IMG/VR virus record: IMGVR_UViG_3300023179_000041 | Coordinates: 1-64,000 of that record | Direction: 5' to 3' (one strand) | DNA: 64,000 nucleotides | DNA from: a virus | Part shown: positions 1 to 64,000 of the stretch, piece after piece | Numbering within the stretch: position 1 is the stretch's first letter | Layout: each line of letters starts with the position of its first letter | Position numbers and translations under genes: made by a program | Notes under the pieces: model-generated | The model's database searches: none | The model's input: the letters and a program-made list of their open reading frames with translations, nothing else | Told to the model about the DNA's origin: nothing

Positions 1-54
1 TGTGATACACTGATAACAGAGGGGAAATACCACAGGCTCACAAGGAGGGCTGAA
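1..54 (+). promoter_or_regulatory. Extended -10 promoter (truncated by window start) and conserved leader/RBS cassette
   Basis: TGTGATACACT then CACAGGCTCACAAGGAGGGCTGAAATG; the same cassette recurs at 1089-1147 and, slightly diverged, at 1720-1786. Confidence 0.75.
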
Positions 55-210
55 ATGAAAAAGAAGTACGAGTGCTGGCAGTGTGCCGAAGTCGTCGCCG
101 AGGAGAGAGTCGATATGTGGCTCGACAACGACGAAGACCTCGGGCTCGCAGCCAGCGACCGAGAGAATCGCAAAAAGCAGTTCGTAGTCTGCAAGGGCTG
201 CAACCGCTGA
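55..210 (+). CDS. Small zinc-ribbon-like early protein (51 aa)
   Basis: MKKKYECWQC...VVCKGCNR with two CxxC pairs; strong AAGGAGG RBS; too short for the ORF track. Confidence 0.75.
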   Translation: MKKKYECWQCAEVVAEERVDMWLDNDEDLGLAASDRENRKKQFVVCKGCNR

Positions 211-217
211 GGGTCGC

Positions 218-249
218 CCCGAGGGAGAAGGGAAACTTTCTCCCTCGGG
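218..249 (+). terminator. GC-rich hairpin after the zinc-ribbon ORF
   Basis: CCCGAGGGAGAA...TTCTCCCTCGGG 12-bp stem. Confidence 0.5.
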
Positions 250-278
250 TTGCAATCTGTCTAACACTATGCTATACT
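250..278 (+). promoter_or_regulatory. Sigma70/SigA-type promoter
   Basis: TTGCAA-N17-TATACT with TG extension. Confidence 0.8.
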
Positions 279-298
279 GATAACAGGAGGAAAAAACA

Positions 299-457
299 AT
301 GACACCAAACGAAGAAATGCTCGATATGATTATCTGGAACAAAGTAGAGGCTGCGTGGTACGGAGTACCCGCGGGCAAGTTCACTCGCCGTGAGGTTCTG
401 CAGCGAATGAACGACCGCCTCGCAAAGGCTCGCAAAGAACGAGAGAAGGCGGGCTGA
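299..457 (+). CDS. Small early hypothetical protein (52 aa)
   Basis: AGGAGG RBS; MTPNEEMLDMIIWNKVEAAWYG...KEREKAG; directly downstream of a promoter. Confidence 0.7.
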   Translation: MTPNEEMLDMIIWNKVEAAWYGVPAGKFTRREVLQRMNDRLAKARKEREKAG

Positions 458-530
458 TGCTCTTGGTGATGGTGGGGGCGAGTCTCGCAATATTGGCATT
501 TAAGTGGATGGAAAAAAATAGTCGCGGGCG

Positions 531-559
531 TTGATTTCGACCCACGAACGTGATACAAT
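531..559 (+). promoter_or_regulatory. Sigma70/SigA-type promoter
   Basis: TTGATT-N17-TACAAT, TG extension, upstream A-tract. Confidence 0.7.
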
Positions 560-595
560 GGAAGCAGGGCAGAGAGAAAGGAACAAGGGAGAAAA

Positions 596-688
596 ATGGT
601 CATTGAAATTTATGACTGGATGACCGCGGTCCCGGTGGCAGTCGCTGCCGTCGTTATCGCAATCATCTTCAAAGCAAAAAAGAAATAA
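596..688 (+). CDS. Small single-pass membrane peptide (30 aa)
   Basis: MVIEIYDWMTAVPVAVAAVVIAIIFKAKKK; hydrophobic helix with basic tail; AAGGGAG RBS. Confidence 0.6.
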   Translation: MVIEIYDWMTAVPVAVAAVVIAIIFKAKKK

Positions 689-741
689 GCGCCAAAGGCG
701 CCTCGCGGGTCGGAAGATTGCCCGCGAGGCGCTCAGGGCGA

Positions 742-820
742 GAGCGGGAGCCCGTGCCCCCAAGGGAACGCCTTGTGCAAAAATAAAACCAATATTCGAG
801 AAACACCATATTTTGGGCGG
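742..820 (+). repeat. About 80-bp imperfect direct repeat, copy 1 (copy 2 at 2006-2085)
   Basis: Shared GAGCGGGAGCC..CCCCAAGGGAACG..AAATAAA..ACACCATWTTTTGGG. Confidence 0.7.
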
Positions 821-830
821 CCGGGAGCAG

Positions 831-971
831 CAAGTGAAAGTTCGCACTTTCACAAGCGGGGGCGAAGGGGAAAGAGGCTGTCAGGGGCAGAAGTAGGGGA
901 GGGCAGGTGTATTCGCGGGGGCGAAGGGCGAAGGGGACACGCGGGTTTGTGAAAGTGCGAACAAGCACTTG
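831..971. repeat. 26-bp imperfect inverted repeat flanking a G-rich spacer
   Basis: CAAGTGAAAGTTCGCACTTTCACAAG (831-856) vs TTTGTGAAAGTGCGAACAAGCACTTG (946-971), 4 mismatches. Confidence 0.7.
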
Positions 972-986
972 TTAGGCAAGCCTGAC
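971..986. promoter_or_regulatory. IdeR/DtxR-like operator
   Basis: GTTAGG-CAAG-CCTGAC matches the TTAGG-N4-CCTAA unit of the DtxR/IdeR iron box. Confidence 0.5.
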
Positions 987-1033
987 ACGCGACCACCGAG
1001 AGTGACTGCGACCACCCAGGGTAGTCAGTCGTT

Positions 1034-1055
1034 TGTCACACAAATGTCACACAAA
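1034..1055 (+). promoter_or_regulatory. 11-bp tandem repeat, OmpR/PhoB-family (MtrA-like) box
   Basis: TGTCACACAAA x2, perfect, just upstream of the 1071 promoter. Confidence 0.5.
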
Positions 1056-1070
1056 AAGTTGCCTCAAAAG

Positions 1071-1099
1071 TTGCAATCAGTCGGGCAGTGTGATACACT
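1071..1099 (+). promoter_or_regulatory. Sigma70/SigA-type promoter
   Basis: TTGCAA-N17-TACACT with TG extension. Confidence 0.8.
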
Positions 1100-1144
1100 G
1101 TTCTTAGTGGGGAAAGTCCCCACAGGCTCACAAGGAGGGCTGAA

Positions 1145-1384
1145 ATGGAAGGCATCATCGGAAGGCGGGTAGCGACACCAGCGAACCCGACGGCTTGGCT
1201 GCGGGACAACGCACGCCAGGGCGCAATGCGCTACACGAGGGACGGCGTCACCGTCTATGTCATCGGGACCAAGGTCACCTATGGCGACCCAGACAAGGGC
1301 ACCGAGCAGCACCCACTGTTCGCCCCCCAGGGCGCCCTAGGGCGTCGCTACACCGACACCAGCGCCAAGCCCCAACTCGACTAA
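1145..1384 (+). CDS. Early hypothetical protein, paralog of 2393-2665
   Basis: AAGGAGG RBS; AWLRDNARQGAMRYTRDGVTV resembles AYLRDNAQHGATLVTRNGVSV. Confidence 0.75.
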   Translation: MEGIIGRRVATPANPTAWLRDNARQGAMRYTRDGVTVYVIGTKVTYGDPDKGTEQHPLFAPQGALGRRYTDTSAKPQLD

Positions 1385-1575
1385 GGGCGACCCCCGAGGG
1401 GGCGGGCACCGCGGGGTGCTCGCCCCCCAAGGGGCGTCCGGGAGCCGCGCGGGTCGGCGTAGGGACACGCGGGCAGAGGGGTCACCAGACGCGCGGAGGG
1501 GCCCCCAGAGCGCCCAAGGAGCCCCCAGAGCGGCGCAGGGCAGCCCCAGGGCGGCAGGCGCAGGGCACGCAAGGG

Positions 1576-1589
1576 CGAACATATGTTCG
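1576..1589. promoter_or_regulatory. LexA (SOS/Cheo) box
   Basis: CGAACATATGTTCG, perfect CGAAC-N4-GTTCG. Confidence 0.7.
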
Positions 1590-1701
1590 CCCGCAGGCGA
1601 GGGCGAGCGACACCGGCACGGGAGCCGCGCGGGAAAGTCGCGAAACCGAGGAAAAACGAGGTTTCTTCGGAGGGCCGCGAGAAAAAATATCACCGCGGGA
1701 G

Positions 1702-1730
1702 TTGCGAACGGCTCAAGGGTGTGATACAAT
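1702..1730 (+). promoter_or_regulatory. Sigma70/SigA-type promoter
   Basis: TTGCGA-N17-TACAAT, TG extension, A-tract upstream. Confidence 0.75.
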
Positions 1731-1783
1731 AGAGACAGAGGGGAAAGGTTCCCCTCGGCAAGAGGCTCACAAGGAGGGCTCAA

Positions 1784-1960
1784 ATGCGCGCAATCAAGGA
1801 AGAAGACCTGCCAGCCGTAATCACCGTGCACGGCGACACCTTCAAGACAGACCTGCGGGTTGTCGAGTTGGTGTGGGTGTCGGACGAGGACGGGACGCTG
1901 TGCGTCGCTCTGGAGAACGGCGACCTCTTCGAGGGTCCGTTCGAGTTCTTCGGCGTCTAA
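1784..1960 (+). CDS. Small acidic early protein (58 aa)
   Basis: AAGGAGG RBS; MRAIKEEDLPAVITVHGDTF...GPFEFFGV. Confidence 0.7.
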   Translation: MRAIKEEDLPAVITVHGDTFKTDLRVVELVWVSDEDGTLCVALENGDLFEGPFEFFGV

Positions 1961-2102
1961 ACCAATCGGCAGCGTGGGGGAGGGCAACCTCTCCCACGCT
2001 GGTGGGAGCGGGAGCCAGGCCCCCCAAGGGAACGGCCTGCCCCGAAATAAATCCGAAATATCTGGAACACCATTTTTTGGGGCGGGGACCGCGCGCCGCG
2101 CG

Positions 2103-2128
2103 AGCGTGTTAGGCGTGCCTAACACGCT
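2103..2128. promoter_or_regulatory. Palindrome containing an IdeR/DtxR-like operator
   Basis: AGCGTGTTAGGC-GT-GCCTAACACGCT; core TTAGG-N4-CCTAA. Confidence 0.55.
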
Positions 2129-2147
2129 TTGACCACTCTCCGCGGTT

Positions 2148-2163
2148 GTTAGGTGAACCTTAC
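2148..2163. promoter_or_regulatory. IdeR/DtxR-like operator
   Basis: GTTAGG-TGAA-CCTTAC. Confidence 0.5.
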
Positions 2164-2392
2164 AAGGTACACGCTATCCGACGAAATAGGTAGGACTATC
2201 GGTACTAGCGACGCGCTCGCGCCTACCCTCTCGCGCTCGCCGTGACCCTCTCGCGAGCCTCAAAAAAATCTTTGCGGAAGACTTGCGCAAGTGTCTAACA
2301 GTGTGCCTAGAATGTCTCTCGTGAGCACGACGACAACCGCGACAACCGTTACGGCGCGACGCGCTCACAGTCTCACGAAAGGGACAACAGAA

Positions 2393-2665
2393 ATGAGCAC
2401 ATACACAGAGCACACGCCCGCGTGCGTGTTGCCACAGCCGACGAATGTCGTCGCCTACTTGCGCGATAACGCGCAACACGGCGCGACGCTAGTCACGCGC
2501 AACGGCGTAAGCGTCGTTGAGACAGGACACAGCGTGTCGCGCTATGTCGCGCAACCGCCAAAGCGCCTTGCGTACCGTCACATAAACCGCGGCGTCATCG
2601 GTAGCACCGCGACGCTAGGACATAGCGCGAGTGACCTACTTCGCGCTGACATTAGCGAGGCGTAA
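2393..2665 (+). CDS. Early hypothetical protein, paralog of 1145-1384
   Basis: GAAAGGGAC RBS; upstream TTGCGC...TAGAAT promoter-like sequence (2283-2313); shared LRDNA..GA...TR.GV motif. Confidence 0.7.
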   Translation: MSTYTEHTPACVLPQPTNVVAYLRDNAQHGATLVTRNGVSVVETGHSVSRYVAQPPKRLAYRHINRGVIGSTATLGHSASDLLRADISEA

Positions 2666-2700
2666 GAGCGAGCACGGCGCGCGTACCCCCCGCGCGCGCC

Positions 2701-2750
2701 GTGCCACTCTCAGAACCTACGACACGGCGCGTAGGTTCTGAGAGTGGCAC
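2701..2750. repeat. Perfect 21-bp inverted repeat (hairpin)
   Basis: GTGCCACTCTCAGAACCTACG-N8-CGTAGGTTCTGAGAGTGGCAC. Confidence 0.85.
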
Positions 2751-2791
2751 AAATGCCACTCACAACACAACACAGAAAGAGAGAAACAGAA

Positions 2792-3304
2792 ATGACTACC
2801 CACACACAACGACACACGGCGCGCCCGTCGCGCTCGCGTGTCACTCGCGCGCGCGTAGGCGCGTGGATAGACAGAAATAGCGACACGCTCACGGCGCTCG
2901 CCGTCGCGACTGTCGTCGTTATTCTGACGACCCTCACCGCGCTCGCGCTAATCAGTGACGGGATTAGCGCCCGTGACGCAATAGGCGCTAGCGCCGTGAC
3001 GCTCGCGTCAGTAGTGTTCGCGTCGTTCTTCGCGTACGCGATTACTGACGACCGCGCAACACGACGCGCCTACGCTCGCTACTCGCGTTCTCACGCGCAA
3101 GTAGTCGCGACGCTCAATAGTCAAATCGCTAACGCTAAGCGCGAAACGCGCGAGGCTATCGGTGGCAAGGCTACGAGCGAGATGAGCGCCTACGAGATAA
3201 GCGCGGAACTCGCGCGCCTCAGTGAGCGCGAGTATCAGTTACGGTACGCCTTGCGCTACTCGCGTACCGATGGAATGGCGACAAGCACGGCGCTACGCAA
3301 GTAG
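2792..3304 (+). CDS. Two-TM membrane protein with C-terminal coiled coil
   Basis: Two hydrophobic helices, helical tail, AGAAAGAGAG RBS. Confidence 0.65.
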   Translation: MTTHTQRHTARPSRSRVTRARVGAWIDRNSDTLTALAVATVVVILTTLTALALISDGISARDAIGASAVTLASVVFASFFAYAITDDRATRRAYARYSRSHAQVVATLNSQIANAKRETREAIGGKATSEMSAYEISAELARLSEREYQLRYALRYSRTDGMATSTALRK

Positions 3305-3322
3305 CACACGCTCACGCGCGAC

Positions 3323-3359
3323 ACGGCGCGCCACTCTCGCGATGAGAGTGGCGCGCCGT
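3323..3359 (+). terminator. Perfect 16-bp hairpin
   Basis: ACGGCGCGCCACTCTC-GCGAT-GAGAGTGGCGCGCCGT after the stop codon. Confidence 0.6.
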
Positions 3360-3580
3360 TGTCGTATCTGGCAACACGCTCGCGCCGTGTCTCTCACGCG
3401 CTCACGCTCGCGCCGTGACGCTCGCACACTCTCACGCGCCAGAATGGGCGAACCTTGCCACACGCGCTCAGACCCTCGCTAGCGCGTCAGAATGGCGCGC
3501 CCGCTATCTAAGTACCCTCGCGCCGTTATCGCGCGCCTATGAGCCTTAGAACGGCGCTCGCGAAAACGCGCACAAGCAGG

Positions 3581-3594
3581 CGAACAAGTGTTCG
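3581..3594. promoter_or_regulatory. LexA box
   Basis: CGAACAAGTGTTCG. Confidence 0.7.
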
Positions 3595-3607
3595 GTCGGC
3601 GGCAGTC

Positions 3608-3616
3608 TGTGGATAA
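3608..3616 (-). promoter_or_regulatory. DnaA box
   Basis: TGTGGATAA is the reverse complement of consensus TTATCCACA; lies between two LexA boxes. Confidence 0.55.
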
Positions 3617-3636
3617 CTTCGTCTATCCGACGAAAT

Positions 3637-3650
3637 CGAACAAGTGTTCG
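3637..3650. promoter_or_regulatory. LexA box
   Basis: CGAACAAGTGTTCG, identical to 3581-3594. Confidence 0.7.
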
Positions 3651-3784
3651 CAATACCCCCCCCACCTTGACCACGCTGAGTGGTCGAGTGGGGCGCGGAC
3701 TAAGCCCTCCTCAAGTTTGCAACCTAAATTGTGCTGTATAGGTGTCCTAATCTCGACCTGAATCCCGCTATCATGACATCAAAA

Positions 3785-3997
3785 CCAGCGGTGTGTGCGT
3801 GTGAATGATTGTCTCCACACAGCACACTTCCTCCTTACCACTGCTGGCAGACCAGTGGGCTCGGCCATATGTCTGCCATCACAAATCCACCGCGAACGTG
3901 CGTGACATCACTACACTGATTGATGGGCAGTGATGGCTTTATCATTTCAGCCACCTTTCTCACCGCTGGCATACCGGTGACACTGTCCTGTATGCCA
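3785..3997 (+). ncRNA. Candidate structured RNA with two pseudoknots
   Basis: Closing helix CCAGCGGTG/CACCGCTGG; H-type pseudoknot CCACTG/CAGTGG plus TGGCAGAC/GTCTGCCA; further hairpins; no convincing ORF. Confidence 0.55.
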
Positions 3998-4002
3998 CTC
4001 AT

Positions 4003-4075
4003 GCCCGTGAAGCATATTTGGCTATGCACCTCACTTGTAATGAGGAGACAGTGGGTTCGACTCCCACCATGGGCT
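4003..4075 (+). tRNA. tRNA-Thr(UGU)
   Basis: Acceptor GCCCGTG/CATGGGC; anticodon arm CCTCA-CTTGTAA-TGAGG; T arm GTGGG-TTCGACT-CCCAC. Confidence 0.9.
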
Positions 4076-4090
4076 CAATAGGATGAACGC

Positions 4091-4390
4091 ATGACTGAAC
4101 TAAAGATGGAATGTGGTGAAGGATGGCGTCACTTGGTTGAAGCGTGTCACCAAGAACTCCTTGCGATTGACCCCAACTACACCCCGACACAAATCAAAGA
4201 AAAGTTCGGACACCTTCGTTACTACTTTGACACCACCCTCAAGTTTGAAGACCCCAACTTCCACCACATGCACAGGATTGCCAATCGTTATGAACTGAAG
4301 TCGATGTGGATGTGTGAAGTGTGCGGCGAAAAAGGTGAAACAATCGCCAGGAATGGCTGGCACAAAACTCTGTGCGAGAATCATAAGTAG
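4091..4390 (+). CDS. Conserved phage protein with C-terminal Zn-binding motif
   Basis: QIKEKFGHLRYY motif; CEVCG...LCENH. Confidence 0.75.
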   Translation: MTELKMECGEGWRHLVEACHQELLAIDPNYTPTQIKEKFGHLRYYFDTTLKFEDPNFHHMHRIANRYELKSMWMCEVCGEKGETIARNGWHKTLCENHK

Positions 4391-5359
4391 ATGAGTAAAA
4401 GTGGCTGGGCAGTTCAACTAGGAGATGACAAACCTAAGTACGACTTGATGCGCATGGCTATGCCAGAAGAACAAGTCCAGTCACTCAATAAAACCAAGCG
4501 CCTAGAGCGGATGCATCTCCTCATCCAAGAGGCACATGAACTCCTCGATTTTGGAATCAAGACGATGATTACTGATGAGAAAAAAAGAGTTGCGGCAATT
4601 TGTGTTTTGTACTCTGGAGGAAACGACTCGACATGTCTTGCTCACCTATTTAAAGACAAGGCAGATTATGCCGTTCACGCCAACACCACAATCGGGATTG
4701 AAAAGACTCGTCAATTCGTGAGAGATACGTGTAAACAGTGGGAACTGCCGCTTCTTGAGTATGTTCCACCTCCAGGTTCTACATACAGAGAATTGATTCT
4801 TGAGGATGGTTTTCCTGGTCCAGGAATGCATTGGAAGATGTATCAAAGACTGAAGGAAAGATGCCTGCGGCAAGCCCGGTCGGAGTTGGTGAAGAAACCC
4901 CGTCAGGAAAGAGTGGTGTTTCTCTCCGGACGAAGAAGGACAGAATCAGCACGAAGAGCGAGCGTGCCAGAACTCACTCGCACTCGTTCAATGGTGTGGA
5001 TAAGTCCGCTGGTGAATTGGACCAAGACTGACCTGTACACGTACAGGGATTGGGCTGGTGATGTGCCCCGCAATGAGGTGTCAGACCTCATTCATATGTC
5101 TGGAGAATGTTTGTGTGGAGCATTCGCCCACAAGGACGAACTGAGCGAGATTGAAGCGTTCTTTCCTGAAGTGGTCGTAGAAATACGCAAACTAGAGAGA
5201 GAGGTTGCAGCAACTGGGAAGCATCCGCCAAAAGTCTGCAAGTGGGGATGGGGCGCAACACAGAAACTGACCGTCGATGACCTTAAGTCTGGTCCGCTGT
5301 GTTCAAGTTGCGAATACAGACAGGAAACCCTGTTCGAAGACCAAGAGCGAACGCACTAA
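4391..5359 (+). CDS. PAPS reductase-family (PP-loop) protein
   Basis: YSGGNDS PP-loop, GRRRTES, SPLVNW, SGECLCG. Confidence 0.85.
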   Translation: MSKSGWAVQLGDDKPKYDLMRMAMPEEQVQSLNKTKRLERMHLLIQEAHELLDFGIKTMITDEKKRVAAICVLYSGGNDSTCLAHLFKDKADYAVHANTTIGIEKTRQFVRDTCKQWELPLLEYVPPPGSTYRELILEDGFPGPGMHWKMYQRLKERCLRQARSELVKKPRQERVVFLSGRRRTESARRASVPELTRTRSMVWISPLVNWTKTDLYTYRDWAGDVPRNEVSDLIHMSGECLCGAFAHKDELSEIEAFFPEVVVEIRKLEREVAATGKHPPKVCKWGWGATQKLTVDDLKSGPLCSSCEYRQETLFEDQERTH

Positions 5360-5389
5360 CTATCCGGCTTGGCCGCATAGGGTCAGGCC

Positions 5390-5584
5390 ATGAACATGGA
5401 AGATAGGGAAGTACAACTACTCCTCTATCGCGCCGACGCTGCTGAGACCGAGTGTCAAGAGTGGCAGTACGTTGCCGACAAACTGTACCGAGCACTGGTT
5501 CTGGAAAAGAACCGACGTGGTGTTGCGTATCAGGATGTCGATATCGTTGCAGACGCGATTGAGGCGTATCAAAAGATTGCTTAG
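5390..5584 (+). CDS. Hypothetical protein
   Basis: ORF in operon context. Confidence 0.55.
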   Translation: MNMEDREVQLLLYRADAAETECQEWQYVADKLYRALVLEKNRRGVAYQDVDIVADAIEAYQKIA

Positions 5585-5892
5585 GTTATTTCGTCTGTGG
5601 GGCGACCCAGCAGGCGTTGTGCCCTGAGTATGAGGGTTCTCTCGCGCGCTGACTTGCCGCCCCAGATGCCAAATCGCTCATTGGTTTCCAATGCAAACTT
5701 CAAACAATCAATCCTTACCGTACACTCTTTACAAATACTCTTTGCCCTACGGAGTTTTTCCACATCTCCAGGCGCGGGGTAGAAGGTATCAACGGGTTCG
5801 TCAAAACAATTTTTATACTTCATCCACTTTGGGCGATTTATCTTCAGGCCGATAGACGGGAAGTCGAGGTCCCATTCGTTGTAGTAGGCCAT
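5581..5892 (-). CDS. whiB: WhiB-family Fe-S transcription factor
   Basis: C...CxxCxxxxxC and FGIWGG(K)SARER. Confidence 0.92.
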   Translation of the reverse strand: MAYYNEWDLDFPSIGLKINRPKWMKYKNCFDEPVDTFYPAPGDVEKLRRAKSICKECTVRIDCLKFALETNERFGIWGGKSARERTLILRAQRLLGRPTDEIT

Positions 5893-6045
5893 AAGTGTGC
5901 GATAGTGTAACAGAGTGTGATAACACCAAGAAGCACGATTAAACGCGGCAGTCTGCTACTGTATCTTTATGGAATTTTGCAATGAGGTTGAAATGGTATG
6001 GCAATTGAGCGGGCGGGGAAACATCAAAATCCTATCGAATAGAGG

Positions 6046-6252
6046 ATGTATACAGCAATGTTTGTAAAAAATTTCCGGTTGGCTTTGTCCGACCAGCGCG
6101 AACAACTTTTGGAACAACTGGAGACGGAACTGGCTATCGGGTGGACGAACGTCTCTCATCCAATGGACCGAAAGGCGATGATTCTCAAAGAATTGGTCGA
6201 AACAATTCATTTAGCGATGGAAGAAGAAGAAGCAAAAAAGGACAGGAACTGA
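6046..6252 (+). CDS. Hypothetical protein
   Basis: Helical ORF coupled to the next gene. Confidence 0.55.
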   Translation: MYTAMFVKNFRLALSDQREQLLEQLETELAIGWTNVSHPMDRKAMILKELVETIHLAMEEEEAKKDRN

Positions 6253-6695
6253 TGTACGACTGTGAATACGACCTGCAGGAGGCGCTAAGCCAATTCCACC
6301 TGGACTGCGATAAATCATCTTCATACACAGTAAATGTCCCCCTGTATGCGGTCGAGGATGCAATTGAGCGACTCAAAAGATACGAGGTAATTGTTTCAAA
6401 CTTTATGCTCGTCTCTAATTTTTTGTGGAAAGAGCATTTGCGCAAGTACGGGGAAAGAAAGATTCACGACAAAGAAACACCAGAAGGCGTATTTCAACAG
6501 GACCTCTACAAAAGAATGTGCTCGTTTGTTGACCATGTAGAAACACCTGTCGACGTAGATTCTTCGTTTGTTGAGATTGCCCTACAGATGTCAAGATTCT
6601 TAACCGGAGACCCGACTGGCTTGAGTCAATATCAACACAAAGAAGAAGAAATTTTTGAGCGCTTGGAAAACCTTGGGGAAGGCGAAAGTGGCTGA
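6252..6695 (+). CDS. Hypothetical protein
   Basis: TGATG coupling; start at MYDCEY. Confidence 0.6.
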   Translation: MYDCEYDLQEALSQFHLDCDKSSSYTVNVPLYAVEDAIERLKRYEVIVSNFMLVSNFLWKEHLRKYGERKIHDKETPEGVFQQDLYKRMCSFVDHVETPVDVDSSFVEIALQMSRFLTGDPTGLSQYQHKEEEIFERLENLGEGESG

Positions 6696-7005
6696 GAGAG
6701 TAAGGGTGATGCCCGTATCACGCGAACCGCGGCAGTTGTCAGAGCACGACGCGGCGCGTCTAAAAAGACGCAGGGACGCATTGGACGCCCTGCGGAAACA
6801 GACGAAAGCAGCAGAGAATCGCCTCCGGTTCGACATCTTTAATACATGGAGAACCGGTGCCGGGACCATGGAGGCCATTGCCAAAGCCTCTGGTTACTCC
6901 ACCGATTGGGTTGGGAAATTGATTGACCGTATCCGCAACCGCGACAAATTGCTGGAGATGGCGATTGACGAATACCTGAAGGAGAATCCAGGTGCAACAC
7001 TCTGA
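6688..7005 (+). CDS. Putative HTH DNA-binding protein
   Basis: TMEAIAKASGYSTDWVGKLI HTH-like pattern. Confidence 0.55.
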   Translation: MAERVRVMPVSREPRQLSEHDAARLKRRRDALDALRKQTKAAENRLRFDIFNTWRTGAGTMEAIAKASGYSTDWVGKLIDRIRNRDKLLEMAIDEYLKENPGATL

Positions 7006-7255
7006 GGAAACCATAGAACAAATTCCACTGCGTGACCGCATTACGTGGCCCTACTCTCCGACAGAAGAGAAGTACCCGTATGACGAATGGTTTGACGGGT
7101 CGATTTGGAAACTCAAGATGTATGAAGATTTTTTTGTGCATCCCAATTCGATGCGCTCTGCTTTATATATGGCGGCGCGGCGCAAGGGCAAGACAATCAA
7201 GACACATTGCCCAACAACTGGTGAATATGTTTATGTTCAGGCGGTGAAGAAATGA
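6992..7255 (+). CDS. Hypothetical protein
   Basis: KYPYDEWFDG motif, overlapping operon. Confidence 0.6.
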   Translation: MQHSEETIEQIPLRDRITWPYSPTEEKYPYDEWFDGSIWKLKMYEDFFVHPNSMRSALYMAARRKGKTIKTHCPTTGEYVYVQAVKK

Positions 7256-7515
7256 TGGGTGACATCGTTGAGCGACTGCGCTATCAGCGGACCAATAGCG
7301 TGATTTGCAACGAGGCCGCTACTGAAATTGAGCGGCTGCGAGAACAAGTTCGTCACGCCCATGCAATCCTGTCGAGCGAGGCATCATTCTGGCTTGTGGC
7401 TGGGGCAAACCATGAAGAATCATGGCGGGAAAATCTTGATGGCGCCATTGCGTCATACTGGGAAAAGTACGGAAGTTTTTTTAGGCCCAAAACAGTGGGT
7501 GCAAATCATGACTGA
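7252..7515 (+). CDS. Hypothetical protein
   Basis: DIVERLR...EAATEIERLR motif common in phage small proteins. Confidence 0.6.
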   Translation: MMGDIVERLRYQRTNSVICNEAATEIERLREQVRHAHAILSSEASFWLVAGANHEESWRENLDGAIASYWEKYGSFFRPKTVGANHD

Positions 7516-8104
7516 GAAAAAGGCATCTGACTATCAAAAGGAAATTGAGACTGCCGATATCCGCCTGACTTTGATTGCGCGAAAAGGCCCAACGATTATC
7601 GAACTGATGAAAGGTGGGATGACGCCGACTCGTGCTGCGGAAGTTGCCGAGGTGTCAAGAGAAACCGTTCGCACGTGGCTAAAGCGCGGGATGATGGAAC
7701 AGCAGAGGATTGAGCAAGGTCTTGACCCGGAACCATCGGAAAAGGTTTACATGGACTTTGCCATGGGGGCACTTAAAGCAGAATCAGAAGCACAAGCGGG
7801 TCTTGTTCTTGCATGGTACAAAGAAGGACGCGCTGGCGATTGGAAAGCGGCAAAAGAATTTCTTGCTGCACGGTGGCGTCAAGAGTGGGGCGCAGACAAC
7901 ACAGTCAAACTTGAAGTATCACCCCTTGGTATCAACGCTCAATCAGTACCACAAAAAATGGACATTGAAGAAGACGATGCACGAAAGCGCGCGGTCCTTG
8001 CGGCTCTTGTTGAAGCAGGAGATTTGCCATCGTCGGTGCTTGGTGCGTGGGACAAAAATGACGTTATTGACGCAGAGGTGGTGGAGAATGAAGCGCAGGA
8101 CTGA
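7508..8104 (+). CDS. Putative terminase small subunit
   Basis: HTH (AAEVAEVSRETVRTWLKRG), DWKAAKEFL, position just upstream of TerL. Confidence 0.7.
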   Translation: MTEKKASDYQKEIETADIRLTLIARKGPTIIELMKGGMTPTRAAEVAEVSRETVRTWLKRGMMEQQRIEQGLDPEPSEKVYMDFAMGALKAESEAQAGLVLAWYKEGRAGDWKAAKEFLAARWRQEWGADNTVKLEVSPLGINAQSVPQKMDIEEDDARKRAVLAALVEAGDLPSSVLGAWDKNDVIDAEVVENEAQD

Positions 8105-8185
8105 ATTGGTCCCTGTCGGCAAACGCTGTCCATGCACACCATTTCCATGTGACCCGTTTTGCGAAGGTAGAGACGAGGATGATGA

Positions 8186-9508
8186 ATGATTCGCGACCAA
8201 CTTGCATCACTGACACAGTACAAGATTCCGTGCGGCCTACAACTTCCCCACAACATGCACCCCAAGCAGGCGGCTTATCTTACGTGGTCAACAACCAGGG
8301 AAGCACTGTATGGTGGTGCAGCCGGTGGAGGTAAGTCAGATGCCCTACTCATGTCCGCACTCCAATACGTATGCGTGCCTGGATACTCTGCACTGCTCTT
8401 GCGTCAGACGTATCCGCAACTTGCGGGGCCAGATGGATTCATTGACCGATGCAACGCATGGCTTTCAGGAACCGATGCAAACTACGTTGGGACAAACAAA
8501 AGATGGACCTTTCCATCCGGTGCAACCCTTTCATTTGACCACTGCGAGCGGGACGACGACAGATACAAGTTCCAGTCATTCGCCTATCACTTTGTTGGAG
8601 TAGACGAATTAACGCAGTGGAAGACTGACCGCGTCTATAGGTATGTCGGGTTCTCGCGAGTACGTAAACCATCTGTCGCAGCGAATCTTCCCGCATGTCC
8701 GATTTGCGGAATGACTGCTGCAGATATCCCGCTTCGTACACGAGCAGCCACAAACCCTGGAGGCCCAGGAAACAACTGGGTGTACGAACGATTCATCTTG
8801 AACCGTGACACAGATAGAAAGTTCATGCCCGCCAAGATTTCGGACAACCCCTCTCTTGATGCTGCAACTTATGTTAAGTCACTTGATGAACTTGACGCAA
8901 TTGAACGAGCCCGACTGCTCGACGGAAACTGGGAAGTTCGTGAAGAGGGCGGAATGTTCAAGAAGGAATGGTTCAACATCACCGGAATATTCCCAGACGA
9001 CATGCAAAAGGTCAGGTACTGGGACTTGGCCGCAACTGCCCCTCGCCACGGAACGGACCCAGACTGGACAGTTGGTGCTTTGGTTGGGTTCAAGGAAGGG
9101 AAGTATTTCATCCTTGATATCCGCCGCATGAGGGGCACCCCGTACGATGTTGAGAAGTTGATTCGCGCTACCGCCGAGCAGGACGGAGTCGGGACCAGAA
9201 TCGTGATGGAACAGGAACCTGGCTCATCTGGCGTGAACGTGATTGACCACTATTCAAGGTTGGTGGTCCCAGGCTTTAATTTCAAAGGTCAAAAATCAAG
9301 CACATCCAAAAAGGACCGCGCTGGGGTTTTCTCTGCCGCCTCCGAATCAGGCAACGTCTCGATGGCTCGCGGGGCGTGGAATGCCGCCTTCCTTGATGAG
9401 TGCGAAGTCTTCCCATACGGCGCACATGATGACCAAGTCGACGCAATCTCTGGCGCTATCCAAGCCCTCACTAATAGGAAGATGAAGCAAGTCAGAATCA
9501 TCGTATGA
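8186..9508 (+). CDS. terL: Terminase large subunit
   Basis: Walker A GGAAGGGKS, Walker B GVDE, ATNPGG, YWDLA, HDDQVDA. Confidence 0.95.
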   Translation: MIRDQLASLTQYKIPCGLQLPHNMHPKQAAYLTWSTTREALYGGAAGGGKSDALLMSALQYVCVPGYSALLLRQTYPQLAGPDGFIDRCNAWLSGTDANYVGTNKRWTFPSGATLSFDHCERDDDRYKFQSFAYHFVGVDELTQWKTDRVYRYVGFSRVRKPSVAANLPACPICGMTAADIPLRTRAATNPGGPGNNWVYERFILNRDTDRKFMPAKISDNPSLDAATYVKSLDELDAIERARLLDGNWEVREEGGMFKKEWFNITGIFPDDMQKVRYWDLAATAPRHGTDPDWTVGALVGFKEGKYFILDIRRMRGTPYDVEKLIRATAEQDGVGTRIVMEQEPGSSGVNVIDHYSRLVVPGFNFKGQKSSTSKKDRAGVFSAASESGNVSMARGAWNAAFLDECEVFPYGAHDDQVDAISGAIQALTNRKMKQVRIIV

Positions 9509-9957
9509 AAAAGTTTTCTCACAAGGGATATTGCGAAGGAAGAGAAGAGAATTGTGGATACAAAAAGTGTGGGGTGTTTGGTAATTTATATTTAGTTGAA
9601 GGGCAGACAGATGCCCGTGCAAGGCTAAAACAGTGCAAAGATAAGCCAAATGTTAAGTCGACTCGACTCAACTTTACTTCTAATAAAACCAAAAACAATA
9701 TGCCCAAAAGGCAAGAGGTGAGGCAAATAGTCCTTGCGCGTGACATGGGGTTGTGTAAAGCGAAGTTCTTGGTAGAGTTAATCCAATGTTCAGGACCACT
9801 GGACATTGATGAAGTAATCCCTAGGGGTCGAGGAGGCAACTACTTAGACCCGGATAACTGCCAGGTGTTGTGCCGAGCGCACCACCGGTGGAAGCATGAC
9901 AACCCCGCTGAGGCCGAAAGGTTAGGACTGACCAAGTCTCTCCCGCCAAGCGGCTAA
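9505..9957 (+). CDS. HNH endonuclease
   Basis: RD..LC...IDEVIPRGRGG...NCQVLCRAHH. Confidence 0.8.
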   Translation: MKKFSHKGYCEGREENCGYKKCGVFGNLYLVEGQTDARARLKQCKDKPNVKSTRLNFTSNKTKNNMPKRQEVRQIVLARDMGLCKAKFLVELIQCSGPLDIDEVIPRGRGGNYLDPDNCQVLCRAHHRWKHDNPAEAERLGLTKSLPPSG

Positions 9958-9960
9958 CGA

Positions 9961-10716
9961 TTGGAGACACTTGTGTTAAGCAAAGAAGTAGTAATCGGCT
10001 TTACCCTATGGCTGGCTACGGTCATAGGGGTAGGTATTGGCAACGGCGGAATCACAGAAAACAAGCCCCCAGAGCGGGCACATTCAAGAATTTCAGCAGC
10101 AAGCCAAGAAATCCGAAAGACAGAACCCAAACCAAATGCGGCGCCCAAGCCAAACGCAATCCTTTTGGAAACCTTCGTTTTCAACCAGAGAGACGAAAAG
10201 GTCACCCAACTCCAGAACCTCCTAGGCGTGAAGGCTGACGGGCACTACGGCAAGGTCACCAGGGCAGCGCACCTGGCAGCCCTTGAGTCTCAGGGTCTGG
10301 AAACAGCCTTCGTTCCCGCCCTGCCTAATCCACTTATCGATAACGGTGGGAGGAAATACAACATCTCGCCAGACCCAACCCACCGATGCCCCCAGTTTGA
10401 GCCCTTGTTTGCCCAGCACGGACTGGAGCCAGTCGAGGTCTTTTCGTATATCGCCTATCGAGAATCACGCTGCAACCCAGGTTCGGTAAATGCCAAATGG
10501 GACTCCAAGGGAAACATCATCTGGACCCTCAATGAAGACGGTTCAGTTGACCGAGGTCTTTTACAGGTGAACTCCTGCTGGAAGACAGTGACCAAGAACG
10601 TCTGCGGAACTGGGTTGGAGGGTTTGTTCGACGTCCACTGCAATATAAAAGTTGCCAAGTACATCATGGACAATTCGTCTGGCGGTCTGGCAAACTGGAG
10701 TATATGGAAAAACTAA
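9961..10716 (+). CDS. Secreted/anchored lytic transglycosylase-like protein with PG-binding motif
   Basis: N-terminal TM; LQNLLGVKADGHYG; RESRC and DRGLLQVN lysozyme-like motifs. Confidence 0.8.
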   Translation: METLVLSKEVVIGFTLWLATVIGVGIGNGGITENKPPERAHSRISAASQEIRKTEPKPNAAPKPNAILLETFVFNQRDEKVTQLQNLLGVKADGHYGKVTRAAHLAALESQGLETAFVPALPNPLIDNGGRKYNISPDPTHRCPQFEPLFAQHGLEPVEVFSYIAYRESRCNPGSVNAKWDSKGNIIWTLNEDGSVDRGLLQVNSCWKTVTKNVCGTGLEGLFDVHCNIKVAKYIMDNSSGGLANWSIWKN

Positions 10717-10964
10717 AAAGTAAAAGCCCCTACATTTTTATCGCCATGGCATCAATCTCGTTCATTATTTTTTACCTCAGGAAGAGAATTAGACTTCGCG
10801 TAATGTCTGATGAGCGTAAAGCAAAAATGATTCAAGATGTCATTAACGAAGTGCGCCAAGAGCAAAAAAACAAAGATTTAATATCAGAAATGATAAAGCA
10901 AGGCAGAGACGAGCGAACAAGCCAGATAATGGCGTTTAGCAAGTACGGGCATAAGCATAAATAA
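10704..10964 (+). CDS. Small membrane-anchored hypothetical protein
   Basis: N-terminal hydrophobic helix. Confidence 0.5.
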   Translation: MEKLKSKSPYIFIAMASISFIIFYLRKRIRLRVMSDERKAKMIQDVINEVRQEQKNKDLISEMIKQGRDERTSQIMAFSKYGHKHK

Positions 10965-10972
10965 ATTGTTGA

Positions 10973-11048
10973 GCCCTCGTATCGGCTCACTCTTATAAGG
11001 TGTAGAAACCGTAGCGGTAACACGGTGGTTCAATTCCACCCGAGGGCA
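10973..11048 (+). tRNA. Atypical D-armless tRNA-like RNA, anticodon UAU (Ile)
   Basis: Acceptor GCCCTCG/CGAGGGC-A; T arm GGTGG-TTCAATT-CCACC; CACT-CTTATAA-GGTG; long variable hairpin; only 8 nt in place of the D arm. Confidence 0.6.
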
Positions 11049-11068
11049 CTCGTGGCAGACTGTGTGTC

Positions 11069-11731
11069 ATGCCAGAACTAAACGCGAACATACCGGCGAT
11101 TGAATGTTTTGTCCGCGGAAATTTTTTGCGCGACCAACAAGATAGCCACGACAAAGTTTTCCCGTGCTACATCTTTGGCGTCGCGTCGATTCCAGAGCGT
11201 GTCCCAATGTTTCACTTCCTTATGGAAGACGGCGGAATTTGGTGGCGCATGCCTATTCACGCTTTTTGCTGGAAGCAAGATGCCGAACCAATGGACCTGC
11301 ACGACCAAGTCCTTTGGAATTCATTCTCTCCGTACATAACCGTTACCACGTTCCACAGCCTGCGTGAAATGCGCATGGAGTATTCAGACCGCCACAAGCG
11401 CAAACATCAAGGAACGTACATGATGACTTTTGACTGGCATTGGCCGGAAGCGAATTCGACCAATGTCGGATGGTCAGAAAATCCTGGCCAGCATAAGTGC
11501 GGTCACCTCATCAAACTCGATAACGGCAATTTCGCCATCCAGCCAAACAACAGGGTGATTCTGAAAGACCCGTCGTTCACAACGAAACTTGGAAGCCCAG
11601 TAATTGAGCGAATCCTCAATCATCATCACTTTGGAGTAGAGGATGCGGATAGGTGGGTGACCGAAGATTCTGAAAACTATTTCTATTCGATTTCGTCAAA
11701 CCAGAATGACCGCAATGAAAAGGCTAACTAG
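11069..11731 (+). CDS. Conserved phage hypothetical protein
   Basis: Long ORF, LNANIP...HKCGH...QPNNR. Confidence 0.75.
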   Translation: MPELNANIPAIECFVRGNFLRDQQDSHDKVFPCYIFGVASIPERVPMFHFLMEDGGIWWRMPIHAFCWKQDAEPMDLHDQVLWNSFSPYITVTTFHSLREMRMEYSDRHKRKHQGTYMMTFDWHWPEANSTNVGWSENPGQHKCGHLIKLDNGNFAIQPNNRVILKDPSFTTKLGSPVIERILNHHHFGVEDADRWVTEDSENYFYSISSNQNDRNEKAN

Positions 11732-11915
11732 AAACCTGCTTCTCGCCACTCTGGGTGTTTTTGCCCTCTCTGCGTGTGGCTATCAAGGAAGTTATCGTTA
11801 CTCCTGCCAAGACCCCGAGAACTGGGAGAATGAAAAATGCAATCCACCGATGTGCGAGGTCAACGGAGATTGTTGGAAAGACTTGGTTGGTTTCGAAGAG
11901 GAGGAAAACGGATGA
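11715..11915 (+). CDS. Small Cys-containing lipoprotein
   Basis: Signal peptide with lipobox LSAC; four further Cys. Confidence 0.7.
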   Translation: MKRLTRNLLLATLGVFALSACGYQGSYRYSCQDPENWENEKCNPPMCEVNGDCWKDLVGFEEEENG

Positions 11916-12190
11916 AGCAGCGATACACGCCAGAAGAACTCGATGCTCGGCTCAAGTTTGTTGTGGGGTGCATCCTTGGTGGAGTTTTGACAATCACAAC
12001 CATTGGTGTTCTTTATGCCCTTGTGTTTGTTGCGCAGCCAATCGGGGCGCAGGCGGAAAACGACAAAATGTTCTTTGGCGTCCTTTCCTCTGTCGCTACA
12101 TTCATAACCGGGACATTGGCCGGTCTGATGATTTCAACTGGTCGCAACAAAGAACAAGCACCTTCTCAAGAAGTGGATACACAGGAATGA
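11912..12190 (+). CDS. Two-TM membrane protein
   Basis: Two hydrophobic helices; ATGA overlap with the lipoprotein gene. Confidence 0.7.
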   Translation: MKQRYTPEELDARLKFVVGCILGGVLTITTIGVLYALVFVAQPIGAQAENDKMFFGVLSSVATFITGTLAGLMISTGRNKEQAPSQEVDTQE

Positions 12191-12303
12191 TGACGTCACT
12201 CCTCGCCCTTTTGGTTGGCGTTGTTGCGGGGATAGTAATTAGCAAGCGATTCAACCATTGCGCATGTTGCGAATGCGACTGCGAAAATTGTGAAAGGGAT
12301 TAA
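12187..12303 (+). CDS. Small membrane peptide with Cys-rich tail
   Basis: MMTSLLALLVGVVAGIVISKRFNHCACCECDCENCERD; ATGA coupling. Confidence 0.5.
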   Translation: MMTSLLALLVGVVAGIVISKRFNHCACCECDCENCERD

Positions 12304-12305
12304 TA

Positions 12306-12593
12306 ATGCTTGCAGCAACTGTTGAAGAATTCCTAAACATGGAGTTGGGAATCGGTCTTATTCTGATTGGATATGCATTTGTTGGCGCTTGGGCCTACAA
12401 GCAAAACAAACAAGACCACGCCTCGCTTGGCGCAAAAGTTGACAAAAATACAGATGAACTTAAAGAACTGATTAAAGCCCTCAGTGCAAAGATTGATGAA
12501 GTTCGTCAGGCAATTACTGACCACGAAACAATTTGGCACTCGCCGATAGGGGGGAAGCCACCCAAAAAGCAAAGAGCCGCAAGAAAAAAATAG
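12306..12593 (+). CDS. Single-TM coiled-coil protein
   Basis: TM followed by heptads. Confidence 0.6.
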   Translation: MLAATVEEFLNMELGIGLILIGYAFVGAWAYKQNKQDHASLGAKVDKNTDELKELIKALSAKIDEVRQAITDHETIWHSPIGGKPPKKQRAARKK

Positions 12594-12642
12594 AATAATT
12601 AATCTCGGCAAAGCAATTTAAATTAGTGTTAGGATTTCAGTC

Positions 12643-13425
12643 ATGGACCTTCAAAAACAATACGAAAGCCTTACAGTTAAAGAGCCGATTCCAAGCACCG
12701 CCGACTGGAACGAGTCTGGTTTTGTTGTTAAGAAAAAACTGATGCCGGAAGATTTGATGGTCACATACGAAGATTGTTGGCTTAGGGAAAACGCAGACAG
12801 GCCAAAAGGTTGGCCATATTGCACACCATATAGAGAACATCAAGAAATATTAGAAATTCTTTCCTATAAGGGCATTCACGAAACCATCGAAGAACTTATT
12901 GGGGAACCAGGAGGAGTTCACCTAAATCTCACAGGATGGATTTCAACCACACGAAATTGGCATCAAGACACATATTTAAACCCCCCAGGCGTTGGAGATT
13001 ACTACTGCGCCATTTGGATTGCTCTTGATGACATACACCCAGATTCCGGCCCATTTCAGTTTGTACCAGGTTCCCATATGTGGAGAACAGCAACACGAGA
13101 AAAAATTCTTGCCAAACTCCCAGCGGAAAAACAAAATCACACGTGGCCCAAACATAGCGAAGAACTATTAACAGATGTTTTCGAGCATCAAATACAAATT
13201 CGTCAAGCAGAGGTTGTTACGTACTTGCCAGAGAGGGGAGACGTTCTTTTTTGGCACGGAAGGCTGCTTCATCGCGGCTCTATTCCTAACAATGAATCTT
13301 TAACACGGAAAACGCTTATCGCTCATTATTCTGGAATAAATCACAGAAAAGATATGCCAGCGGCACAAAAATACAAAGACGGTTGGTTTTTCCCAATAGA
13401 CGATTACAGTTCGGGAATGCGATGA
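12643..13425 (+). CDS. PhyH-family 2OG-Fe(II) dioxygenase
   Basis: WHQD, IWIALDD, GPFQFVPGSH, GDVLFWHGRLLHRG. Confidence 0.88.
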   Translation: MDLQKQYESLTVKEPIPSTADWNESGFVVKKKLMPEDLMVTYEDCWLRENADRPKGWPYCTPYREHQEILEILSYKGIHETIEELIGEPGGVHLNLTGWISTTRNWHQDTYLNPPGVGDYYCAIWIALDDIHPDSGPFQFVPGSHMWRTATREKILAKLPAEKQNHTWPKHSEELLTDVFEHQIQIRQAEVVTYLPERGDVLFWHGRLLHRGSIPNNESLTRKTLIAHYSGINHRKDMPAAQKYKDGWFFPIDDYSSGMR

Positions 13426-14000
13426 AATTGCTAAACGCGGGATGTGGAACCCACTACGCATCTGGTTGGGTAAATACAGACGTGTGGAATGATGGACAAA
13501 CGACAAAACCCGATGTTCAAGTAGAAACAGGAAAACCATACCCGTTTGAAGAAAATACTTTTGATGCTGTTTATCTTGGTCATGTTCTTGAACACATTCC
13601 ATGGCCAAAAGTCTTTGAATTTCTTCAGGATATGAAAAGAATTTCTAAGCCAGATGCAAAATTTTTGGTTTGTGGGCCAGACGTTTTTAAAACAATCAAA
13701 CGATGGGCAACTGGCGCTGAGCCTTGGTGGATGATTGAGTCGACAATGGAGCATCAAGACATTAATTCTCAGCCAGAAAGAGAACACTTGTGGTGGGACG
13801 GGGCACATCACCATTGGAACTGTCACCATGAACGCGTAGTGCGGTTACTTCAATTAAGTGGTTTTGCAAACATCCAAGACGTTTGTGAAAATATCCCTAA
13901 AGATGTGCATGGAAAGTCATGGCACCATGAGGGCGTTGTTTGGCCTGTGGTAGGGCACTGGCACTGGCAATTTGCTATTTTTTGCCGAAATAACAAGTAG
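13422..14000 (+). CDS. Class I SAM-dependent methyltransferase
   Basis: LNAGCG, FDAVYLGHVLEH, RISKPDA. Confidence 0.85.
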   Translation: MKLLNAGCGTHYASGWVNTDVWNDGQTTKPDVQVETGKPYPFEENTFDAVYLGHVLEHIPWPKVFEFLQDMKRISKPDAKFLVCGPDVFKTIKRWATGAEPWWMIESTMEHQDINSQPEREHLWWDGAHHHWNCHHERVVRLLQLSGFANIQDVCENIPKDVHGKSWHHEGVVWPVVGHWHWQFAIFCRNNK

Positions 14001-14059
14001 TTGTTATGGGTCGTTCTGACCCTTATAATTAAAGTAATCAAATTTAAGGAAAAAATTAC

Positions 14060-15238
14060 ATGAAACTTACTTCAATAATTGTATCTGTATTATTTGCAAC
14101 ATCAGTTAGCAGTCAACCATTACAGAACGACAACGGCTGGCGTCCAGCGTGGGGACTTGACCGGATTGACCAGCGCGAGGCAACACTCAATGACACCTAC
14201 AACTATTCGTATGACGGGACCGGAGTCAATGTGTATGTCTTTGATTCGGGAATCAACTCAACCCATGAAGAATTTGCAGGCCGTGTAGAACTTGGCTACA
14301 CAGCAATATCAGACGGTTACGGTGCAGAAGACTGTGCTGGTCACGGCTCTCATACCGCAAGTCTCATCGGTGGAAAAATCTACGGAGTTGCCAAGAATGT
14401 TCGCCTCATCTCCGTGCGCGTGCTGAATTGCAGTAACTCGAACGGGTCAAGCGCAACCCTCTATCCAGCAATTGACTGGATTGTGGAACATCATCAAGCA
14501 GGTGTTCCAGCAGTAGTGAATATGAGTGTTGGGATGTCCAAGTCCGAAGCATTCAACGAAGCAGTGCGCAAATTGATTGCAGATGGGATGATTGTTGTTG
14601 CTGCTGCTGGAAATCAGAACCGCGATGCTTGTCTTTATTCGCCAGCATCGGAAGCAAGCGCTATTTCTGTTGGAGCAATAGATAAGACCGAGTTGCGTGC
14701 TTCGTATTCAAACTATGGAACCTGCGTAGATATTTTTGCACCAGGTTCTGACCTTGTCGGCGCATGGGTCGGCCCGTCAAATACCTATCGTTCAAGCAGC
14801 GGCACTTCAAATGCCGCACCAATTGTCTCCGGCATTGTCGCAACGATGTTGCAAAAAAATCCAAATTTGACCCAAGCAGAAGTTGCTCAAGCACTAACAG
14901 CGACAGCAACTAGCGGGGCACTCTTTAATATCGGCACAGGTAGCCCAAACTTGTTGGCATATTCAGTTCTTGAAGGCGCACCGCCGCAGACCACCACTAC
15001 GACTGTCGCCCCCACCACGACTGTCGCAACCACGACAACCATTCCAGCCCCAACAACGACTGTTGCCCCCACAACAACAGTGGCTCCGGCGACGACAGTT
15101 GCTCAGCCGCAAGTTATCGACCTGCGTTGCTCTAATCCGGCAGAGCGCACACGCATTTACGGCGTGCCCTATGTGTGCGTCAACACCGGCAACTATTTGA
15201 TGTGGATTCCCCAGCGTTATTCGCCAGGGCGCCCATAG
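14060..15238 (+). CDS. Secreted S8 (proteinase K/aqualysin-like) serine protease with Thr-rich tail
   Basis: WGLDRIDQ, FDSG, GHGSHTA, AAGN, SGTSNAAP; signal peptide. Confidence 0.92.
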   Translation: MKLTSIIVSVLFATSVSSQPLQNDNGWRPAWGLDRIDQREATLNDTYNYSYDGTGVNVYVFDSGINSTHEEFAGRVELGYTAISDGYGAEDCAGHGSHTASLIGGKIYGVAKNVRLISVRVLNCSNSNGSSATLYPAIDWIVEHHQAGVPAVVNMSVGMSKSEAFNEAVRKLIADGMIVVAAAGNQNRDACLYSPASEASAISVGAIDKTELRASYSNYGTCVDIFAPGSDLVGAWVGPSNTYRSSSGTSNAAPIVSGIVATMLQKNPNLTQAEVAQALTATATSGALFNIGTGSPNLLAYSVLEGAPPQTTTTTVAPTTTVATTTTIPAPTTTVAPTTTVAPATTVAQPQVIDLRCSNPAERTRIYGVPYVCVNTGNYLMWIPQRYSPGRP

Positions 15239-15765
15239 CGATACTTGTTCTGGCGAGTCAATAGCCAATCAACTAATTCCGAAATTGGGCGTAGCAAGGA
15301 TTTATCAGCGGTAAACCATGTATCGGTAATACCCCTAACCTTGTCCTTGCTTGTGAATTTTCCCCACTTATCAGAAGTGCTTGTCGGCACCACGAGCATG
15401 TGTTTCGTAATTTGACTTACAATTATTACCGCAAGAGGCTTTGGGTTCTTTTTTTGCCATCCATTTACAGTGTCAACAAATGCAGAGTCTTTTGGGTATG
15501 AGTTTGGCGACTGGCTAAAAGAAAGACGACGAGATTTAACCTCAATAAGGCCAGGCATAGTTTCAAACGTGATGTCTTTTTCGTTAGAAAAATCATGCCG
15601 TTGCTCTATTGATTTTCTGATAACCATAGACCCACAGGCTGTATGAATTCCGCAAGATGACAAATATGCGCTTGCATACTGAGCCCATTTGTGACCAGAT
15701 TCAAGTTCTTTAATAAATAAAGAATCGTTTTGTAGCCAAGAATCCATTGATGTTTGTCTATCCAT
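15217..15765 (-). CDS. Putative PD-(D/E)XK nuclease-fold protein
   Basis: KD...IEVKSRR motif. Confidence 0.55.
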   Translation of the reverse strand: MDRQTSMDSWLQNDSLFIKELESGHKWAQYASAYLSSCGIHTACGSMVIRKSIEQRHDFSNEKDITFETMPGLIEVKSRRLSFSQSPNSYPKDSAFVDTVNGWQKKNPKPLAVIIVSQITKHMLVVPTSTSDKWGKFTSKDKVRGITDTWFTADKSLLRPISELVDWLLTRQNKYRYGRPGE

Positions 15766-15767
15766 GA

Positions 15768-17693
15768 CTACTTGATTGGGCAAGCCCCAGTCGCGCAGTT
15801 GTCGAGGTCCAGTTCTCCGTCAAACGAACGCTGTTGGAGTGGAACGGAGAAGTCGATGCTTGCAAGCATCTTTTCATAGTCCTCCTTCGAGCACTCCTCG
15901 TATGGAGGAAGCGGGAAGTTATGGTCGCTGTGGAGCAGGAACGACACTGACTTGACGCCATCGTCGTAGTTCTTCTCCAGCCATTCCTTAATTTCCGGTA
16001 GTTCTTCCTTGCGGTAGTACACCGTCACCGAGACTGCGTTGTCTGCCCAGATGGTTTGCATGGTCTTGACCCACTCCAACTGCTGAACAGCAGTCATCTC
16101 AGTGGCAAGGACTGAGCCCTCCGGCGACATACACGGGAAGTCCACGACATAACGGGTGTGGTCCTCTCGACCGTCAAGGCCGATGTCCCACTGCACCTTG
16201 TAGCCACGCTTGCGGCAGGCGTCCACAAGGGGGTCTGCCGAGCCAAAGCGAACGCGTCGGATGTAGTACTGCGCGTAAGCGGGGTGAATGCCCGGAGTGA
16301 CGCCAGGAAGCAGCGAGAGAGTTCCTGAAGGCTGAACGGTGGTCAAACGCACTGAGGTTGGCCAGCCTTTTTCCTTTGAATACTTCTTGTCAAATGCAGT
16401 GAGGTTCTTATATGTCTCGTCCAGCCACTCAATCTTCTCTGCTGAAACCTGCAAAATCCCGGTCACATTTTGTCCAAGACGTGCGTTCTTCTTGACGATA
16501 TTTGTCGTTTTTTCGTACGGATAGGTGAGGCGAGTGATTTGCTTTTGAACCTTGTAAAGAAGGATTGAGATTTCCTTCAACTGCTCAAGTGATTCAACGT
16601 TTGGAAGATAGATGGTCGCCAGGTTGCAACTCTCTCCGTCAGCAAGGGCAATCTCTGCGCACGGGTTGAACCCCTCAATCGACGGGTCAGGATTTTTTTC
16701 TCCGAGACGACCGACGCTGCGAGCAAGTTTGCGGTTGAGCAAGCCATACGGCTCGCCAGAGCCGTCATAGCCCTTCCAGAGTTCTGGCATGATTTCGTCG
16801 TACGAGTCTGCGTAGATGCTGTTGTTGCTATTCGCGCGCCATGCAGGAACCGTTCCTGTGGACCAGTTCTTGGCACGAAGGAAGAGGACGTCGTCCGGGT
16901 CACCCATCGCAATCTGCGCCGAACGGCGAGACGAGCCTGACACGACGATGCGACCAATGATGTTGCAGATGTCCAGAACGTCGACAGAGCGGAGTTTCTT
17001 TCCGACCCGCCCATCAAGGACCTTGCAAATATCCGCAATTCCATCAATGAGAGCGCCGGGACCAGAAGCGGTGCCGCCAAAAGTCTTGAGCGGTGCACCG
17101 TATTCGCGAATCAAGATTGTCGAGTAACTGAATGACTTGCCAGTCTCAAAATACGACTTGAGCACAGCATGAAGCAGTCTCTTCCATCCGTGTCGCGAGT
17201 CAGGGACGATGATGTCAGCGTCGTTAGAGCGCTCATGGATAATGCTCACCCCAGACTTGACCTTTGGCAAGTCGTGAATCTTTGCGCGCTCAACCGAAAA
17301 GCCAACTCCGCCACCAAGCATCAGGTACTCAAACAACAGTTCAAAATCCTCAATCTTTTCAATGTTGGTGAAGTAGCAGTTGTTTAGCGACGCACCATTG
17401 AATTTTTGAACGAGCGGCGTCCCAAGTTGCCAAAGTGCTCTGCCGGCGAATGAGCAGCGCAAATTGAACATGTGGTCAAAGAGTTTCTCGGCCTCTTCCT
17501 TTGTGTATTCAACGCCGATTTCGTGCGCGCCATTAACCACGCGCTGAAGAGTTTCAGTCCATGTCTCATTATTGCCATCATCCTTCTTCCGACTATACGT
17601 CCTCAAGAAAACGATTTCACCCATGCCATTGAAACCCCAAGGTGCTTGTTTCTGGGAATAGGAGTCCACAAAGGATTGGTCTAGCGTTGTCAT
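15768..17693 (-). CDS. nrdJ: Class II (adenosylcobalamin) ribonucleoside-triphosphate reductase
   Basis: RTYSR, LNNC, GGGVG, NPCAEI, TTVQPSGTLSLL, C-terminal CATGACPIK. Confidence 0.93.
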   Translation of the reverse strand: MTTLDQSFVDSYSQKQAPWGFNGMGEIVFLRTYSRKKDDGNNETWTETLQRVVNGAHEIGVEYTKEEAEKLFDHMFNLRCSFAGRALWQLGTPLVQKFNGASLNNCYFTNIEKIEDFELLFEYLMLGGGVGFSVERAKIHDLPKVKSGVSIIHERSNDADIIVPDSRHGWKRLLHAVLKSYFETGKSFSYSTILIREYGAPLKTFGGTASGPGALIDGIADICKVLDGRVGKKLRSVDVLDICNIIGRIVVSGSSRRSAQIAMGDPDDVLFLRAKNWSTGTVPAWRANSNNSIYADSYDEIMPELWKGYDGSGEPYGLLNRKLARSVGRLGEKNPDPSIEGFNPCAEIALADGESCNLATIYLPNVESLEQLKEISILLYKVQKQITRLTYPYEKTTNIVKKNARLGQNVTGILQVSAEKIEWLDETYKNLTAFDKKYSKEKGWPTSVRLTTVQPSGTLSLLPGVTPGIHPAYAQYYIRRVRFGSADPLVDACRKRGYKVQWDIGLDGREDHTRYVVDFPCMSPEGSVLATEMTAVQQLEWVKTMQTIWADNAVSVTVYYRKEELPEIKEWLEKNYDDGVKSVSFLLHSDHNFPLPPYEECSKEDYEKMLASIDFSVPLQQRSFDGELDLDNCATGACPIK

Positions 17694-17788
17694 AAAGTAA
17701 CCTTCCGTATGAGTTTGGTCCGAGTAGGTTAGTGGACAATACGACGCAAAAATCGTCTAAGAAGGGTTTCTGCGACTATGATTTCTTT

Positions 17789-18148
17789 ATGGACATAAAC
17801 AAGTACGACGAAAGCGCATTTATGGATTTTTCTCAATACCAGTTCAGAACTGGACTAACCGCACGTTATCCACAGGACAGGGCTATTGAGTATTTAGTTC
17901 TTGGCCTAGCGTCAGAAGCAGGCGAGGTCGCCGGCAAATATAAGAAAATAATTCGCGATAACGATGGACGGTTCACGAAAGAGAACACGGACGCCCTGCT
18001 AGACGAACTAGGCGATGTTTTGTGGTATTGCTCGGAACTGTCTACTGTCCTCAAAACAAATCTCGCAGAAGTTGCGGCAAGAAATGTAAGAAAACTTGAA
18101 TCGCGCGCCGAGCGAGGGAAGATTGGAGGAAGCGGAGATAGTCGGTAG
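17789..18148 (+). CDS. MazG-like NTP pyrophosphohydrolase
   Basis: LGLASEAGEV...ELGDVLWY. Confidence 0.9.
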   Translation: MDINKYDESAFMDFSQYQFRTGLTARYPQDRAIEYLVLGLASEAGEVAGKYKKIIRDNDGRFTKENTDALLDELGDVLWYCSELSTVLKTNLAEVAARNVRKLESRAERGKIGGSGDSR

Positions 18149-18157
18149 GCTGAGTAG

Positions 18158-18463
18158 ATGACGGACAAACCAATAGGCATGATTGAAACACTTAATTTGC
18201 TTACTGCGCTGATGCGTACGGTAGAAAACGACAATGAGGTTCAGGTCATAGTGCAGCGGGATTTACTTGAACGAGCATCAGAAATGATTGCTTTTTTGGT
18301 TCAACGAGAAGAGATGTGGAAGTCAATCGCTGAAGACTTTGCGCACTCTGTCACCGTCACACAGGGAGATGGAAAACCTCGCTTCAACGTCGACCTTGAA
18401 AGATTCTTGTCTGCCCAATACCAATATGAGAATGTGCCAAATGACTTACAACCCAAAGTTTGA
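18158..18463 (+). CDS. Hypothetical protein
   Basis: ORF in operon. Confidence 0.6.
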   Translation: MTDKPIGMIETLNLLTALMRTVENDNEVQVIVQRDLLERASEMIAFLVQREEMWKSIAEDFAHSVTVTQGDGKPRFNVDLERFLSAQYQYENVPNDLQPKV

Positions 18464-18899
18464 CATCCCGGAAAAGTCTTTTAATTTCTCTGATGATTTG
18501 GCCTTCGGCCACATAGGGGAAGGCTTTGTTAAAACCTTTTATGAGTCAGTGATTCAGGGTTCAGCAGAAGTAAAAACGGACCGGTATCGAAACGGGAGAA
18601 TGGTCGTAGAGACCAATCAAAACCCAAGGCGAGAAACAGACGTCTTTGGGCATCCTGTTTGGAAACAAAGCGGAATCAACGTCACCACAGCAACTTGGTG
18701 GATTTATATTTATTCGCTTAACTCTTCAATGGTTGTTGTGTCTGTTGCGCGACTAAAGAATTATTTGCGCGCGAACAAGGAATTATTCAATGAAACAACA
18801 AAAAGAGTTTTTGCAGAAAGCAGCGACAATCCAGCAAAAGGTTTTCTTTTGGAGCCAGAGAATGTAATGGAGATGCTGTATAGTAAAGAGTACGACTGA
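18441..18899 (+). CDS. Hypothetical protein, possible PD-(D/E)XK fold
   Basis: DL.FG..GE, EVKTD, SGI..T.A.WW. Confidence 0.65.
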   Translation: MTYNPKFDIPEKSFNFSDDLAFGHIGEGFVKTFYESVIQGSAEVKTDRYRNGRMVVETNQNPRRETDVFGHPVWKQSGINVTTATWWIYIYSLNSSMVVVSVARLKNYLRANKELFNETTKRVFAESSDNPAKGFLLEPENVMEMLYSKEYD

Positions 18900-18910
18900 T
18901 TGGAGAACCA

Positions 18911-19249
18911 ATGTCAAAAATTTCAGGCTTCGGCTCACTGGGCAACCCAAATGATTCATTCACAATCCAAGGCCATACGCTTGGCGGGCGCGATGGAGCC
19001 GTTTTGGTCCAGCGACCCACTGCAAATGTTAAGCGCGAAGCCGTCGCCGCCCTCGCAAAATATCTTTCAACGAACATCAAATCGATTCGAGACAGTATTG
19101 CGCAGTTGGAAATACTCGCCGAGATGATGGTTGTCGACGAAGAAACAGATTCTGTTTTGCTCGACAAGGACTTCATCAAGGACTTCAAAGATTGCGTTGA
19201 CAACATTAAGGCAAAATACGAAGACACAATAAAGGTGGCTAACCAATAG
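18911..19249 (+). CDS. Hypothetical protein
   Basis: GGAG RBS, operon. Confidence 0.6.
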   Translation: MSKISGFGSLGNPNDSFTIQGHTLGGRDGAVLVQRPTANVKREAVAALAKYLSTNIKSIRDSIAQLEILAEMMVVDEETDSVLLDKDFIKDFKDCVDNIKAKYEDTIKVANQ

Positions 19250-19512
19250 TGGCAAAAGCCAAAAGGCTCAAAACAAAATCAACCTCAAAAAGCAAGTTAG
19301 AATCAAAGGCAGAAATAGACCTTGTTGGCGGCAGTTACGACGGCAAAAAATTTGGCGTCGTATTTCCCACACCAAAATACATAGTTCTTGGTCTCGGCAG
19401 GGAGTTGTATCTCCGCCAAGACCCTGATATAGTGATAGACGCAACATACAGGTACACGGACGATTGGGCCACTTATAAGGAGTGGGTCAAAGAACAGGCA
19501 CAGATTAAATAA
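19249..19512 (+). CDS. Hypothetical protein
   Basis: LVGGSYDG motif, coupled. Confidence 0.6.
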   Translation: MAKAKRLKTKSTSKSKLESKAEIDLVGGSYDGKKFGVVFPTPKYIVLGLGRELYLRQDPDIVIDATYRYTDDWATYKEWVKEQAQIK

Positions 19513-20285
19513 TGACTAATCCAAAAATTCAAACAGTTCAAATTAATGGATATCGCTATTACAAGCACCCGAATATCCCATCAGTCAAGGCTCCTTCTGT
19601 CACTTCGGTAATTGACATGCTTCCAGCGCCGTTTCTGCGCGCGTGGAATAGCAAGGTGACTGCGAACGCAGCGGTAGACAACATTGAATACGTGAACGAA
19701 TTACTGATGGCGAATCAGCAAGAAAAAGCGCGCCTTTGGCTGAAGGCTGCACCAGAACGCGAACTCAAGGTCGCTGCTGAAACAGGCGACAGGGTGCACA
19801 AAGCGATTGAAGAACAAATCCTTAATCCTGGCGCACCATACGACGAAGACCTCGAACCATTCATGCGTAACTTCCATTTGTTCTGTACGGAATTTGAACC
19901 AGAGTGGTTACACGTTGAAAAGTCAGTGTTCTCCATTACCCATATGTACGCAGGCTCTTTTGACGCGATAGCGAAGATTCGAGATAAGACGACCCTGATT
20001 GACTTTAAGACTACGCGGTCTGGCATTAGCGCAAAGGTTGCTTTACAGTTGGCTGCCTACTCCCGCGCAGACGTGATGTTTGATGGCGAAATTGAAATAC
20101 CGATGCCCAAGGTAGATGGTGCTGCTGCTCTGTGGCTCAGGCCAGAACAGTGGGGTGTATTCCCGCTCAGGATTGACGACGATATCTTTGAGACCTTTCT
20201 TGCGTTGCGCAGAACATTCGAATGGGAGGCCAGGCAGTCAAAAACTGCTATGTTGTCTCCCATAAGTTACAAGGCAGGGATATGA
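19512..20285 (+). CDS. RecB/Cas4-like PD-(D/E)XK exonuclease
   Basis: PSVT, GDRVH, YAGSFD, IDFKT, LQLAAY. Confidence 0.88.
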   Translation: MTNPKIQTVQINGYRYYKHPNIPSVKAPSVTSVIDMLPAPFLRAWNSKVTANAAVDNIEYVNELLMANQQEKARLWLKAAPERELKVAAETGDRVHKAIEEQILNPGAPYDEDLEPFMRNFHLFCTEFEPEWLHVEKSVFSITHMYAGSFDAIAKIRDKTTLIDFKTTRSGISAKVALQLAAYSRADVMFDGEIEIPMPKVDGAAALWLRPEQWGVFPLRIDDDIFETFLALRRTFEWEARQSKTAMLSPISYKAGI

Positions 20286-20818
20286 AAACCATAGAACCCG
20301 AATTGAAGTCGTGGAATCAAGGCGCTAAATGCGTTACAGATGGTGTGGTAAGTATGGCAGAAATCCCATACTTTTCCGACCACTCAACCAGCGAAGCATG
20401 CCACAAGAAAATTGTCACGGAATTTGAGTCAATTGTTGACGGCGTTTTTCACCAGAACCCAAAACTGGATGAAAAAGTTTTGGAGCAAATATTCGTTGGA
20501 TTGTGCACGTATGCCCTAATTGGCTACGCGCAAGAAACAAAGGTTTCCGTCGAAGAGGCGGGAATGCAGGTGCTGCAAACCGTGATTGGTAAGCAGCGCA
20601 TGTATGGACATGGCAACATCGCGCGCTTTGGCGTTCCGGGCCTTGTCATTCGCTTGAATGACAAACTAGAGCGTTTGAAGAATCTTCAAAAGCACGATGG
20701 TCCAGTTCTGTTTGAGCCGTTGCAAGACACATGGTTAGACATTTGCGGGTACTCCGTGATTGCGATTATGTGGCTGAACAATTGGTTCATGCTTGAACTT
20801 GATGCTGAATCCAAATAA
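20282..20818 (+). CDS. Nucleotide-modification-associated domain protein (DUF1599-like)
   Basis: KQRMYG.GNI...IRLNDKLERLKNL...DTWLDICGYSVI. Confidence 0.75.
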   Translation: MKTIEPELKSWNQGAKCVTDGVVSMAEIPYFSDHSTSEACHKKIVTEFESIVDGVFHQNPKLDEKVLEQIFVGLCTYALIGYAQETKVSVEEAGMQVLQTVIGKQRMYGHGNIARFGVPGLVIRLNDKLERLKNLQKHDGPVLFEPLQDTWLDICGYSVIAIMWLNNWFMLELDAESK

Positions 20819-20842
20819 ACATCAGGTACATAGGAGATAAAT

Positions 20843-21259
20843 ATGACAGCACAGGTAACAGTGGTCGGGAATCTCACTGCAGAGCCCGAAATCAAAACCA
20901 CAAAAACAGGAAGCAGTGTCCTCAAGGTTGGCGTAGCGGTCAATCGTCGCTGGAAAAACAAGCAGGAAGAGTGGGAAGAGGAAGTCTCCTTTTTCGACGT
21001 CAATGCTTGGGGAGAACTGGCCGACAATGTCGCCGCCAGCCTCACTAAAGGCTCACGAGTCATCGTGTCCGGGCGGTTGGAGCAGCAATCATGGGAAAAT
21101 AAAGAAGGTCAAAAGCAGTCCAAGGTTGTTTTGGTTGCTGACGACATCGGTATTTCCTTGAGGAAGGCACAAGTGCAGGGAGTTACAAAGACTGGTCAGC
21201 CACAGCAGAAACAACAGACATCAAAGTCTGCTGATTGGAACACAGAAGCACCGTTTTAG
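20843..21259 (+). CDS. ssb: Single-stranded DNA-binding protein
   Basis: VVGNLTAEPE, VAVNRRW, SLTKGSRVIVSGRL, C-terminal APF. Confidence 0.95.
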   Translation: MTAQVTVVGNLTAEPEIKTTKTGSSVLKVGVAVNRRWKNKQEEWEEEVSFFDVNAWGELADNVAASLTKGSRVIVSGRLEQQSWENKEGQKQSKVVLVADDIGISLRKAQVQGVTKTGQPQQKQQTSKSADWNTEAPF

Positions 21260-21267
21260 TCGGTCGG

Positions 21268-21328
21268 ACTACACCAATGGTGGTGTAAGCACCTTGCACG
21301 GTGCTACTACCATCATTGGTGTAGTTTT
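21268..21328 (+). terminator. Long hairpin followed by T-tract
   Basis: ACTACACCAATG...CATTGGTGTAGT-TTT. Confidence 0.6.
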
Positions 21329-21373
21329 ATAAATATGGCCGATTTATCATTTGGAAAACGGTAGGGAAACATC

Positions 21374-21604
21374 ATGATTGTTGGAGCGATTCTTGCTGTT
21401 GTTTTAGCAATAGCGGTTTATTTCTTGACAAAACAGTTGATGTTTATTGAAAGAGAGAGAATTTCTGCTGCAGCGCTTGTTGCAGGTACGACGTGCATTT
21501 CAACTGCCGGATTCTTGATTGGCAATTCTGTTGGTTTTCTAGCCTTGGGTCTATGCTTGGCCGCCCTTGGGCTTCTTTTGGGCTACGAAGGTGGCGGTGA
21601 ATAG
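21374..21604 (+). CDS. Small membrane protein upstream of portal
   Basis: Two to three hydrophobic helices. Confidence 0.6.
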   Translation: MIVGAILAVVLAIAVYFLTKQLMFIERERISAAALVAGTTCISTAGFLIGNSVGFLALGLCLAALGLLLGYEGGGE

Positions 21605-21606
21605 CA

Positions 21607-23769
21607 GTGGCGTTTCTAAAGTCATTCAGCCGCACATCAAGTGATGGGTTTTTGGGGCTTACAGAAAAAAAGCGTTATGCCACTGCTGGCTATAGCCGAC
21701 CGGGTGAGCCATACAAAGATGGATGGGATGTAGAACGCGGGATTAATCAAGCGCTTGACCGCGTTGTATGGGTTTATAAAGCCGTTTACGCAATCGCCTC
21801 AAATGCTGCGTCTTTACCAATAGGACAGCGCAAAGGCGACTGGCGAATTGGTGAGATGACATGGGATGACCCGATTCTTGACTTGTTAAATCGTCGCCCC
21901 AACAAGACAATGGATGCTTTCACGTTCCGATTCATGCTGTCGTCACAAGTTCTTTTGTCCAAGAAAGGCGCGTACGTAGAAATCACACGCAACCGCCTAG
22001 GCGATGTTGCTTCACTGTTTTTGCATCAGCCTCAATATATATTCCCAATTCCTCACCCAACAGATTTTGTGTCCGGCTATTCGGTTGAATATCCAAATAC
22101 ACCAAAGAAAATTGTCGAACCGGAAAATATGATGTGGATTCGCGTTCCTCATCCAATCGACCCATACAAAGGCCAGACACCCCTTGAATCCGCTGGATTG
22201 GCAGTTGAGTTCGATTACTACTCGCGTGTATACAACAGAAACTTTGTAATCAATGATGGCCGACCTGGCGGAATGTTGGTCATCAAGGGCGATATGGAGG
22301 AAGAGCAGAGTGAGGAAATCGCTCGGCGTTTTCGCGGGGCAACTGGCTCAAACATCGGCGGGGCTGGTCGCATTACTGTTCTTTCTGCTGAAGATGCAAG
22401 TTTCATCGACACCTCAATCAATCAGCGCGATGCTCAATACACGGAAGCACGCATGCAAAACAAAGAAGAAATTCTTCTTGCTTTTGGTGTTCCAGAATCA
22501 GTAATTGGCAATGCTTCCGGTCGGACATTTGCCAACGCCGATGTTGAACTTGAAGTTTTCTGGCGCGAGACAATGGTTCCGCATCTCACTCTTCTTGAGA
22601 GGGCATTTGACATTCTTGATACCGACCTAACTACATACTTTTCATACGACCTTTCTGCTGTTGCAATTCTTTCGCGAGATGACAGAGAGAGAGCAACCTT
22701 CCACCTTGAGGAACTCAAGCAGGGTGCAATCAGCATTGACGAATACCGCGCACTTACCGGTCGTGAGGGCGTTGGAATCGATGAACTCCTTGTCCCGACA
22801 AACCTCTCCCCAGTTGTTATGTCAACTGATGGAGGTGGCTTGCAGGATGGCGACAGAGTCAACCCGAATCAGCGACCAGGTCGACGACCGAATGACCAGC
22901 CAGATGAGTCAGTTCCTGGTGCTGGCTCTCCATCTCCAACATCGCCGCGAGTTACTACTGACAACACAGAAAACCCCTCTCCTAGGGCAATCTATGAGCC
23001 ATCCCTTGCACCGCTTTCCCACCCAATGGGAGATGGGGTGAAAGATGTTTCTGTGGTGCAACGCCGAACCAGACAATTAGACCGCCTTGAAGCCAGCGTG
23101 ACCCTTCAAGTGGCCTCGTTCTTCAAGCGTCAACAGCGTGTCGTGATGGAAAAGGCATCTTCCAAGAAGACAAAAGAACGCTGGGACTCAGGAGAGAAGA
23201 TTGCCGTTGACGATTTCTTTGATGCAGATGTATGGAACAGGCAACTAGAAACTGATGGCAAGACTTGGATTTCCGCAGTGTTCCTTGACGGGGCAATCGA
23301 TGTTGCTGGAGATGGGTTTGACCGGCTCGATATGCAGGGCAAGCAGGTCCAGGAATTGATTGAGGACCGAATTTCCAACCTTCTTCTGGTCAATTCAACG
23401 ACCAGAATGAACATGCAAAAGATGCTGGATTCCTACGCCGGACGCCCACATGCCGCTTTTGTGGCAGAACTTAGCCAGTGGATGTCGGACTCGTTCTCCA
23501 AGAGAATCAAGACAATCGTACGAACTGAAGTATCCGGTGCTTTCAATGCGGGACTTCTCTGGGCGGCACGGCAACTTGGGTTCACTCAAAAGACTTGGGT
23601 TCATGCCACCAATGAAGATGGAAGAGCAGAGCATCATCACGTAGCCAACACCACCGTCAGCATTGACGACGCTTTCGATATTCAGGGTAAGGCAGTTCGC
23701 TTCCCAGGCGACTTCGTTGGCGACGGGACATCGGTAATTAACTGTCGCTGCACTCTGGCGTTTGCTTAA
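21607..23769 (+). CDS. Portal protein fused to MuF-like minor head domain
   Basis: HK97-type portal motifs (GQTPLE, EILLAFGVP, EYRA); C-terminal RTE...KTW...FPGD...INCRC. Confidence 0.9.
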   Translation: MAFLKSFSRTSSDGFLGLTEKKRYATAGYSRPGEPYKDGWDVERGINQALDRVVWVYKAVYAIASNAASLPIGQRKGDWRIGEMTWDDPILDLLNRRPNKTMDAFTFRFMLSSQVLLSKKGAYVEITRNRLGDVASLFLHQPQYIFPIPHPTDFVSGYSVEYPNTPKKIVEPENMMWIRVPHPIDPYKGQTPLESAGLAVEFDYYSRVYNRNFVINDGRPGGMLVIKGDMEEEQSEEIARRFRGATGSNIGGAGRITVLSAEDASFIDTSINQRDAQYTEARMQNKEEILLAFGVPESVIGNASGRTFANADVELEVFWRETMVPHLTLLERAFDILDTDLTTYFSYDLSAVAILSRDDRERATFHLEELKQGAISIDEYRALTGREGVGIDELLVPTNLSPVVMSTDGGGLQDGDRVNPNQRPGRRPNDQPDESVPGAGSPSPTSPRVTTDNTENPSPRAIYEPSLAPLSHPMGDGVKDVSVVQRRTRQLDRLEASVTLQVASFFKRQQRVVMEKASSKKTKERWDSGEKIAVDDFFDADVWNRQLETDGKTWISAVFLDGAIDVAGDGFDRLDMQGKQVQELIEDRISNLLLVNSTTRMNMQKMLDSYAGRPHAAFVAELSQWMSDSFSKRIKTIVRTEVSGAFNAGLLWAARQLGFTQKTWVHATNEDGRAEHHHVANTTVSIDDAFDIQGKAVRFPGDFVGDGTSVINCRCTLAFA

Positions 23770-23834
23770 CCTATACGATAAGTTAAGTTAGTCTTGCCGC
23801 TCGCGCGTGTGTATAATCGCACGTAGGAGGCTAG

Positions 23835-26117
23835 ATGGACCGCAAAAATGTTCCAGTTTCGTCGGTTCGCGGGCTTAGCGAGGCTGATGGAATTGTAGAA
23901 GCGATTGTCTCCGTCACAAATGTCGTTGATTCGGTCAATGACGTCATTGAACCTGGCGCATATAAAAACACATTGCGTAAGCGGAATCCAAAAGGCGTTT
24001 GGTCTCACGACACCAACATCCCCGTGGCAAAGACGCTAAAGGTAGAGGAACTTATGCCGGGAGACGAGAGGCTCCCTGAAGATTTGCGCTCTCAGGGTGC
24101 TGGCGCCCTCATGGTTAAGATGCAATTCAACCTCAATACGAGCCGTGGTCGTGACGCATTCCATGACGTGCAATTCTTCGCCGAGGAACAAGAGTGGTCG
24201 ATTGGCTACTCGGTGCCAGAAGGCAAGTCATCAACTGACGAAAAAACAAGCGTTCGTTTCATAAAGCAGTTGGAACTTTATGAATATTCTCCGGTCATTT
24301 TTGGTGCAGCGCCAAATACGCGCACTCTAAGCGTTAAAGACGACCTGTTGGATATTGAAGAAGACGAAGATATCGATTGGGACGAATCAAAGGCTGGAGA
24401 TTATTCTGACTTGAACTTCAAGATTCCTGACGGAGCAAAGAAGCAGGCGCAAATCGGTCTTGACTGGTCGCGCGAATACAACCGTGGTGGAACATCAGTC
24501 GGCAAGAACACCGCAAACTATCTCATAAACAACACGATTGCAGCCCCGCGAAAAGTGCGCCATATTGCAAAGTACTTCCCTCGCCACGAAGTTGACCTTC
24601 GCACTCCCGCAAACAGCAGGCCAGGTGCTGATGGTTATCCTGGCGCCGGGCTCATTGCTTGGAAACTTTGGGGTGGAGATGCTGGCCGAACATGGGCAAC
24701 AAAACTCGTTGAGGCAATGAATCGCCGCGATGAGCAAAAAGCACTACAAATCAAAGCAGAGGCTGGGGCTTTGCGCGTTGGCGATTCTGTAAGTTGGAGT
24801 TCATCTGGCGGAACGGCTCGTGGCAAAATCACACGAATCATCCGTCGTGGACGTCTCAATGTGCCTGATAGCAGTTTTGTTATTACAGGTACCGCCGAGG
24901 ACCCTGCTGCGCTGATTCGTGTTTATCGTGAACAAGATGGCTCGTGGCAGCCAACAGACAGATATGTTGGGCACAAGTTCTCAACCCTCACAAAGATTGC
25001 AGGACTTAAGGATATTTTCACCGATATGCCAGAGGGTGAGCCTGGTTCGTTTGGCAATCCCCAGCGACCCGGTGTTGTTGGTCGTCCACGCCGCCGTCGT
25101 CGTAGGACAGAAGAAGGCAAACCGTATCGCATCTCGCGGAACATGCAAGGATGCAGTGGATACGCAGTCGTCAAAGAGGGAGAAAGTTCTCCAGTCCCTG
25201 GCGGTTGTCACGAGACTCTTGGCGAAGCGCGCCGACACATGGCTGCGCTTTATGCTGCGGAGACATCAAAGAGTGAGTTTGCCAATATCGAAGGCAAACA
25301 AGACGTTGTTCCTCATCAAGATGAAATGATTGAAGGAATTGCTGACCAGCAAGAAAGTGGATTGACGCCGCGTCAATTCACAATGTATGACTTATTTGAA
25401 ACAATTGCTGACAACTTCGGCAAATGGGACCAGACTGCCGGTTCTGAAGGTGCTCATTATGCGCCTGCCGAAGTTAACCCATTCAAAGAAGAAGGATTGA
25501 TGTGCATGAACTGCGCCTTCTTCCAAGGCGGAAAGCGTTGCGAAATTGTCGAAGGAACTATTGAGCCAGAAGCAATTTGCAAACTCTGGATTATCAAAGA
25601 GGACCTTATTAAGAAAAATCTTCCAGTTGCTACCGAAATGAAGGAAGAGGATTGGGATGAGATTGAAACAAAAGGAAAAGGTGGGCCGATTCGTAGTCAC
25701 TCAACAGCAGTTCGAGATGACGCAACGCTTAACCGGAATGCAATCCTTAGTACACGCTCACCAGAAGACCCCTCTTACTATCGCAAGATATTTGCTTATC
25801 AATTGCCGAATACTGATGGCACTCGCAAGACTCATTACACGTTCATCCACCATCATGTTTCAAAAGACGGTGCGCCCGGTGCGGCAGCAATGTCTGAACT
25901 GCGTGTACAAATGTCTGTACTAAACGGTGCTCGTGGAGGAACAACGCTTCGCGGTGCGGATAGAAAAGCGGTTTGGAATCACCTTGCAAAGCATTACCGA
26001 GATGGCGGAGAGACACCACCTTCTTTGAAGTCAGACCAAGAAGTAGATAATCTTATGATTAAGGCTGGTTGCATCAGTGAACCGCTCACGAAAGAAGATA
26101 CAGATGTCAGAGAATAA
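23835..26117 (+). CDS. HK97-type prohead protease with multiple appended domains
   Basis: DVIEPGAY, WSHD, WSIGY, LYEYSPVIFGA; about 580 extra residues. Confidence 0.9.
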   Translation: MDRKNVPVSSVRGLSEADGIVEAIVSVTNVVDSVNDVIEPGAYKNTLRKRNPKGVWSHDTNIPVAKTLKVEELMPGDERLPEDLRSQGAGALMVKMQFNLNTSRGRDAFHDVQFFAEEQEWSIGYSVPEGKSSTDEKTSVRFIKQLELYEYSPVIFGAAPNTRTLSVKDDLLDIEEDEDIDWDESKAGDYSDLNFKIPDGAKKQAQIGLDWSREYNRGGTSVGKNTANYLINNTIAAPRKVRHIAKYFPRHEVDLRTPANSRPGADGYPGAGLIAWKLWGGDAGRTWATKLVEAMNRRDEQKALQIKAEAGALRVGDSVSWSSSGGTARGKITRIIRRGRLNVPDSSFVITGTAEDPAALIRVYREQDGSWQPTDRYVGHKFSTLTKIAGLKDIFTDMPEGEPGSFGNPQRPGVVGRPRRRRRRTEEGKPYRISRNMQGCSGYAVVKEGESSPVPGGCHETLGEARRHMAALYAAETSKSEFANIEGKQDVVPHQDEMIEGIADQQESGLTPRQFTMYDLFETIADNFGKWDQTAGSEGAHYAPAEVNPFKEEGLMCMNCAFFQGGKRCEIVEGTIEPEAICKLWIIKEDLIKKNLPVATEMKEEDWDEIETKGKGGPIRSHSTAVRDDATLNRNAILSTRSPEDPSYYRKIFAYQLPNTDGTRKTHYTFIHHHVSKDGAPGAAAMSELRVQMSVLNGARGGTTLRGADRKAVWNHLAKHYRDGGETPPSLKSDQEVDNLMIKAGCISEPLTKEDTDVRE

Positions 26118-27570
26118 CGAAGTTGAAATCAAAGAGTCGGGACCCAATGGAAGAGTTGTCCCCTCGCATTCAACTGCCGTAGATAAGACATCTTCGTGGG
26201 ATAGGACTGCGCAATTTAGAAAGATGCGCTCGCCAGCAACGCCTTCTTACTATAACGATATTTTTGCTTTTCAACTTCCGAATACAAAGGGAACGCGAAA
26301 GACGCATTATTCTTTTATTCATCATTTTGTTGGCGACGGTGGCAAGGCTGGTCCTGCTTCGCGTGTTGCTTTGGGAAATTCGATTGCCGTCCTTAATGGT
26401 GGAAGACAAGGAACAGTTTTGCGTGGGGCCGCGCGTCAGGGCGTCTATCGCCATATCGCAGCCCACTACGCAGATGCCGATATCGAGGCACCCGAACTCA
26501 AGTCAGACGAAGACGTTGACGCAATCATGATGTTCAAGGGCTTGATTGATGCCCCGTTGGCTGAGTCACTTGACTTGACGGTCAAAGGGTTGCAGGATTT
26601 GGACAATATCATCGATGTAGAGAGCAATGTTTCTTGGATTGAGGAAGATACCGAAATCAAGGGCATTGTCGTCGAGGCCGATGATGATTCCGCCTTGGTT
26701 GAACAGGTGGACGAAAATGGCGAACGTACCGGCGAGTTCTATGAACTTGACTACGCAGAAATAAAACTCCGCACATTTGTTGTGATGGAGAAAGTCGATG
26801 GAATGGCTGAAGCAGGAGCAATCGTCTCTTGGGAAACAACACAGGGCACCTTCTATGGTGATGTGGTCTCGGTAGAGACGAACGGCAAGGTTCGCGGCGA
26901 GCCCCAAGGCCTCGAACTTGAGGGGACAGAAGAAAATCCCGCTTATCTCATCCGTGTCTGGATGCAGGAAACCGAAGAAGCCGAGATGGAAGACGAAGAC
27001 GAAGAAGAGGCTCCAAAAGCACGCAAATCCGAAGGCGAATGGACCCCTACAAACGTGACAGTCGTGGCAAGGGGCGATGCCCTAAAGGTAGAGGAAGCCT
27101 TGCCCACAGGAACCCCAGAAGAAGGCTATTCTGAAGGTGAAGACGAAGAGGAGAGTTCAATGAAAAAGATGGACACCGAGTTTATGGCACTGGTTGAACA
27201 GGCCATAAAGCAGAACGCCGCAGTTCTTGAGCGTCTTGCGAAGTATGATAGTGAAGACACCACTGAGGGAGTTGCGGCAGATGCTGAAGAGAAAAAGTCT
27301 GAAGAAGTTGTGGCAGAAGTTGCTGCGGAAACTGCGGAAGTCGCTGAAGAAAAAGCCGCAGAAGAAACGCCCACAACAGAAGTCGCCGAGCAAGCCGAAG
27401 AAGTCAAGTCCGAAGAAGCCCTTGTCGAGCAAGTAGCCGACACAGAGACAACTGAAGCGGTGTCTGAGGTTTCAGAAGAGAAGACCGCAGAAGAGCAGAA
27501 GCAAACAGCAGCAATTTCATTCGACGACCTGAAGGAGTTTCATCTCCTTTTGAAGGAAATGTCGAAGTAA
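26104..27570 (+). CDS. Head-associated/scaffold-like protein repeating two domains of the protease gene
   Basis: HSTAV..SP..PSYY..IFA.QLPNT.GTRKTHY duplicated; acidic Glu/Ala-rich C-terminus. Confidence 0.75.
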   Translation: MSENNEVEIKESGPNGRVVPSHSTAVDKTSSWDRTAQFRKMRSPATPSYYNDIFAFQLPNTKGTRKTHYSFIHHFVGDGGKAGPASRVALGNSIAVLNGGRQGTVLRGAARQGVYRHIAAHYADADIEAPELKSDEDVDAIMMFKGLIDAPLAESLDLTVKGLQDLDNIIDVESNVSWIEEDTEIKGIVVEADDDSALVEQVDENGERTGEFYELDYAEIKLRTFVVMEKVDGMAEAGAIVSWETTQGTFYGDVVSVETNGKVRGEPQGLELEGTEENPAYLIRVWMQETEEAEMEDEDEEEAPKARKSEGEWTPTNVTVVARGDALKVEEALPTGTPEEGYSEGEDEEESSMKKMDTEFMALVEQAIKQNAAVLERLAKYDSEDTTEGVAADAEEKKSEEVVAEVAAETAEVAEEKAAEETPTTEVAEQAEEVKSEEALVEQVADTETTEAVSEVSEEKTAEEQKQTAAISFDDLKEFHLLLKEMSK

Positions 27571-27647
27571 GCGACAACTGCTGAATCCCCAATCGGGGAC
27601 CAATCATGTGCTAATCTTTGTTTGGGCGGAACCAAACAGGGAGACGT

Positions 27648-27908
27648 ATGGACATCTACGAAGAATGCAAGCAGGAAGCAGCCAAGTCCTCAATCAACAA
27701 GGTTGAAGTGCTTCTTAAAACGTTAAACAAAAAAGATGCAGAAAGCCTGACAAAGGCTCTTCTTGACCCAACCATTTCCACTCGAACAATTGCAAGAGTG
27801 CTAGAGAGCAACAAGATTGAGTGTGGCGTTTGGGCAATCAATAAGTGGCGCAAACAAAAAGGAGTTGCTCTTTCCTCAACACACACCCTCATTAAGGAGA
27901 GCAAATAA
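27648..27908 (+). CDS. Hypothetical protein, HTH-like
   Basis: ISTRTIARVL...AINKWR. Confidence 0.6.
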   Translation: MDIYEECKQEAAKSSINKVEVLLKTLNKKDAESLTKALLDPTISTRTIARVLESNKIECGVWAINKWRKQKGVALSSTHTLIKESK

Positions 27909-27910
27909 CA

Positions 27911-29095
27911 ATGCCGCTGTCTGACGATTTTTCTAAAGTTACAGAACAAGCACACATAGAGGCTGTTGCAAAACTGTTAAAAGAACACAACATAAAGCCA
28001 GAAGAAGTCGGCTCAATCAAGTCAATGAAAGTCGGCAAGTGGCAAACGGTAACAAAAGACGAAGCGGGCGAAGCCCAAATACATGACTTGAAGGGTGCGA
28101 GTATCGTACTTAGCCCTAAATGGGATTTGGGTCCAGAGTGGCCAGTTGTAACCCAAGGCCCCAAGTACAACATTTCTAAAAATAAAACAAAATCGCGGAA
28201 GACCAAGGAATGGGAAACTGCTGTCATTCTTCCAGACATGCAGATGGGTTATTACAAGAAGTCATTGGAATTGAATGCTGAACTTGAGCCCATCCATGAC
28301 GAAAAAGCAATTTCCATTGCAATAAAACTTGTTGAGGACATCAAGCCCGACCAAGTCGTAATGCTTGGAGACAATCTTGACTTTGCGGAGTTCGGAAAGT
28401 ACTTAACAGCGCCAACCTTCAAACAGTTGACACAAGCAACAATTGATAGGGCGACATTGCTTTGCGCGCAGATTCGCAACGCGGCGCCCAACGCAATCAT
28501 TACTTGGATTGCCGGTAATCATGAAGCGCGACTTGCTAGATACATTCAAACCAATGCCGAAGCAGCATTTGGCTTGACGCGTGGAAAGTTAATGGATGAA
28601 CTTCGTGAGAACTGGCCGGTTCTCTCTGTGCCAAATCTTTGTCGCATGGACGAGTTTGGAGTCAATTATCTTTCTGGATATCCGGAATCATTCTTGGCAC
28701 TCAATGAGAACCTGATTATCCGTCACGGAGATAGGGTCACTTCAAATGGGTCCACAACGACGAAGTACCTTAATGATGCCCACAAATCAGTGATTTACGG
28801 ACACATTCATCGCGTTGAGGTCGCATATCGAACCCGCGTTTCCGAGGCTGGACCTCGGACAATCATGGCTGCAAGCCCAGGATGCTTATGCAGAATCGAT
28901 GGAGCGGTCCCATCTACAAAGTCTGGAGCCGATGAGTTTGGTCGACCGCTTATGCAGGGTGCAGAAAATTGGCAGCAAGGGCTTGCGGTTGTCCAGTATC
29001 AACCCAAAGGTACCGGCGAAGAATGGTTCAACTACGAACAAATGTGGATTTACAACGGCAGGGGAATATTTAGGGGCACAGAATATGCCGCCTAG
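27911..29095 (+). CDS. Calcineurin-like metallophosphoesterase
   Basis: PDMQ, LGDNLD, GNHE, HGD, GHIHR. Confidence 0.88.
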   Translation: MPLSDDFSKVTEQAHIEAVAKLLKEHNIKPEEVGSIKSMKVGKWQTVTKDEAGEAQIHDLKGASIVLSPKWDLGPEWPVVTQGPKYNISKNKTKSRKTKEWETAVILPDMQMGYYKKSLELNAELEPIHDEKAISIAIKLVEDIKPDQVVMLGDNLDFAEFGKYLTAPTFKQLTQATIDRATLLCAQIRNAAPNAIITWIAGNHEARLARYIQTNAEAAFGLTRGKLMDELRENWPVLSVPNLCRMDEFGVNYLSGYPESFLALNENLIIRHGDRVTSNGSTTTKYLNDAHKSVIYGHIHRVEVAYRTRVSEAGPRTIMAASPGCLCRIDGAVPSTKSGADEFGRPLMQGAENWQQGLAVVQYQPKGTGEEWFNYEQMWIYNGRGIFRGTEYAA

Positions 29096-29291
29096 TGAAG
29101 AGGAACTGGAAGAATTCAACAAGCAGTTTGAACTACTTATTGAAAATGAACTCATCGAGATTGTCTCCATCAATGATGATGGAGAGTGGTTGTATCAAGC
29201 AACAGAAAAAGGAAAAAAATTATACGAAGCGGTTATGAATGCAGGACTTATTGGTGACAAAAACTGGCTCTTTGGTGGGGAAAACGATTAA
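29085..29291 (+). CDS. Hypothetical protein (wHTH-like)
   Basis: LIENELIE...YQATEKG. Confidence 0.55.
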   Translation: MPPSEEELEEFNKQFELLIENELIEIVSINDDGEWLYQATEKGKKLYEAVMNAGLIGDKNWLFGGEND

Positions 29292-29606
29292 ATGTCTACA
29301 TCGGTGGGCGATGGTTTCAGAGAAGAAGACGATTTTAATTTTCCAGTAATTACTATTTCCGTTTCCACTGATGACCTAAACGAACCGATACACGTTGATT
29401 TGGGTTCGGTGCCGCCTTTTGTCGCCTCGGCAGTTCTTGAAAAGGTTATAAATGTATTAAAAATGGCAGTTCCGGCACCAAAAATCACTTTCAAAGGAAG
29501 TATTTTGGTTGAGCCGTTTAGCCCAGGAACAGTTGATTTTGCATCGCTCATTGAGGACATTTTTGACGACGACGATGTGGACGGTGAGGAAAACCCTCCT
29601 GCTTGA
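29292..29606 (+). CDS. Acidic hypothetical protein
   Basis: ORF in operon. Confidence 0.55.
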   Translation: MSTSVGDGFREEDDFNFPVITISVSTDDLNEPIHVDLGSVPPFVASAVLEKVINVLKMAVPAPKITFKGSILVEPFSPGTVDFASLIEDIFDDDDVDGEENPPA

Positions 29607-29631
29607 CAAACTGCCAATGCTCTAGCATACT
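29603..29631 (+). promoter_or_regulatory. Putative capsid gene promoter
   Basis: TTGACA-N17-CATACT, then a GAGGTGCTTACCTT hairpin and AAGGAG RBS. Confidence 0.5.
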
Positions 29632-29696
29632 ATGTCATAACGAGGTGCTTACCTTGTGTCCTATAAGTACAAACACTCTAAAAAGGAGTACCTACT

Positions 29697-30968
29697 ATGG
29701 CTTACGATAGCCGTCTTAAGGAACTTAAGGGTGCACTCAAGGATGTCCTCGCACAGAACGACGCAATCGTCGAACATGTCGAGGCCAATCGCGAAGAGGG
29801 CGGCCCAGAAGTTCAAGTTGAAGCAAAGCATGTCGAGGCGTTCCGTTCGGGACTTGCCAAGGCTCGCGAAATCCGTTCAGAAATTGAAGCCCTTGAGGGC
29901 CTTCAGGAAGTCAAGGCTTGGGCTGCTGGTTCGCAGCCTGCTGCCGCGGCTGCTCCGAAGACTCTCTATGTTCCTGGTGACGAGCGCAAGTCGCTTGGCC
30001 AGCGCTTCATTGATTCTGACGAGTTCAAGAGCATGGGCAATGGCCGCAATGGTTTCACCATGCATGCTCCGTACCAGGTGAAGGACATCTACACCGCACT
30101 GCCGTCGGGTACGCCCGGTGACTTCGGAACTCCGGTTCGCGAAGGCATCGTTGAGCGTGCTAAGCGTGCGATGCGTGTCCGTGACCTTTTCCCGGTTCAG
30201 CAGACAAATACGAACATGATTGAGTTCTTCCGCGTCAGCGGTTTCACGAACAATGCGTCGACAGTCGCAGAGCGCTCGGGTTCGCCCGCAGTGTTCGCTG
30301 CTAAGCCGCAGTCTTCGATGACCGTTGTCGGCGTGCAGTCTCCTGTTCGTACGATTGCCCACTACGAGGTTGCCCACCGCAACGTCCTCGATGATGAGCC
30401 CACCCTGCGTGGCATCATCGACAACGAGTTGCTCTACGGCCTTCGTCTTGTCGAGGATGACCAGATTTTGAACGGTGACGGAACAGGTTCAAACCTGACC
30501 GGCATCCGCGAGACATCGGGCATCCAGACTCAGGCTTGGAGCGCAGGCTCGACTGGCGACACCCGCATCGACGCAATCCGTCGTGCAATCACCAAGTCGT
30601 TGCTCGCGTACTACGAGCCAACGGGCATGATTGTTCACCCGAACGACATGGAAGACCTCGAACTGACCAAGGATGCCTACGACCGTCACCTGATGGTCAT
30701 GTCGGTGTCGATGGGTGCTGAAGCCCGCCTGTGGCGTCTGCCAATGGTTGCCACTCCGGCCATCACCGAGGGCTATGCTCTCGTTGGTTCGTTCGGTATC
30801 GGCGCCACGCTGTACGACCGCATGGAAGGCACAATCCGCGTTGCTGAGCAGCACAGCGACTTCTTCATCCGGAACGCAGTTGCGATTCTGGCCGAAGAGC
30901 GCCTTGCTCTCGCGGTGAAGCGCCCAGAGTCGTTCGTCGAAGTCGAATTCGACGGTGCGCCTGAATGA
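29697..30968 (+). CDS. Major capsid protein, HK97 fold
   Basis: Coiled-coil delta domain, RTIAH, EDDQILNGDG, LWRLPMV, RNAVAILAEERLALAVKRP; strong codon bias. Confidence 0.95.
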   Translation: MAYDSRLKELKGALKDVLAQNDAIVEHVEANREEGGPEVQVEAKHVEAFRSGLAKAREIRSEIEALEGLQEVKAWAAGSQPAAAAAPKTLYVPGDERKSLGQRFIDSDEFKSMGNGRNGFTMHAPYQVKDIYTALPSGTPGDFGTPVREGIVERAKRAMRVRDLFPVQQTNTNMIEFFRVSGFTNNASTVAERSGSPAVFAAKPQSSMTVVGVQSPVRTIAHYEVAHRNVLDDEPTLRGIIDNELLYGLRLVEDDQILNGDGTGSNLTGIRETSGIQTQAWSAGSTGDTRIDAIRRAITKSLLAYYEPTGMIVHPNDMEDLELTKDAYDRHLMVMSVSMGAEARLWRLPMVATPAITEGYALVGSFGIGATLYDRMEGTIRVAEQHSDFFIRNAVAILAEERLALAVKRPESFVEVEFDGAPE

Positions 30969-30988
30969 TGAGCCTTTCGGCTTAGTCC

Positions 30989-31030
30989 GAGCCCCCGCCC
31001 GAGTCCAGTAATGGACAACGGCGGGGGCTT
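30989..31030 (+). terminator. Hairpin after the capsid gene
   Basis: GAGCCCCCGCC...GGCGGGGGCTT. Confidence 0.6.
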
Positions 31031-31046
31031 CGGCTTTTATGGGGAT

Positions 31047-31577
31047 ATGGCACTAGACAAAGACTTCAATTTTAGGTTTGTTGGATACTACGACACAAGC
31101 CCAATAGACAAAACAATTAGTTCACTCTCTCCCTCTTCATGGGATGCATTTACCTACAGGCAAGACAACATCATTGGGCATCAAGATACACTGACGGTTC
31201 CAATTCTTTTTAATGAACTTCCACAAGCGAAAAAAATAGCGCCTAAGTTTTTTGACACTTTCGCAAATCATTTAAAAGACATAAAAACTTATCTATCCAG
31301 CATCGGACAACACAATGATATTCGCAGAGCAAACCTTGTGCTACTAAAGGCTGGAAAATCAATCGGCAGACACAAGGACGCGACAGAACTATTGAAAGTG
31401 ACAAGGAGATTCCACTTGCCAATCAAAACAGACCCATCATGCACCTTTGAGGTGGATGGAGAAAAGATGCATATCCCAATTGGAGAGATTTGGGAAATAA
31501 ACAATACAGGAAAACTACACAGCGTAAGAAACGATTCACAAATAGACCGCGTGCATTTGATTATTGACGCCTGCTAG
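31047..31577 (+). CDS. Aspartyl/asparaginyl beta-hydroxylase-family 2OG-Fe(II) oxygenase
   Basis: IGRHKD, RFHLPI, GEIWEINN, HSVRN, RVHLIID. Confidence 0.85.
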   Translation: MALDKDFNFRFVGYYDTSPIDKTISSLSPSSWDAFTYRQDNIIGHQDTLTVPILFNELPQAKKIAPKFFDTFANHLKDIKTYLSSIGQHNDIRRANLVLLKAGKSIGRHKDATELLKVTRRFHLPIKTDPSCTFEVDGEKMHIPIGEIWEINNTGKLHSVRNDSQIDRVHLIIDAC

Positions 31578-31586
31578 GGTAATGGC

Positions 31587-31745
31587 ATGACACACGTTAT
31601 TGCACCACGCGATATTTTTGAGACGCAAAATGGGGTTACCGTTCGCGTTCACAGCAAGGGCGACCGCTTGACGGTGGATGAGGCCAAGAAGTACAAAGTT
31701 TTGCCCATCTCAGTTACGTCGTTTGCGAATATTGAAACCAAGTAG
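31587..31745 (+). CDS. Small hypothetical protein (52 aa)
   Basis: MTHVIAPRDIF...KGDRLTVDEAKKY...IETK; fills the gap between genes. Confidence 0.55.
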   Translation: MTHVIAPRDIFETQNGVTVRVHSKGDRLTVDEAKKYKVLPISVTSFANIETK

Positions 31746-31749
31746 TCAC

Positions 31750-32148
31750 ATGGAACAGCCAGAGCAAGACGGCTCTGCATCGTATGACTTTGCTGGGGCA
31801 TGGGGGCATCCACATGCCTATGCCCTAATTAAAGCCGCTATCTACAAATTTTTTATGATGAGAGAAGACTTCAACCCAGAAAACCCATACGATTCACTCA
31901 CTTCAAAAATAACCACAACGGGAATGATTCACAGCGCTTTTGAACTTGGTAAAAAAATTGAAGTTCGATATGGCTGGGAGATGCTGGATGATGAAAATAT
32001 CATTATGCATTCCTGCTATGGGTTTGTGGACAAAATTGACGTGAGAATCAATGCCGAAGAAATGGGCTTCATTTTGGACCTAGGTGATGATGATTATGGA
32101 GTATTTGCCTACGACAAGATATTCTGGGTATGCGAGTCCGACAACTAG
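31750..32148 (+). CDS. Hypothetical protein
   Basis: ORF from MEQPEQ. Confidence 0.55.
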   Translation: MEQPEQDGSASYDFAGAWGHPHAYALIKAAIYKFFMMREDFNPENPYDSLTSKITTTGMIHSAFELGKKIEVRYGWEMLDDENIIMHSCYGFVDKIDVRINAEEMGFILDLGDDDYGVFAYDKIFWVCESDN

Positions 32149-32189
32149 CCGAATGAAATAATTTTTGAGCCTGGTGTATTATCGGCCCT

Positions 32190-32750
32190 ATGGCCATTCT
32201 CACTTATGACGACCTTGAGATTTACATGGGCAAAACCTTTACCGATGCCCAGCAGGACGCGGCTATGTCAATCATTGCCGCCCTTGAAGCAGAACTTGAG
32301 TACTACCTAAATAGGCCTCTTGGCGCGCGTTTATATTCAGAAGAAGAACACAAACTTGTTCCAGGACAGCGACAAATATTTTTGCGCCACGCACCGGTTC
32401 AAAGCGTAACGTCTTTTTATGTTGGAATGCCGGGCGAAGAGGTTGAGCAGAATATCGAAGACTTTGACATCTTTCCTTGGGGCATAGATAATATTCGAAT
32501 CGCTGGAACCGGCAACCAAGCACTTGTCACCTACACAGCAGGAATGACATCGAACGATACGATTGCGCTTGAGCGAGTTCTTTACACCGCATCAGCACGA
32601 GAGATGAGCAAGTTCCTTATTGATGCTCAGGGGCTATCCAGACTCAAGGTAGAGGGAAGCGACTACGTCTTTCCGGATGGCGGCGAAGGCGGATTCACAG
32701 AGCGCGAACTTAACTCAGTCAAGCGCTTTAAACGAAGAGTGATTGTGTGA
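32190..32750 (+). CDS. Head-to-tail adaptor
   Basis: DDLEIYM, LEYYLNR, APVQSV, VTYTAG; position. Confidence 0.8.
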   Translation: MAILTYDDLEIYMGKTFTDAQQDAAMSIIAALEAELEYYLNRPLGARLYSEEEHKLVPGQRQIFLRHAPVQSVTSFYVGMPGEEVEQNIEDFDIFPWGIDNIRIAGTGNQALVTYTAGMTSNDTIALERVLYTASAREMSKFLIDAQGLSRLKVEGSDYVFPDGGEGGFTERELNSVKRFKRRVIV

Positions 32751-32751
32751 T

Positions 32752-33084
32752 ATGCGTGGGGCAAGAACGCCGATAGTCATTCGCAACATGGTTGCTGGCT
32801 ACGTCAATGAAGCAGAAGGCATTTGGAATAATACAGGGGCCGACACTACTGTTTATGGTTCAGTTCATCAAAGGGCTTCAGAGGAAGTGATGGAGAATAC
32901 AGTTGGGCAATTAAGCGAAAAGAGAAACATAGTTTGTCGACTTCCTTTAAGCGCAAGTGTCACATATGGAGACCAAGTAGTGATTGATAATTTTCATCAA
33001 GTTGTAAATGGCACTTACGAAATAGATTCACTTCTTTATACGCGAACACACATCCGCGCAGAATGCAGAAGGACAATGCGATAA
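32752..33084 (+). CDS. Putative head closure protein
   Basis: Size, beta-rich sequence, synteny. Confidence 0.6.
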   Translation: MRGARTPIVIRNMVAGYVNEAEGIWNNTGADTTVYGSVHQRASEEVMENTVGQLSEKRNIVCRLPLSASVTYGDQVVIDNFHQVVNGTYEIDSLLYTRTHIRAECRRTMR

Positions 33085-33596
33085 TGGCATCCAAATTGAC
33101 CCCGACGCAAAAACTCTACAAAATTCTTGATACTGTCGAACCAGCAATCAAGAGTATTATTCTTGCCGGCGTATATCAAATGCGCTCCGCGGCAGAAGAT
33201 TTGTCTGTAATCGGGTTTAATGAGACCAAAAGACTTATTCTTCACAGGGGTAGTTATAAAGAATATTTTAAGAATGGCAAGAAAAGAATGTCTTCTGCTC
33301 CGGGAGAACCACCAGCAGCAACGCTTGGCGGAACACTTGAGCCAAGCATTTACAGTAAGGTAATTAGTAAGCCGAATCAAAATCCAGCAATTGCAGAATT
33401 CGGCAGTACTGCCACGTTTGCAAAAGATTTGGAATTTGGGACGACAAGTATCCAGCCTCGCCCGTTTTTGAGGCCAGCAAAAGCAAAAGTGGCAAATGTT
33501 GCTGCATCAACTGTTGCGCGACATCTGAAAATTGCCTATTCGCGAAAAACCCGTTCCCTTAAGGGCACGGTATTTACTCTTGATTTGGATATGTGA
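33084..33596 (+). CDS. HK97 gp10-like neck protein
   Basis: SAPGEPPA, LEFGT..IQPRPFLRPA. Confidence 0.8.
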   Translation: MASKLTPTQKLYKILDTVEPAIKSIILAGVYQMRSAAEDLSVIGFNETKRLILHRGSYKEYFKNGKKRMSSAPGEPPAATLGGTLEPSIYSKVISKPNQNPAIAEFGSTATFAKDLEFGTTSIQPRPFLRPAKAKVANVAASTVARHLKIAYSRKTRSLKGTVFTLDLDM

Positions 33597-33982
33597 TGGC
33601 TTCTATCGGCGGCGCTATCCGGACCGTTTTGGTCAATGATTCTATAACTGGTATATCAAATCGCATATTCAGAGATATTGCCCCTCCAGAAACAGAATAT
33701 CCCTACATCACAATTTTTGATGAACTTGCCAACACTCCAGCCCTTATCGGTGACCAGGTTGTTTTGGCTCGTAATCGAATTGTCCAGGTAAGTCTTTGGC
33801 AAGTGCGTCAATCAGAAAACACCGGCATAATCAACGAAGTCATATCTGCGTTAGACAATGCAACGCTGAATGCAGACAGGTTTGTTTATCGGGTCAGGGT
33901 CAGTGACATAACGAGGACCTTCAATTCTGAGGATGATACGATTTTGCACGCAGTAACCCTTAACGTCATACAAAAGGCATAA
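33593..33982 (+). CDS. Tail terminator-like protein
   Basis: RIF.DIAP...YPYIT, VQVSLW; synteny. Confidence 0.7.
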   Translation: MMASIGGAIRTVLVNDSITGISNRIFRDIAPPETEYPYITIFDELANTPALIGDQVVLARNRIVQVSLWQVRQSENTGIINEVISALDNATLNADRFVYRVRVSDITRTFNSEDDTILHAVTLNVIQKA

Positions 33983-33984
33983 GC

Positions 33985-34662
33985 ATGGCTTTCACACCAA
34001 TTACAGTTACCGGCACCTACCTTGAGAGCGGTAGTGGTGAGCCTGCGAGCGGTCGCATTTCTTTCCTGCTTACTTCCCCGATGAGACAGCCGAGTACCAA
34101 TACGACTATCTCCCCGTCTCAGGTAACTGCCACCCTCGATGAAAACGGGGAATTCTCAGTCATTCTTTATGCGACTAATGACAGCGGAACAGTTCCGCAG
34201 GGCGTGACCTATGAAGTAACAGAACGACTTCGCGGAGCGGCACTAAACAAGTACTTCATTTCTATTGATAAAGATGCCCCTGGCGGGGCCGTCGACCTTG
34301 CTGACCTGGTTCCAAATATCGACCCAGTTGTACAGATTAACTATGCGACAGTTGAATATGTCGATGACGCTGTTGCCGGATTTAACTCTGCAGCCGAGAT
34401 TGGCTTCACCCCAACGTCAGAAATTACATCGACGAATGTGCAAACCGCCATTGAGGAATTGCGAACCCGTTCTAGATATGTCCATAACCAACCGTCAGCA
34501 TCGGATACATGGAATATCACGCACAATATGCGCTTTTACCCGAATGTCAGCATCGTCGACACTGCTCTCAGTAAGGTCGTCGGAGAGGTCACATATCTGT
34601 CAGAAAATGCTTTGACGGTGACCTTCTCACACTCTTTCGCTGGAAAGGCGTATCTTTCATAG
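33985..34662 (+). CDS. Putative virion structural protein
   Basis: TNVQTAIEEL, WNITHNM..YPNVSIVD motifs. Confidence 0.65.
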   Translation: MAFTPITVTGTYLESGSGEPASGRISFLLTSPMRQPSTNTTISPSQVTATLDENGEFSVILYATNDSGTVPQGVTYEVTERLRGAALNKYFISIDKDAPGGAVDLADLVPNIDPVVQINYATVEYVDDAVAGFNSAAEIGFTPTSEITSTNVQTAIEELRTRSRYVHNQPSASDTWNITHNMRFYPNVSIVDTALSKVVGEVTYLSENALTVTFSHSFAGKAYLS

Positions 34663-34685
34663 GAGGAGTCTGGAGGTAGACCGGC

Positions 34686-36143
34686 ATGAAATTCGTAACG
34701 AACTTAAATCTTAATCAGAACGAACTCCAGAACGGTAAGTTTCAGGTCGTCGCGTCCGACCCGAGCACGAACAACTTTGAAGGTCGGCTCATCTATAACT
34801 CAACCGAGAAGACCATTAAATATTTTGATGGTACCTCTTGGAAAAAGGCTCTAATTTCGGTCACTGAAGCAGGTAGCGCTTCTGCAGCCCTTACGGTTAC
34901 TGAGTCCAATGGCGCAATTACACTTACGCCGAATCTTGCCACAACATCAGCCCATGGTGTTATGTCCTATCAGGACAAGGCAAAACTTGATGACGCTACC
35001 GCTGACGCGACTGCTGGGAAATTGGTTATTAGGGACGGAAGCGGAAACTTTAAGTCTGCTACTCCAACTGATTCTGCACATGTTGCAACAAAGGGTTATG
35101 TCGATGCTGCGCGTAGCGGTCTCGACGTCAAGCAATCTGTTCGTGTCGCAACCACTGGTCCGGTAACAATCGCTAACCAACTTGAGGCAGGCGACACCGT
35201 TGACGGAGAAACGCTTGTTGCTGGTGACCGTGTTCTCGTCAAAAACCAAAGCACTGCATCAGAAAACGGAATCTATGTCGTTCAAGCAAGCGGTGCTGCC
35301 GTTAGGGCAACAGACTTTGATTCAAGCGACGAAGTCTCTCCTGGTGCGTTTACGTTTGTTGAAGAGGGTGACGACAACGCCGATAGCGGCTGGGTTGTTA
35401 TCACTGACGGTTCAATCACAGTTGGCTCAACGGCAATCAACTGGGCGCAGTTTTCTGGCGCTGGCCAAATTGTTGCTGGTGATGCCCTGTCCAAAGACGG
35501 CGAAACACTTAACGTAAACGTCGACAACCTCAGCATTGAGGTAAGCGCTGATGCCCTGAGAATTGCAAGTGGCGCTGCCGGGGATGGTCTCTCTGCTTCT
35601 GCTGGCATCCTCTCCGTAAATACAGCAGCCGCTGGCGGTCTAGAGATTTCATCAGACGACCTGCAAATCAAAATTGACCCCAACTACACAGGTCTTGTTA
35701 CTACAACAGATGGTCTTGCCCTTAGCGCATCCGTAGCCGGAGATGGGCTCACATTTGCTGCCGGTGTTTTGAGTCGTGATGCAATTGACCTTGGTCAGGG
35801 TTCAAATGATACAACTGGGACCCTTCCCGTCGACCAAGGCGGTACTGGTGCAACTACTGAGGCGGCAGCAAGAGACAACCTTGCTTACACCCCTCCAAGC
35901 GGCGCGAATACAAGCACACCAACACTGGCGCGCGTGGCAAGTAAAGTTGTTGGCGACGGTGCAGCAACAACATATACTGTGACTCACAATTTTGGAACTC
36001 GCGCGGTTCTTGTACAAGTTTACGATTCTTCTGGTTATGACACGGTCATTGCAGACGTGGTAAGGGCGACAACGGATTCTGTCACGGTTTCCTTTTCTGT
36101 TGCTCCTGCTTCAAACGCATACACAGTCGTCGTTACCGGTTAG
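34686..36143 (+). CDS. Tail/head fibre-like protein
   Basis: ATKGYVD, DVKQSVRVATT, GDRVLVKNQ..SENGIY, AGDGL repeats. Confidence 0.8.
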   Translation: MKFVTNLNLNQNELQNGKFQVVASDPSTNNFEGRLIYNSTEKTIKYFDGTSWKKALISVTEAGSASAALTVTESNGAITLTPNLATTSAHGVMSYQDKAKLDDATADATAGKLVIRDGSGNFKSATPTDSAHVATKGYVDAARSGLDVKQSVRVATTGPVTIANQLEAGDTVDGETLVAGDRVLVKNQSTASENGIYVVQASGAAVRATDFDSSDEVSPGAFTFVEEGDDNADSGWVVITDGSITVGSTAINWAQFSGAGQIVAGDALSKDGETLNVNVDNLSIEVSADALRIASGAAGDGLSASAGILSVNTAAAGGLEISSDDLQIKIDPNYTGLVTTTDGLALSASVAGDGLTFAAGVLSRDAIDLGQGSNDTTGTLPVDQGGTGATTEAAARDNLAYTPPSGANTSTPTLARVASKVVGDGAATTYTVTHNFGTRAVLVQVYDSSGYDTVIADVVRATTDSVTVSFSVAPASNAYTVVVTG

Positions 36144-36203
36144 CAATATCCATAGTGCCTTGCGGGGCACGCAGAAACAGAAGACAGTTGAGGCTGTATT
36201 CAC

Positions 36204-36656
36204 ATGACACGATTTGTTGGCACGCCATTACGCGGCATTGAGTTTTCCAGTCCAAGCGACGAATCATTCTCAACGCGCGTAAATCTTGATGCACATGCGA
36301 GAATTCGCATTGATGCTGGCGGGCGGATTACATGGTCTTCTGGTTCGGCCGCTGGCGATACCAATCTTTACCGAACAAGTGCAAACACTCTCTATACAGA
36401 TGACGTATTCCAGGCCGCTCTTGGGTTGGTCACAGTCACATCTCTTGGCGCTCCAGTTTCTTCACTGCCAGATGGGGCGCTTGCGGTTGACACAACCAAC
36501 GACAAATTTTATTTCAGGTCAAACTCTGCTTGGCAAGAAGTTGGCGGTGCAGGTTTGTTATCTGGAGACGTAGATGGTGGTATTCTTTCGCCTGAGATTC
36601 ACGAAGCAGAAGTAACAAATTACGTATTGGTCGGTTTTGATGGAGGAACACTGTAA
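36204..36656 (+). CDS. Putative fibre-associated protein
   Basis: [20 protein letters not shown]. Confidence 0.65.
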
Positions 36657-39600
36657 TGGCTGGAGCAAGAATCCAACTAAAGCGCGCTACTGCCTCCTCG
36701 TGGACTAGCAATAACCCGGTTCTTTATGCTGGCGAAATCGGTCTTGAGACCGACACTAATAAGTTCAAGATTGGTGATGGGACAACTGCTTATAACTCCC
36801 TGCCCTACTTCAATGGGAACCTCACTGGCTCAAGCCTAAATGACCTTGCCGACGTCACAATTACATCCGCAGCGAATGGTGACTTCCTTCGATGGAATGG
36901 CACCGCTTGGGTTAATGACGCGGTAAATCTCTCAACCGACACAATCGGCTCCTATGTTGAGTCTTTGGTCGCCGGGACCGGCGTAAGCCTTACAAACAAT
37001 TCCGGCGAAGCCGCAACTCCGACGATTGCAATTGGCCAAAACGTGTCCACTACTGCATCAGTCACGTTTGCCCATGTATCTGCTTCCGTAACAGGAAATG
37101 TTGTCGGTGATTTGACTGGCAATGCAGATACTGCAACCACGCTAGAAACAGCGCGAATCATCGAACTTAGCGGCGATGTTACTGGTTCTGCATCGTTTGA
37201 TGGTTCTTCAAACATCAACATCTCTGTCACATCAAACCCTGACTCAATCACACTTGGAACAGACACAACCGGAAACTATTTGGTCGACCTTGCTGGAGGC
37301 ACTGGGGTAACAATTAACCACACCCCAGGCGAAGGTTCTACTGCATCTGTCTCGATTGGACAGGATGTTTCGACAACTGCATCAGTAACGTTCGACCAAG
37401 TCACAGTCAATGGTCAGACGAATGTCGGTGGACACATTATTCCAGATACCAATGAGGCGTATGACCTTGGTTCTTCTGCATCGCGCTTCCGCGATATTTA
37501 TCTTTCTGGAACAACAATCGACCTTGGTGGAGCAACAATTACAAGTGACGGAACTGATGTTTCTTTCTCTGGCGGCATAAGCGTTGGTGGAAGTGCAAAT
37601 TTTGTTGGTGACCTCACTGGTAATGCCGACACGGCTTCAACGCTTGAAACAGCACGAACTATTTCCCTTGGCGGAGACCTATCCGGTTCTGCATCTTTTG
37701 ACGGTTCAAGCGACATCACAATCACTGCAACAGTTGAACCGAATAGCGTTGCTCTCGGCACGGATACAACTGGAAACTATGTCGTTGATGTTGTTGCCGG
37801 AACAGGTTTGTCGGTTAGCCACACGCAAGGCGAGGGTTCTACTGCATCTGTAGAACTCAACGCAGTTCTCGATGACCTAACTGACGTAAGTGCGTCAACA
37901 GCAAATGTGGACGAATATTTGAAATGGGATGGAAGTGCTTGGGTGCCCGATGTTGTCGAACTTGGCGCACATACGGTTGGCGATTATATGGCAAATGTCG
38001 TTGCCGGTACTGGTGTCACGGTAACCCACACTCAAGCAGAGGGCTCTACGGCAAGCATTGCAATCGGACAGGATGTTTCGACAACCGCAAGTGTCACGTT
38101 TGCGAACCTCACAGTTTCCGGCGACCTCACCGTTAACGGGACAACAACAACACTCAACACGGAAAACCTTCTTGTCGAAGACAACGTAATTGTTCTTAAT
38201 TCAAACGTCACTGGGGCCCCATCTGGAACCGCAGGCATCGAGATTGAGCGTGGGACATCAAGCAATGTTCAATTGCGATGGAATGAAACATCTGACTCGT
38301 GGGAAATCACCGAGGATGGTACGACATACAAGAACATCGCAGTTGGCCAGGATGTTGAAACATCCTCGTCAGTCACGTTTGCACACGTTTCTGCAGATGT
38401 CACTGGAGACTTGACCGGCAATGCCTCTACGGCAACAACACTTGAAACGGCCCGCGCAATATCGCTTGCTGGTGATTTGTCTGGTTCGGCTTCATTTGAT
38501 GGCTCACAAGACGTAACCATTACGGCAACCGTCCAGCCCAACAGCGTGGCGCTCGGTACAGATACGACAGGCAACTATGTTGCCGATGTTGTTGCTGGTA
38601 CTGCAATTACCGTCACCCACACACCTGGTGAGGGCTCTTCTGCTTCAATTGCGCTCAACGCATCACTGAACGACCTTAATGATGTAGTAGTTGGCGCACC
38701 AGCAGAATTCCAGGCCCTTGCCTACGACGGTTCTGGTTGGGTTCCGACTTATACACCGGTTGTTTCCTATGTGCGCAACGCCGAAGCCACAACCATTACA
38801 ACTGGTACGGCTGTCTACCTATTTGGTGGCAATGGTGACCATGCATCGGTCAAGCGTGCAGGGAACGCAAGCGAAGCAACATCATCGAAAACCATAGGTC
38901 TTGTTGGCGCCCCAATCGCGGCAAACCAAAATGGTCCAGTAATTACTCGTGGTTATGTGGACGGAATTGACCTGTCCGCCTATAGCACCGGCGATGTTTT
39001 GTGGCTTGGCGAAAACGGACAAATTACAACCACAAAGCCACAGGCACCTCTACACATCGTGTTCATCGGCGTTGTCGTTCGTGCGACGAACAACGGAATC
39101 GCCTACGTCGCAGTTCAAAACGGTTATGAAGTAAACGAACTGCACGACGTCAAGACAAACGGCAAGGTCGACAAGGACGTCTTGATGTGGAACAGCGCAT
39201 CGGCTGTTTGGGTTAACGACCAAATTAACCTCGGAACCGATACGGTTGGCAACTACGTTCAGAACCTAGTTGCCGGAACTGGCGTTACGCTCACAAATAA
39301 CTCTGGCGAAGGCGCGACTCCGACCGTTGCGATTGGGCAGGATGTTTCTACGAATGCGTCGGTCGTGTTTCACACATTGGAGACAACACACGACCTGACC
39401 ATCGGCGGAAACTTCTACGTCAGCGGCTCAATCGTCACAGAGAACCAGACTTCACTTGAAATCGATGACCCCTTTATCTACCTGAATGGTTCAAGCAGCG
39501 TCTCTAACGTTGACATCGGAATCGCAGGAAATTACAACGACGGCACATACCGACACGCTGGTATTTTCCGTGACGCAACGGATGGAAAGTTCAAGTTCTT

Positions 39601-42600
39601 TGACTCCTACACCCCAGAGCCGTCCAACCCGATTGACACTGGTCATGCTTCTTATTCGCCAGCCCCCGTCGTTGCTGAAACATTTGAGAGCACGGTTACA
39701 ACAGGTACTGCACCATTCACTGTTGCCTCGACAACGGAAGTAACAAATCTCCACGCTGACACTGCGTCGAGTCTGCACACTGCCCGAGCCATCAGCCTTG
39801 CTGGCGACCTGAGTGGTTCAGTATCGTTTGACGGAAGCGGCGATGTAACTCTTACAGCAACCGTCGAGCCAAACTCGGTTGCCCTCGGCACGGACACCAC
39901 TGGCAACTACATGGTTGACCTTGCCGAAGGTACTGGTGTCACGATTATTCATACCCCTGGAGAAGGCTCCACCGCTTCTGTATCGATTGGTCAAAGCGTC
40001 GCGACAACCGCTTCGGTGACATTTGCTCATGTTTCTGCTGATGTAACTGGAAACCTGACTGGCGATGTTGCGGGCAATGCCGATACGGCTTCAAGCCTTG
40101 AAACAGCGAGGGCAATTTCGCTTGCTGGAGACTTGTCTGGTTCGGTCTCATTTGACGGTTCCGGCGATGTAACCCTTACCGCAACGATTGGGGCAAACAG
40201 CGTAGCCCTCGGTACGGACACGACTGGAAACTACGTCAATGACATCACGGCCGGTACTGGCGTCACAGTTACACACACCCCAGCAGAAGGTTCCAGCCCG
40301 ACAATCGCAATCGGCCAAAGCGTCGCAACATCGGCTTCTCCGCAATTTGCGTCAGTTACAGCGACCGGAACCCCAGGTTTGATTCTAAGTAATTCGAGTG
40401 GTGACGAAGGTGGTGAATTGCTTTTGTCCAAACCAGCAACAAATACATCAATTGCTGGAACTGGTGTAACTATTGATGTTTATCAAAATAAACTGCGCTT
40501 CTTCGAACAGGGCGGCTCTGCTCGTGGAGCATATATCGATATCACCGGGATGGGTGGTGCAGCCTCTACGCCATTGGCGGTTGGTCAGAATGTTGAAACA
40601 AGCGCATCTGTCCAGTTCGCACAACTGACCACAACTGGGAACGTAACAATCGGTGGTGACCTAACCGTAAATGGCACAACAACTACGGTAAATACCGAGA
40701 CAATTAACCTTGCTGATAATCAGATTGTCCTGAACAGCAACGAGACAAGTGCGCCGTCTCAAAATGCCGGGATTGAAATTGAGCGTGGCACATCGGCAAA
40801 TGTTGCACTCCGCTGGAACGAAACAAGCGATAAGTGGGAAATCACAGAAAATGGAACCACTTACTATGACATTGCGACAACCTTTTACGTCGATGGTCAG
40901 TCAATCACAGCGCTTGATGAAATCGGCGATGTCAACATCACATCAGCAGCGTCTGGGGATTTCCTCAAGTGGAACGGCACCGCATGGGTTAACGATGCCA
41001 TAAATCTCGGCACCGACACAACAGGCAACTATATGGTCGATGTATCGGCGGGAACTGGGATAAGCGTCTCTCATACGCAAGGCGAGGGTTCGACGGCTTC
41101 GGTTTCGCTTAACGCAACACTTGATGATTTGTCCAACGTAAGTGCATCCGCCCCTTCTGATGGTCAATTCCTCAAGTACGTCACCGCATCAAGCGCGTGG
41201 GTACCAGCAGCAATCCCAACCATAAACAATCTTGACGATGTTGGCGATGTAACGATTACATCAGCGGCAAATGGCCAATTCCTTAAGTGGAATGGCACGG
41301 CATGGGTCAACGATGCAATTGACTTGGGCACCGATACCACTGGCAACTACATGTCTGATGTTACCGCTGGTACTGGTATCACAATTACGCATACGCCTGG
41401 AGAGGGCTCAAATGCGACGATAGCAGTAACCGCCAACACGTATCAGCCGCTCGATTCGGAACTCACTGCTCTTGCTGGCTTAACGAGTGCAGCAGATAAG
41501 TTGCCGTACTTCACTGGTTCTGGAACTGCCGCATTGACAGACATTACGTCTGCTGCGCGCAGCATTCTTGATGATACGTCAACAACGGCAATCCGAACAA
41601 CGCTCGGCGTTGGAACTGGCGATAGCCCAACGTTTGCTGGGGCAACAATTGATGCTGTTCGAGTTGGAGTTACGGCAGCAGGAGAAATAGACACAACGAC
41701 TGGAAATCTAACAATTGATTCTGCTGGCGGAACAGTTACTGTCGATGACAATCTTGTTGTTTCAGGAGACTTAACAGTCAATGGAACCACCACAACTGTA
41801 AATACAGCGACACTAACCGTCTCTGACAACATTGTTGTTCTCAACAATGATGTAACTGGAACTCCAACCGAAAATGCTGGCGTAGAAGTCGAGCGTGGAA
41901 CTTCCGCAAACGTTCTAATCCGATGGAACGAAGGAACCGATAAATGGGAAGCCACGAACGACGGAACCAATTTCGGAAATCTCGTAACCACTGGCGACAG
42001 CGGAACAGTCACGTCCACGATGATTGCCGACGGCACCATCGTTAACGCGGACATAAACGCTTCGGCGGCAATCGCCCTTTCCAAACTTGCGTCTGGAACA
42101 TCTGGTCAGATAATTGTTGCAAACTCTTCAGGTGTTCCGACATGGGTATCAGAAACTGGTGATGTCACCATCTCTGATACTGGTGTAACTGCAATCGCCT
42201 CTGGCGCAATAGTTAATGCTGACATAAATTCTTCTGCGGCAATTGACTACAGCAAACTTGCCAATATAACTGCTGGAAGCGTTCTTATTGGTAATGCATC
42301 CAACGTGCCCACCGCCACCGCGCTGAGCGGAGATATCACAGTTAGTTCGTCTGGCGTAACAGCAATTGCGTCCGGTGTAATTGTCGACGCGGATATTAAT
42401 TCTTCTGCGGCAATCAGCCAGTCAAAGATTGCGACATCTACTACACAGGTTTGGGGAACTGGGTCGATTGAACTTGGTCACGCGACGGACACGACAATTA
42501 CAAGAGTTTCGGCTGGAAAGATTGCAGTCGAAGGCGTTACCGTAGCCACTACAACGGATACGAGAGATGTTCTAGTAAGGTTCTACATGGAGGTTATCTG

Positions 42601-42601
42601 A
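36656..42601 (+). CDS. Long repetitive tail fibre (1981 aa) with Mtd/hyaluronidase-type N-terminus
   Basis: [28 protein letters not shown]; repeated [32 protein letters not shown] modules. Confidence 0.88.
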
Positions 42602-42602
42602 T

Positions 42603-42965
42603 ATGCCATTGACACAAAAGAGACTGGTCGGACCAACTCAGTTGACTACGACGACAAGCACTGTTCTCTATACGGTTCCCCAAAGCACGACCACTATCGT
42701 CAAGCAAATAGTGCTGTGCAATACCACGGCGAGCGCTGTGACGGTAACTATGGTCCTCAAGCCGCTGAACGTTGCCCAAGCATCATCGCAGAACTTTTTT
42801 AATACCTTGTCAATTGCAGCAAACGAAACGTTGACGTTCCAAACCAACATGGTTTTGACCAATAATGGAAGCACGGCGAACGCTACCAATAGCGACCAAA
42901 TCATTGGTTCAGCGAGCGCAAATACGGCAATCAATGCATTTATTTATGGCGTAGAAGAGAGTTAG
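42603..42965 (+). CDS. Fibre-associated small beta protein
   Basis: LYTVP..TTTIVKQIVLCN...GVE. Confidence 0.65.
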   Translation: MPLTQKRLVGPTQLTTTTSTVLYTVPQSTTTIVKQIVLCNTTASAVTVTMVLKPLNVAQASSQNFFNTLSIAANETLTFQTNMVLTNNGSTANATNSDQIIGSASANTAINAFIYGVEES

Positions 42966-42967
42966 TC

Positions 42968-43699
42968 GTGGCTGGGTTTGTTCGGATGAACAACTCCACC
43001 ATTTCAACGGCGGAGTCAACTTCAAGCGTGTCTGGTTCGTTATTGAACCTCGCAACGTACTTGAATTTGCCTGACCCCGTATACGGAACTGGCGCCGACG
43101 GCGACGTCACCATAAGCGCGGACACGACCCTGACATCCGACAAGAACTACAAAAACCTCACGTTGGGCGCATTTACGCTCAATCCTGGTGGATACAGAAT
43201 ATTCGTTCAAAATGTCCTCACCTTGGCGAACGGCTCAAGAATTGGGTACACGACAGGATTCACCACCGCTGGAACGCTCGCCCAGGGTGGAGCAACAAAT
43301 ACTGCCGTTACCCACAGTCTTGGCGGCTCAAGTGGTGCACAAACGGCGACGGCGCCAACAGCGGCACTTGGCGGGTCTGAGTACTACAGACAGCCCTTAC
43401 AGGCGATTCGTGGTTGGGCGGTAACGGCTTCCTCTACGACTCCGACATTCCTTCGCGGCGGCGCCGGCGGTTCAAGCGGCGCTGGCGGCGGGGTCGTTCT
43501 TATTTCTGCTCGCTACATCACGGTATCTTCTGGCTCTGCCACATTCAGCGCTCCAGGAACTTCTGGTTCTGGCGGTGGCGGCGGCGGAGTTATCTTAATT
43601 GTCTCATCTGCGTCGGTACTCAATAATGGAGTAACTACTGATGTAACTGGAGGCACTGGGGCGTCGGCGGGCAACGTCTACTACATGCAGGTCGCATAA
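42968..43699 (+). CDS. Glycine-rich adhesin-like virion protein
   Basis: YGTGADGDVTI, poly-Gly motifs GGAGGSSGAGGG and GSGGGGGG. Confidence 0.7.
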   Translation: MAGFVRMNNSTISTAESTSSVSGSLLNLATYLNLPDPVYGTGADGDVTISADTTLTSDKNYKNLTLGAFTLNPGGYRIFVQNVLTLANGSRIGYTTGFTTAGTLAQGGATNTAVTHSLGGSSGAQTATAPTAALGGSEYYRQPLQAIRGWAVTASSTTPTFLRGGAGGSSGAGGGVVLISARYITVSSGSATFSAPGTSGSGGGGGGVILIVSSASVLNNGVTTDVTGGTGASAGNVYYMQVA

Positions 43700-43701
43700 T
43701 C

Positions 43702-44736
43702 ATGCCAAACATACAAAGATTCGGGCAGGATAGAGCGCCAGTTCAAAAAACTGGCACGGACAAAATCTTTGGTACTGGAGTCGACGGCACCGTAACCATC
43801 TCGACAAACACGTCTCTTTCTAGGGATATGTATTACGCAAACTTGACGGTCAATTCGAGCGTCACCTTGTTTACCAACGGATTCAAAATATTCGTCAGTG
43901 AAACGCTAACGAACAACGGAACCATTGGAATGCCCAAGGGCACTGCTCAAACTACTGCCGTACTGGCTGGAACAGTCCTAACAAGAGTTAATTCAACCGC
44001 ATCGTGGACGGCAAACCAGTCAATAGATTCGGCAAACAGTTCTGGAAACTTGGCATTTAGTAACACAAAGGGATTTGAAAATATTCTTGAGGGCGCATAT
44101 ACCACTGGCTCTGCCGTCAACAGATTCTTTGCTGGAGCACAAGGTGCAGCAGGTACCGCAAATCCAGGGAATGCTGGGAGCGGAGGAAACTCAACTGCGG
44201 GGAATCCTGGAACTGCTGGCTCTGCTGGTCTTGGTGGCGGAACTGTGGCAGTGATTGCCAAGACGATTTCTGGTTCTGGAACTTTTATCAGCGAAGGAAC
44301 AGACGGTACTTCTGGGTCAAACGGTAACCCTGGAACAACTCAACCTGGAACATCGTTCCACAACCCTGGTGGTCATGCCCATGCCCCAGCACATGCTCCT
44401 GGCCACAATCCTGGTTCGCACAATCCAGAACAATCATTTCACCACCCCGCTGGATGTTGCGCGTGGAACGGCGCACACCACCATGACCATCATAGTCACC
44501 ATCACGTAAACCAAAATGCTTGGCACCACCCAGGAAACCAATTCCATTATCAATATCACTATTCGCACTCACATCCAGGGAATCCAGGGCATAATCCTAC
44601 ATACCCAGGTGGCACTGGTGGCAGTGGAAATTCTGGAAACCCAGGAAAAGGTGGGAGTCTTTATGTGTTGACACGTGGTATTTCTACACATATAGCCTCT
44701 GGGAACATGACATACGTAGAAGACCTAGACGATTAA
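43702..44736 (+). CDS. Glycine-rich adhesin-like protein with His/Asn/Pro-rich insert
   Basis: Paralogous N-terminus (FGTGVDGTVTI), GNPG repeats, 23 His in 78 residues at 44359-44592. Confidence 0.75.
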   Translation: MPNIQRFGQDRAPVQKTGTDKIFGTGVDGTVTISTNTSLSRDMYYANLTVNSSVTLFTNGFKIFVSETLTNNGTIGMPKGTAQTTAVLAGTVLTRVNSTASWTANQSIDSANSSGNLAFSNTKGFENILEGAYTTGSAVNRFFAGAQGAAGTANPGNAGSGGNSTAGNPGTAGSAGLGGGTVAVIAKTISGSGTFISEGTDGTSGSNGNPGTTQPGTSFHNPGGHAHAPAHAPGHNPGSHNPEQSFHHPAGCCAWNGAHHHDHHSHHHVNQNAWHHPGNQFHYQYHYSHSHPGNPGHNPTYPGGTGGSGNSGNPGKGGSLYVLTRGISTHIASGNMTYVEDLDD

Positions 44737-44805
44737 AGAGCGATGTAGTGTATGATTGAAGACAGACACATAAGAGAACAACTCGGATTTACAGAGGTGA
44801 TTCAA

Positions 44806-45051
44806 ATGATTGATTTTTCTACTCTTCCAGCAGAAGAGGTTTCTTCGGTAGTTGCCAGAGTCAAAAACGACATTACTGCCGCTATTTATGAAGGAGTGTT
44901 AAGACTTGGTCTTGACCCTGCTTCGTTTGACGAGTCAACTTTTGCTAGTTCATTTGACGAAACGGATGTTGATTACGGTTTAAAGTCGGTTATTGTCAAT
45001 TCAATCAATCGCCTCAACTGGGTAAATAACTGGGCTGCTGAAAACCTTTAG
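44806..45051 (+). CDS. Small acidic hypothetical protein
   Basis: GAGGTG RBS; MIDFSTLP. Confidence 0.6.
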   Translation: MIDFSTLPAEEVSSVVARVKNDITAAIYEGVLRLGLDPASFDESTFASSFDETDVDYGLKSVIVNSINRLNWVNNWAAENL

Positions 45052-45087
45052 CCGCTAGGGCGCCTTGCGCCTTGATAGTATCCGTAT

Positions 45088-45702
45088 ATGAACTTCATAG
45101 AACATTTTTCGTGTCTTCGTGAATACACGTCGGTCTATTCGCCTGGTGATTTTGTAGAACTTGTTGAGCAAGAATGCAAACAAGATTGGGGATATTTGTC
45201 TTGGTATCAAACCCCAATTGGCGGAAACAAGAACAACTTGACAAATGTGGTTGACATTCACCGAACTTCACTCGGTTGCGAGATGTCCCCAATATCAATG
45301 CCGGTGGAGAATGTTTCCCAAGAAAGATTAATACCGCTTGCTAAAAAATGGATGCACATAAGGGAAAGAATCGATAAGTGCATTTGGCATTACCGCAATA
45401 CGTATTCCCTCAACCTGAGCGCTGACGAGGGTTTCAGGTTGTTGAAATACGGACGTGGAGCAGAATATAAGGGCCACGTAGACCACGCCCCAACGAACGC
45501 AAGAGTATTAAGTCTCGTGAGTTTTGTTAATGATGGATTTACTGGAGGCGAACTTGTTTTCCCTCTTCTGGACGTTAAAGTGACGCCGACCGCTGGCTCT
45601 GTGCTTTTGTTCCCGTCTAATTTCCCTTACTACCACTATGCCGCCCCAGTTGGCAAAAGTGACGAATCAATAAAGTATTCATTAGTTACATGGTTGCAGT
45701 GA
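45088..45702 (+). CDS. 2OG-Fe(II) oxygenase, prolyl-4-hydroxylase-like
   Basis: LLKY..G..YKGHVD, GGELVF, FPSNFPYYH, KYSLVTW. Confidence 0.88.
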   Translation: MNFIEHFSCLREYTSVYSPGDFVELVEQECKQDWGYLSWYQTPIGGNKNNLTNVVDIHRTSLGCEMSPISMPVENVSQERLIPLAKKWMHIRERIDKCIWHYRNTYSLNLSADEGFRLLKYGRGAEYKGHVDHAPTNARVLSLVSFVNDGFTGGELVFPLLDVKVTPTAGSVLLFPSNFPYYHYAAPVGKSDESIKYSLVTWLQ

Positions 45703-45708
45703 ACAACG

Positions 45709-47163
45709 ATGAAGATAGTAATTGTTGGCTCTGGAACATCGGGATTAGTATCGGCAATAATCCTTAGGGGGCTATTCCCCTTGTGGGATATCACTGTTGT
45801 CTCATCAAAAGACATTGGCATTATTGGGGTCGGCGAAGGCTCAACAGAGCATTGGAGACTTTATTTCCAAGACAAATATAACATCCCTGTTTCGGAGATG
45901 GTCACAGCCTGTCGCGCAACGCACAAATACGGAATCAAATTTGAAAACTGGACAAAACATACGCCAAATTATTTCCACAGCGTAAGTGCTGGAGAGTGGG
46001 GTCGCGCGTATTTCCCTGCAAATTATGCGTTCTGTTTGGAGAACAACAAACTATTGACCAATTCTATGGTGACTCATCTTCACGACAATACGATTGTGTT
46101 GAACGAAGGCAACCCACATCATGCCGTAAATCAATTTCATTTTGACACTTTCAAACTTAATGAGTATTTGACAAGCGTCTGCAAGTTGCGAAATGTATCT
46201 TTTATCGATGGAAAGGTATCGCGAGTCACAAGAAACTCAGATAATGGTTTCATAGAGTCGATTGACGTGGATTCTTTCGGCTTGATAAATGGTGATTTTT
46301 TTATTGATGCAAGTGGGTTTCGCAGAGTTTTAATAAGTGAACTCGTTGATTCTGATAAAGACTTTGTTTCATATAGAAAATACGTTCCTTGCGATTCTGC
46401 CGCCGTATTCCCAACGCCACGTGACGAGAGTGGCGAAATTCGCCCATACACAAGGGCAAGAGCGATGCCGAATGGTTGGATGTGGGAAATCCCGACCCAA
46501 GACAGACGAGGCAATGGATATGTATTCGCCTCAGATTTTTGTTCAGAAGAGCAAGCAGTTAGAGAGATTTCGGAAGCCCACGGAAAAGATATAGAACCAG
46601 CAAAAATCATAAAGTTTAAGTCTGGATACCATAAAACCGCTTTCGCATTTAATTGTGTTGCTGTGGGCTTGTCCTCGTCGTTTGTTGAACCGCTGGAAGC
46701 AACTGCGATATCAACATCAATTCAACAAGCGCGAATGCTTGCCTCAGTTCTGCCGACGTTTTCTATTGGCTCAACTGCAACTGTGTCTCAATATAATAAA
46801 CAGTACGAATCACTGTTGGAAAACATAATCACCATGGTGGCAATGCACTACATTTCCGACAGAGATGATACCGAAATGTGGAGAGCACAACAAGGTCTTG
46901 AGAAGCCGCCCATGCTTGAACACTTGATATCCCTGTGGAAAGAAAGACTTCCAGAAGCATATGATGTCCCAATATTTGGGTATGAATTATTTCAGAACGC
47001 ACACTTTTGGCATGTCGCTCAAGGACAAGGTCTATTGAACCCAGATTTGGCAACTATCCAACTTGACGCATTTGCCGTACGTAGAGAAGCAGCAAAAAAC
47101 ATTGCAAATCTAAAAAACGCCGCACTTGGGTCAAAAACCGTTAAGCATCATGCGATTTTTTAA
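45709..47163 (+). CDS. Flavin-dependent tryptophan halogenase-family protein
   Basis: GSGTSG, GVGEGS, ATHKYGIKF, FIDASGF, GWMWEIP, FVEPLEAT. Confidence 0.92.
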   Translation: MKIVIVGSGTSGLVSAIILRGLFPLWDITVVSSKDIGIIGVGEGSTEHWRLYFQDKYNIPVSEMVTACRATHKYGIKFENWTKHTPNYFHSVSAGEWGRAYFPANYAFCLENNKLLTNSMVTHLHDNTIVLNEGNPHHAVNQFHFDTFKLNEYLTSVCKLRNVSFIDGKVSRVTRNSDNGFIESIDVDSFGLINGDFFIDASGFRRVLISELVDSDKDFVSYRKYVPCDSAAVFPTPRDESGEIRPYTRARAMPNGWMWEIPTQDRRGNGYVFASDFCSEEQAVREISEAHGKDIEPAKIIKFKSGYHKTAFAFNCVAVGLSSSFVEPLEATAISTSIQQARMLASVLPTFSIGSTATVSQYNKQYESLLENIITMVAMHYISDRDDTEMWRAQQGLEKPPMLEHLISLWKERLPEAYDVPIFGYELFQNAHFWHVAQGQGLLNPDLATIQLDAFAVRREAAKNIANLKNAALGSKTVKHHAIF

Positions 47164-48013
47164 TCGCAACAAAAAGAGCAGGGTAGTTCAAGGTTCTGCA
47201 TGGGAAGATGTACCAATCCCCAAACCCAATGAACTTTTTGTTGTTCCAGCAACGAATGTATTGCTACACCCAAAATTGTCCGTTTATGAGAATAGGTCAA
47301 AAACACCAGACTGGTACAAAAAGGCAATAAGCGGTGAGTCAAGTATCAAACGATGCTATGGGCTGGCTGATTATCTTCGAACTGGCTACACAATCCCATT
47401 GTGGGCAAAATTGGACATACGACCGCCGTTGAATAAATTACAACCCAAATGGGAAGCAAAATACGATTTTTCACACGGCAACGTTTCCCATGATTTGCAG
47501 TTTGTTGATGAACTGGTCGACGATGAATTTTTTTCTATGAATTCATTGTTTCATAATCAGTTTGGTCAAGACCAAGTTGGTGAGTGTCCAGTGTCTCGCA
47601 TAAAAACACGACCAAATTCTGCATATCTCAAATTGACAAATCCGTGGTTATTCAAAACCGCACCAGGGTATTCAACGCTATTTATAGCACCGCAGTGGAG
47701 TCCTGACCCAAGATATCAGGTCATGTCTGGAGTTGTAAATACCGATTATTACCATCATGCAAATGTTGTTTTAAACATTATTGCAAACGAAGAGTTTTCT
47801 ATTGAAGAGGGAACTCCGATGCTTCACGCAATCCCATTCAAGCGAGAGGACGGAATAAAAAGCAGTTCATTAATTAGGGGAGATGAAAGACTACACAAAA
47901 CCCTAGATGGGCTTGGATTTTTGAATGTTAGGCGTCCGACTGACTGGAAGGGAATGTACAAGCGCGAACAATCTCAAATAGATAAGATGATTAAGGAACA
48001 AAACAGTGGATAG
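47150..48013 (+). CDS. Hypothetical protein, oxygenase-cluster family
   Basis: PDWYK..IKRC...GYTIPLW, NPWLFKTAPGYS, GVVNTD, GTPMLHAIPF. Confidence 0.7.
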   Translation: MRFFNRNKKSRVVQGSAWEDVPIPKPNELFVVPATNVLLHPKLSVYENRSKTPDWYKKAISGESSIKRCYGLADYLRTGYTIPLWAKLDIRPPLNKLQPKWEAKYDFSHGNVSHDLQFVDELVDDEFFSMNSLFHNQFGQDQVGECPVSRIKTRPNSAYLKLTNPWLFKTAPGYSTLFIAPQWSPDPRYQVMSGVVNTDYYHHANVVLNIIANEEFSIEEGTPMLHAIPFKREDGIKSSSLIRGDERLHKTLDGLGFLNVRRPTDWKGMYKREQSQIDKMIKEQNSG

Positions 48014-48473
48014 ATACGTTTTTTGCCCCAATGAATCCATGATGGATGAGGCTGTTTTGCTCGCCAAAGAGTGGTCATTGCCAATATTAAACGGTGATTC
48101 GGAGCGGTCAAAAAATGTTCATTTTGATAGAAATATTGTTTCCGTTGTTCTGATACCGATATTTAACGGGTTCGAGAATTGTCCAGAAGTTCTGGAGCCA
48201 AACATGGCATACATATTTAGATACAGAAATGATTTCATAGATTGCGGAGAGTTGGCAGCGGTTCTGTCAACAAAAAATCTAGGACTAAATAAAAGTTCTT
48301 TTTTACCGATACGAATGGTGTCGCCGCATGAAATAGAAATACTCGTTACAATCTCAAGTCTTGGAGAGTACTCAGTTATGATTGCTAAAGATAAAGAGGT
48401 TTTTGCTACTCACGATTTTGCGGTTTTGCCAGATGGAAGTTCCTCTATTGAGGACTTAAGCGCGTATGATTAA
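48006..48473 (+). CDS. Hypothetical protein
   Basis: Overlapping operon ORF. Confidence 0.55.
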   Translation: MDRYVFCPNESMMDEAVLLAKEWSLPILNGDSERSKNVHFDRNIVSVVLIPIFNGFENCPEVLEPNMAYIFRYRNDFIDCGELAAVLSTKNLGLNKSSFLPIRMVSPHEIEILVTISSLGEYSVMIAKDKEVFATHDFAVLPDGSSSIEDLSAYD

Positions 48474-49170
48474 TTTCCCCAGTGGCAGGTCTACCTGCAT
48501 AGCATATATAGATAACGCAATATCTGTTGACGATTGCAACTTTCTGATAGCAGAATGCACTAAAAATTATGACAAACTATTTTCCCCTGGCCCGACCATA
48601 GGTGGCGTAAACACAAGAATCAAAAACTCGATGGATTTTGGTTTGTCCGAAGAATCTGACAAGATTTATCAAACTGGCAACAATAATTTTTTGAAAGCAA
48701 CGCAATTTGTCCTAGATGGTCTTGGAACCGCAATGGCTCTATATTTGGAAGAGTTCAAAGAATTGCAGCACTCAACAGCATTAACGAGTACTGGTTTTAG
48801 ACTTCAGCACTATCCAAGAAAACAGGGTTATTACAGGCGGCATCATGATGGCGCGCCATGGGACCCGGACCCGATAAACAGCAGAGTGCTTGGGGTGGTC
48901 ATATACTTAAACACCATTAAGCATGGTGGTGGGACAGAATTCCCAGAACAAAATTGCGAGATAGAGGCAAAGGCTGGAAGAATCGCTCTTTTCCCAGCAA
49001 ATTGGACACATCCACACGCGGGGAAAGTTCCAATATCATGCGACAAGTGGATTATCAGCACATTTATTGTCTGCGATAGAATACATTCAGAACAATCAGT
49101 CGTTGTTCAGCCAGAGCAAATTAAATCGTATGATGACATTGAAAAACTTTTAGCGAATGAGGAAAAGTGA
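48466..49170 (+). CDS. 2OG-Fe(II) oxygenase, prolyl-4-hydroxylase-like
   Basis: LQHY...YRRHHD, IYLN...GGGTEF, FPANWTHPH, KWIIST. Confidence 0.9.
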   Translation: MINFPSGRSTCIAYIDNAISVDDCNFLIAECTKNYDKLFSPGPTIGGVNTRIKNSMDFGLSEESDKIYQTGNNNFLKATQFVLDGLGTAMALYLEEFKELQHSTALTSTGFRLQHYPRKQGYYRRHHDGAPWDPDPINSRVLGVVIYLNTIKHGGGTEFPEQNCEIEAKAGRIALFPANWTHPHAGKVPISCDKWIISTFIVCDRIHSEQSVVVQPEQIKSYDDIEKLLANEEK

Positions 49171-49898
49171 AACAAACTCCACTTACCATTTATTGGGCAC
49201 CATACTGGCCGCTGTCTTTAAAATATGACCTAAATCATATATTTCCTTCACCAAAATCTCTGTATGACGAGTGGTTTGAAAAATATACGCCGCAGCGACG
49301 ACCAGATGTTTACTTCAACTGCCCTGCGTCTACAAGAAAAATGAAACGAACATTTTCGTTTGTCAACATTGTAGACACACACACCAGATTTAATTCAGAT
49401 GGGTCAATCGAATATTCACGACCAGAGAAATATCAACTACTGAATGAACTAATTCACCAACCGACTATAGAAAATCACCGACTGATAAATGTTCAGTATT
49501 CGTTGCTTGTTTTTTGTGAGGAGTCTGTAGTTGCCTCAATGGAGTCCCCGTTTTTTCATAAAACAGAAGCATTCAAATATGGAGCCATAGTGCCTGGGGA
49601 GTTTGATGTTGGTCAATGGTACCGCCCATTAAATGCGGAGTTTCAATTATGGGAAAACGTAGACGAACTATATCTTGCTGCTAATGAGCCGCTCTTCTAT
49701 CTTGAATTTTTGACCGATAGACCAGTAGTTATGCAAAGGTATCAAGTCACGAAAAGACTAAGCACAATTGCAAGTTCCCTAATTCATGTAAATCCTCTTG
49801 GGAAATTTGCGGGTCTTTCTGAAAAATATCGCATCTTTCAACAATCGCGACTTAGAAGTCAGGTATTGAAAGAAATCAAGAACAATTTGGTTGATTGA
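49167..49898 (+). CDS. Hypothetical protein, probably related to 47150-48013
   Basis: NCPA, SPFFH, VPGEFDVGQWYRP, EPLFYLEF. Confidence 0.7.
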   Translation: MKQTPLTIYWAPYWPLSLKYDLNHIFPSPKSLYDEWFEKYTPQRRPDVYFNCPASTRKMKRTFSFVNIVDTHTRFNSDGSIEYSRPEKYQLLNELIHQPTIENHRLINVQYSLLVFCEESVVASMESPFFHKTEAFKYGAIVPGEFDVGQWYRPLNAEFQLWENVDELYLAANEPLFYLEFLTDRPVVMQRYQVTKRLSTIASSLIHVNPLGKFAGLSEKYRIFQQSRLRSQVLKEIKNNLVD

Positions 49899-49899
49899 A

Positions 49900-50511
49900 A
49901 TGACTATTAAAATAGTTGATTTTTTGTCTGCCGACGAAAGAGCGCGCGTCATTGAGTATGCAATGTGCAGACCGTGGTCAAAAGACAGTTGGGGACGTTT
50001 CACTTGTGACTTTCCTGTTTGGGACGTTCAAAACCTTGACTGGCTGTACGAGAAATCCGCCAATGCGGCATCTGCTGCGTTTGGCGCAGACGGCATTATT
50101 CCGACCTACTACAAATTTTGCAAGTATTCACCGCGTTACGGTATTCCAAGAGTCCCACCACACATAGATGAAAATGCATGCACATATACAGTTGACATAC
50201 AACTTGATTCAAATATTGACTGGTCTATATATATTGATTTTGATGAATATCTCCTTAAGGATGGAGATGCGGTTTTATACATGGGCGAAGACCAACTTCA
50301 TTGGCGCCCAAAATTTCCAACAGATGATGAGTCGGATTCAATCTCAATGCTTTTCATGCATTATGCGCACCAGAATCATTGGTTTTTTGAATATGGACAA
50401 GATTTTATGAGAAATCCAGAACTTCACAATATTTGGGTTCAAAGAATGCAAACTTTGCTTGCCTCGAACAAACACAAAACGATGACAGAAATTGACGACG
50501 GAATATTATGA
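49900..50511 (+). CDS. 2OG-Fe(II) oxygenase-like protein
   Basis: PPHID...YTVDIQL, GDAVLYMG...HWR, LFMHY. Confidence 0.8.
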   Translation: MTIKIVDFLSADERARVIEYAMCRPWSKDSWGRFTCDFPVWDVQNLDWLYEKSANAASAAFGADGIIPTYYKFCKYSPRYGIPRVPPHIDENACTYTVDIQLDSNIDWSIYIDFDEYLLKDGDAVLYMGEDQLHWRPKFPTDDESDSISMLFMHYAHQNHWFFEYGQDFMRNPELHNIWVQRMQTLLASNKHKTMTEIDDGIL

Positions 50512-50529
50512 ATGTGCTATCATGTTTTC

Positions 50530-50970
50530 ATGAACAAATTTCAACAATTCTTCAGACCAACCACGCAAGATGAATTGGCAGAACTAGCCAAAAAACTAAC
50601 CCCTCCAGACGACATAAGAGACCTAGTTCCGATTCCAGGTAGACCAGAAGACTGGCTATTTTACGGAGTACAAAAGAAAGCACAGTCATTTTTCTCGACG
50701 ATGGCGGCTCAAACCAAAAGGTTTGGGTCTCGTGAATACTGGACAAAGGTCAACGCAATTGAGGCGATATCCTTCACCACGAAGATATCTATCATTTTCC
50801 CTGGTCTTTTATTTGGCAAACAATGGTGGTGGCTGTATCTCTTCGCCCTGGTGTCAAGTGCGGCGCTTGTGGCAACATCAACCATAAAGACTTTACCGAC
50901 GATAATTTGGTTCAATATTATTTGGATTGTTCTAGCCTCACTATCAATCGCAAAGCACTTTATTCAATGA
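50530..50970 (+). CDS. Membrane protein (3 TM)
   Basis: IIFPGLLFGKQWWWLYLFAL, KTLPTIIWFNIIW. Confidence 0.7.
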   Translation: MNKFQQFFRPTTQDELAELAKKLTPPDDIRDLVPIPGRPEDWLFYGVQKKAQSFFSTMAAQTKRFGSREYWTKVNAIEAISFTTKISIIFPGLLFGKQWWWLYLFALVSSAALVATSTIKTLPTIIWFNIIWIVLASLSIAKHFIQ

Positions 50971-51087
50971 CGCAAGCGGCGGGATACTGATAGAAATTCA
51001 AGACAACTTGGTTGATTAACTACTTGTTTTCGTTGGCGTAATCAAAAGTCTTAAAAATTTGATGCCCTATACGTTACAATTTAGTCA

Positions 51088-52164
51088 ATGAAAATTGGGT
51101 ACATTTCTCAAGATTGGTCAAAGCATAATGGCAATTCTGTTCCAAACGGATGCACTTGGTACAGGTGCATAGTACCCGGCAAGGAAATGAAAAAATTTGG
51201 GGTGCTGACCGAAGTCGGTCTACTCGCAATGACAAGGAGCAATCAAATTGGCGTACAGCGTGTTGACGGAATGAAAGTCTCCGGGTTCGACATAATTGTT
51301 TTCAAATTGGCAATGCACGTGAGCACACTCGCAGCAGTTGATAGGGCAAAGGGAAACGGTCAAAAAATAGTCGTAGATATAGATGATTGGTTTGATGACC
51401 TACCTGATACAAATAGAGCAAAAATTATCACCGACCCAGAGCGAAACCCCTTCAACAACAGAAATATTTATTTTCAAATAATTGAACTTGCGGATGCGCT
51501 TATTTGCTCAACCGATTTTCTTTATCGCTGGTATAAAAACAAATATCCAAATAAATTGGTATTTTTAGTTCGCAACGCCATTGATTTGGATAGGTGGGCC
51601 AAGTACAAGCCACCAAAAGGAAAACCAGTCATCGGATGGATGGGCGCAACGCCCTGGCGTGCACTTGACTTAGAGCAGTTGCGTCCGTTTTTTGGGAATT
51701 TTATAAAACAACACAAACTAACTTTTCATCATGCCGGCCACATAGAGAATGCCGAGCACGCCGCAGACCTTCTTGGCATAGATAGGTCTTTTACTTCAAC
51801 AGAACCGATGCAGCCAATTACAAATCTCCCTTCACTAATGAAAAAATTCAACATTGGGATTGTTCCGCTAAACAATATTGATTTCAATAAGGCCAAGTCA
51901 TATCTGAAGGGGCTTGAGTATGCGGTTGCCGGAATCCCGTTTGTTGCCTCTGACATGTTTGAGTACAGACTCTTATCTGATGCTGGGATTGGTCGAATTG
52001 CAGATTCCCCAGAGCAATGGCAAGCACACATGGAGGCGCTATTGGATTTCAAGACGCGCAATGAAGATGCTAGAATTAATTACGAAATAGCAATATCTGA
52101 ATTCTCAATAGGTTCGCGTGTCAATGAATGGTTGTCAGTATTCAAAAAAATCTTGGAGCAATAG
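51088..52164 (+). CDS. GT-B (GT4-like) glycosyltransferase
   Basis: VDIDD, RNAID, IGWMG, IGIVPL..FN.AKS..KGLEY..AGIPFVAS. Confidence 0.9.
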   Translation: MKIGYISQDWSKHNGNSVPNGCTWYRCIVPGKEMKKFGVLTEVGLLAMTRSNQIGVQRVDGMKVSGFDIIVFKLAMHVSTLAAVDRAKGNGQKIVVDIDDWFDDLPDTNRAKIITDPERNPFNNRNIYFQIIELADALICSTDFLYRWYKNKYPNKLVFLVRNAIDLDRWAKYKPPKGKPVIGWMGATPWRALDLEQLRPFFGNFIKQHKLTFHHAGHIENAEHAADLLGIDRSFTSTEPMQPITNLPSLMKKFNIGIVPLNNIDFNKAKSYLKGLEYAVAGIPFVASDMFEYRLLSDAGIGRIADSPEQWQAHMEALLDFKTRNEDARINYEIAISEFSIGSRVNEWLSVFKKILEQ

Positions 52165-52167
52165 TTC

Positions 52168-53262
52168 ATGGCAAAAATTGAATTCAGCGTTGGTTTTGTT
52201 TCTACCGACTGGTCTCAGGTTGATGGTCAAATAGTGCCAAATGGCTGCACGTGGTACAGATGTATTTTGCCTTCACATGAGTTGCTGAAGTCTGGAATAA
52301 AATCGGCGGTTGGGCTCATTCAAATTCACGAAAATAGAGGTTTTGGCGTTGGCGGCATCGGGGTGCAAAAAGTAGGTACACATAAAATCATTGTGATGAA
52401 AGTAATAATGCATAAGTTGGTTCGCGACCATATTAAAAAAGCACAAAAGTACGGCCAAAAAATAGTTGTAGATATCGACGATTTGTTTGATGAGATTCAT
52501 GAAAGCAATATGGCTCACGGCTCGACAGACCCAACAAAAAACAAAGACAACAATCGAGTCATTTATAGTGAAATTATTGAGGCCTCTGACGCGCTTATTT
52601 GCTCGACCCCATTCATAGCGGAACATTACAAAGCAATGTTCCCAAGAAAACCTATATTTGTAATCAGGAATTCAATTGATGCCGGTAGATGGATACCATT
52701 TAACTCCGTTGAGAGGCAGCCAATTATCGGCTGGCTAGGCGCAACTCCATGGCGCTCATTAGACCTTGAGCAATTATCTGGTTTTTTCAACGAGTATCTT
52801 GAGTCTAGAAATGCAAAATTTCATCATTCGGGATACTTAAAGTGGGCCCCGCTCGCCCATAACAAATTGGGGATTAAGGATGCAAAGCGCGTAACGGTGT
52901 CTCCAATGGTGCCACTTATGGAGTTGCCACAAACATACGCAAACTTTGATATTGGAATTGTGCCGTTAAACGACATACCTTTCAATCGAGCAAAATCCTT
53001 CATTAAGGGCCTTGAATACGCGGCGGCTGGGATTCCATTTGTTGCTTCTGCACTGCCCGAATATGAATATCTTTCTGCTTGCGGCATAGGAACGATTGCG
53101 TCAAATAAAAGAGAATGGTTTGATGCCCTTGATTCATTGCTGGACGCAGGCAAAAGAGAGAAAGAAAGTTATAGGTGTAGGAAGATAGTTGAGGCCGATT
53201 TTTCTATTCAGGCGCACCGTAAAGAGTGGATTTCCGTGTTTAGGGAGATTGACAAGTTGTAG
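52168..53262 (+). CDS. GT-B (GT4-like) glycosyltransferase, paralog of 51088
   Basis: Same motifs including PNGCTWYRC and GATPWR. Confidence 0.9.
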   Translation: MAKIEFSVGFVSTDWSQVDGQIVPNGCTWYRCILPSHELLKSGIKSAVGLIQIHENRGFGVGGIGVQKVGTHKIIVMKVIMHKLVRDHIKKAQKYGQKIVVDIDDLFDEIHESNMAHGSTDPTKNKDNNRVIYSEIIEASDALICSTPFIAEHYKAMFPRKPIFVIRNSIDAGRWIPFNSVERQPIIGWLGATPWRSLDLEQLSGFFNEYLESRNAKFHHSGYLKWAPLAHNKLGIKDAKRVTVSPMVPLMELPQTYANFDIGIVPLNDIPFNRAKSFIKGLEYAAAGIPFVASALPEYEYLSACGIGTIASNKREWFDALDSLLDAGKREKESYRCRKIVEADFSIQAHRKEWISVFREIDKL

Positions 53263-53311
53263 GACTGCGATATTTTCTCTATCTGACCAAGAGAAATAGT
53301 ATGCGGTCAAA

Positions 53312-55450
53312 ATGTCTACTCGCACCCGCATTCGTCGAATCCAGGCCATTGTTTGGCTGATTGCATTTACTGCGTCTCTTTTTACCTTTGTTAGTTTCCA
53401 GTCGCAGCGTGTCGTATTTGCCGACGATGAGCCAACAACAACGACGACGGTTTCCCCTACCACTACAGAGCCCACAACAACAACAGTTGAATCTACGACA
53501 ACAACTGTTGCCATAACTACGACTATTCCGGCGACTACAACTACGGTCGAATCAACTACGACCACTACGGTTTCGCCAACTACCACTATAGAACAAGTAA
53601 CTACGACTACTACGACTGTTCCGCCGACTACAACAACGACAACAGTCCCTCCAACAACAACTACTACCGTTCCCCAGCAAGTTACGTATACGGCTACGCA
53701 ATCAACGCGGGACTTTTACTTAGAAATTACAGAAGCGAGAACATTGACAATCAGGACATATGCGCAGTCGTTCGGCATTGACTCAATGTTGTGGCTCTAC
53801 AACTCAAGTAACACAATTCTTGCCGCAAACGACGACTGGTTCGGGCTGGATTCACATATTTCTATTCAACTTCAACCTGGCACATATCGACTTAGGGCTG
53901 GCGTTTGCTGCGGCAACCCGGATGCATGGTACGGAACTTCATACACAATCCAAGCGAATTCTGCATTGGCGCCTACGGCCGTTACGACTACTACGACTGT
54001 TCCGCCGACTACAACTACGACTACAACTACGACTACAACGACAACTACAACGACAACTACAAGTACTACGAGTACTACGAGTACAACTACTACGACTGTT
54101 CCAACAACTACGACTACGACTACGACTACGACTACGACAAGTACTACGAGTACGACTACTACGACTGTTTATGTAACTCCGCAGACTACGACGACGACCG
54201 CTCCTGTCGTGGAGACAACGCTTCCCCCGACAACAACTGTTCCTGAGCCAGAAGAGACTGCGCCTGAGACGACTGTTCCTGATGAGACTGAGACGACTGT
54301 TCCTGATGAAGCCGAAGAGCCTTCAACAACGACAACCACGATTTTAGAGCCTCAAGAAGAAGACGAAACAACAACAACAACAACGACTACTCCTGTTGAG
54401 ACTGACCCTGGTTTTGAGGCTGAGCCAGATGATGAACAGACCACTCCTCCTGACGAAGAAACAAAGACGCAAGAAGAGACACAGTCGACAGAACCAGAAA
54501 ACCCAGAAAGCCAAACAGAATCAGAATCTCCACAGGACGAAACTGTAACAGAAATAGTTGAAGGGCTTACTGAAGTTCTAGACGAAGATGCCTCGGCAGA
54601 AGATGTGACTGCTGCCGTTGAGGACGTCCTTGAATCAATCACGGATAAGGAAGAGGTAGCCGCCTTAGTCGAGGCAATTCTTGATGCAATCACGGAAGAT
54701 AAGCCTGTCGAGCAGTTGACCGAAGAAGATAAAGAAAAGATTGTAGCGGTGGTAGAAGCAGTCATAAGCGCCGGTATTGATTCTTCAGTCGCCTCAGAAC
54801 TGGCTTCTAGCGCTGCGGTTCTTGAGTCTGTTTCTGTTGACCAAGCCAAAACCATTTTTGCTTCAGTAGACGAAAGCGCCCTGACTGAAGAGGTTGCCGA
54901 ACAAATAGTTGACGCGGTGCAGGAAGCCCCCTCAGAGATTCGTGAAGTCTTTGAAGACGTCGTCAGCCTGTTCTCCGGCGCATTCGACTCCTATAAGATG
55001 CTCGGTTCAAATATCGATGTTGGGCAACGCCGAACAGTTGTTGCGGCAACTCTTCTAACTTCTGCCGGAGCGGCTTCGGCCATGCTCGGGACGTCTAGGC
55101 CCACCCCTAGCGGGTCTGCCCCGTCTAGTCCGAGCACACGGCAAGACACTGCGACTAGACGGGATGATGAGGAAGAATCTGAGCCTGCCGGCGAGATTGC
55201 TGGCGACGGTCTGGATTGGATTAGGAGTATAAGTATTTACAAATACGTAAATGGAGTAAAGGTTATGGACTGGAAAGCATTCATCAAAAAGTTTGTCTAC
55301 GGGTTGCTCAATATGGGCTTCACCATCGCTGGCTCCCTTGTTGTGTATTTAACTCTGTCTGGAGCCATTCAGAAGATTGCTGGCATCTCAACAGTTCTGG
55401 CAATCGCTGCCGCTCTATATTTGCACATGAAGGAGCCTGGAGAAGGCTGA
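53312..55450 (+). CDS. Mucin-like Thr-rich membrane protein with PPC-like domain
   Basis: Signal peptide/TM, two poly-Thr tracts flanking DSMLWLY..ANDD..LQPGTY, acidic helical region, two C-terminal TMs. Confidence 0.8.
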   Translation: MSTRTRIRRIQAIVWLIAFTASLFTFVSFQSQRVVFADDEPTTTTTVSPTTTEPTTTTVESTTTTVAITTTIPATTTTVESTTTTTVSPTTTIEQVTTTTTTVPPTTTTTTVPPTTTTTVPQQVTYTATQSTRDFYLEITEARTLTIRTYAQSFGIDSMLWLYNSSNTILAANDDWFGLDSHISIQLQPGTYRLRAGVCCGNPDAWYGTSYTIQANSALAPTAVTTTTTVPPTTTTTTTTTTTTTTTTTTSTTSTTSTTTTTVPTTTTTTTTTTTTSTTSTTTTTVYVTPQTTTTTAPVVETTLPPTTTVPEPEETAPETTVPDETETTVPDEAEEPSTTTTTILEPQEEDETTTTTTTTPVETDPGFEAEPDDEQTTPPDEETKTQEETQSTEPENPESQTESESPQDETVTEIVEGLTEVLDEDASAEDVTAAVEDVLESITDKEEVAALVEAILDAITEDKPVEQLTEEDKEKIVAVVEAVISAGIDSSVASELASSAAVLESVSVDQAKTIFASVDESALTEEVAEQIVDAVQEAPSEIREVFEDVVSLFSGAFDSYKMLGSNIDVGQRRTVVAATLLTSAGAASAMLGTSRPTPSGSAPSSPSTRQDTATRRDDEEESEPAGEIAGDGLDWIRSISIYKYVNGVKVMDWKAFIKKFVYGLLNMGFTIAGSLVVYLTLSGAIQKIAGISTVLAIAAALYLHMKEPGEG
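53983..54199 (+). repeat. Degenerate (ACN)n microsatellite encoding poly-Thr
   Basis: ACGACT/ACAACT runs. Confidence 0.8.
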
Positions 55451-55499
55451 TTCGCGCTAGACTAATCGCACCAAATAACCACAACCCAAAGAGGTGCAA

Positions 55500-55964
55500 A
55501 TGCAAGCAGAACAAGACGTCCTAGACATGGCCAAGCGCGAGTGCAAAGGCTTGGCAACAGACGAAGAAATTGCATGGCTTCACGATGACGAGAACAGATT
55601 GGCTTGGTGCCACGCGCTAATCACTGCCCTGTCCGACAGCGAATCTCAAGTTGTATTTCACAAAAGCCGAATTGATATGATGGCTAAGGATGTCGAACTT
55701 GGGATTAAAGATGCAAACGATTACTACGAGGAAAAGCAAAAATTTGACGAGTGGGTTCGCAAGTCTCAGCGATACCGCAACGGCATCAGCAAAAGGCTTT
55801 CTGAAGTCAAGACCATCCTTGCAGATACGGATGGGTTGGACCTTGTCGAGGAAAACGCCAAACTTGTCAAGGCAATCCTTGAGCACAAGCGTGCTTCTTT
55901 TGATGGCGAATATACAGCCGAGCCGCACGACATAAAACTATGGTCGGTGATTCCAAGCCGGTAA
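55500..55964 (+). CDS. Hypothetical coiled-coil protein
   Basis: GAGGTG RBS; AILEHKR..D.KLW. Confidence 0.65.
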   Translation: MQAEQDVLDMAKRECKGLATDEEIAWLHDDENRLAWCHALITALSDSESQVVFHKSRIDMMAKDVELGIKDANDYYEEKQKFDEWVRKSQRYRNGISKRLSEVKTILADTDGLDLVEENAKLVKAILEHKRASFDGEYTAEPHDIKLWSVIPSR

Positions 55965-58132
55965 TTGCTTACGACGTAGAGCCGTTAGCAAGAGCGTTTA
56001 GAAAAATCGCAGCCCTTTGCGATGGCGCAACTGAACAAGATGGAGTTGGCTTTAGTAAGGCTGATTCGCGGTTTGGCGCTCTTGTTGCACTTCTCCCAAG
56101 CAACAAGTGGTCTCCGGCAGTCACATACGTTGCATGGACCATTCTTGCAAACTATGGCTCGCAATTAAAACGTAACGGAATTGATTACGACTCGATTATT
56201 CCACCACCACGACCTGATACATACGCTGGCGCAGACACGGTTTCTCTGATATCTCAATTGCGGCAGAAGGGCGTAAATAGGGTTTCGACAAACGGAGAAT
56301 TGTTTGCAATCGAATGCGAGTATGACGAGCAACTAATTGGAGAATTACAGAAAATAAAAGGTATTGCCTGGAATCCCGAGGCAAGTATGTGGTTGGCCCC
56401 GCTTTCGAGTAGCGAGCAAGTAGCATCTCTTATAAGCCAATACAAATTCAATACAACAAAGGAACTTGACGAAATGGCTATCGTTCCAACAATCCCAACA
56501 CAATCGGTTGACCGCTCGATAACCGTATCAAAAGGTGGGCGATTAATTTTCCAATTTCCATACGACCAAGACATAGTTGCAGAAATCAAGCAATTAAATG
56601 GGCGACTTTGGGACGTTAAAAAAAAGGTGTGGACCGCACCACCATCACTTACCGCTGTGGAGATTGCAGACAAATACGGCTTTGCGATTTCTCAGTCTCT
56701 TCGCGACTCATTGCTGAAAGCAGCAAAGCGCGAGACGGAACTTCTTGAAGCCTCAACCTCCACTGATGCGGAAGTTGAAATCCCGACTCTCTCTGGCACG
56801 CTGATGCCGTATCAAAGGGCTGGCGTTGCGTATGCATCTTCTGTCGGCAGATGCCTTATCGCAGACCAGATGGGTCTTGGCAAGACGGTTGAGGCGATAG
56901 CAACGCTTGAGGCAAAAGATGCGTTTCCTGCGGTCGTCGTTTGCCCCGCATCCCTTAAGGAGAACTGGCGCCGCGAGTTTGCAAAATGGCTTCCCCACAG
57001 AACGGTAAATGTCGTATCTGGAAAGACTGATATTGTTGCCTGCGATGTGAACGTAGTGAACTATGACATTCTGTATAAGTTTGTCGAGCCAATCCAGCAC
57101 TTGGGACCGAATGGGCTAATCCTTGATGAATCACATTATGTAAAAAATGCTACGTCTAAACGAACTAAGGCGGCAAAAGAAATAGCGTCATCGATTGGCA
57201 ACTCTGGTGCGGTTCTGCTGTTGTCTGGAACCCCAGTTATGAACCGTCCATCCGAACTGGTTTCTCAGTTGGAAATAATGGGGATGCTGAGCAGATTCGG
57301 CGGCAAATGGGCATTCTTGAAACGCTATGCGGCAGCGCACCATAACGGTTTCGGTTGGGATACTGGCGGCGCAAGCAATCTCATTGAACTCAATACAAAA
57401 CTCAGGCAGAACTGTTATATCCGCAGAACAAAAGATGAGGTGCTTCAGGAACTCCCGGACAAAGTTAGAAACGTGGTGCATCTTGACGCTTCTGGTCCGG
57501 GTTTTAGGGAGTATAGGAATGCAGAAAATGACCTAGTTTCTTTTCTTATGGCAAACGGATACAAAGCAAAAGATTCATCAGAACATCTGGCAAGAACACA
57601 AGTTCTGAAGCGTTTGGCTGCATTGGCAAAAATGGATGCTGTCGAGGAGTGGATTGACTCATTTCTTGAATCGTGCGACCGCAAACTTGTCGTGTTTGCA
57701 CACAACGTAGACATTGTGGACCACTTGTCTGATAAGTACGGCGGCTTGCGAGTTTCTGGACGAGACAGCCTTGAAGAACGTCAGCACGCAGTTGACGCAT
57801 TTCAAAATAACCCAAAAGCGCGTGTGATTATATTGAACCTGCAGGCTGGTGGAGTTGGTATTACATTGACCGCCGGTTCTGATGTTGTTTTTGTGCAGAT
57901 GGGCTGGACTCCGGGCGAACACGACCAAGCGGAAGACCGTTGCCACCGAATCGGCCAGAAAAACAACGTTCAAGCATGGTACTTGCTTGCAGCAGACACG
58001 ATTGATGAAGATATCTACGACCTTGTTGACACAAAGAGAAAAGTTGTTGATGCCGTTACCGAAGGCGACGAAGTGGAACAACAATCAGTTGTAAAAGATT
58101 TAATGAAGCGGCTTCTAGCAAAAGCAGAATAA
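55940..58132 (+). CDS. SNF2-family (SMARCAL1/HARP-like) helicase
   Basis: ADQMGLGKT, LDESH, LSGTP, QAEDRCHRIGQ; two HARP-like repeats. Confidence 0.93.
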   Translation: MVGDSKPVIAYDVEPLARAFRKIAALCDGATEQDGVGFSKADSRFGALVALLPSNKWSPAVTYVAWTILANYGSQLKRNGIDYDSIIPPPRPDTYAGADTVSLISQLRQKGVNRVSTNGELFAIECEYDEQLIGELQKIKGIAWNPEASMWLAPLSSSEQVASLISQYKFNTTKELDEMAIVPTIPTQSVDRSITVSKGGRLIFQFPYDQDIVAEIKQLNGRLWDVKKKVWTAPPSLTAVEIADKYGFAISQSLRDSLLKAAKRETELLEASTSTDAEVEIPTLSGTLMPYQRAGVAYASSVGRCLIADQMGLGKTVEAIATLEAKDAFPAVVVCPASLKENWRREFAKWLPHRTVNVVSGKTDIVACDVNVVNYDILYKFVEPIQHLGPNGLILDESHYVKNATSKRTKAAKEIASSIGNSGAVLLLSGTPVMNRPSELVSQLEIMGMLSRFGGKWAFLKRYAAAHHNGFGWDTGGASNLIELNTKLRQNCYIRRTKDEVLQELPDKVRNVVHLDASGPGFREYRNAENDLVSFLMANGYKAKDSSEHLARTQVLKRLAALAKMDAVEEWIDSFLESCDRKLVVFAHNVDIVDHLSDKYGGLRVSGRDSLEERQHAVDAFQNNPKARVIILNLQAGGVGITLTAGSDVVFVQMGWTPGEHDQAEDRCHRIGQKNNVQAWYLLAADTIDEDIYDLVDTKRKVVDAVTEGDEVEQQSVVKDLMKRLLAKAE

Positions 58133-58207
58133 TAAAGACCTTAGTCAGACTATACGACTCCTTGGTTGAGACTGTTGGTGGCAAAAGCCATCAACAAAGG
58201 AGTCATC

Positions 58208-58417
58208 ATGGACAAAAAGACCCAGACACTCGACCAAGTTGTTAAGGGCGGCGCTCTTGGCGTCGTTGTTTATCTTTGCGATAAGTACAGCGTCGACGCG
58301 ACATTGACTGCTCTTTTGATGCCGCTTGCTGCTGCCGTTTTTGCTTGGGCAAGCACCAAGGTCGGTGACCCATCGGTTGCTTCATTCCTTGCAAAGAAGG
58401 AGCAGGCCAAGAAATAG
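58208..58417 (+). CDS. Small membrane protein, holin-like
   Basis: Two TMs, basic C-terminus, upstream of endolysin. Confidence 0.55.
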   Translation: MDKKTQTLDQVVKGGALGVVVYLCDKYSVDATLTALLMPLAAAVFAWASTKVGDPSVASFLAKKEQAKK

Positions 58418-58488
58418 GTATCGCTACCTCGGACGTGTGCGCCCAGTGCGTAAACACTCCGCTGGGCGCACACTCTGGCTGAAAGAAT

Positions 58489-58737
58489 ATGGACCTCATC
58501 AAAAACGTACTTTTGCGAATCATCGCGACATTCGTCGTGACTGGCCTTGGAGTTATTGGCGCAGGCACCATTGCTGGCGTGTCGATAGAAAAGGCAATAT
58601 TTATGGCCGGAATCGGCGGCGTGGCAAATGTGCTTGAAGGTCTTGCTCGCGCATTTTTGACTGATGGCAAGTTGTCTGAAGACGAGGTCAATGCTGTCTT
58701 TTCAAAAATCGAACAAGAAAATCCAGCAGAGCAATAG
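58489..58737 (+). CDS. Putative holin
   Basis: Two TMs, adjacent to endolysin. Confidence 0.6.
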   Translation: MDLIKNVLLRIIATFVVTGLGVIGAGTIAGVSIEKAIFMAGIGGVANVLEGLARAFLTDGKLSEDEVNAVFSKIEQENPAEQ

Positions 58738-58746
58738 GAGATACAG

Positions 58747-59601
58747 ATGTCAGAACTGTACATTGATAAATTGACCCCGCCAAAAGATGTTGCTGGTCAT
58801 AAACCTGGAAAACTCCCGGATGGTCTGCTTTCAAAAGTTGACGGTGGACGTTTGCACTGGCTTGCTGCGAACGCCTGGAAAGCGCTCAAGGCCGCTGCCG
58901 CTGCAGAAGGAATTGAACTGAAGCCAACATCTGCTGGCGACTTGTATCGTTCTTATGATGCACAACTCAAAGTCTTTCTTGAGCGTTACACAAAAGAGCC
59001 GAATGGGAACAGCACTCGCACATTTGAAGGTGTGAAGTGGTACAAGAAGTCTGAAAAACTGGCCAGCCTTGCCGCGCCAGGTACCTCTCAGCACAACAGC
59101 GGATTGGCAGTAGACGTTCATACCGCAAGCGGCGAACGTCTTAAGTGGATGATTGCAAACTGCCGCAAGTTTGGGTGGAGTTGGGAAGTTGTTCCAGAAG
59201 AGCCATGGCACATCCGTTATACGCAAGGCGATAATGTCCCAGAAGCAGTGAAGGCATGGATGGACGCAAATCCAGCAGAGGTCTGCAAGGCCGGCGAGGT
59301 CACTGCTCCGGCAGAACAGCCCAAACCAGCACCTGCTGCTGCAGCACCTGCTGGAGATGTAGATGCTGCCGTGAAGCGCGGAAAGACAAATGCTGCCACG
59401 AATCCAGTTCTGCAACTTGGCGCAAAAGGTGGTACGGTTCGCACCCTCCAGCAACTGCTCAATAAAGCAGGAGTCAAGTGCGCGACCGATGGAGACTTCG
59501 GTCCGAAGACAGAAGCCGCAGTAAAAGAATTCCAGAAGAAAGTTGGTCTGGAAGAAACCGGCATCGTCAATCACAAGACGTGGGCAAAAGTAAATCCGTA
59601 G
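58747..59601 (+). CDS. Endolysin: M15 (VanY-like) peptidase with PG-binding domain
   Basis: YRSYDAQ, APGTSQHNSGLAVD, EPWH; LQQLL..DGDFGPKTEAAVKEFQ. Confidence 0.9.
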   Translation: MSELYIDKLTPPKDVAGHKPGKLPDGLLSKVDGGRLHWLAANAWKALKAAAAAEGIELKPTSAGDLYRSYDAQLKVFLERYTKEPNGNSTRTFEGVKWYKKSEKLASLAAPGTSQHNSGLAVDVHTASGERLKWMIANCRKFGWSWEVVPEEPWHIRYTQGDNVPEAVKAWMDANPAEVCKAGEVTAPAEQPKPAPAAAAPAGDVDAAVKRGKTNAATNPVLQLGAKGGTVRTLQQLLNKAGVKCATDGDFGPKTEAAVKEFQKKVGLEETGIVNHKTWAKVNP

Positions 59602-59686
59602 AGAATACTTCGTCTATACATACAAACCTGTGAGACTTTACCCGTTCGCGAAAGCGAACAACTAGCAGAACAAAGGAGTCATAACA

Positions 59687-60244
59687 ATGGCTGCATCAAC
59701 ATCCACAATCTCATTTGACGTTCACGACTGCAAGGTCTACCCCGTCACAGCAGATGCCACTGGTGGCATCACCTACGGCGCAGCCGTTGACGTTCCTGGT
59801 ATCCAGGAAGTCTCGGTCGAGCCGAACTTCATCTCGGTTGAGTTGAAGGGTGACGGAAAGGTCCTTGCCAAGAAGGGCAAGGTCGACCGTCTCAACTTCT
59901 CCGCAACATACAGCGAACTGAGCCTCGATGTTCTCGCAGCCATCTTCGGTGGTTCGACAACAACAGCAGGCAGTGGCTCGGCTGAGTCTGCATCGTACGA
60001 GTTCGATGGCGACAGCCTTCCGTACTTCAAGATTGAAGTCTTGGTCAATGACCTTGAGTCTGAACTTGCCGAGATGGTCTTCACGCTGAACAAGTGCCAG
60101 ATTACTGGTGGCACGATTATGTCTGGCTCGACAGACAACTTCTCGACACCATCGTTTGACGCCGAGGCAATCCTCCCGATTGCAACTGGTGTCGGCTTTG
60201 GCAAGGTCACGCTCCGCGAGGCCGCTTCGGGTCTTACCGCCTAA
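59687..60244 (+). CDS. Major tail (tube) protein
   Basis: AAGGAG RBS, strong codon bias, ELKGD, precedes chaperone and tape measure. Confidence 0.8.
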   Translation: MAASTSTISFDVHDCKVYPVTADATGGITYGAAVDVPGIQEVSVEPNFISVELKGDGKVLAKKGKVDRLNFSATYSELSLDVLAAIFGGSTTTAGSGSAESASYEFDGDSLPYFKIEVLVNDLESELAEMVFTLNKCQITGGTIMSGSTDNFSTPSFDAEAILPIATGVGFGKVTLREAASGLTA

Positions 60245-60269
60245 TAACTGAATAGTTCTGCTGGCGCCT

Positions 60270-60311
60270 ACGCCAGTCTTGGGGATGTGTGTGACCCCAA
60301 GGCTGGCGTTT
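60270..60311 (+). terminator. Hairpin after the major tail gene
   Basis: ACGCCAGTCTTGGGG...CCCCAAGGCTGGCGT-TT. Confidence 0.65.
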
Positions 60312-60344
60312 GCGCGTTTGTGACCGTGTATGTATGCTGTGTGC

Positions 60345-60875
60345 ATGGACTATACACCGCTAGTACTCAAGAACAAAGGCGTTCCCTGCCTCTTTGCAAA
60401 GACAACCAAAACTGGACCAGCAGAAGAGGATTGGACAAGACAAACAACAGAAGAAGGTGAGCCAATCACAGAAACAATTCATGTCAGATTTACAAATAAC
60501 TCAATTTCTGACATTGAAGAATTTTTTGGCAACCTTGAAAAATGGCAAGAAAGCCTTGAGCAGAAGCCATACAACACACTTAGGCAGACACTTGCTTTTG
60601 CCTTGAAGCGCTCAATTTATGATATTGGCGAAGCGATGCTCGACGGTGAAATAGTTGGCTACTCAAATGTGATAGGAACGGCTTGGTCAATCGCCAATGG
60701 CGTGGACCCTATCGTGGCGAGTCGAATGCTCAGCCAGACAATCGCACTCGCCGAAGAAAACAAAAAGCGTCTAGCCGAAAGTCTGGCTCAAGCACTACCG
60801 GATTTGCAGACTGGAAACAGTGGCTCGGACTCTGGGCCCAAACGGGCCAACCGCTCAAAGAATTCTGGGAACTAA
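60345..60875 (+). CDS. Tail assembly chaperone (gpG-like)
   Basis: Between major tail and tape measure. Confidence 0.75.
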   Translation: MDYTPLVLKNKGVPCLFAKTTKTGPAEEDWTRQTTEEGEPITETIHVRFTNNSISDIEEFFGNLEKWQESLEQKPYNTLRQTLAFALKRSIYDIGEAMLDGEIVGYSNVIGTAWSIANGVDPIVASRMLSQTIALAEENKKRLAESLAQALPDLQTGNSGSDSGPKRANRSKNSGN

Positions 60876-60988
60876 GTCCAGCGCAACTAGCCGTTGTTTT
60901 TGAATCGCGCGGCTGGATGAAACAGCGCGCTGGCCAAGAGCAACTTATGTCTTTTGCTGCCCAGATGGGGCTGAAGATAGAAAAGTAA
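60812..60988 (+). CDS. Probable -1 frameshift extension (gpGT-like) of the chaperone
   Basis: Overlapping -1 frame WKQWLGLWAQTGQPLKEFWELSPAQL with no start of its own; candidate site TGGAAAC. Confidence 0.6.
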   Translation, partial: WKQWLGLWAQTGQPLKEFWELSPAQLAVVFESRGWMKQRAGQEQLMSFAAQMGLKIEK

Positions 60989-61036
60989 GGCTTTTCGCAA
61001 ATTTGACATTTCTGCGGGTTGTGGAAAAATATTTAT

Positions 61037-64000
61037 ATGCCTGCAGCATCGAGTGGTGGTGTAACGCCCCTTAGCGTACAAATAAAAATCACCACAACTG
61101 GTGTAAGCGCCGCAGCAAGAGGGATGGGTGCTGTTGGCAAGGCTGGCGGTTCAATGAGCAGGTCGCTTGCCGCAAGTTCAATATCTACAAGAACTCTTGG
61201 CGATGCAATGCGAATGACAGCAACCCTTATGAAATACACGGTTGTTGGCGCATTTATGAATGCTGGGAAACAAGCAATCCAAATGCAGAGACAGTTTGAG
61301 GTGGCGTTTTCTCGGATTAAGGGCTTGGTCGTTGTTGGCGGAGACAGCGTCGACAAAATGCGAGAAAAGGTTCTCTCTCTTGCTGGAGAAACCACAAGAG
61401 CGCCATTGGAACTTGCTGATGCCCTTTATTACATCACCTCTGCCGGCATCAAAGACGCAAGTACGGCGATGGAAGTTCTTGAGTCTTCAGCGAAAGCGGC
61501 AGCAGCAGGTCTTGGAACAACCAATACCGTTGCCGACGCAATCACCTCTACATTGAATGCGTACGGACAGGAAAATTACTCTGCGGCCAAAGCCACCGAC
61601 ATCCTTGTTGCCACCGTGCGTGAAGGTAAAGCAGAAGCCGATACATTTGCTCCTGCACTTGGTAAGGTTCTGCCAGTTGCTGCGGCATACGGTGCATCGT
61701 TTGAAGACGTATCTGCCGCAATCGCTGCCCTATCAAGAGGCGGTTTGTCTGCAGGAACGGCAGCCATCTATGTTCGTCAAACCCTGTCTCAGTTGCTTAA
61801 GCCATCAAAGCAAGCGCAAGAAGTTCTTGCAGGTGTTGGGACCAACGCAGACGAAATTCGCAAGAACATCCAAGAAAAAGGTTTGTTCCCAGCCCTTATG
61901 GAGTTGAGAGACCAACTTGGCGGTATTGAAAATGCTGCAGACTTTACAAAAGTCTTTGGAAACGTTCGCGCCCTAACCGCAGTTTTATCATTGGTCGGTC
62001 CTGCTGCCGAAGACAATGCAAAAATCTTTGAGCGCATGCAATCTGCCACTGGAGACTTGGACTACGCATTTGCTGCTTACGCAGACACAACAGATGCACA
62101 GTTCAACAAAGCAATGGCAGAACAGCAGGCAGCCTTAATTAAACTCGGCGAAGCCCTTAAGCCAGTCATAACAACGTTGCTAAAACTCGGAACTGCAATA
62201 TCAAAAACCCTCGGCGCATTTGTTGGGACTGGATTTGGTAAGGGATTTGCGCGCGTCGCTGCCGGTGCCGTTCTAGCGATTGCTGCTCTTTCAACGGTAA
62301 TGAAAACAATGTCTGCCCTTATTCGATTGGGTTCAAACTTAAACATCACATTGTTTGGAACTCAATTTAGATATAACGCAACAACTGGCGCCATTACAAA
62401 ATATACAACTGGCACAATTACAGCGGCAACAGCAACTGGAACAATGACCAGGTCGGTTGGCGCATGGACTGTGGCAAATGGATTCTTGGCAGGTTCAATC
62501 AGGCTCGTTGCTCTTTCCATGAATTTCTTGACCAAATCAATGACCTATATTATTCCTGTTTTGACTATTGGTTTGATGTTATTCGAAGGTTTCAAGTTTA
62601 TTGCCGGAATGTTCAATAGGGGCAAAGATGGTGCTGATTCACTTGGTCAAAGTGTTGGAAAACTTAACACATTGCTCGATGAAACCGTTAAATACGGAAG
62701 GTCAAACCTTGTATTTGACGTAACAATTAACACAGATAACGCCAATTCAATGGAGGCAATTAAGCGATTGCGTGACGAAATTGAAGAACAATCGCCGAAC
62801 CTATTGCCGGACTTCAAGAACCTTGTCACAAAACAGGGCGCAGAAGCAGGAGCCCTTTATATCCAGTCAATGCTTGACACCGCATTTGCAGGAAATACAA
62901 AAGAGTTCAAAGACACGTTTGTGCAAATGATGCTCTCGGTCCGGCCAGATGTGGCCGCTGCTTTTAAAGAACTTGGCAGCAGCGTTGACTACGACGAAGC
63001 ATTTGGTGACCCGGTTACTAACGCCGAAACATTCCAGGCCCTTGCATCTGCCGTGGCAAGTGGAGGGGATGTTATATCCAGAGCATCGATTAAGGCAGGC
63101 GATGGGCTTGAATCGTTCATTAAAAAAGTTACAGATACTGAAATGGACCAACATGCCGAAAGAAGCAAGGAGGCATTGGGCGCATATGGTCAGGCATTTA
63201 CTGACACAATTCAAAACACCGGACAACTTAATCCACTTGTTGCAAATATTAAAAAGTGGCAAGCATATTTTGAATCTGCTGGCACCAATTCTACCGAACA
63301 AGCCGAAATCATTTCTCAAATTGTTGGACCGGCACTTACAGGTCTAACTGGAGATTTAGACCTTGTTGCAGATTCGACTGGAAACTTTAGGAATGTGTTC
63401 CTAAAGACTGCCAATGAGACTGCTGCCATAAAGTTTATCGAAAATACATTTGGCGTTGAAGGAGCACGCGCTCTAGAAATTCTTGAGGTTTTGCGCGACA
63501 GAATGAGAGCAATCCCAGAAGGTGCAGAAGGTGCAGCACAATCTGCACAAGTTCTTGTTGATGCCCTTGGTGAAATGAAAGTTAAAGCAGAAGATGTTGT
63601 TTATAGCGTTTATGACCTTGATACTGCGGTAACTGCTCTTGGCGACCGTTTTTCTGAAGGTCTGCATCCAGAAGTGCAGGGCCTCGTTGATGATTTTGAT
63701 GCCGCTCAAGCGGCGCTCAAGAATTTCCAAAGAGGCCAAGAAGCCCTTATGGGCGTCACAAGGGGAATGACAGAAGCACAAATTGACTTCCGTGACTCAA
63801 TGCGAGGTTTTAGGGAAGACGCAGCGGCTGCCGGTGGAGACCTTTTCTCCGGAAGCGCCAATGCCGATAAAGCCCAAGAGGGCCTCCTTGACGCAATGGA
63901 CAGCGTCCTCGAAGTGGTGAATCAGTTTGCCCTTAAGGGAGATGAGGCTGGAGCCACACGTGCGCTGGGTGAGGGAATCGCTCGAATTGTCGGAGACGGG
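61037..64000 (+). CDS. Tape measure protein, TP901-type (truncated by window end)
   Basis: MPAASSGG...ELADALYYITSAG...LNAYG...ATDILVATVREGK; reads open to the end of the window. Confidence 0.92.
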   Translation, partial: MPAASSGGVTPLSVQIKITTTGVSAAARGMGAVGKAGGSMSRSLAASSISTRTLGDAMRMTATLMKYTVVGAFMNAGKQAIQMQRQFEVAFSRIKGLVVVGGDSVDKMREKVLSLAGETTRAPLELADALYYITSAGIKDASTAMEVLESSAKAAAAGLGTTNTVADAITSTLNAYGQENYSAAKATDILVATVREGKAEADTFAPALGKVLPVAAAYGASFEDVSAAIAALSRGGLSAGTAAIYVRQTLSQLLKPSKQAQEVLAGVGTNADEIRKNIQEKGLFPALMELRDQLGGIENAADFTKVFGNVRALTAVLSLVGPAAEDNAKIFERMQSATGDLDYAFAAYADTTDAQFNKAMAEQQAALIKLGEALKPVITTLLKLGTAISKTLGAFVGTGFGKGFARVAAGAVLAIAALSTVMKTMSALIRLGSNLNITLFGTQFRYNATTGAITKYTTGTITAATATGTMTRSVGAWTVANGFLAGSIRLVALSMNFLTKSMTYIIPVLTIGLMLFEGFKFIAGMFNRGKDGADSLGQSVGKLNTLLDETVKYGRSNLVFDVTINTDNANSMEAIKRLRDEIEEQSPNLLPDFKNLVTKQGAEAGALYIQSMLDTAFAGNTKEFKDTFVQMMLSVRPDVAAAFKELGSSVDYDEAFGDPVTNAETFQALASAVASGGDVISRASIKAGDGLESFIKKVTDTEMDQHAERSKEALGAYGQAFTDTIQNTGQLNPLVANIKKWQAYFESAGTNSTEQAEIISQIVGPALTGLTGDLDLVADSTGNFRNVFLKTANETAAIKFIENTFGVEGARALEILEVLRDRMRAIPEGAEGAAQSAQVLVDALGEMKVKAEDVVYSVYDLDTAVTALGDRFSEGLHPEVQGLVDDFDAAQAALKNFQRGQEALMGVTRGMTEAQIDFRDSMRGFREDAAAAGGDLFSGSANADKAQEGLLDAMDSVLEVVNQFALKGDEAGATRALGEGIARIVGDG

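Follow-up and report, generated by a model that had tools for sequence, protein, structure and literature searches.

Strings of short DNA words that match the operators of host regulators are present in the early region of a large, virulent-looking and uncultured lake phage with an actinobacterial host. With about an even chance of being right, it is proposed that these boxes are modular host-regulator inputs to the control regions of the early block. Of the functional options in the original prediction, the sensing of host state is the best supported, and the phage probably reads, or soaks up, the host's LexA, iron repressor and DnaA. The proposal draws on the presence and enrichment of the boxes, their confinement to one block, their conservation and slot swapping, their identity with host operators and the lack of phage-encoded counterparts. 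As judged from the sequence, the boxes are predicted to be real protein-binding sites under selection. The window analysed is the whole stretch of 64,000 nucleotides, positions 1 to 64,000 of a 106,278-nt contig (IMG/VR record IMGVR_UViG_3300023179_000041). No integrase was found in the five phage records.

Box strings of the early block

All the motifs of the original prediction were recovered where it had placed them, with counts far above chance when the window was compared with shuffles. CGAAC-N4-GTTCG occurs three times in the window (1576, 3581, 3637) against 0.07 in shuffles, GTTAGG-N4-CCTNAC three times (971, 2108, 2148) against 0.02 expected, and TTATCCACA three times against 0.28 in shuffles. 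In the contig as a whole, all six perfect LexA-type boxes and all six GTTAGG boxes (three perfect and three near-perfect) lie inside a 25-kb early block, and the other 81 kb hold none of either. The block was simulated with a Markov-2 model (n = 500); not one of the 500 runs matched the observed count of either box, the means being 0.054 for the LexA-type and 0.008 for the GTTAGG box.

The block carries about 45 sigma-70-type promoters, all in one direction, and the stretch described here is its last 3.7 kb. It is followed by a further gene block, from tRNA-Thr (4003-4076) onward. The first and last 11 nt of the contig are identical, and the contig closes on itself; a relative's contig has the same circular order with the break elsewhere, and contigs from other lakes read across position 1. 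The window therefore does not start at a genome end: the assembly is broken at position 1, within a promoter that is repeated. Nor is the region non-coding, as had been supposed. It holds four open reading frames with promoters and ribosome-binding sites (1145-1384, 1784-1960, 2393-2665 and 2792-3304), three of which are kept as proteins in relatives. The first and the third form a paralog family with contig 104671-104898, each member standing behind a 75-nt element and a box string.

These elements of about 75 nt are co-oriented and phage-specific. The first box begins 15-27 nt past the element in ten copies, and 60 nt past it in the eleventh (G004, 1961). The strings are found after the element, between a terminator and the next promoter, and also at the exit of the block. 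To read them as operators just downstream of a promoter, with the 75-nt element in that role, is a conjecture.

Table 1. Features of the early block, in window positions except where the contig is named
Feature	Position	Strand	Remarks
25-kb early block	contig 84,987-106,278 plus 1-3,650 (via contig junction)	+	same-strand promoters, small genes, palindrome-poor
~75-nt element copy	737..817	+	ends in AACACCATATTTTGG; heads box string 833-1055
Palindrome GTGAAAGT-N4-ACTTTCAC (C box)	833..854		weaker second copy 948-969
Predicted IdeR/DtxR-type single-dimer box GTTAGGCAAGCCTGAC	971..986
Tandem TGTCACACAAA x2	1034..1055	+	GTCACA cores, 11-nt period; ends 15 nt before -35 at 1071
Early promoter TTGCAA-N17-TACACT	1071..1099	+	extended -10; serves gene 1145-1384
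Small gene, 79 aa	1145..1384	+
Predicted LexA-type box CGAACATATGTTCG	1576..1589		between end of gene 1145-1384 and promoter 1702-1730
Early promoter TTGCGA-N17-TACAAT	1702..1730	+	serves gene 1784-1960
~75-nt element copy	2001..2081	+	heads box string 2108-2186
Predicted IdeR/DtxR-type box GTTAGGCGTGCCTAAC	2108..2123		27 nt past 75-nt element
Conserved word GACCACTCTCCGCG	2131..2144	+	between two slots; near-invariant in four lineages
Predicted IdeR/DtxR-type box GTTAGGTGAACCTTAC	2148..2163
Word ATCCGACGAAA	2176..2186	+	second copy 3625-3635, inside boundary cluster; kept in G001 and G003
Second-class promoter, conserved spacer TGTCTAACA	2283..2313	+	-10 TAGAAT; serves gene 2393-2665
Paralog, 90 aa	2393..2665	+	86% identity to G001 ortholog
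Gene, 170 aa, with hydrophobic stretch	2792..3304	+	kept in G001 and G003
Predicted LexA-type box CGAACAAGTGTTCG	3581..3594		first in boundary cluster
Predicted DnaA-type box TTATCCACA	3608..3616	-	perfect; between LexA-type boxes 3581 and 3637
Predicted LexA-type box CGAACAAGTGTTCG	3637..3650		second in boundary cluster, 56 nt from first
Conserved promoter-like block TTGCAA ... CTGTATAGGT	3717..3743	+	opens next gene block

Likeness to host operators and turnover among relatives

CGAAC-N4-GTTCG is the predicted site of the SOS repressor LexA. In every perfect box of the contig and its relatives, the N4 spacer fits R-N-N-Y. Perfect boxes number 5, 4, 2, 7 and 4 in the relatives G001-G005, with 0-1 in the reversed control, and tandem boxes 15 nt apart are seen repeatedly in relatives. 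On the host side, the lexA gene of the Acidimicrobiia genome G006 has four such boxes in the 140 nt upstream of it, two perfect and two with one mismatch. Among the 41 Acidimicrobiia genomes searched, most of the larger ones hold 12-39 per genome (control, 0-11). The original prediction that the boxes mostly avoid the -35 and -10 proved accurate for every sigma-70-type promoter identified. Instead of overlapping or abutting a promoter, as LexA operators do, the boxes precede sigma-70-type promoters by 64-130 nt (the one at 1576..1589 is 126 nt before the -35 of the promoter 1702-1730), follow terminators directly, or stand 16-60 nt past a 75-nt element. Simple repression would be atypical from such places upstream of promoters or after terminators.

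GTTAGG-N4-CCTAAC is the predicted single-dimer site of an IdeR/DtxR-type iron repressor. The full iron box is the 19-bp TTAGGTTAGGCTAACCTAA, to which two dimers bind (PMC4689551). By our own decomposition, it can be read as two overlapping TTAGG-N4-(C/G)CTAA units with a 5-nt offset. The phage form, GTTAGG-N4-CCTNAC, has the dimer unit TTAGG-N4-CCTAA; the 19-bp form was not found among the phage GTTAGG sites, which are all 16-bp single dyads. At 7 of 11 host-class loci, GTTAGG boxes, often tandem, precede genes for iron-uptake-type transporters, which are siderophore-type (two), FbpA/SfuA-type (four) and FTR1 (one); four of the proteins match only below curated cut-offs, so that their iron specificity is probable rather than certain. 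Whole host-class genomes have 0-2 perfect GTTAGG boxes, and each of the five checked has one IdeR-family gene (PF01325).

Likewise, TTATCCACA is the predicted site of DnaA. One-mismatch variants of it cluster beside dnaA in five host-class genomes, with perfect copies in three. At the position orthologous to 3608, three relatives have an inverted pair, TTATCCACA-N3-5-TGTGGA(T/A)AA, and perfect inverted pairs also occur at other conserved places in relatives. The phage has one or two boxes per place, whereas an origin would consist of a box cluster and an unwinding element. An HTH_36/DnaD-like initiator candidate is encoded at contig 72,831-73,496, away from the DnaA-type boxes.

The TGTCACACAAA tandem, with its copies at 1034 and 1045, occurs once in the contig. 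The MtrA box is made of two direct repeats with a period of about 11 nt and a GTCACA-like core (PMC4285127), and the tandem agrees with it in period, core and its place next to a -35. Related GTnAYA-N5-GTnAYA repeats are present in all lineages; 8 of 13 start 33-39 nt ahead of the TGTCTAACA spacer, which puts them immediately before the -35. Of the identities first put forward, LexA and IdeR/DtxR found support in the Acidimicrobiia genomes tested, while a possible OmpR/MtrA-type site is suggested by its architecture.

The WhiB genes of the phages indicate an actinobacterial host. Acidimicrobiia is a candidate class, the link being one 4.8-kb phage-like contig binned in a MAG. At least three box types appear to copy the operators of this host lineage.

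It had been expected that real sites would be conserved in relatives, and the same box families indeed recur in four independent relative lineages. One LexA-type box, which directly follows the DUF932 gene's terminator, is shared as an ortholog by four lineages, with 13 of its 14 positions invariant, while its downstream flank diverges between lineages. Most boxes turn over, and their number and place vary. At slot 1 (here 2108), a GTTAGG box stands in this phage (G000) and G001, and LexA-type boxes in G003 and G004. Slot 2 (here 2148) is occupied by a GTTAGG box in this phage and G004, and by TTATCCACA in G001 and G003.

Proposed host inputs and competing explanations

Bound host regulators would block, insulate or stimulate the transcription of particular early units, and might likewise act on the passage into the next gene block. 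The timing of phage genes would in that case depend on DNA damage, iron status and replication state of the host. The TGTCACACAAA tandem is placed upstream of the -35, as the site of a response-regulator activator would be.

Some of the boxes could also be bound by the XRE-type regulator of the phage or by its dozens of small proteins without assigned function. Extended to the boxes in general, this view takes them as operators of phage proteins that mimic or share host specificities. The early block of all lineages has a conserved gene for a Cro/C1-type HTH protein (here contig 90,029-90,292), and at least three more box types (the GTGAAAGT palindrome, GACCACTCTCCGYG and ATCCGACGAAA) have no identified host counterpart, the GTGAAAGT palindrome showing no enrichment in host-class genomes. 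Three box types, however, match host operators in detail, down to the R-N-N-Y spacer of LexA and the Y/R beside the TTAGG arms, and the five phage records yielded no DNA-binding domain of the LexA, DnaA, IdeR or OmpR type; phage-encoded binders are therefore considered rather unlikely. It is unlikely, too, that the sites are chiefly a sink that draws off LexA, the iron repressor and DnaA during replication of the phage DNA; such titration would turn on the SOS and iron-uptake regulons of the host or disturb its replication control. Perfect consensus sites, mostly away from core promoters and differing in number and place among relatives, would suit such a decoy. With 6-7 perfect LexA-type boxes in the phage against mostly 12-39 per host-class genome, and three perfect plus three near-perfect GTTAGG boxes against 0-2 perfect ones, a few tens of phage copies would exceed the sites of the host. 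Yet a decoy has no need for positional rules such as fixed slots and a near-fixed distance to the 75-nt element, and one site is kept in four lineages. A single incoming genome would bring too few sites for early action, although the sites are confined to early DNA. That the boxes are functionless passengers of duplicated intergenic cassettes is disfavoured and very improbable: several do lie inside duplicated modules (758-1060 and contig 104,397-104,560, for example), but the LexA-type boxes of the contig have unrelated flanks and such boxes stay while flanks diverge, and one box type takes the place of another in modules that are otherwise conserved.

Another set of explanations concerns the entry of the DNA. 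The contig has no GATC or AGCT at all, and CATG, ACGT, AATT, TGCA, CCGG, TTAA and GGCC are 2-6-fold depleted solely from 84,987 via the junction to 3,650. Restriction-type palindromes amount to 16 per kb in the early block against 36 per kb, and their density climbs within about 70 nt past the cluster 3581-3650, the last element before the climb being the LexA-type box 3637..3650. Relatives show the same edges, one formed by the first full 75-nt element and the other by the DnaA pair. It could be supposed that the early block enters first and that the LexA-DnaA-LexA cluster marks its end, like the injection stop of T5, with bound host proteins pausing or ratcheting the entry. The confined depletion, its sharp edge and the common direction of the early promoters agree with this. 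The depletion and its end at the cluster also lend some indirect support to the entry idea of the original prediction, a landing pad that would shield or ratchet the incoming end. But the two ends of the contig join, the majority of the boxes are in the interior of the block and not at its edge, and early transcription units end at this boundary as well, a short way before a conserved promoter; this accounts for the cluster with no need to invoke entry. An entry boundary is thus quite improbable. A more speculative version, also rather doubtful, has the 25-kb block entering first and its strings of host sites acting as a checkpoint at which host proteins decide on passage beyond the early genes. 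LexA, the iron repressor and DnaA, bound in the exit cluster and in the fixed slots that follow the 75-nt elements, would exert physical or transcriptional control over whether and when the phage proceeds to the rest of its genome. Related phages would re-wire this control by placing a different host site in a given slot.

Comparison with known phage systems

If the sites are bound as the host-input reading predicts, they would be a compact natural case of a virus reading several host signals before it commits to a programme, and would offer a ready set of fragments on which the regulators of uncultured actinobacteria from fresh water could be tested. Abundant lake phages of one family share the layout. 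The exit cluster also falls on the edge of the restriction-site-poor block, which would connect host-protein binding with DNA entry in a concrete and testable way.

The lytic T4-like cyanophages carry 1-16 NtcA sites per genome, and their Pho boxes are bound by host PhoB in gel shifts (PMC3037559; PMC10976474). As is predicted for the present phage, multiple sites for host global regulators are found on a virulent phage, and in cyanophages they couple phage genes to the stress state of the host. Here, by contrast, the predicted sites are those of LexA, an IdeR-type iron repressor and DnaA, on an actinobacterial phage and in one early block; they form strings behind a phage-specific 75-nt element, change type at homologous slots and lie mostly off the core promoters. 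LexA-type sites are shared with temperate phages having LexA-controlled genes, such as GIL01 (PMC6182141) and the Gifsy phages with their antirepressors (PMC3121763). In these, host LexA on a phage operator links expression to SOS, and the LexA box lies at the promoter of a lysogeny switch, unlike the 6-7 boxes per genome seen here, which either precede promoters or follow terminators. LexA control is also known for tum of coliphage 186 and for CTXphi.

The tox gene of the temperate corynephage beta has a host DtxR operator, one full 19-bp box over the promoter of a single moron gene. This too is a DtxR/IdeR-family site on a phage of an actinobacterial host, whereas the present phage has six 16-bp single-dimer units in early control regions. 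Phage T5 has a first-step-transfer region, an injection-stop signal and DnaA boxes in repeat regions. Its likeness to the present phage lies in an early block that is poor in restriction sites, has small genes under strong host-type promoters and ends at a cluster containing DnaA boxes; here, unlike in T5, the boxes are spread through the block. A block of small genes with individual promoters is also seen in the host-takeover module of Bacillus phage SPO1, where each of many small genes has its own strong early promoter and ribosome-binding site; host-regulator operator strings are not known from that module. The stoperators of cluster A mycobacteriophages are likewise short operators repeated many times in actinophage intergenic regions, and are asymmetric, spread genome-wide and meant for the phage's own repressor. 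Host-regulator sites on phages are known for single regulators, namely LexA in temperate phages, DtxR at the tox gene, and NtcA and PhoB in cyanophages. In the present, apparently virulent phage, one early block brings together predicted consensus sites for three or more host global regulators in ordered, exchangeable slots.

The early block: genes, promoters and boxes

The IMG/VR phage contig is 106,278 nt long, the window being its first 64,000. An early block extends from about 84,987 across the contig junction to about 3,650, and the region 800-3690 forms its tail. The first 11 nt of the contig are the same as its last 11 nt, both lying inside the -10 of a repeated promoter. A related contig, G003, is broken elsewhere in the same circular gene order, and contigs from other lakes read across window position 1. 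Position 1 is, therefore, an assembly break and not a genome end.

Along the block, around 45 same-strand promoters are present, built either as GTTGC(A/G)AA-N12-TGTGATACA(A/C)T or, as a second class, around a conserved TGTCTAACA spacer. Behind each promoter lies a small ORF whose ribosome-binding site is strong. The label 'non-coding' given earlier to the region 800-3690 is wrong because four promoter-led genes lie within it, three of them conserved as proteins in the relatives (about 58% of the region is intergenic). Its small ORFs belong to no Pfam or PHROG family, and an Rfam search over window 1-6000 returned nothing besides tRNA-Thr.

Some other features of the block were also observed. 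The promoters with the invariant TGTCTAACA spacer carry TGTC 11-12 nt before the -10, which is the geometry of the PafBC motif, tGTCgg(N10)tA(N3)T (PMC8635444); unlike PafBC promoters, they retain a good -35. Three early genes have their ribosome-binding site in an identical 17-nt leader, and a short GGGGAAA..CCCC hairpin precedes each copy. A CpG-rich module of two genes and long CGCG-rich spacers (60-63% GC vs 48% in the phage body) is kept in the relatives G001 and G003. The transcribed strand of two further intergenic spacers is unusually rich in G and in purines and contains many G3-G5 runs; around them GC is higher in non-coding than in coding DNA.

Features of the early block and its surroundings (window positions unless marked as contig; G000, this contig; G001, G003 and G004, related contigs; L053, locus of a relative)
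Feature	Position	Remark
Gene in 800-3690	1145-1384	paralog family
Gene in 800-3690	1784-1960	
Gene in 800-3690	2393-2665	paralog family
Gene in 800-3690	2792-3304	
Third paralog family member	contig 104,671-104,898	
Perfect LexA-type boxes	1576, 3581, 3637; contig 93237, 100858, 104961	one-mismatch neighbour at 104945
GTTAGG-N4-CCTNAC boxes	971, 2108, 2148; contig 93414, 99779, 104506	
Second-class promoters	250-278, 2283-2313; contig 96,005, 105,883, others	
Leader GGCTCACAAGGAGGGCT	35-51, 1125-1141, 1764-1780	
CpG-rich module	2200-3560	
G- and purine-rich spacers	856-946, 1385-1570	
Imperfect 22-nt direct repeat	856-877, 915-936	
Slot 1		G000, G001: GTTAGG box; G003: one LexA-type; G004: one perfect LexA-type and adjacent one-mismatch copy
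Slot 2	after GACCACTCTCCGCGGTT	G000, G004: GTTAGG box; G001, G003: TTATCCACA
Block exit, G000	3520-3800	LexA, TGTGGATAA, ATCCGACGAAA, LexA
Block exit, G004		GTTAGG box, tandem LexA boxes, DnaA inverted pair
Block exit, G001 and G003		CGCACAAGCG repeats and DnaA pair with imperfect second arm (TGTGGAAAT)
DnaA-type pair, DUF932 promoter	contig 91,974-91,994	outside window
Unit of about 130 nt	contig 104,945-105,050; L053:12,598-12,735 and 13,621-13,757	
WhiB gene	5581-5892	minus strand
Second WhiB gene	contig 79,212-79,409	

Every motif of the original prediction was found at its predicted position. In shuffles of the window, 0.07 LexA-type (CGAAC-N4-GTTCG), 0.02 GTTAGG and 0.28 DnaA patterns are expected, against three observed for each. 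In the whole contig, all six perfect LexA-type boxes and all six GTTAGG-N4-CCTNAC boxes are confined to the early block. The block was simulated 500 times with a second-order Markov model, and no run reached these counts; reversed control patterns behaved at chance level. The two sequence variants seen among the few aligned contigs, near 3606 and 3622, fall outside the boxes.

The members of the paralog family are 75-94 aa long (114 aa in one relative) and share the invariant N-terminal motif N-x-T-A-(W/Y)-L-R-D-N-A-x-x-G-A. Comparison with the Atlas gave no lead; a PDB sequence search with one member and a fold search with a moderate model (pLDDT 70) gave no match, and no relatives of the family were found in 41 genomes of the candidate host class. 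A likeness to RecA was considered and rejected: the profile match to E. coli RecA fusion chains adds up the scores of one 10-residue motif that is present in repeated copies. Per copy, this likeness to the RecA C-terminal domain is insignificant.

Conservation and exchange of the boxes in related phages

Genes for terminase, portal, protease and a class II ribonucleotide reductase are present in the phage. The capsid is the only protein that ties it to Gordonia and Brevibacterium phages (GMA6 and Cantare, at 44-48% identity), and DNA searches of the phage collection, both close and distant, found no match. The phage has two WhiB genes, a family present in one of 14 control genomes, that one being the actinobacterium. 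One of the two is among the few minus-strand genes and lies directly past the early block. No tyrosine integrase was detected in this contig and four relatives (five records, 38-79% complete), in agreement with the earlier remark that the window lacks one, and a lysogeny-switch reading is left without support. The phage DNA turns up in sequencing runs of lake and freshwater metagenomes that several studies have produced; no RNA runs carrying the phage sequence are listed.

The relatives were picked up by a scan with a phage-specific element of about 75 nt that heads the strings of boxes. Five were taken (G001-G005), and since G002 and G005 are nearly identical, they represent four independent lineages beyond the window's own. 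Conservation of the boxes in related phages, proposed earlier as a check, holds for the LexA-type, GTTAGG and TTATCCACA box types. Perfect LexA-type boxes number 5, 4, 2, 7 and 4 in G001-G005 (reversed control 0-1), their spacers all fit R-N-N-Y, and tandem boxes 15 nt apart are recurrent. GTTAGG boxes, the word ATCCGACGAAA and TTATCCACA also recur, the last often as an inverted pair, TTATCCACA-N3-5-TGTGGATAA. Arrays of this kind characterise the phage group and are not peculiar to this contig.

Four lineages share one orthologous LexA-type box directly 3' of the DUF932-gene terminator hairpin, with 13 of 14 positions invariant; around it, the hairpin loop and stem length vary and the downstream flank is divergent. 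In the DUF932-gene promoter, the -35 is preceded at a distance of about 10 nt by an inverted pair of DnaA-type boxes, perfect in three relatives (L053:3557 and its orthologs in loci L051 and L054) and half-decayed in this contig.

The placing of the boxes is also constrained. The 75-nt element is co-oriented and ends in AACACCAT(A/T)TTTTGG, and the first box of the string follows after 15-27 nt in ten copies and after 60 nt in the eleventh (G004 1961). The usual string consists of the palindrome GTGAAAGT-N4-ACTTTCAC, a GTTAGG box, one or more GACCACTCTCCGYG words and a GTnAYA-N5-GTnAYA direct repeat (the TGTCACACAAA tandem of the window is one such repeat), and then comes the promoter -35. Eight of the 13 direct repeats start 33-39 nt before the TGTCTAACA spacer, i.e., just upstream of the -35. 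When window 2001-2330 was aligned with its orthologs, the frame was kept and the box types differed between lineages (slots 1 and 2 of the table). Past the exit boxes, all four have a conserved C-run and a promoter-like block, likewise conserved, at the head of the next genes, of which tRNA-Thr is the first. Next to a LexA-type box, there is a conserved non-coding unit of about 130 nt (TGTCTAACAGCC..GACGCAATAGGAAGC..), which might be a small RNA or a variant promoter; the box comes after the unit in G001 and before it in this contig.

Counterparts of the boxes in the candidate host class

In a freshwater Acidimicrobiia MAG, a contig of 4.8 kb carries part of a class II reductase with 79% identity to that of the phage. 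More generally, reductase fragments at 76-79% occur on GTDB MAG contigs of 3-5 kb (L056 and L057), binned in an Acidimicrobiia MAG and an Alphaproteobacteria MAG. Such contigs are probably mis-binned phage DNA; bin membership is, therefore, a weak host clue, and the Acidimicrobiia MAG served solely to choose an actinobacterial class for comparison.

The loci of this class speak for LexA, IdeR and DnaA as originally assigned to the boxes. Within 140 nt before lexA of that Acidimicrobiia genome, there are four LexA-type boxes, one of which matches the window's box in all but one arm position. Among 41 genomes of the class, most of the larger ones hold 12-39 copies of the pattern (control 0-11). 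GTTAGG-N4-CCTAAC is present in 11 of the 41. Seven of 11 inspected loci lie in promoter regions, four of the seven as tandem arrays of two or three. The genes behind them encode a siderophore-type binding protein (2), an FbpA/SfuA-type binding protein (4, called from NCBIfam matches below cut-off only) and an FTR1 iron permease (1), whose locus has the canonical iron-box core. Each of five host-class genomes checked has one DtxR/IdeR-family gene. The phage GTTAGG box does not share its dyad centre with the 19-bp iron box, on which two dimers sit on opposite faces (PMC4689551). The latter can be read as two overlapping TTAGG-N4-CCTAA units, the phage box then being one dimer unit; with the host loci, this bears out the wording 'dimer site'. 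For DnaA, TTATCCACA and its one-mismatch variants cluster beside dnaA in five host-class genomes. The GTGAAAGT-N4-ACTTTCAC palindrome is not enriched in the 41 genomes (14 matches vs 14 for the control), which leaves it with no candidate reader on the host side.

Proposed role, alternatives and known systems

As judged from sequence, the boxes are selected, position-constrained and early-block-specific copies of operators from an actinobacterial host lineage, with no cognate domains encoded by the phage. We consider the chances about even that host LexA, iron repressor and DnaA bind them, with a response regulator perhaps on the direct repeats, and modulate early transcription. The bound proteins would act on specific early units, notably the thrice-duplicated 1145/2393 family, which always has a box string ahead of it, and on the passage into the next gene block. 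Three ways are conceivable: roadblocks past terminators, operators that follow the 75-nt element, and activation or anti-silencing from upstream.

The five phage records hold no LexA, DnaA C-terminal, IdeR or OmpR-type DNA-binding domains. What these records do contain is a conserved XRE-type regulator, an HTH_36/DnaD-like protein and two WhiB proteins, and the binders might be sought among such phage-encoded proteins; the box types outnumber these recognisable regulators, and this reading is rather improbable. The boxes could also work as a sponge that derepresses the host regulons once the phage DNA replicates, which we hold to be unlikely, given the rules that the box positions follow. That the boxes are passengers of duplicated cassettes is, with box types exchanged inside a kept frame, hardly credible.

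DNA entry has to be weighed along with the palindromes. GATC and AGCT are absent from all 106,278 nt, vs about 330 and 280 expected from trinucleotide counts, and from 100 kb of the relatives' loci, which is complete avoidance of two 4-base restriction-type words. CATG, ACGT, AATT, TGCA, CCGG, TTAA and GGCC are 2-6-fold depleted in the early block only, CTAG and GTAC are not depleted there relative to the rest, and palindrome density is 16 per kb in the block vs 36 per kb elsewhere. The depletion starts at the first full 75-nt element (84,987) and ends between 3,650 and about 3,720, immediately past the LexA-DnaA-LexA cluster, with the same edges in the relatives. Such a footprint would be expected of DNA that meets host restriction enzymes before the phage counter-measures. 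The entering-DNA idea therefore stays a candidate, and the footprint says nothing for a shielding or ratchet role of the boxes; that the exit cluster is itself a DNA-entry boundary seems quite improbable.

Host regulators at phage sites are known from other systems. DtxR acts at the corynephage tox gene, and the injection-stop region of phage T5 bears DnaA boxes. Lytic cyanophages have NtcA sites and PhoB-bound Pho boxes (PMC3037559, PMC10976474), and temperate phages such as GIL01 have LexA-dependent switches (PMC6182141). These are the nearest established parallels. What sets the present phages apart from all of them is that one early block, in an actinophage that seems to be virulent, appears to unite the sites of several host global regulators, that the slots are ordered and exchangeable, and that the exit cluster coincides with the edge of a restriction-site-free block.

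Follow-up and report, generated by a model that had tools for sequence, protein, structure and literature searches.

Positions 3703–3997 of the viral DNA analysed here are shown to form a non-coding, structured leader on the + strand, placed at the head of a unit that starts with tRNA-Thr and the genes of the packaging module. We hold with high confidence that this leader is conserved and that it contains two copies of a real and widespread pseudoknot family. The pseudoknot module belongs to a general kind that is known, yet as an RNA family it is uncatalogued, with a putative function. Regarding that function, we favor the reading in which the leader, built from uncatalogued modules, works as a boundary element in cis through the action of a roadblock or cap; as a whole statement, it is given a probability just short of even. 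The roadblock or cap mechanism taken by itself is put forward a shade more cautiously. The window, by which we mean the entire stretch of 64,000 nt, covers the initial 64 kb of a linear IMG/VR virus record with a length of 106 kb, and the source genome is that of a freshwater tailed phage. Phage genes encoded in the window include TerL, portal, protease, HK97-type capsid and a 1,981-aa gene of tape-measure size. To its 5′ side, the leader is flanked by a G+C-rich stretch with small early genes. To its 3′ side lies tRNA-Thr (UGU; 4003–4076, + strand; found by ARAGORN and by Rfam, 59.4 bits), a neighbor outside the conserved RNA, after which follow a 99-aa protein, a PAPS-reductase-like protein and then the packaging genes.

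Evidence for the two copies comes from a direct repeat identified with a repeat finder, in which CACTGCTGGCAGACCAGTG (3839–3857) recurs as CACCGCTGGCATACCGGTG (3961–3979), with a loop complement after each (GTCTGCC at 3871, GTATGCC at 3990). Because each repeat precedes the complement of its own loop, 3839–3877 and 3961–3996 are understood as the same H-type pseudoknot. Copy 1 (3839–3877, + strand) pairs CACUG 3839–3843 with CAGUG 3853–3857 in stem 1 and GGCAGAC 3846–3852 with GUCUGCC 3871–3877 in stem 2, while CU 3844–3845 forms loop 1 and 3858–3870 forms loop 3. In copy 2 (3961–3996, + strand), CACCG 3961–3965 pairs with CGGUG 3975–3979 and GGCAUAC 3968–3974 with GUAUGCC 3990–3996, loop 1 being CU 3966–3967 and loop 3 comprising 3980–3989. 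Between copy 1 and copy 2, compensatory exchanges are seen in each stem, with U-A replaced by C-G in stem 1 and G-C by U-A in stem 2; stem 2 alone accounts for −9.2 kcal/mol in copy 1 and −7.3 kcal/mol in copy 2. Both have stem 1 closed by G-C around the 9-nt loop CUGGCAKAC, and both carry the GGCAKAC/GUMUGCC pairing of the family with complementary K and M, copy 1 being of the G..C type and copy 2 of the U..A type. The first pseudoknot drawn by the first-pass annotation (CCACTG/CAGTGG) is thus a genuine one, matching the family model R1 with 41.8 bits (E 1e-9); copy 2 scores 35.8 bits (E 5e-8). Run over the 64-kb window, R1 matched these two copies and nothing else, and a geometric pseudoknot scan of the whole 106-kb genome returned the two copies and three unrelated chance matches, with no further copy.

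On the + strand, the stretch 3785–3997 folds with −78.6 kcal/mol, compared to −63.1 ± 4.1 kcal/mol for dinucleotide shuffles (z −3.74; equalled by 0 of 200 shuffles). The − strand of the same stretch is likewise beyond chance (z −3.07) and fold stability alone, therefore, cannot assign the strand. A sequence check of 3785–3997 showed all of the helices listed by the first-pass annotation to be present at the coordinates it had given, namely the 9-bp helix 3785–3793/3961–3969, the helix 3842–3852/3871–3881, CATCACT 3906–3912 with AGTGATG 3929–3935, and the helix 3967–3977/3987–3997. The architecture of two tandem pseudoknots into which they had been assembled was wrong, in that 3961–3996 is a second copy of the first pseudoknot. 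The supposed closing helix 3785–3793/3961–3969 does involve complementary bases; its 3′ arm is, however, stem 1a of copy 2, making the two pairings mutually exclusive. Similarly, the GGCATAC/GTATGCC pairing ahead of the tRNA is present, not as a final hairpin but as stem 2 of copy 2. The second pseudoknot originally proposed, from a CATCACT/AGTGATG stem whose loop would reach TTTATCATTTCAG downstream, is not conserved: CATCA, that is 5 of the 7 bases of the CATCACT arm, falls inside a 34-nt stretch deleted in the relative L265, and the proposed partner TTTATCATTTCAG forms the loop, invariant among the relatives, of another hairpin (3935–3952) that covaries.

The closing helix deserves consideration as an alternative pairing. 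A3787 is C in 5 of 7 relatives, so that one pair is broken; the other 8 pairs are invariant, and a core of 6 bp is invariant among the relatives. As a duplex, the helix amounts to −17.4 kcal/mol and is thermodynamically stronger than stem 1 of copy 2 in the window. From these calculated energies, an alternative conformation having the closing helix in place of copy 2 is possible. A further candidate helix, P0, pairs 3788–3794 with loop 3 of copy 2 (3980–3986) and is 98% paired among the relatives, with one compensatory and two G-U/G-C changes as the thin variation within the clade. Switching between the closing-helix and P0 conformations is conceivable.

Comparison was made with seven relatives taken from viral and metagenome contigs and belonging to four further lineages, five lineages together with the window. 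A leader of about 300 nt is kept in all seven at 79–86% identity. Many of its indels, including the 34-nt deletion in L265, are not multiples of three, which excludes a coding function. On the + strand, the leader opens with a 90-nt upstream block (3703–3792) that is near-invariant in 7/7 relatives and unique in the genome, and that contains CCCUCCUC and the inverted repeat ACCUA..UAGGU; candidate roles are those of a promoter or an operator, or the block may belong to the RNA as its 5′ part. A scan for sigma-70-type promoters returned 0 sites at the leader, and the candidate TTGCAA-N14-TATAGG was rejected for its wrong spacing and the missing T at position 6. The hairpin at 3793–3827 (P2, + strand; 3793–3803 with 3816–3827), noticed in the first-pass annotation, is part of the minimum-free-energy (MFE) fold and exhibits compensatory changes in every lineage: GUGUG/CACAC in the window versus UGUAG/CUACA in L266 and L267, UGUGC/GCACA versus GGUGC/GCAUC, and one G-C pair turned A-U in 2/7. 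Directly 5′ of pseudoknot 1, the + strand segment UCCUCCUUAC (3829–3838) is anti-Shine-Dalgarno-like and equals the 16S rRNA 3′ tail; it is invariant in 7/7 relatives and, as had been claimed for its CCUCCUU, unpaired, in both the MFE and consensus folds. Between the pseudoknots lie a variable, partly dispensable middle segment (3878–3934, + strand), which contains the CATCACT arm, and a hairpin (3935–3952, + strand) with the invariant 10-nt loop UUAUCAUUUC (3939–3948) on a covarying stem, GGCU/AGCC in the window versus GUCGC/GCGAC in the L005 group. The deletion in L265 corresponds to window positions 3877–3910 and so includes the last stem 2 base of copy 1, yet the next base restores the stem. 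Both pseudoknots are invariant inside the window's own clade, hence their support comes from the wider family and not from the own lineage. The structured non-coding RNA surmised in the first-pass annotation is borne out, by these relatives together with the Rfam search, as a conserved region without Rfam match.

Regarding the family, the module begins with stem 1, which is variable, continues with G-CU-GGCAKAC-C and stem 1′ and ends, past an A-rich loop 3, in GUMUGCC. It is of a compact H-type in which a stem 1 of 4–6 covarying pairs carries, stacked directly on it, a 7-bp stem 2. An exact 19-mer scan of viral contigs revealed the module in unrelated contigs, each with the downstream strand and a nearby start codon. 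The looser pattern GCTGGCAKACC-N9-22-GTMTGCC retrieved at least 120 IMG/VR viral contigs and, among the matches listed, K and M were complementary in 123/125 as against 50% by chance; the family excludes the non-complementary exceptions as well as two repeated coding matches that were in frame. The covariance model R1 was made from 86 distinct sequences among the matches listed, unrelated phages being the source of all except four. Across these 86 listed sequences, five stem 1 pairs covary strongly. The pair beside the closing G-C is C-G in 60, U-A in 18, G-C in 3 and A-U in 1 of the 86 listed; the next pair is C-G in 46, G-C in 17, G-U in 11, U-A in 6, A-U in 3 and U-G in 3, and is unpaired in none of them. 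For the same 86 among the matches listed, 90.6% of cells are paired compared to 32–38% with slid partners, and the observed covariation score was reached by 0/500 shuffles. The abundance of G-U pairs in stem 1 and the absence of A-C pairs identify the sense strand and favor RNA as the level of the constraint; a palindrome at the DNA level was rejected for the same reason.

Stem 2 behaves differently from stem 1, for it is fixed in sequence apart from one pair that switches between G-C and U-A (K/M pair GC in 70, UA in 16 and broken in 0, hence 86/86 among the matches listed). When A19-U47 was replaced by any other combination, the 114 matches listed were chance-like, with 31% of those listed being Watson-Crick at that pair and 56% K/M complementary. 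The sole credible A19-U47 variant among the matches listed was L316 with GGCGUAC/GUACGCC. Wobble variants, one-sided, were found as GUAUGCU in L021, L022 and L027, and as GGCAGGC in a gut phage. Among the matches listed, the canonical stem 2 outnumbers compensated variants by approximately two orders of magnitude. Because the sequence of stem 2 is fixed, specific tertiary contacts or a conserved partner appear to be involved, beyond mere stability. At its 3′ end, loop 3 is rich in A (64, 49 and 60% over the final three bases), and the loop may also hold a hairpin or pair far upstream, as seen in the L027/L045/L065 group and the L041 group. R1 applied to the fetched loci revealed extra copies, up to three at successive gene junctions of one phage, which had escaped the pattern scan because their loop 3 is only 3–5 nt long.

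The natural distribution of the module extends beyond the viral contigs. A scan of bacterial genomes gave mostly chance matches (81/122 K/M-complementary), along with about 10 having a proper stem 1, including those from Victivallis, Lentisphaerae, Bacteroidia, Microgenomates and Bifidobacteriaceae. The well-formed bacterial copies are from metagenome-assembled genomes and one isolate genome, distributed over Lentisphaerota, Bacteroidota, Actinomycetota and a CPR lineage among others. The module also occurs in prophage-like DNA of several phyla, and we make no claim for host chromosomes. BLAST of a 38-nt copy matched Xanthomonas phage XAJ2 as the only cultured phage, in addition to gut-phage scaffolds; in XAJ2 (KU197014.1), the element is found on the minus strand at about 32,487–32,511, 11 nt before a gene in a recombinase/SSB module. 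Searches of catalogues and literature were uniformly negative. Rfam 15 reported the tRNA only in the window and, in agreement with the novelty expected from the first-pass annotation, 3500–4000 was without match even at E ≤ 10; there was also no Rfam 15 match on 16 other member loci or on three compact copies. A tRNA- or tmRNA-like domain was sought with ARAGORN and Rfam, and both reported tRNA-Thr (4003–4076) as the sole RNA gene in the window. The literature search for conserved strings (CUGGCAGACC and related) returned unrelated matches only, and the module is not described in two phage RNA-discovery papers (one of them PMC10690425).

The genomic context of the family members is that of a gene start. 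A start codon (ORF of at least 50 aa) follows within 40 nt of stem 2 in 88/112 instances, 81 of them at 11–40 nt. The distance from the upstream stop varies far more than the start gap, from 7 to more than 300 nt, and a stimulator of frameshifting or read-through was rejected on account of this variable spacing. Most of the downstream genes serve replication and recombination: ResIII/SNF2 helicase, Prim-Pol/D5 primase and UvsX/RecA, furthermore DUF2800 and YqaJ nucleases, exonuclease, PolA, ligase and UDG. TerS, terminase and tail tubular proteins are also among them, as are tRNAs. Directly after stem 2, A (55%), C (57%) and C (44%) prevail at the successive positions and G is present at only 3–4%; the linker between stem 2 and the start codon is G-poor and unstructured. 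A U-rich tract (at least 4 U in 6 nt, within 12 nt after stem 2) occurs in 39/97 members compared to 9.9 expected, and one with at least 5 U in 20/97 compared to 1.7 expected. The presence of this tract in about 40% of members could mean termination, a point that speaks against a roadblock. CCUCC is found within 60 nt upstream in 9/97 members (2.5 expected). A tRNA on the same strand lies within 150 nt in 5/97 instances versus 0.6 expected, which is an enrichment of about 10-fold: in L033, tRNA-Trp starts 7 nt downstream of the element, resembling the window, and in L034, L066 and L085 the tRNAs are just upstream of it.

Seen against this context, the adjacency to tRNA-Thr in the window acquires a different meaning. 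Neither window copy has a start codon at 10–40 nt after stem 2, as is the trait of the family. After copy 1 come 83 nt of RNA, with no start codon or tRNA adjoining it, and copy 2 is separated from tRNA-Thr by a gap of 6 nt. In 5/7 relatives, a protein gene is located between copy 2 and tRNA-Thr, and release of the RNA with the tRNA, proposed in the first-pass annotation, therefore fails as a conserved trait. The gene in that slot is an ORF of 116 aa in the L005 group and an unrelated one of 64 aa in L266; in both, copy 2 is placed 23 nt before the ATG of the ORF, with the same linker containing an AAGGA Shine-Dalgarno sequence (SD). Only in the window and in L265 does the tRNA come directly after pseudoknot 2. 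Copy 2 is thereby shown as the standard gene-proximal copy, positioned before a variable cargo ORF in the sister phages; the cargo slot is empty in the window phage, and copy 2 therefore abuts the tRNA. With a different ORF or none following, pseudoknot 2 and its linker behave as the expression leader of a variable cargo slot.

Our preferred interpretation is that the module would serve as a constitutively folded cis element in polycistronic phage RNA, where it would mark the 5′ boundary of the next unit, be it a ribosome-binding site or a tRNA. The tight pseudoknot would block exonucleases as well as unwinding by upstream ribosomes, and would fix the RNA ends after processing. It would also insulate the downstream initiation region, such that the G-poor linker and the ribosome-binding site are kept unstructured. 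There exists a partial analogy to coremin/xrRNA-C of plant and insect RNA viruses, which are likewise small, sequence-constrained pseudoknots at gene boundaries and putative roadblocks. In coremin, a 3-bp hairpin carrying a YGAD loop is joined to a second hairpin through a conserved spacer of 10 nt that ends in CUAC, and the roadblock is strongly sequence-constrained via tertiary contacts (PMC6546385, PMC10321173). The module is distinct from it in the conserved sequence and in having stems of 4–6 and 7 bp as opposed to a stem 2 of at most 3 bp; in the window, the stems of the copies measure 5 and 7 bp and the loop 9 nt, and the CUAC spacer is absent. A pure roadblock, it should be said, leaves the fixed stem 2 sequence across several phyla unaccounted for.

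That sequence conservation leads to the first alternative, unlikely in our assessment, of a tRNA acceptor-arm mimic directing RNase P. By analogy, stem 2 on stem 1 would imitate the acceptor/T-stem helix, cleavage would occur in loop 1 between CU and GGCAKAC (window 3845/3846 and 3967/3968), and the polycistronic RNA would be punctuated so as to leave the downstream unit with a 5′-terminal hairpin. Bacterial RNase P is known to cut H-type pseudoknots in loop 1 if a 3′ RCCA follows, as it does in the tRNA-like structure of TYMV, and a biotin-aptamer pseudoknot with added RCCA is also a substrate (PMC12710915). Like these substrates, the module shows the strand order S1a-L1-S2a-S1b-L3-S2b of the TYMV acceptor, followed by a purine and often CC, as reflected in the base frequencies after stem 2 given above; it has a 7-bp stem 2 with zero nt between the stems, and the invariant CU placed before G in loop 1, the loop in which those substrates are cut. 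A U precedes the opening G-C/G-C of stem 2 in all members found, positions that are partly fixed by the search pattern. Recognition by a universal enzyme would account for conservation across phyla, and the enrichment of tRNA genes beside the element fits as well. Unlike the published substrates, the module is internal to mRNA and not 3′-terminal, and only about one in four members (27/99) carry the RCC, the window copies having AUC and ACU after the GCC of stem 2. Moreover, the consensus fold suggests that the A after stem 2 can pair with the loop 1 U instead, and the enzyme needs no fixed acceptor sequence, which leaves the conservation of A19-U47 unexplained. Put more generally, we consider it similarly improbable that phages across bacterial phyla share in this module an RNA device of a new class, sequence-specific and read either by a small molecule or by a host machine that is universal. 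If true, in the most concrete version an acceptor-stem mimic would bring RNase P to selected gene starts and thereby punctuate the polycistronic RNAs of phages, as the phage counterpart of mitochondrial tRNA punctuation; in the other version, a sensor would gate replication genes.

A sensor or operator, rated somewhat lower again, would have stem 2, loop 1 and the A-rich loop 3 bind a small molecule or a conserved protein that sets the translation of replication and recombination genes, with preQ1-I and the T4 gene 32 leader as models. In T2/T4 gene 32, the leader pseudoknot measures about 5–6 bp in stem 1, 1–2 nt in loop 1, 7 bp in stem 2 and about 7 nt in loop 3. Protein binding in the T4 leader spreads from there over an unstructured region to the ribosome-binding site, making the element an autoregulatory operator, and it is confined to T-even phages, at their ssb gene. 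The module comes near to this in geometry, and it resembles the gene 32 element as an H-type pseudoknot in a phage leader, with the stretch up to the ribosome-binding site unstructured and a gene of DNA metabolism behind it. The sequences, however, are unrelated, and the module precedes many genes and tRNAs in several phyla; in place of ssb, its downstream neighbors are helicase, Prim-Pol, UvsX, PolA, tail, TerS and tRNA genes. The gene 32 operator is itself absent from Rfam (PMC10690425). The preQ1-I riboswitch (RF00522) is similar in its compact H-type fold, its stem 1 of about 5 bp, its short pyrimidine loop 1 and A-rich loop 3, and its location near a start codon. It is different in that its weak 3–4-bp stem 2 contains the SD and needs the ligand, whereas the stem 2 of the module is stable and SD-free. 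A preQ1-like reading of the module was rejected, as was a pistol-like one, on strand order or the absence of Rfam matches. In favor of the sensor, a pseudoknot with at least 16 near-invariant nt in several phyla is suggestive, such criteria having been used by Weinberg et al. for biochemically sophisticated RNAs (PMC5737381). The downstream genes, being mostly helicase, Prim-Pol, UvsX/RecA, exonuclease, PolA and ligase, are supportive, and so is the G-poor unstructured linker leading up to the start codon. Yet a 7-bp G+C-rich stem 2 should fold without ligand, the SD is outside the pseudoknot, and neither a conserved alternative pairing nor an evident expression platform is found; the anti-SD upstream is restricted to the 9/97 members noted. 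Genes for tail proteins, terminases and tRNAs also lie downstream, and no single phage protein is common to such diverse phages.

The original view of the first-pass annotation, a free small RNA of about 210–250 nt that RNase P would cut from the tRNA and that would act in trans as a ribosome or mRNA decoy or as a ribozyme, is improbable on the evidence now available. In the decoy variant, the exposed CCUCCUUA would cover the AAGGAGG ribosome-binding sites of early genes. The invariance of UCCUCCUUAC and its predicted unpaired state are consistent with this view, as is the occurrence of AAGGAGG at early genes (window 42, 1132 and 1771). The tRNA, moreover, adjoins in the window and in L265, so that RNase P would leave an RNA end 6 nt past pseudoknot 2. 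Opposed to it are the 5/7 relatives in which the RNA is an ORF leader and not a tRNA precursor, and no promoter or terminator was found to bound a small RNA. The complementarity is also unspecific, because any anti-SD matches any SD. As to a ribozyme, no Rfam ribozyme family was matched, and HDV-like or theta ribozymes, which are nested double pseudoknots of the order P1-P2-P3-P3′-P1′-P4-P2′, were rejected, the partner of the inter-arm strand being upstream and not downstream of stem 2 in the module. Finally, a pseudoknotted intrinsic terminator or attenuator, with stem 2 as the terminator hairpin ahead of the enriched U tract, can draw on a Victivallis copy that directly precedes UUUUU, but is the least probable of all: the tract mostly begins 3 nt past the stem and not at the stem, 60% of members including both window copies are without it, and full termination with a start codon 10–40 nt away would silence the gene.

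Lastly, the current study changes how this region of the phage genome is read, from an odd RNA attached to a tRNA to the conserved leader of an operon, composed of reusable pseudoknot modules. Such a module may offer a compact and portable insulator or stabilizer part for synthetic biology. If the family holds, it would rank, among those structured RNA modules of tailed phages that are uncatalogued, with the more widespread ones, and it would provide a handle on how phages shape their long polycistronic RNAs, be it through processing, stability or translation.

The interval between pseudoknot 2 of the leader and tRNA-Thr looks like a cargo insertion site. It is empty in the window (3997-4003) and in the related contig L265; the L005 group of relatives has an ORF of 116 aa there (L005:1332-1710), and the relative L266 has an unrelated one of 64 aa (372-594). 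The linker and Shine-Dalgarno (SD) sequence ahead of the ORF are the same in the two cases, and neither ORF (0/2) was matched in a comparison against PHROGs. Within the leader itself, the 10-nt hairpin loop UUAUCAUUUC (window 3939-3948) is unchanged in every relative while the stem around it covaries; a conserved pairing partner for the loop was sought and none was found.

Immediately upstream of the leader, a long G+C-rich hairpin (window 3656-3698, arms CCCCACCUUGACCAC..GUGGUCGAGUGGGG) is kept in the relatives and lacks a U tract; it may represent an I-shaped terminator at the end of the early region. Shortly upstream of the leader, the palindrome CGAACAAGTGTTCG, in two perfect copies (window 3581-3594 and 3637-3650), is LexA-box-like. 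The early genes show a recurring cassette (window 255-285, 1085-1150 and 1720-1790), in which an extended -10-like promoter, TGnTAYAMT, is followed by CACAAGGAGGGCUGAAAUG, and their AAGGAGG is the exact complement to the CCUCCUU of the leader.

Among the viral contigs of the wider family, loop 3 in some subfamilies (L027, L039, L045, L065, L087, L092 and L041, L047, L102) takes as its partner either the sequence 5' of an extra hairpin (AACCCG..CGGGUU) or an upstream hairpin's loop (GCCAUG..CAUGGC), and larger multi-helix RNAs are thereby built around the module. In L035 (minus strand, oriented position 1562) and L042 (2597), the canonical module is preceded, at a distance of ∼66 nt, by another pseudoknot (CGGGG-UC-GCCGAUG-CCCCG-UUAUCC-CAUCGGC) that shares its geometry and differs in stem 2, which suggests that sister pseudoknot families with other stem-2 sequences exist. 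Lastly, six contigs (L093, L094, L095, L097, L099, L106) carry the module upstream of tail tubular protein genes, and their pseudoknot-to-ATG interval (ACCUUUUUCUAACUUUCAUG) is devoid of a purine-rich SD, suggesting that the hosts of these phages do not rely on SD.

What the first reader, a model, noticed from the sequence alone, without database searches (positions are those of the whole stretch)
43702..53262. Candidate RiPP-like tailoring system for a phage adhesin: substrate gene followed by oxygenases, halogenase and glycosyltransferases
Seen: the His/Asn/Pro/Trp-containing adhesin gene is followed by a co-oriented, tightly packed, more AT-rich block. It encodes three 2OG-Fe(II) oxygenases (45088, 48466, 49900), a flavin-dependent Trp-halogenase-family enzyme with intact GxGxxG, K and WxWxIP motifs, two related unknown proteins, a membrane protein and two GT-B enzymes. 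Known: these families hydroxylate Pro/His/Asx, halogenate aromatics and glycosylate hydroxyls; beta-hydroxy-His and beta-hydroxy-Asp are siderophore iron ligands. Oxygenase and halogenase genes are known in aquatic phages but their substrates are generally unassigned. Inference: the enzymes convert the insert into a modified, possibly siderophore-mimicking, receptor-binding tip.
Basis: partly seen in the sequence, partly recalled or inferred. Interest (0 to 1): 0.85.

Follow-up and report, generated by a model that had tools for sequence, protein, structure and literature searches.

The report
Fibre-linked halogenase and oxygenase cassette
A lake-water phage keeps a halogenase, collagen-type hydroxylase-like enzymes and a dUTPase-fold partner directly behind a histidine-rich fibre-type gene; this pairing held in every related virus with enough sequence, so that protein is a concrete but unproven candidate for what viral halogenases act on, whereas the glycosyltransferases and the siderophore idea are not part of the conserved picture.

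Summary
The genes are there as described: a 344-aa His-rich protein (ADH, 43702-44736) followed by a co-oriented, tightly packed, AT-richer block. Two P4H-like 2OG oxygenases, an intact flavin-dependent halogenase and a paralogous glycosyltransferase pair are supported. The third oxygenase is only probable, and the kinship of the two unknown proteins is not confirmed.

Comparison gives the main result. In two IMG/VR trawls, all 73 distinct ADH homologues with enough flank lie next to a halogenase. Seeded the other way, 39 of 40 loci found with the unknown 295-aa protein carry ADH and the halogenase. Gene order varies, but adjacency is kept. The conserved core is a120-b243-ADH plus OX1-HAL-U295. 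Glycosyltransferases occur in 5 of 81 loci.

U295 has a dUTPase fold and matches Syn9 gp43. The enzyme set is therefore the cyanophage dioxygenase-halogenase neighbourhood described in 2010, which the literature reads as metabolite synthesis.

The best reading (about 0.45) is that the enzymes modify ADH. Nothing shows this directly. The Trp target, the tail-tip location and siderophore mimicry are unsupported. Covariation of enzyme content with insert composition could not be tested, because only one independent contrast exists.

This scan found the same module before in at least 24 other genomes.

The parts
42603..42965 (+). a120: small conserved protein, first gene of the a120-b243-ADH trio
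   Evidence: Present in 70 of 81 loci with a distinct ADH. 71-89% identical in close relatives. PHROG 20100, function unknown.
42968..43699 (+). b243: Gly-rich paralogue of ADH without the His-rich insert
   Evidence: hhalign against the ADH family gives probability 99.9, E 2.9e-32. Present in 79 of 81 loci.
43702..44736 (+). ADH: beta-solenoid-like fibre-type protein; a His/Asn/Pro/Gly-rich insert at about residues 223-291 (nt about 44368-44574) interrupts the scaffold
   Evidence: 24 His, 23 of them within 80 residues. In the AF2 model the scaffold has pLDDT 80-97 and the insert about 40. VIA-align finds only generic beta-helix matches, Z up to 6.3. 188 homologues in the large protein database.
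44752..45051 (+). c99: small acidic protein directly after ADH
   Evidence: A family-HMM match lies directly downstream of ADH in 48 of 81 loci. No conserved Trp or His core, so it is not a precursor peptide.
45088..45702 (+). OX1: P4H-like 2OG-Fe(II) oxygenase
   Evidence: PF13640 at E 1.8e-11. Its only PDB sequence matches are Bacillus anthracis prolyl 4-hydroxylase 3itq/5hv0, E about 5e-6. H130-x-D132...H183. Present in 74 of 81 loci.
45709..47163 (+). HAL: flavin-dependent halogenase
   Evidence: PF04820 at E 5e-97. All catalytic motifs are intact, and the full-length matches are to BrvH/2pyx-type enzymes; VirX1 matches at E 2.4e-39. Present in 73 of 73 loci with enough flank.
47126..48013 (+). 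U295: dUTPase-fold protein with an invariant Cys; the true start is probably the ATG at 47150
   Evidence: The profile matches only dUTPases in PDB. AF2 pLDDT is 84.7 and all top Foldseek hits are dUTPases. Cys77 is invariant, as is Met9. Syn9 gp43 matches the family HMM at 2.7e-24.
48006..48473 (+). U155: small conserved protein of unknown function
   Evidence: Present in 55 of 81 loci, placed either before OX1 or after U295. No informative match in Pfam or the Atlas.
48466..49170 (+). OX2: second P4H-like 2OG-Fe(II) oxygenase
   Evidence: PF13640 at E 2.5e-10. Homologous to OX1 (hhalign probability 99.6). Present in 44 of 81 loci.
49167..49898 (+). U243: unknown protein found only in close relatives
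   Evidence: PHROG 17480, function unknown. Present in 9 of 81 loci. Kinship to U295 not shown.
49891..50511 (+). OX3: probable DSBH oxygenase; the start is probably the ATG at 49900
   Evidence: Invariant H91-x-D93, H137 and R139. No PDB sequence match. Atlas neighbours that carry a Pfam family have PF13640 or HalD, at scores 0.89-0.91. Present in 26 of 81 loci.
50512..50970 (+). TM: small membrane protein closing the cassette
   Evidence: Hydrophobic segments at residues 107-149. Present in 45 of 81 loci.
51088..52164 (+). GT1: probable glycosyltransferase, accessory to the module
   Evidence: PHROG 7162 at 1.8e-33. Pfam Glyco_trans_1_4 scores 20.9 bits, below the cut-off of 27. The GT family is present in 5 of 81 loci.
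52168..53262 (+). GT2: paralogue of GT1, accessory to the module
   Evidence: 46.6% identical to GT1. PHROG 7162 at 2.6e-34. No PDB sequence match.

Best explanation
The block is one functional module. A fibre-type virion protein (ADH) displays a hypervariable, uncharged loop rich in His, Asn-Pro and Gly from a beta-solenoid-like scaffold. The adjacent enzymes modify that loop after translation.

Inferred steps:
1. The P4H-like oxygenases OX1 and OX2 (and probably OX3) hydroxylate residues in the recurring (G/H)-N-P-G motifs. Pro in X-Pro-Gly is the most likely target; Asn or His are possible.
2. The flavin-dependent halogenase uses host-reduced flavin to halogenate an electron-rich side chain of the loop. 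Tyr or His is more likely than Trp.
3. The dUTPase-fold Cys protein U295, U155 and the small acidic c99 act as accessory or chaperone components.

The result would be a chemically tailored, probably metal-binding, surface element of the virion. The glycosyltransferase pair is a lineage-specific add-on whose target is open: ADH, other fibre proteins, or the Thr-rich membrane protein downstream.

Shown here: gene content, intact catalytic motifs, and the conserved two-way linkage. Inferred: every chemical step, the virion location and the function.
For: - Linkage: 73 of 73 distinct ADH homologues with enough flank have HAL beside them; the 8 without are cut at contig ends.
- Reverse linkage: 39 of 40 non-redundant U295-seeded loci with at least 8 kb upstream carry ADH and HAL.
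- Rearrangement: adjacency holds whether the enzymes lie after, before or convergent to the trio.
- Controls: 25 prokaryotic loci with only the N-terminal domain have no a120 and none of the enzymes. The only two loci with the full trio (L173, L177) both have U155-OX1-OX1-HAL-U295.
- Second lineage: in T4-like cyanophage Syn9 the homologous cluster (gp41-54, gp43 = U295) directly follows the fibre gp34 and the poly-Gly proteins gp36, gp38 and gp39.
- Substrate fit: NP is the most enriched dipeptide in 73 inserts (507 observed, 185 expected), and GNP, HNP and NPG are among the commonest tripeptides. OX1's only solved relatives are a collagen-type P4H.
- No scaffold: the cluster has no NRPS, PKS, ATP-grasp or precursor-peptide gene.
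- Family position: an N-domain homologue sits at the distal-tail position of a Bacillus prophage.
- Weak precedent: a 2OG oxygenase was detected in a cyanophage virion proteome (PMC12801897).
Against: - There is no direct evidence of any modification.
- No residue other than Gly is common to all inserts. His ranges from about 2% to 24% of the protein (L177 has 8 His), and Trp is absent in several, so the halogenase target is undefined.
- No flavin-dependent halogenase is known to act on His (own knowledge).
- U295 homologues in haloarchaeal viruses sit next to thymidylate synthase and DNA polymerase, without HAL or OX. That suggests a nucleotide-related role.
- The loci could share synteny by descent, and fibre-gene ends are known hot-spots for accessory genes.
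- The enzyme genes always have lower GC than the trio (48 of 48 loci), as a mobile cassette might.
- The literature reads the homologous cyanophage clusters as metabolite or polysaccharide pathways (PMC2938197, PMC7824862).
Confidence: 0.45

Rival explanations
1. The enzymes form a small-molecule pathway. They hydroxylate and halogenate a free amino acid, indole or other host metabolite, or they decorate a polysaccharide, as proposed in the literature for the homologous cyanophage clusters. Their position next to the fibre genes would then reflect only where accessory genes accumulate.
For: - Iyer et al. 2010 and 2021 read the Syn9-type clusters this way.
- HAL's best full-length solved relatives are BrvH/2pyx-type enzymes and VirX1, which act on free small aromatics (substrate statement from own knowledge).
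- The enzyme block has its own, lower GC.
- A membrane protein closes the cassette.
Against: - No scaffold-building enzyme, carrier protein or transporter family was found.
- Linkage to ADH is 73/73 and 39/40 and survives three different gene orders. A mere hot-spot does not predict that.
- The same juxtaposition with Gly-rich fibre-region proteins recurs in unrelated myoviruses.
Confidence: 0.2
2. The enzymes modify proteins other than ADH, for example other virion proteins or host envelope or ribosomal proteins during takeover. ADH would be an unmodified, intrinsically metal-binding or low-complexity fibre element that happens to be inherited with them.
For: - His-rich loops can bind metal without modification (T4 gp37 HxH motifs; own knowledge).
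- Insert composition is too variable for one residue-specific enzyme.
- L059 and L066 keep OX and U295 but lack HAL, beside a Tyr-rich b243-like protein.
- MINA/NO66-type relatives in Syn9 hydroxylate ribosomal His in other systems.
Against: - It does not explain why adjacency to the trio is kept through rearrangements.
- It does not explain why homologues with only the N-terminal domain never have the enzymes.
- The enzymes carry no targeting or secretion signals (sequence read).
Confidence: 0.2
3. The block is a DNA hypermodification system: oxidation of a base by 2OG oxygenases followed by glycosylation, helped by a dUTPase-like nucleotide enzyme.
For: - Phage TET/JBP-type oxygenases with glycosyltransferases are a known pattern (own knowledge).
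- U295 has a dUTPase fold, and its halovirus homologue lies beside thymidylate synthase.
- An SNF2 helicase lies 2.7 kb downstream.
Against: - OX1 and OX2 are P4H-type (PF13640), not TET/JBP.
- The glycosyltransferases are absent from 76 of 81 loci.
- A halogenase has no known role in DNA modification.
- The block lies inside the fibre genes.
Confidence: 0.03

Closest known systems
Syn9/Syn10-type cyanophage dioxygenase-halogenase-dUTPase-fold neighbourhood (Syn9 gp41-gp54; Iyer, Abhiman, de Souza, Aravind 2010, PMC2938197)
   Same: Both combine several distantly related 2OG dioxygenases, Trp-halogenase-family enzymes and a dUTPase-fold protein with a conserved Cys. The window's U295 family HMM matches Syn9 gp43 at 2.7e-24. 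In Syn9 the cluster also follows a fibre gene and Gly-rich proteins.
   Different: This module has one halogenase and 2-3 oxygenases instead of 2 and 10. No JmjC/MINA-type member was found. It sits in a siphovirus with an actinophage-like capsid. It is strictly coupled to the a120-b243-ADH trio, which has no detectable homologue in Syn9. The paper proposes secondary-metabolite synthesis, not protein modification.
Viral and BrvH-type flavin-dependent halogenases (VirX1, PDB 6qgm; BrvH, 6frl; 2pyx)
   Same: Same family, with all catalytic motifs intact. Matches run full length: 6frl at E 4e-53, VirX1 at 2.4e-39. The natural substrate is unknown in each case.
   Different: About 31-38% identity to cyanophage enzymes. 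It is shorter (484 aa) than Trp halogenases, and residues 92-141 do not align to them. Here there is a specific candidate protein substrate next door.
Peptide-modifying halogenases of RiPP pathways (MibH, PDB 5uao; SrpI; ChlH)
   Same: A flavin-dependent halogenase encoded beside a ribosomally made substrate. MibH matches at E 4e-40.
   Different: There is no short leader/core precursor, no recognition element and no protease. The candidate substrate is a folded 344-aa structural protein. The RiPP enzymes act on Trp, which is not conserved here.
Collagen-like protein plus prolyl 4-hydroxylase pairs (Bacillus anthracis P4H, 3itq/5hv0; PBCV-1 and mimivirus collagen-modifying enzymes; the bacterial collagen-like or tail-collar operons of Iyer 2010)
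   Same: OX1's only solved sequence relatives are the B. anthracis P4H. ADH has Gly-rich G-x-x repeats and many X-Pro-Gly sites. Some ADH homologues carry Pfam collagen repeats.
   Different: The window's ADH does not match the collagen Pfam model. The model is a beta-solenoid, not a triple helix. A halogenase and a dUTPase-fold protein are not part of those systems.
Mycobacteriophage virion glycosylation (Freeman et al. 2023, cited in PMC12801897)
   Same: Phage-encoded glycosyltransferases lie beside structural genes of actinophage-like siphoviruses. This is a precedent for phage-encoded modification of its own virion proteins.
   Different: There the glycosyltransferases are the whole system and the targets are capsid and tail-tube C-termini (own knowledge). 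Here the glycosyltransferases are an occasional add-on (5 of 81 loci) and their target is unknown.
T4 gp37 needle with His-x-His iron sites, and T-even gp38 adhesins with polyglycine scaffolds
   Same: His-rich or HxH motifs and Gly-rich scaffolds carrying hypervariable loops in fibre tips. The window's insert has 6 HxH motifs. gp38 structures align weakly, at Z 4.0-4.4.
   Different: There is no detectable homology. The matches rank below generic beta-helices. The gene is not in the tail-tip module. No dedicated modifying enzymes are known for gp37 or gp38.

Membership tests
Flavin-dependent (Trp-type) halogenase, PF04820 | N-terminal FAD-binding GxGxxG | tested here: met
   VGSGTSG at residues 5-11 aligns to GGGTAG of 5hy5. 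Pfam E 5e-97.
Flavin-dependent (Trp-type) halogenase, PF04820 | Catalytic lysine (PrnA K79 equivalent) and conserved glutamate (E346 equivalent) | tested here: met
   The K in 'ATHKYGIKFENW' aligns to the K in 'ATYKLAVRFQDW', and 'FVEPLEAT' aligns to 'FVEPLEST' of 5hy5.
Flavin-dependent (Trp-type) halogenase, PF04820 | WxWxIP motif | tested here: met
   GWMWEIP aligns to GWIWTIP.
Flavin-dependent (Trp-type) halogenase, PF04820 | Halogenating activity and identity of the substrate | not testable with these tools
   Needs an enzyme assay. Residues 92-141 do not align to Trp halogenases.
P4H-like 2OG-Fe(II) oxygenase, PF13640 | Profile match above the gathering score, and the HxD...H iron triad | tested here: met
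   OX1 scores 45.3 bits and OX2 41.6 bits against a cut-off of 27. HVD...H183 in OX1 and HHD...H182/184 in OX2.
P4H-like 2OG-Fe(II) oxygenase, PF13640 | The same features for the third candidate (49891/49900) | tested here: inconclusive
   No Pfam or PDB sequence match. hhalign to OX1 gives E 0.01 over the HxD region. H91-x-D93, H137 and R139 are invariant. Atlas neighbours carry PF13640 or HalD at 0.89-0.91.
Syn9-type dioxygenase-halogenase neighbourhood (Iyer et al. 2010) | Co-encoded multiple 2OG dioxygenases, a Trp-halogenase-type enzyme, and a dUTPase-fold protein with a conserved Cys | tested here: met
   OX1, OX2 and HAL. U295 dUTPase fold. Invariant Cys77. Syn9 gp43 matches the U295 HMM at 2.7e-24. 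The paper was read.
Syn9-type dioxygenase-halogenase neighbourhood (Iyer et al. 2010) | A JmjC/MINA-NO66-type member (Syn9 gp49) | tested here: inconclusive
   No Pfam JmjC or cupin match for any ORF at E up to 10. U243 and U155 were not folded.
RiPP biosynthetic system | A short precursor peptide with leader and core next to the tailoring enzymes | tested here: not met
   The candidate substrate is a 344-aa protein with a confidently folded scaffold. The only small ORF (c99) has no conserved core or target residues.
RiPP biosynthetic system | Recognition element (RRE) or leader peptidase | tested here: inconclusive
   No such Pfam or PHROG family appears in the block. The unknown proteins U155, U243 and c99 were not folded.
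GT-B glycosyltransferase (Glyco_trans_1_4) | Profile match above the curated cut-off | tested here: inconclusive
   20.9 and 23.3 bits against a cut-off of 27. PHROG 7162 'glycosyltransferase' at about 1e-33. No PDB sequence match. Not folded.
dUTPase (trimeric dUTP pyrophosphatase) | The five catalytic motifs | tested here: inconclusive
   The fold is shared, and a motif-III-like 'VVxTDYY' segment with invariant D207 is present. Profile E-values are only 0.007-0.8 and cover about 45-65 residues. The other motifs were not identified.
T-even gp38-type adhesin | Polyglycine-II sandwich fold with hypervariable loops | tested here: inconclusive
   VIA-align Z 4.4 (6f45_D) and 4.0 (9v85_C), below generic beta-helices at Z 6.3. 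Foldseek found nothing.
Collagen triple-helix repeat protein, PF01391 | Pfam collagen repeat match | tested here: not met
   No Pfam family for the window's ADH. Three distant homologues (P0091, P0095, P0106) do carry PF01391.

The most novel reading that the evidence does not exclude
A phage-encoded post-translational tailoring machine chemically rewrites a hypervariable loop of the phage's own fibre protein. It would consist of collagen-type hydroxylases, a flavin-dependent halogenase and a dUTPase-fold Cys protein. If so, this is the first natural protein substrate of a viral halogenase, and possibly the first enzymatic halogenation of His or Tyr in a virion structural protein. The product would be a metal-binding or hardened adhesive element. 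The same logic may then explain the long-unassigned dioxygenase-halogenase clusters of marine cyanophages.
Probability: 0.4. Interest if true: 0.85.

Novelty: new variant of a known kind. Interest (0 to 1): 0.62.

Why it matters
Halogenase and 2OG-oxygenase genes have been known in aquatic phages since about 2005-2010. One of them (VirX1) is a well-studied biocatalyst, yet no natural substrate has been assigned, and the literature assumes small metabolites.

A strict, two-way and rearrangement-proof linkage to one hypervariable fibre-type protein turns that open question into a direct experiment: co-express the genes and weigh the protein. If confirmed, it would add enzymatic hydroxylation and halogenation to the short list of virion protein modifications. 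It would also give a new route by which phages diversify surface chemistry without changing sequence, and offer protein-acting halogenases for biocatalysis.

The phage recurs in lake metagenomes from at least six studies between 2017 and 2025, so environmental material for proteomics exists.

Tried and rejected
- Nucleotide and protein searches of ADH and b243 against cultured phage records found nothing. No isolate carrying the trio is known.
- The genome contigs trawl found no cultured lysogen with the full trio. Only N-terminal-domain homologues and one marine MAG turned up.
- Covariation of enzyme content with insert composition: OX2-less loci have low Pro (4-6%) and low Asn (4-9%). However, OX2 presence changes only once on the HAL tree, which gives one independent pair and no test.
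- Kinship of U295 and U243 is not supported (hhalign E 0.15). U155 has no informative relatives.
- ADH scaffold: Foldseek against PDB found nothing. The wide VIA search found only generic beta-solenoids.
- c99 as a RiPP precursor is rejected: it has no conserved core.
- HSTV-2 gene 35 as an ADH relative: one profile gave only E 0.002 and my family HMMs gave none. I could not read the HSTV-2 virion proteomics paper.
- Promoter and terminator scan: counts are at chance level.
- Expression: no RNA holder is listed among public runs.
- Laid contigs: three runs are identical and one holds a roughly 90% relative. A joint 44300->44625 that would skip the insert rests on one contig with a 22-nt side, and I do not trust it.

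Full report
**What the window is.** The window is the first 64 kb of a 106-kb IMG/VR virus contig, estimated 79% complete. It encodes:
- a large terminase, portal, prohead protease and a major capsid protein 42-48% identical to those of Gordonia and Brevibacterium phages;
- head-tail connectors ending with a tail terminator at 33593-33982;
- much further on, an endolysin (58747), the major tail protein (59687) and the tape measure (61019-65938), followed by distal-tail genes at 65944 and 66816.

Between the tail terminator and the major tail gene lies a long insertion-like region. It holds fibre-like genes (33985-42601, including a 1981-aa fibre), the three genes a120, b243 and ADH, the enzyme block, a Thr-rich membrane protein and an SNF2 helicase. 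The 'adhesin' is therefore not encoded in the classical tail-tip module. The same or a near-identical phage occurs in lake and freshwater metagenomes from at least six studies between 2017 and 2025.

**Check of the observation.** They are co-oriented and closely packed. The block is AT-richer: 0.414 GC for the enzymes, against 0.529 for a120+b243 and 0.483 for the rest of the window.
- 45088 and 48466 are P4H-like 2OG-Fe(II) oxygenases above Pfam's gathering score, with HxD...H triads.
- The only solved sequence relatives of OX1 are the Bacillus anthracis collagen-type prolyl 4-hydroxylase.
- 45709 is a flavin-dependent halogenase (E 5e-97). GxGxxG, the catalytic Lys, WxWxIP and the conserved Glu all align to a solved Trp 6-halogenase.
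- The halogenase's full-length matches are to BrvH/2pyx-type enzymes, and VirX1 matches at 2.4e-39. Residues 92-141 do not align to Trp halogenases.
- The two glycosyltransferase candidates are paralogues (46.6% identical). They have a strong PHROG match but a sub-threshold Pfam match.

Three details need correction:
- The third oxygenase is only probable.
- The two unknown proteins are not shown to be related.
- Trp is not a conserved component of the insert.

**The candidate substrate.** ADH is a paralogue of the preceding gene b243 (hhalign probability 99.9), with an added segment. In an AlphaFold2 model built on 60 homologues, residues 20-222 and 292-344 form a confident beta-rich scaffold (pLDDT 80-97). 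Residues 223-291 are modelled at about 40.

The scaffold resembles only generic beta-solenoids such as bactofilin, autotransporter passengers and antifreeze helices (Z up to 6.3). gp38 adhesins score lower, at Z 4.0-4.4.

The family is large: 188 homologues in the big protein collection and 332 relatives in IMG/VR. Its scaffold is conserved, and its insert varies from about 100 to about 850 residues. Pooled inserts are His 16%, Gly 16%, Ala 12%, Asn 11% and Pro 11%, with almost no charged residues and 0.2% Trp.

NP is the most over-represented dipeptide (507 observed against 185 expected from shuffles). GNP, HNP and NPG are among the commonest tripeptides. These sequences are related and repetitive, so the z-scores are inflated.

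A homologue of the N-terminal domain sits at the distal-tail position of a Bacillus songklensis prophage, in the order tape measure, 761 aa, fibre-like 182 aa, homologue, endolysin. That supports a fibre or adhesin role for the family by position only.

**The comparative test.** I seeded one IMG/VR trawl with an ADH alignment and a second with an alignment of the unknown 295-aa protein U295. I then annotated all ORFs of about 160 loci with family HMMs built from the first set.
- Of 81 distinct full-length ADH homologues, 73 have a halogenase in view. The other 8 are all cut by a contig end.
- In reverse, 39 of 40 non-redundant U295-seeded loci with at least 8 kb upstream and 3 kb downstream carry both ADH and HAL. 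The exception, L138, has U295 alone.
- The order is usually a120-b243-ADH-(c99)-(U155)-OX1-HAL-U295-(U155)-(OX2)-(OX3)-(TM).
- In some loci the enzymes precede the trio (L038, L043, L070, L161). In others they are convergent to it (L140, L141, L159).

Frequencies among the 81 loci are: b243 79, OX1 74, HAL 73, U295 71, a120 70, c99-like 56, U155 55, TM 45, OX2 44, OX3 26, U243 9 and GT 5. The glycosyltransferases, U243 and partly OX3 are therefore lineage-specific additions.

Negative controls come from prokaryotic genomes. There, 25 loci carry only the N-terminal domain, have little His, and have no a120 and none of the enzymes within 10 kb. The only two loci with the full trio (L173 and L177, one marine MAG) both have U155-OX1-OX1-HAL-U295.

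One of those two, L177, has an ADH with only 8 His. The cassette therefore tracks the trio architecture rather than His content as such. Two related loci, L059 and L066, lack HAL. They carry a Tyr-rich b243-like protein with OX and U295.

**Covariation could not be tested.** Loci without OX2 have inserts with 4-6% Pro and 4-9% Asn, whereas most loci with OX2 have more. But on a halogenase tree OX2 presence changes only once. That leaves a single independent contrast, in which Asn but not Pro differs. This is not a test.

**What the unknown core gene is, and the link to known systems.**
- A profile of U295 matches only dUTPases in PDB, weakly (E 0.007-0.8).
- Its AlphaFold2 model (pLDDT 84.7) has dUTPases as all top Foldseek hits.
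- Cys77 is invariant.
- tblastn and the family HMM link it to Syn9 gp43 (2.7e-24) and to Syn10, S-RIM4 and P-TIM40.

[quoted passage not shown] They described it inside the Syn9 cluster of ten dioxygenases and two halogenases (PMC2938197, read). Earlier reports of this scan gave me that lead, and I checked both the fold and the paper myself.

The authors proposed synthesis of halogenated secondary metabolites. A 2021 paper from the same group still reads related cyanophage clusters as metabolite synthesis or polysaccharide decoration (PMC7824862). I found no paper linking the cluster to a fibre protein.

In Syn9 the cluster directly follows the fibre gp34 and three Gly-rich proteins (gp36 is 35% Gly; also gp38 and gp39). 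S-H38 has a similar 36%-Gly protein upstream of its halogenase. None of these matches the ADH HMMs, and none is His-rich. This is a second, unrelated lineage in which the enzyme set sits behind Gly-rich fibre-region proteins.

**Evidence that cuts the other way.**
- U295 homologues occur in 49 haloarchaeal tailed-virus records. In HSTV-2 the gene lies next to thymidylate synthase and DNA polymerase, with no halogenase or oxygenase found in the 14.5-kb stretch examined. A nucleotide-related role is therefore possible.
- Across 48 of 48 loci the enzyme genes have lower GC than a120 and b243, by 6.4 points on average. Part of this follows from the Gly/Ala/Pro-rich composition of the structural proteins. 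It is also what a mobile cassette would show.
- Identity profiles show some recombination between the trio and the cassette among close relatives.
- No residue other than Gly is universal in the inserts, so the halogenase target cannot be named.
- Halogenated His exists in nature, for example 5-bromohistidine in sponge skeletons (PMC8659048). To my knowledge, however, no flavin-dependent halogenase is known to make it.

**Verdict.** The most likely explanation is that the enzymes modify ADH or the trio (about 0.45). Pro hydroxylation at X-Pro-Gly sites is the best-founded step, and the halogenation target is open.

A small-molecule pathway (about 0.2) and other protein targets (about 0.2) remain serious rivals. 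DNA modification is unlikely (about 0.03). The glycosylation step, the RiPP label, the Trp target, the tail-tip location and siderophore mimicry are not supported.

The enzyme neighbourhood has been known since 2010, while its strict coupling to a fibre-type protein appears unpublished. This scan has already reported the same module in at least 24 other genomes, with the same conclusion.

Noticed in passing
window 53312-55450: A 712-aa protein with an N-terminal hydrophobic segment, long poly-Thr tracts, an acidic region and C-terminal hydrophobic segments lies directly after the glycosyltransferase pair. It is a possible O-glycosylation target. In the other five loci that have the glycosyltransferase, no such protein is adjacent.
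   Followed up: partly
window 33985-59601: About 25 kb is inserted between the tail terminator (33593-33982) and the major tail protein (59687). It holds fibre-like genes, the enzyme block, the Thr-rich protein, an SNF2 helicase and the endolysin. This is an unusual place for fibre genes in a siphovirus; the distal-tail genes follow the tape measure as usual.
   Followed up: partly
L088 (HSTV-2, KC117376.1) 6824-7693: U295-family homologues occur in 49 haloarchaeal tailed-virus records. In HSTV-2 (gene 40, HMM 1.7e-30) the gene lies beside thymidylate synthase and DNA polymerase. No halogenase or oxygenase was found in the 14.5-kb stretch examined. The KRC motif with the conserved Cys is kept.
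   Followed up: partly
L089 (Synechococcus phage S-H38) 17823-18110: An unannotated 95-aa ORF has a signal-peptide-like N-terminus and 29.5% His, about 4 kb downstream of the halogenase. A 296-aa protein with 36% Gly lies at 6545-7435, after the tail-fibre gene.
   Followed up: no
L092 (Synechococcus phage Syn9) 3730-7202: Syn9 gp36 (35% Gly), gp38 and gp39 (22-23% Gly) lie between the fibre gp34 and the halogenase/dioxygenase cluster gp41-54. The annotated gp39 contains an internal near-duplicate segment and an odd hydrophobic stretch, which may be a sequence or annotation problem.
   Followed up: no
L059 and L066: A variant module without a halogenase: a120, a Tyr-rich 456-459-aa b243-like protein, a second b243, then OX1 OX1 (OX3) U295, with U295 and OX3 duplicated in L066.
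   Followed up: partly
window 47126, 48006, 49891: The listed TTG/GTG starts are probably too early. Met9 of U295 is invariant in the family, which puts the start at 47150. The Atlas holds OX3 from residue 4 (start 49900) and U155 from residue 13 (start 48042).
   Followed up: partly
own genome 80166-80738 (- strand, beyond the window): A fourth OX1-like 2OG oxygenase ORF (family HMM 3.9e-11) lies in the early/replication region, away from the fibre block.
   Followed up: no
window 44300-44625: In one freshwater run that holds a roughly 90% relative, a single contig joins 44300 to 44625, skipping 324 nt that span the His-rich insert. Only 22 nt lie on the shorter side. Another contig of the same run reads through the insert. 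This is probably an alignment artefact of the flanking GNPG repeats.
   Followed up: partly
L084, L113-L115, L049: Some ADH homologues are very long (841-1123 aa, up to 104 His). These loci carry extra OX1-like genes upstream of the trio (up to six OX1-type ORFs in L084).
   Followed up: no
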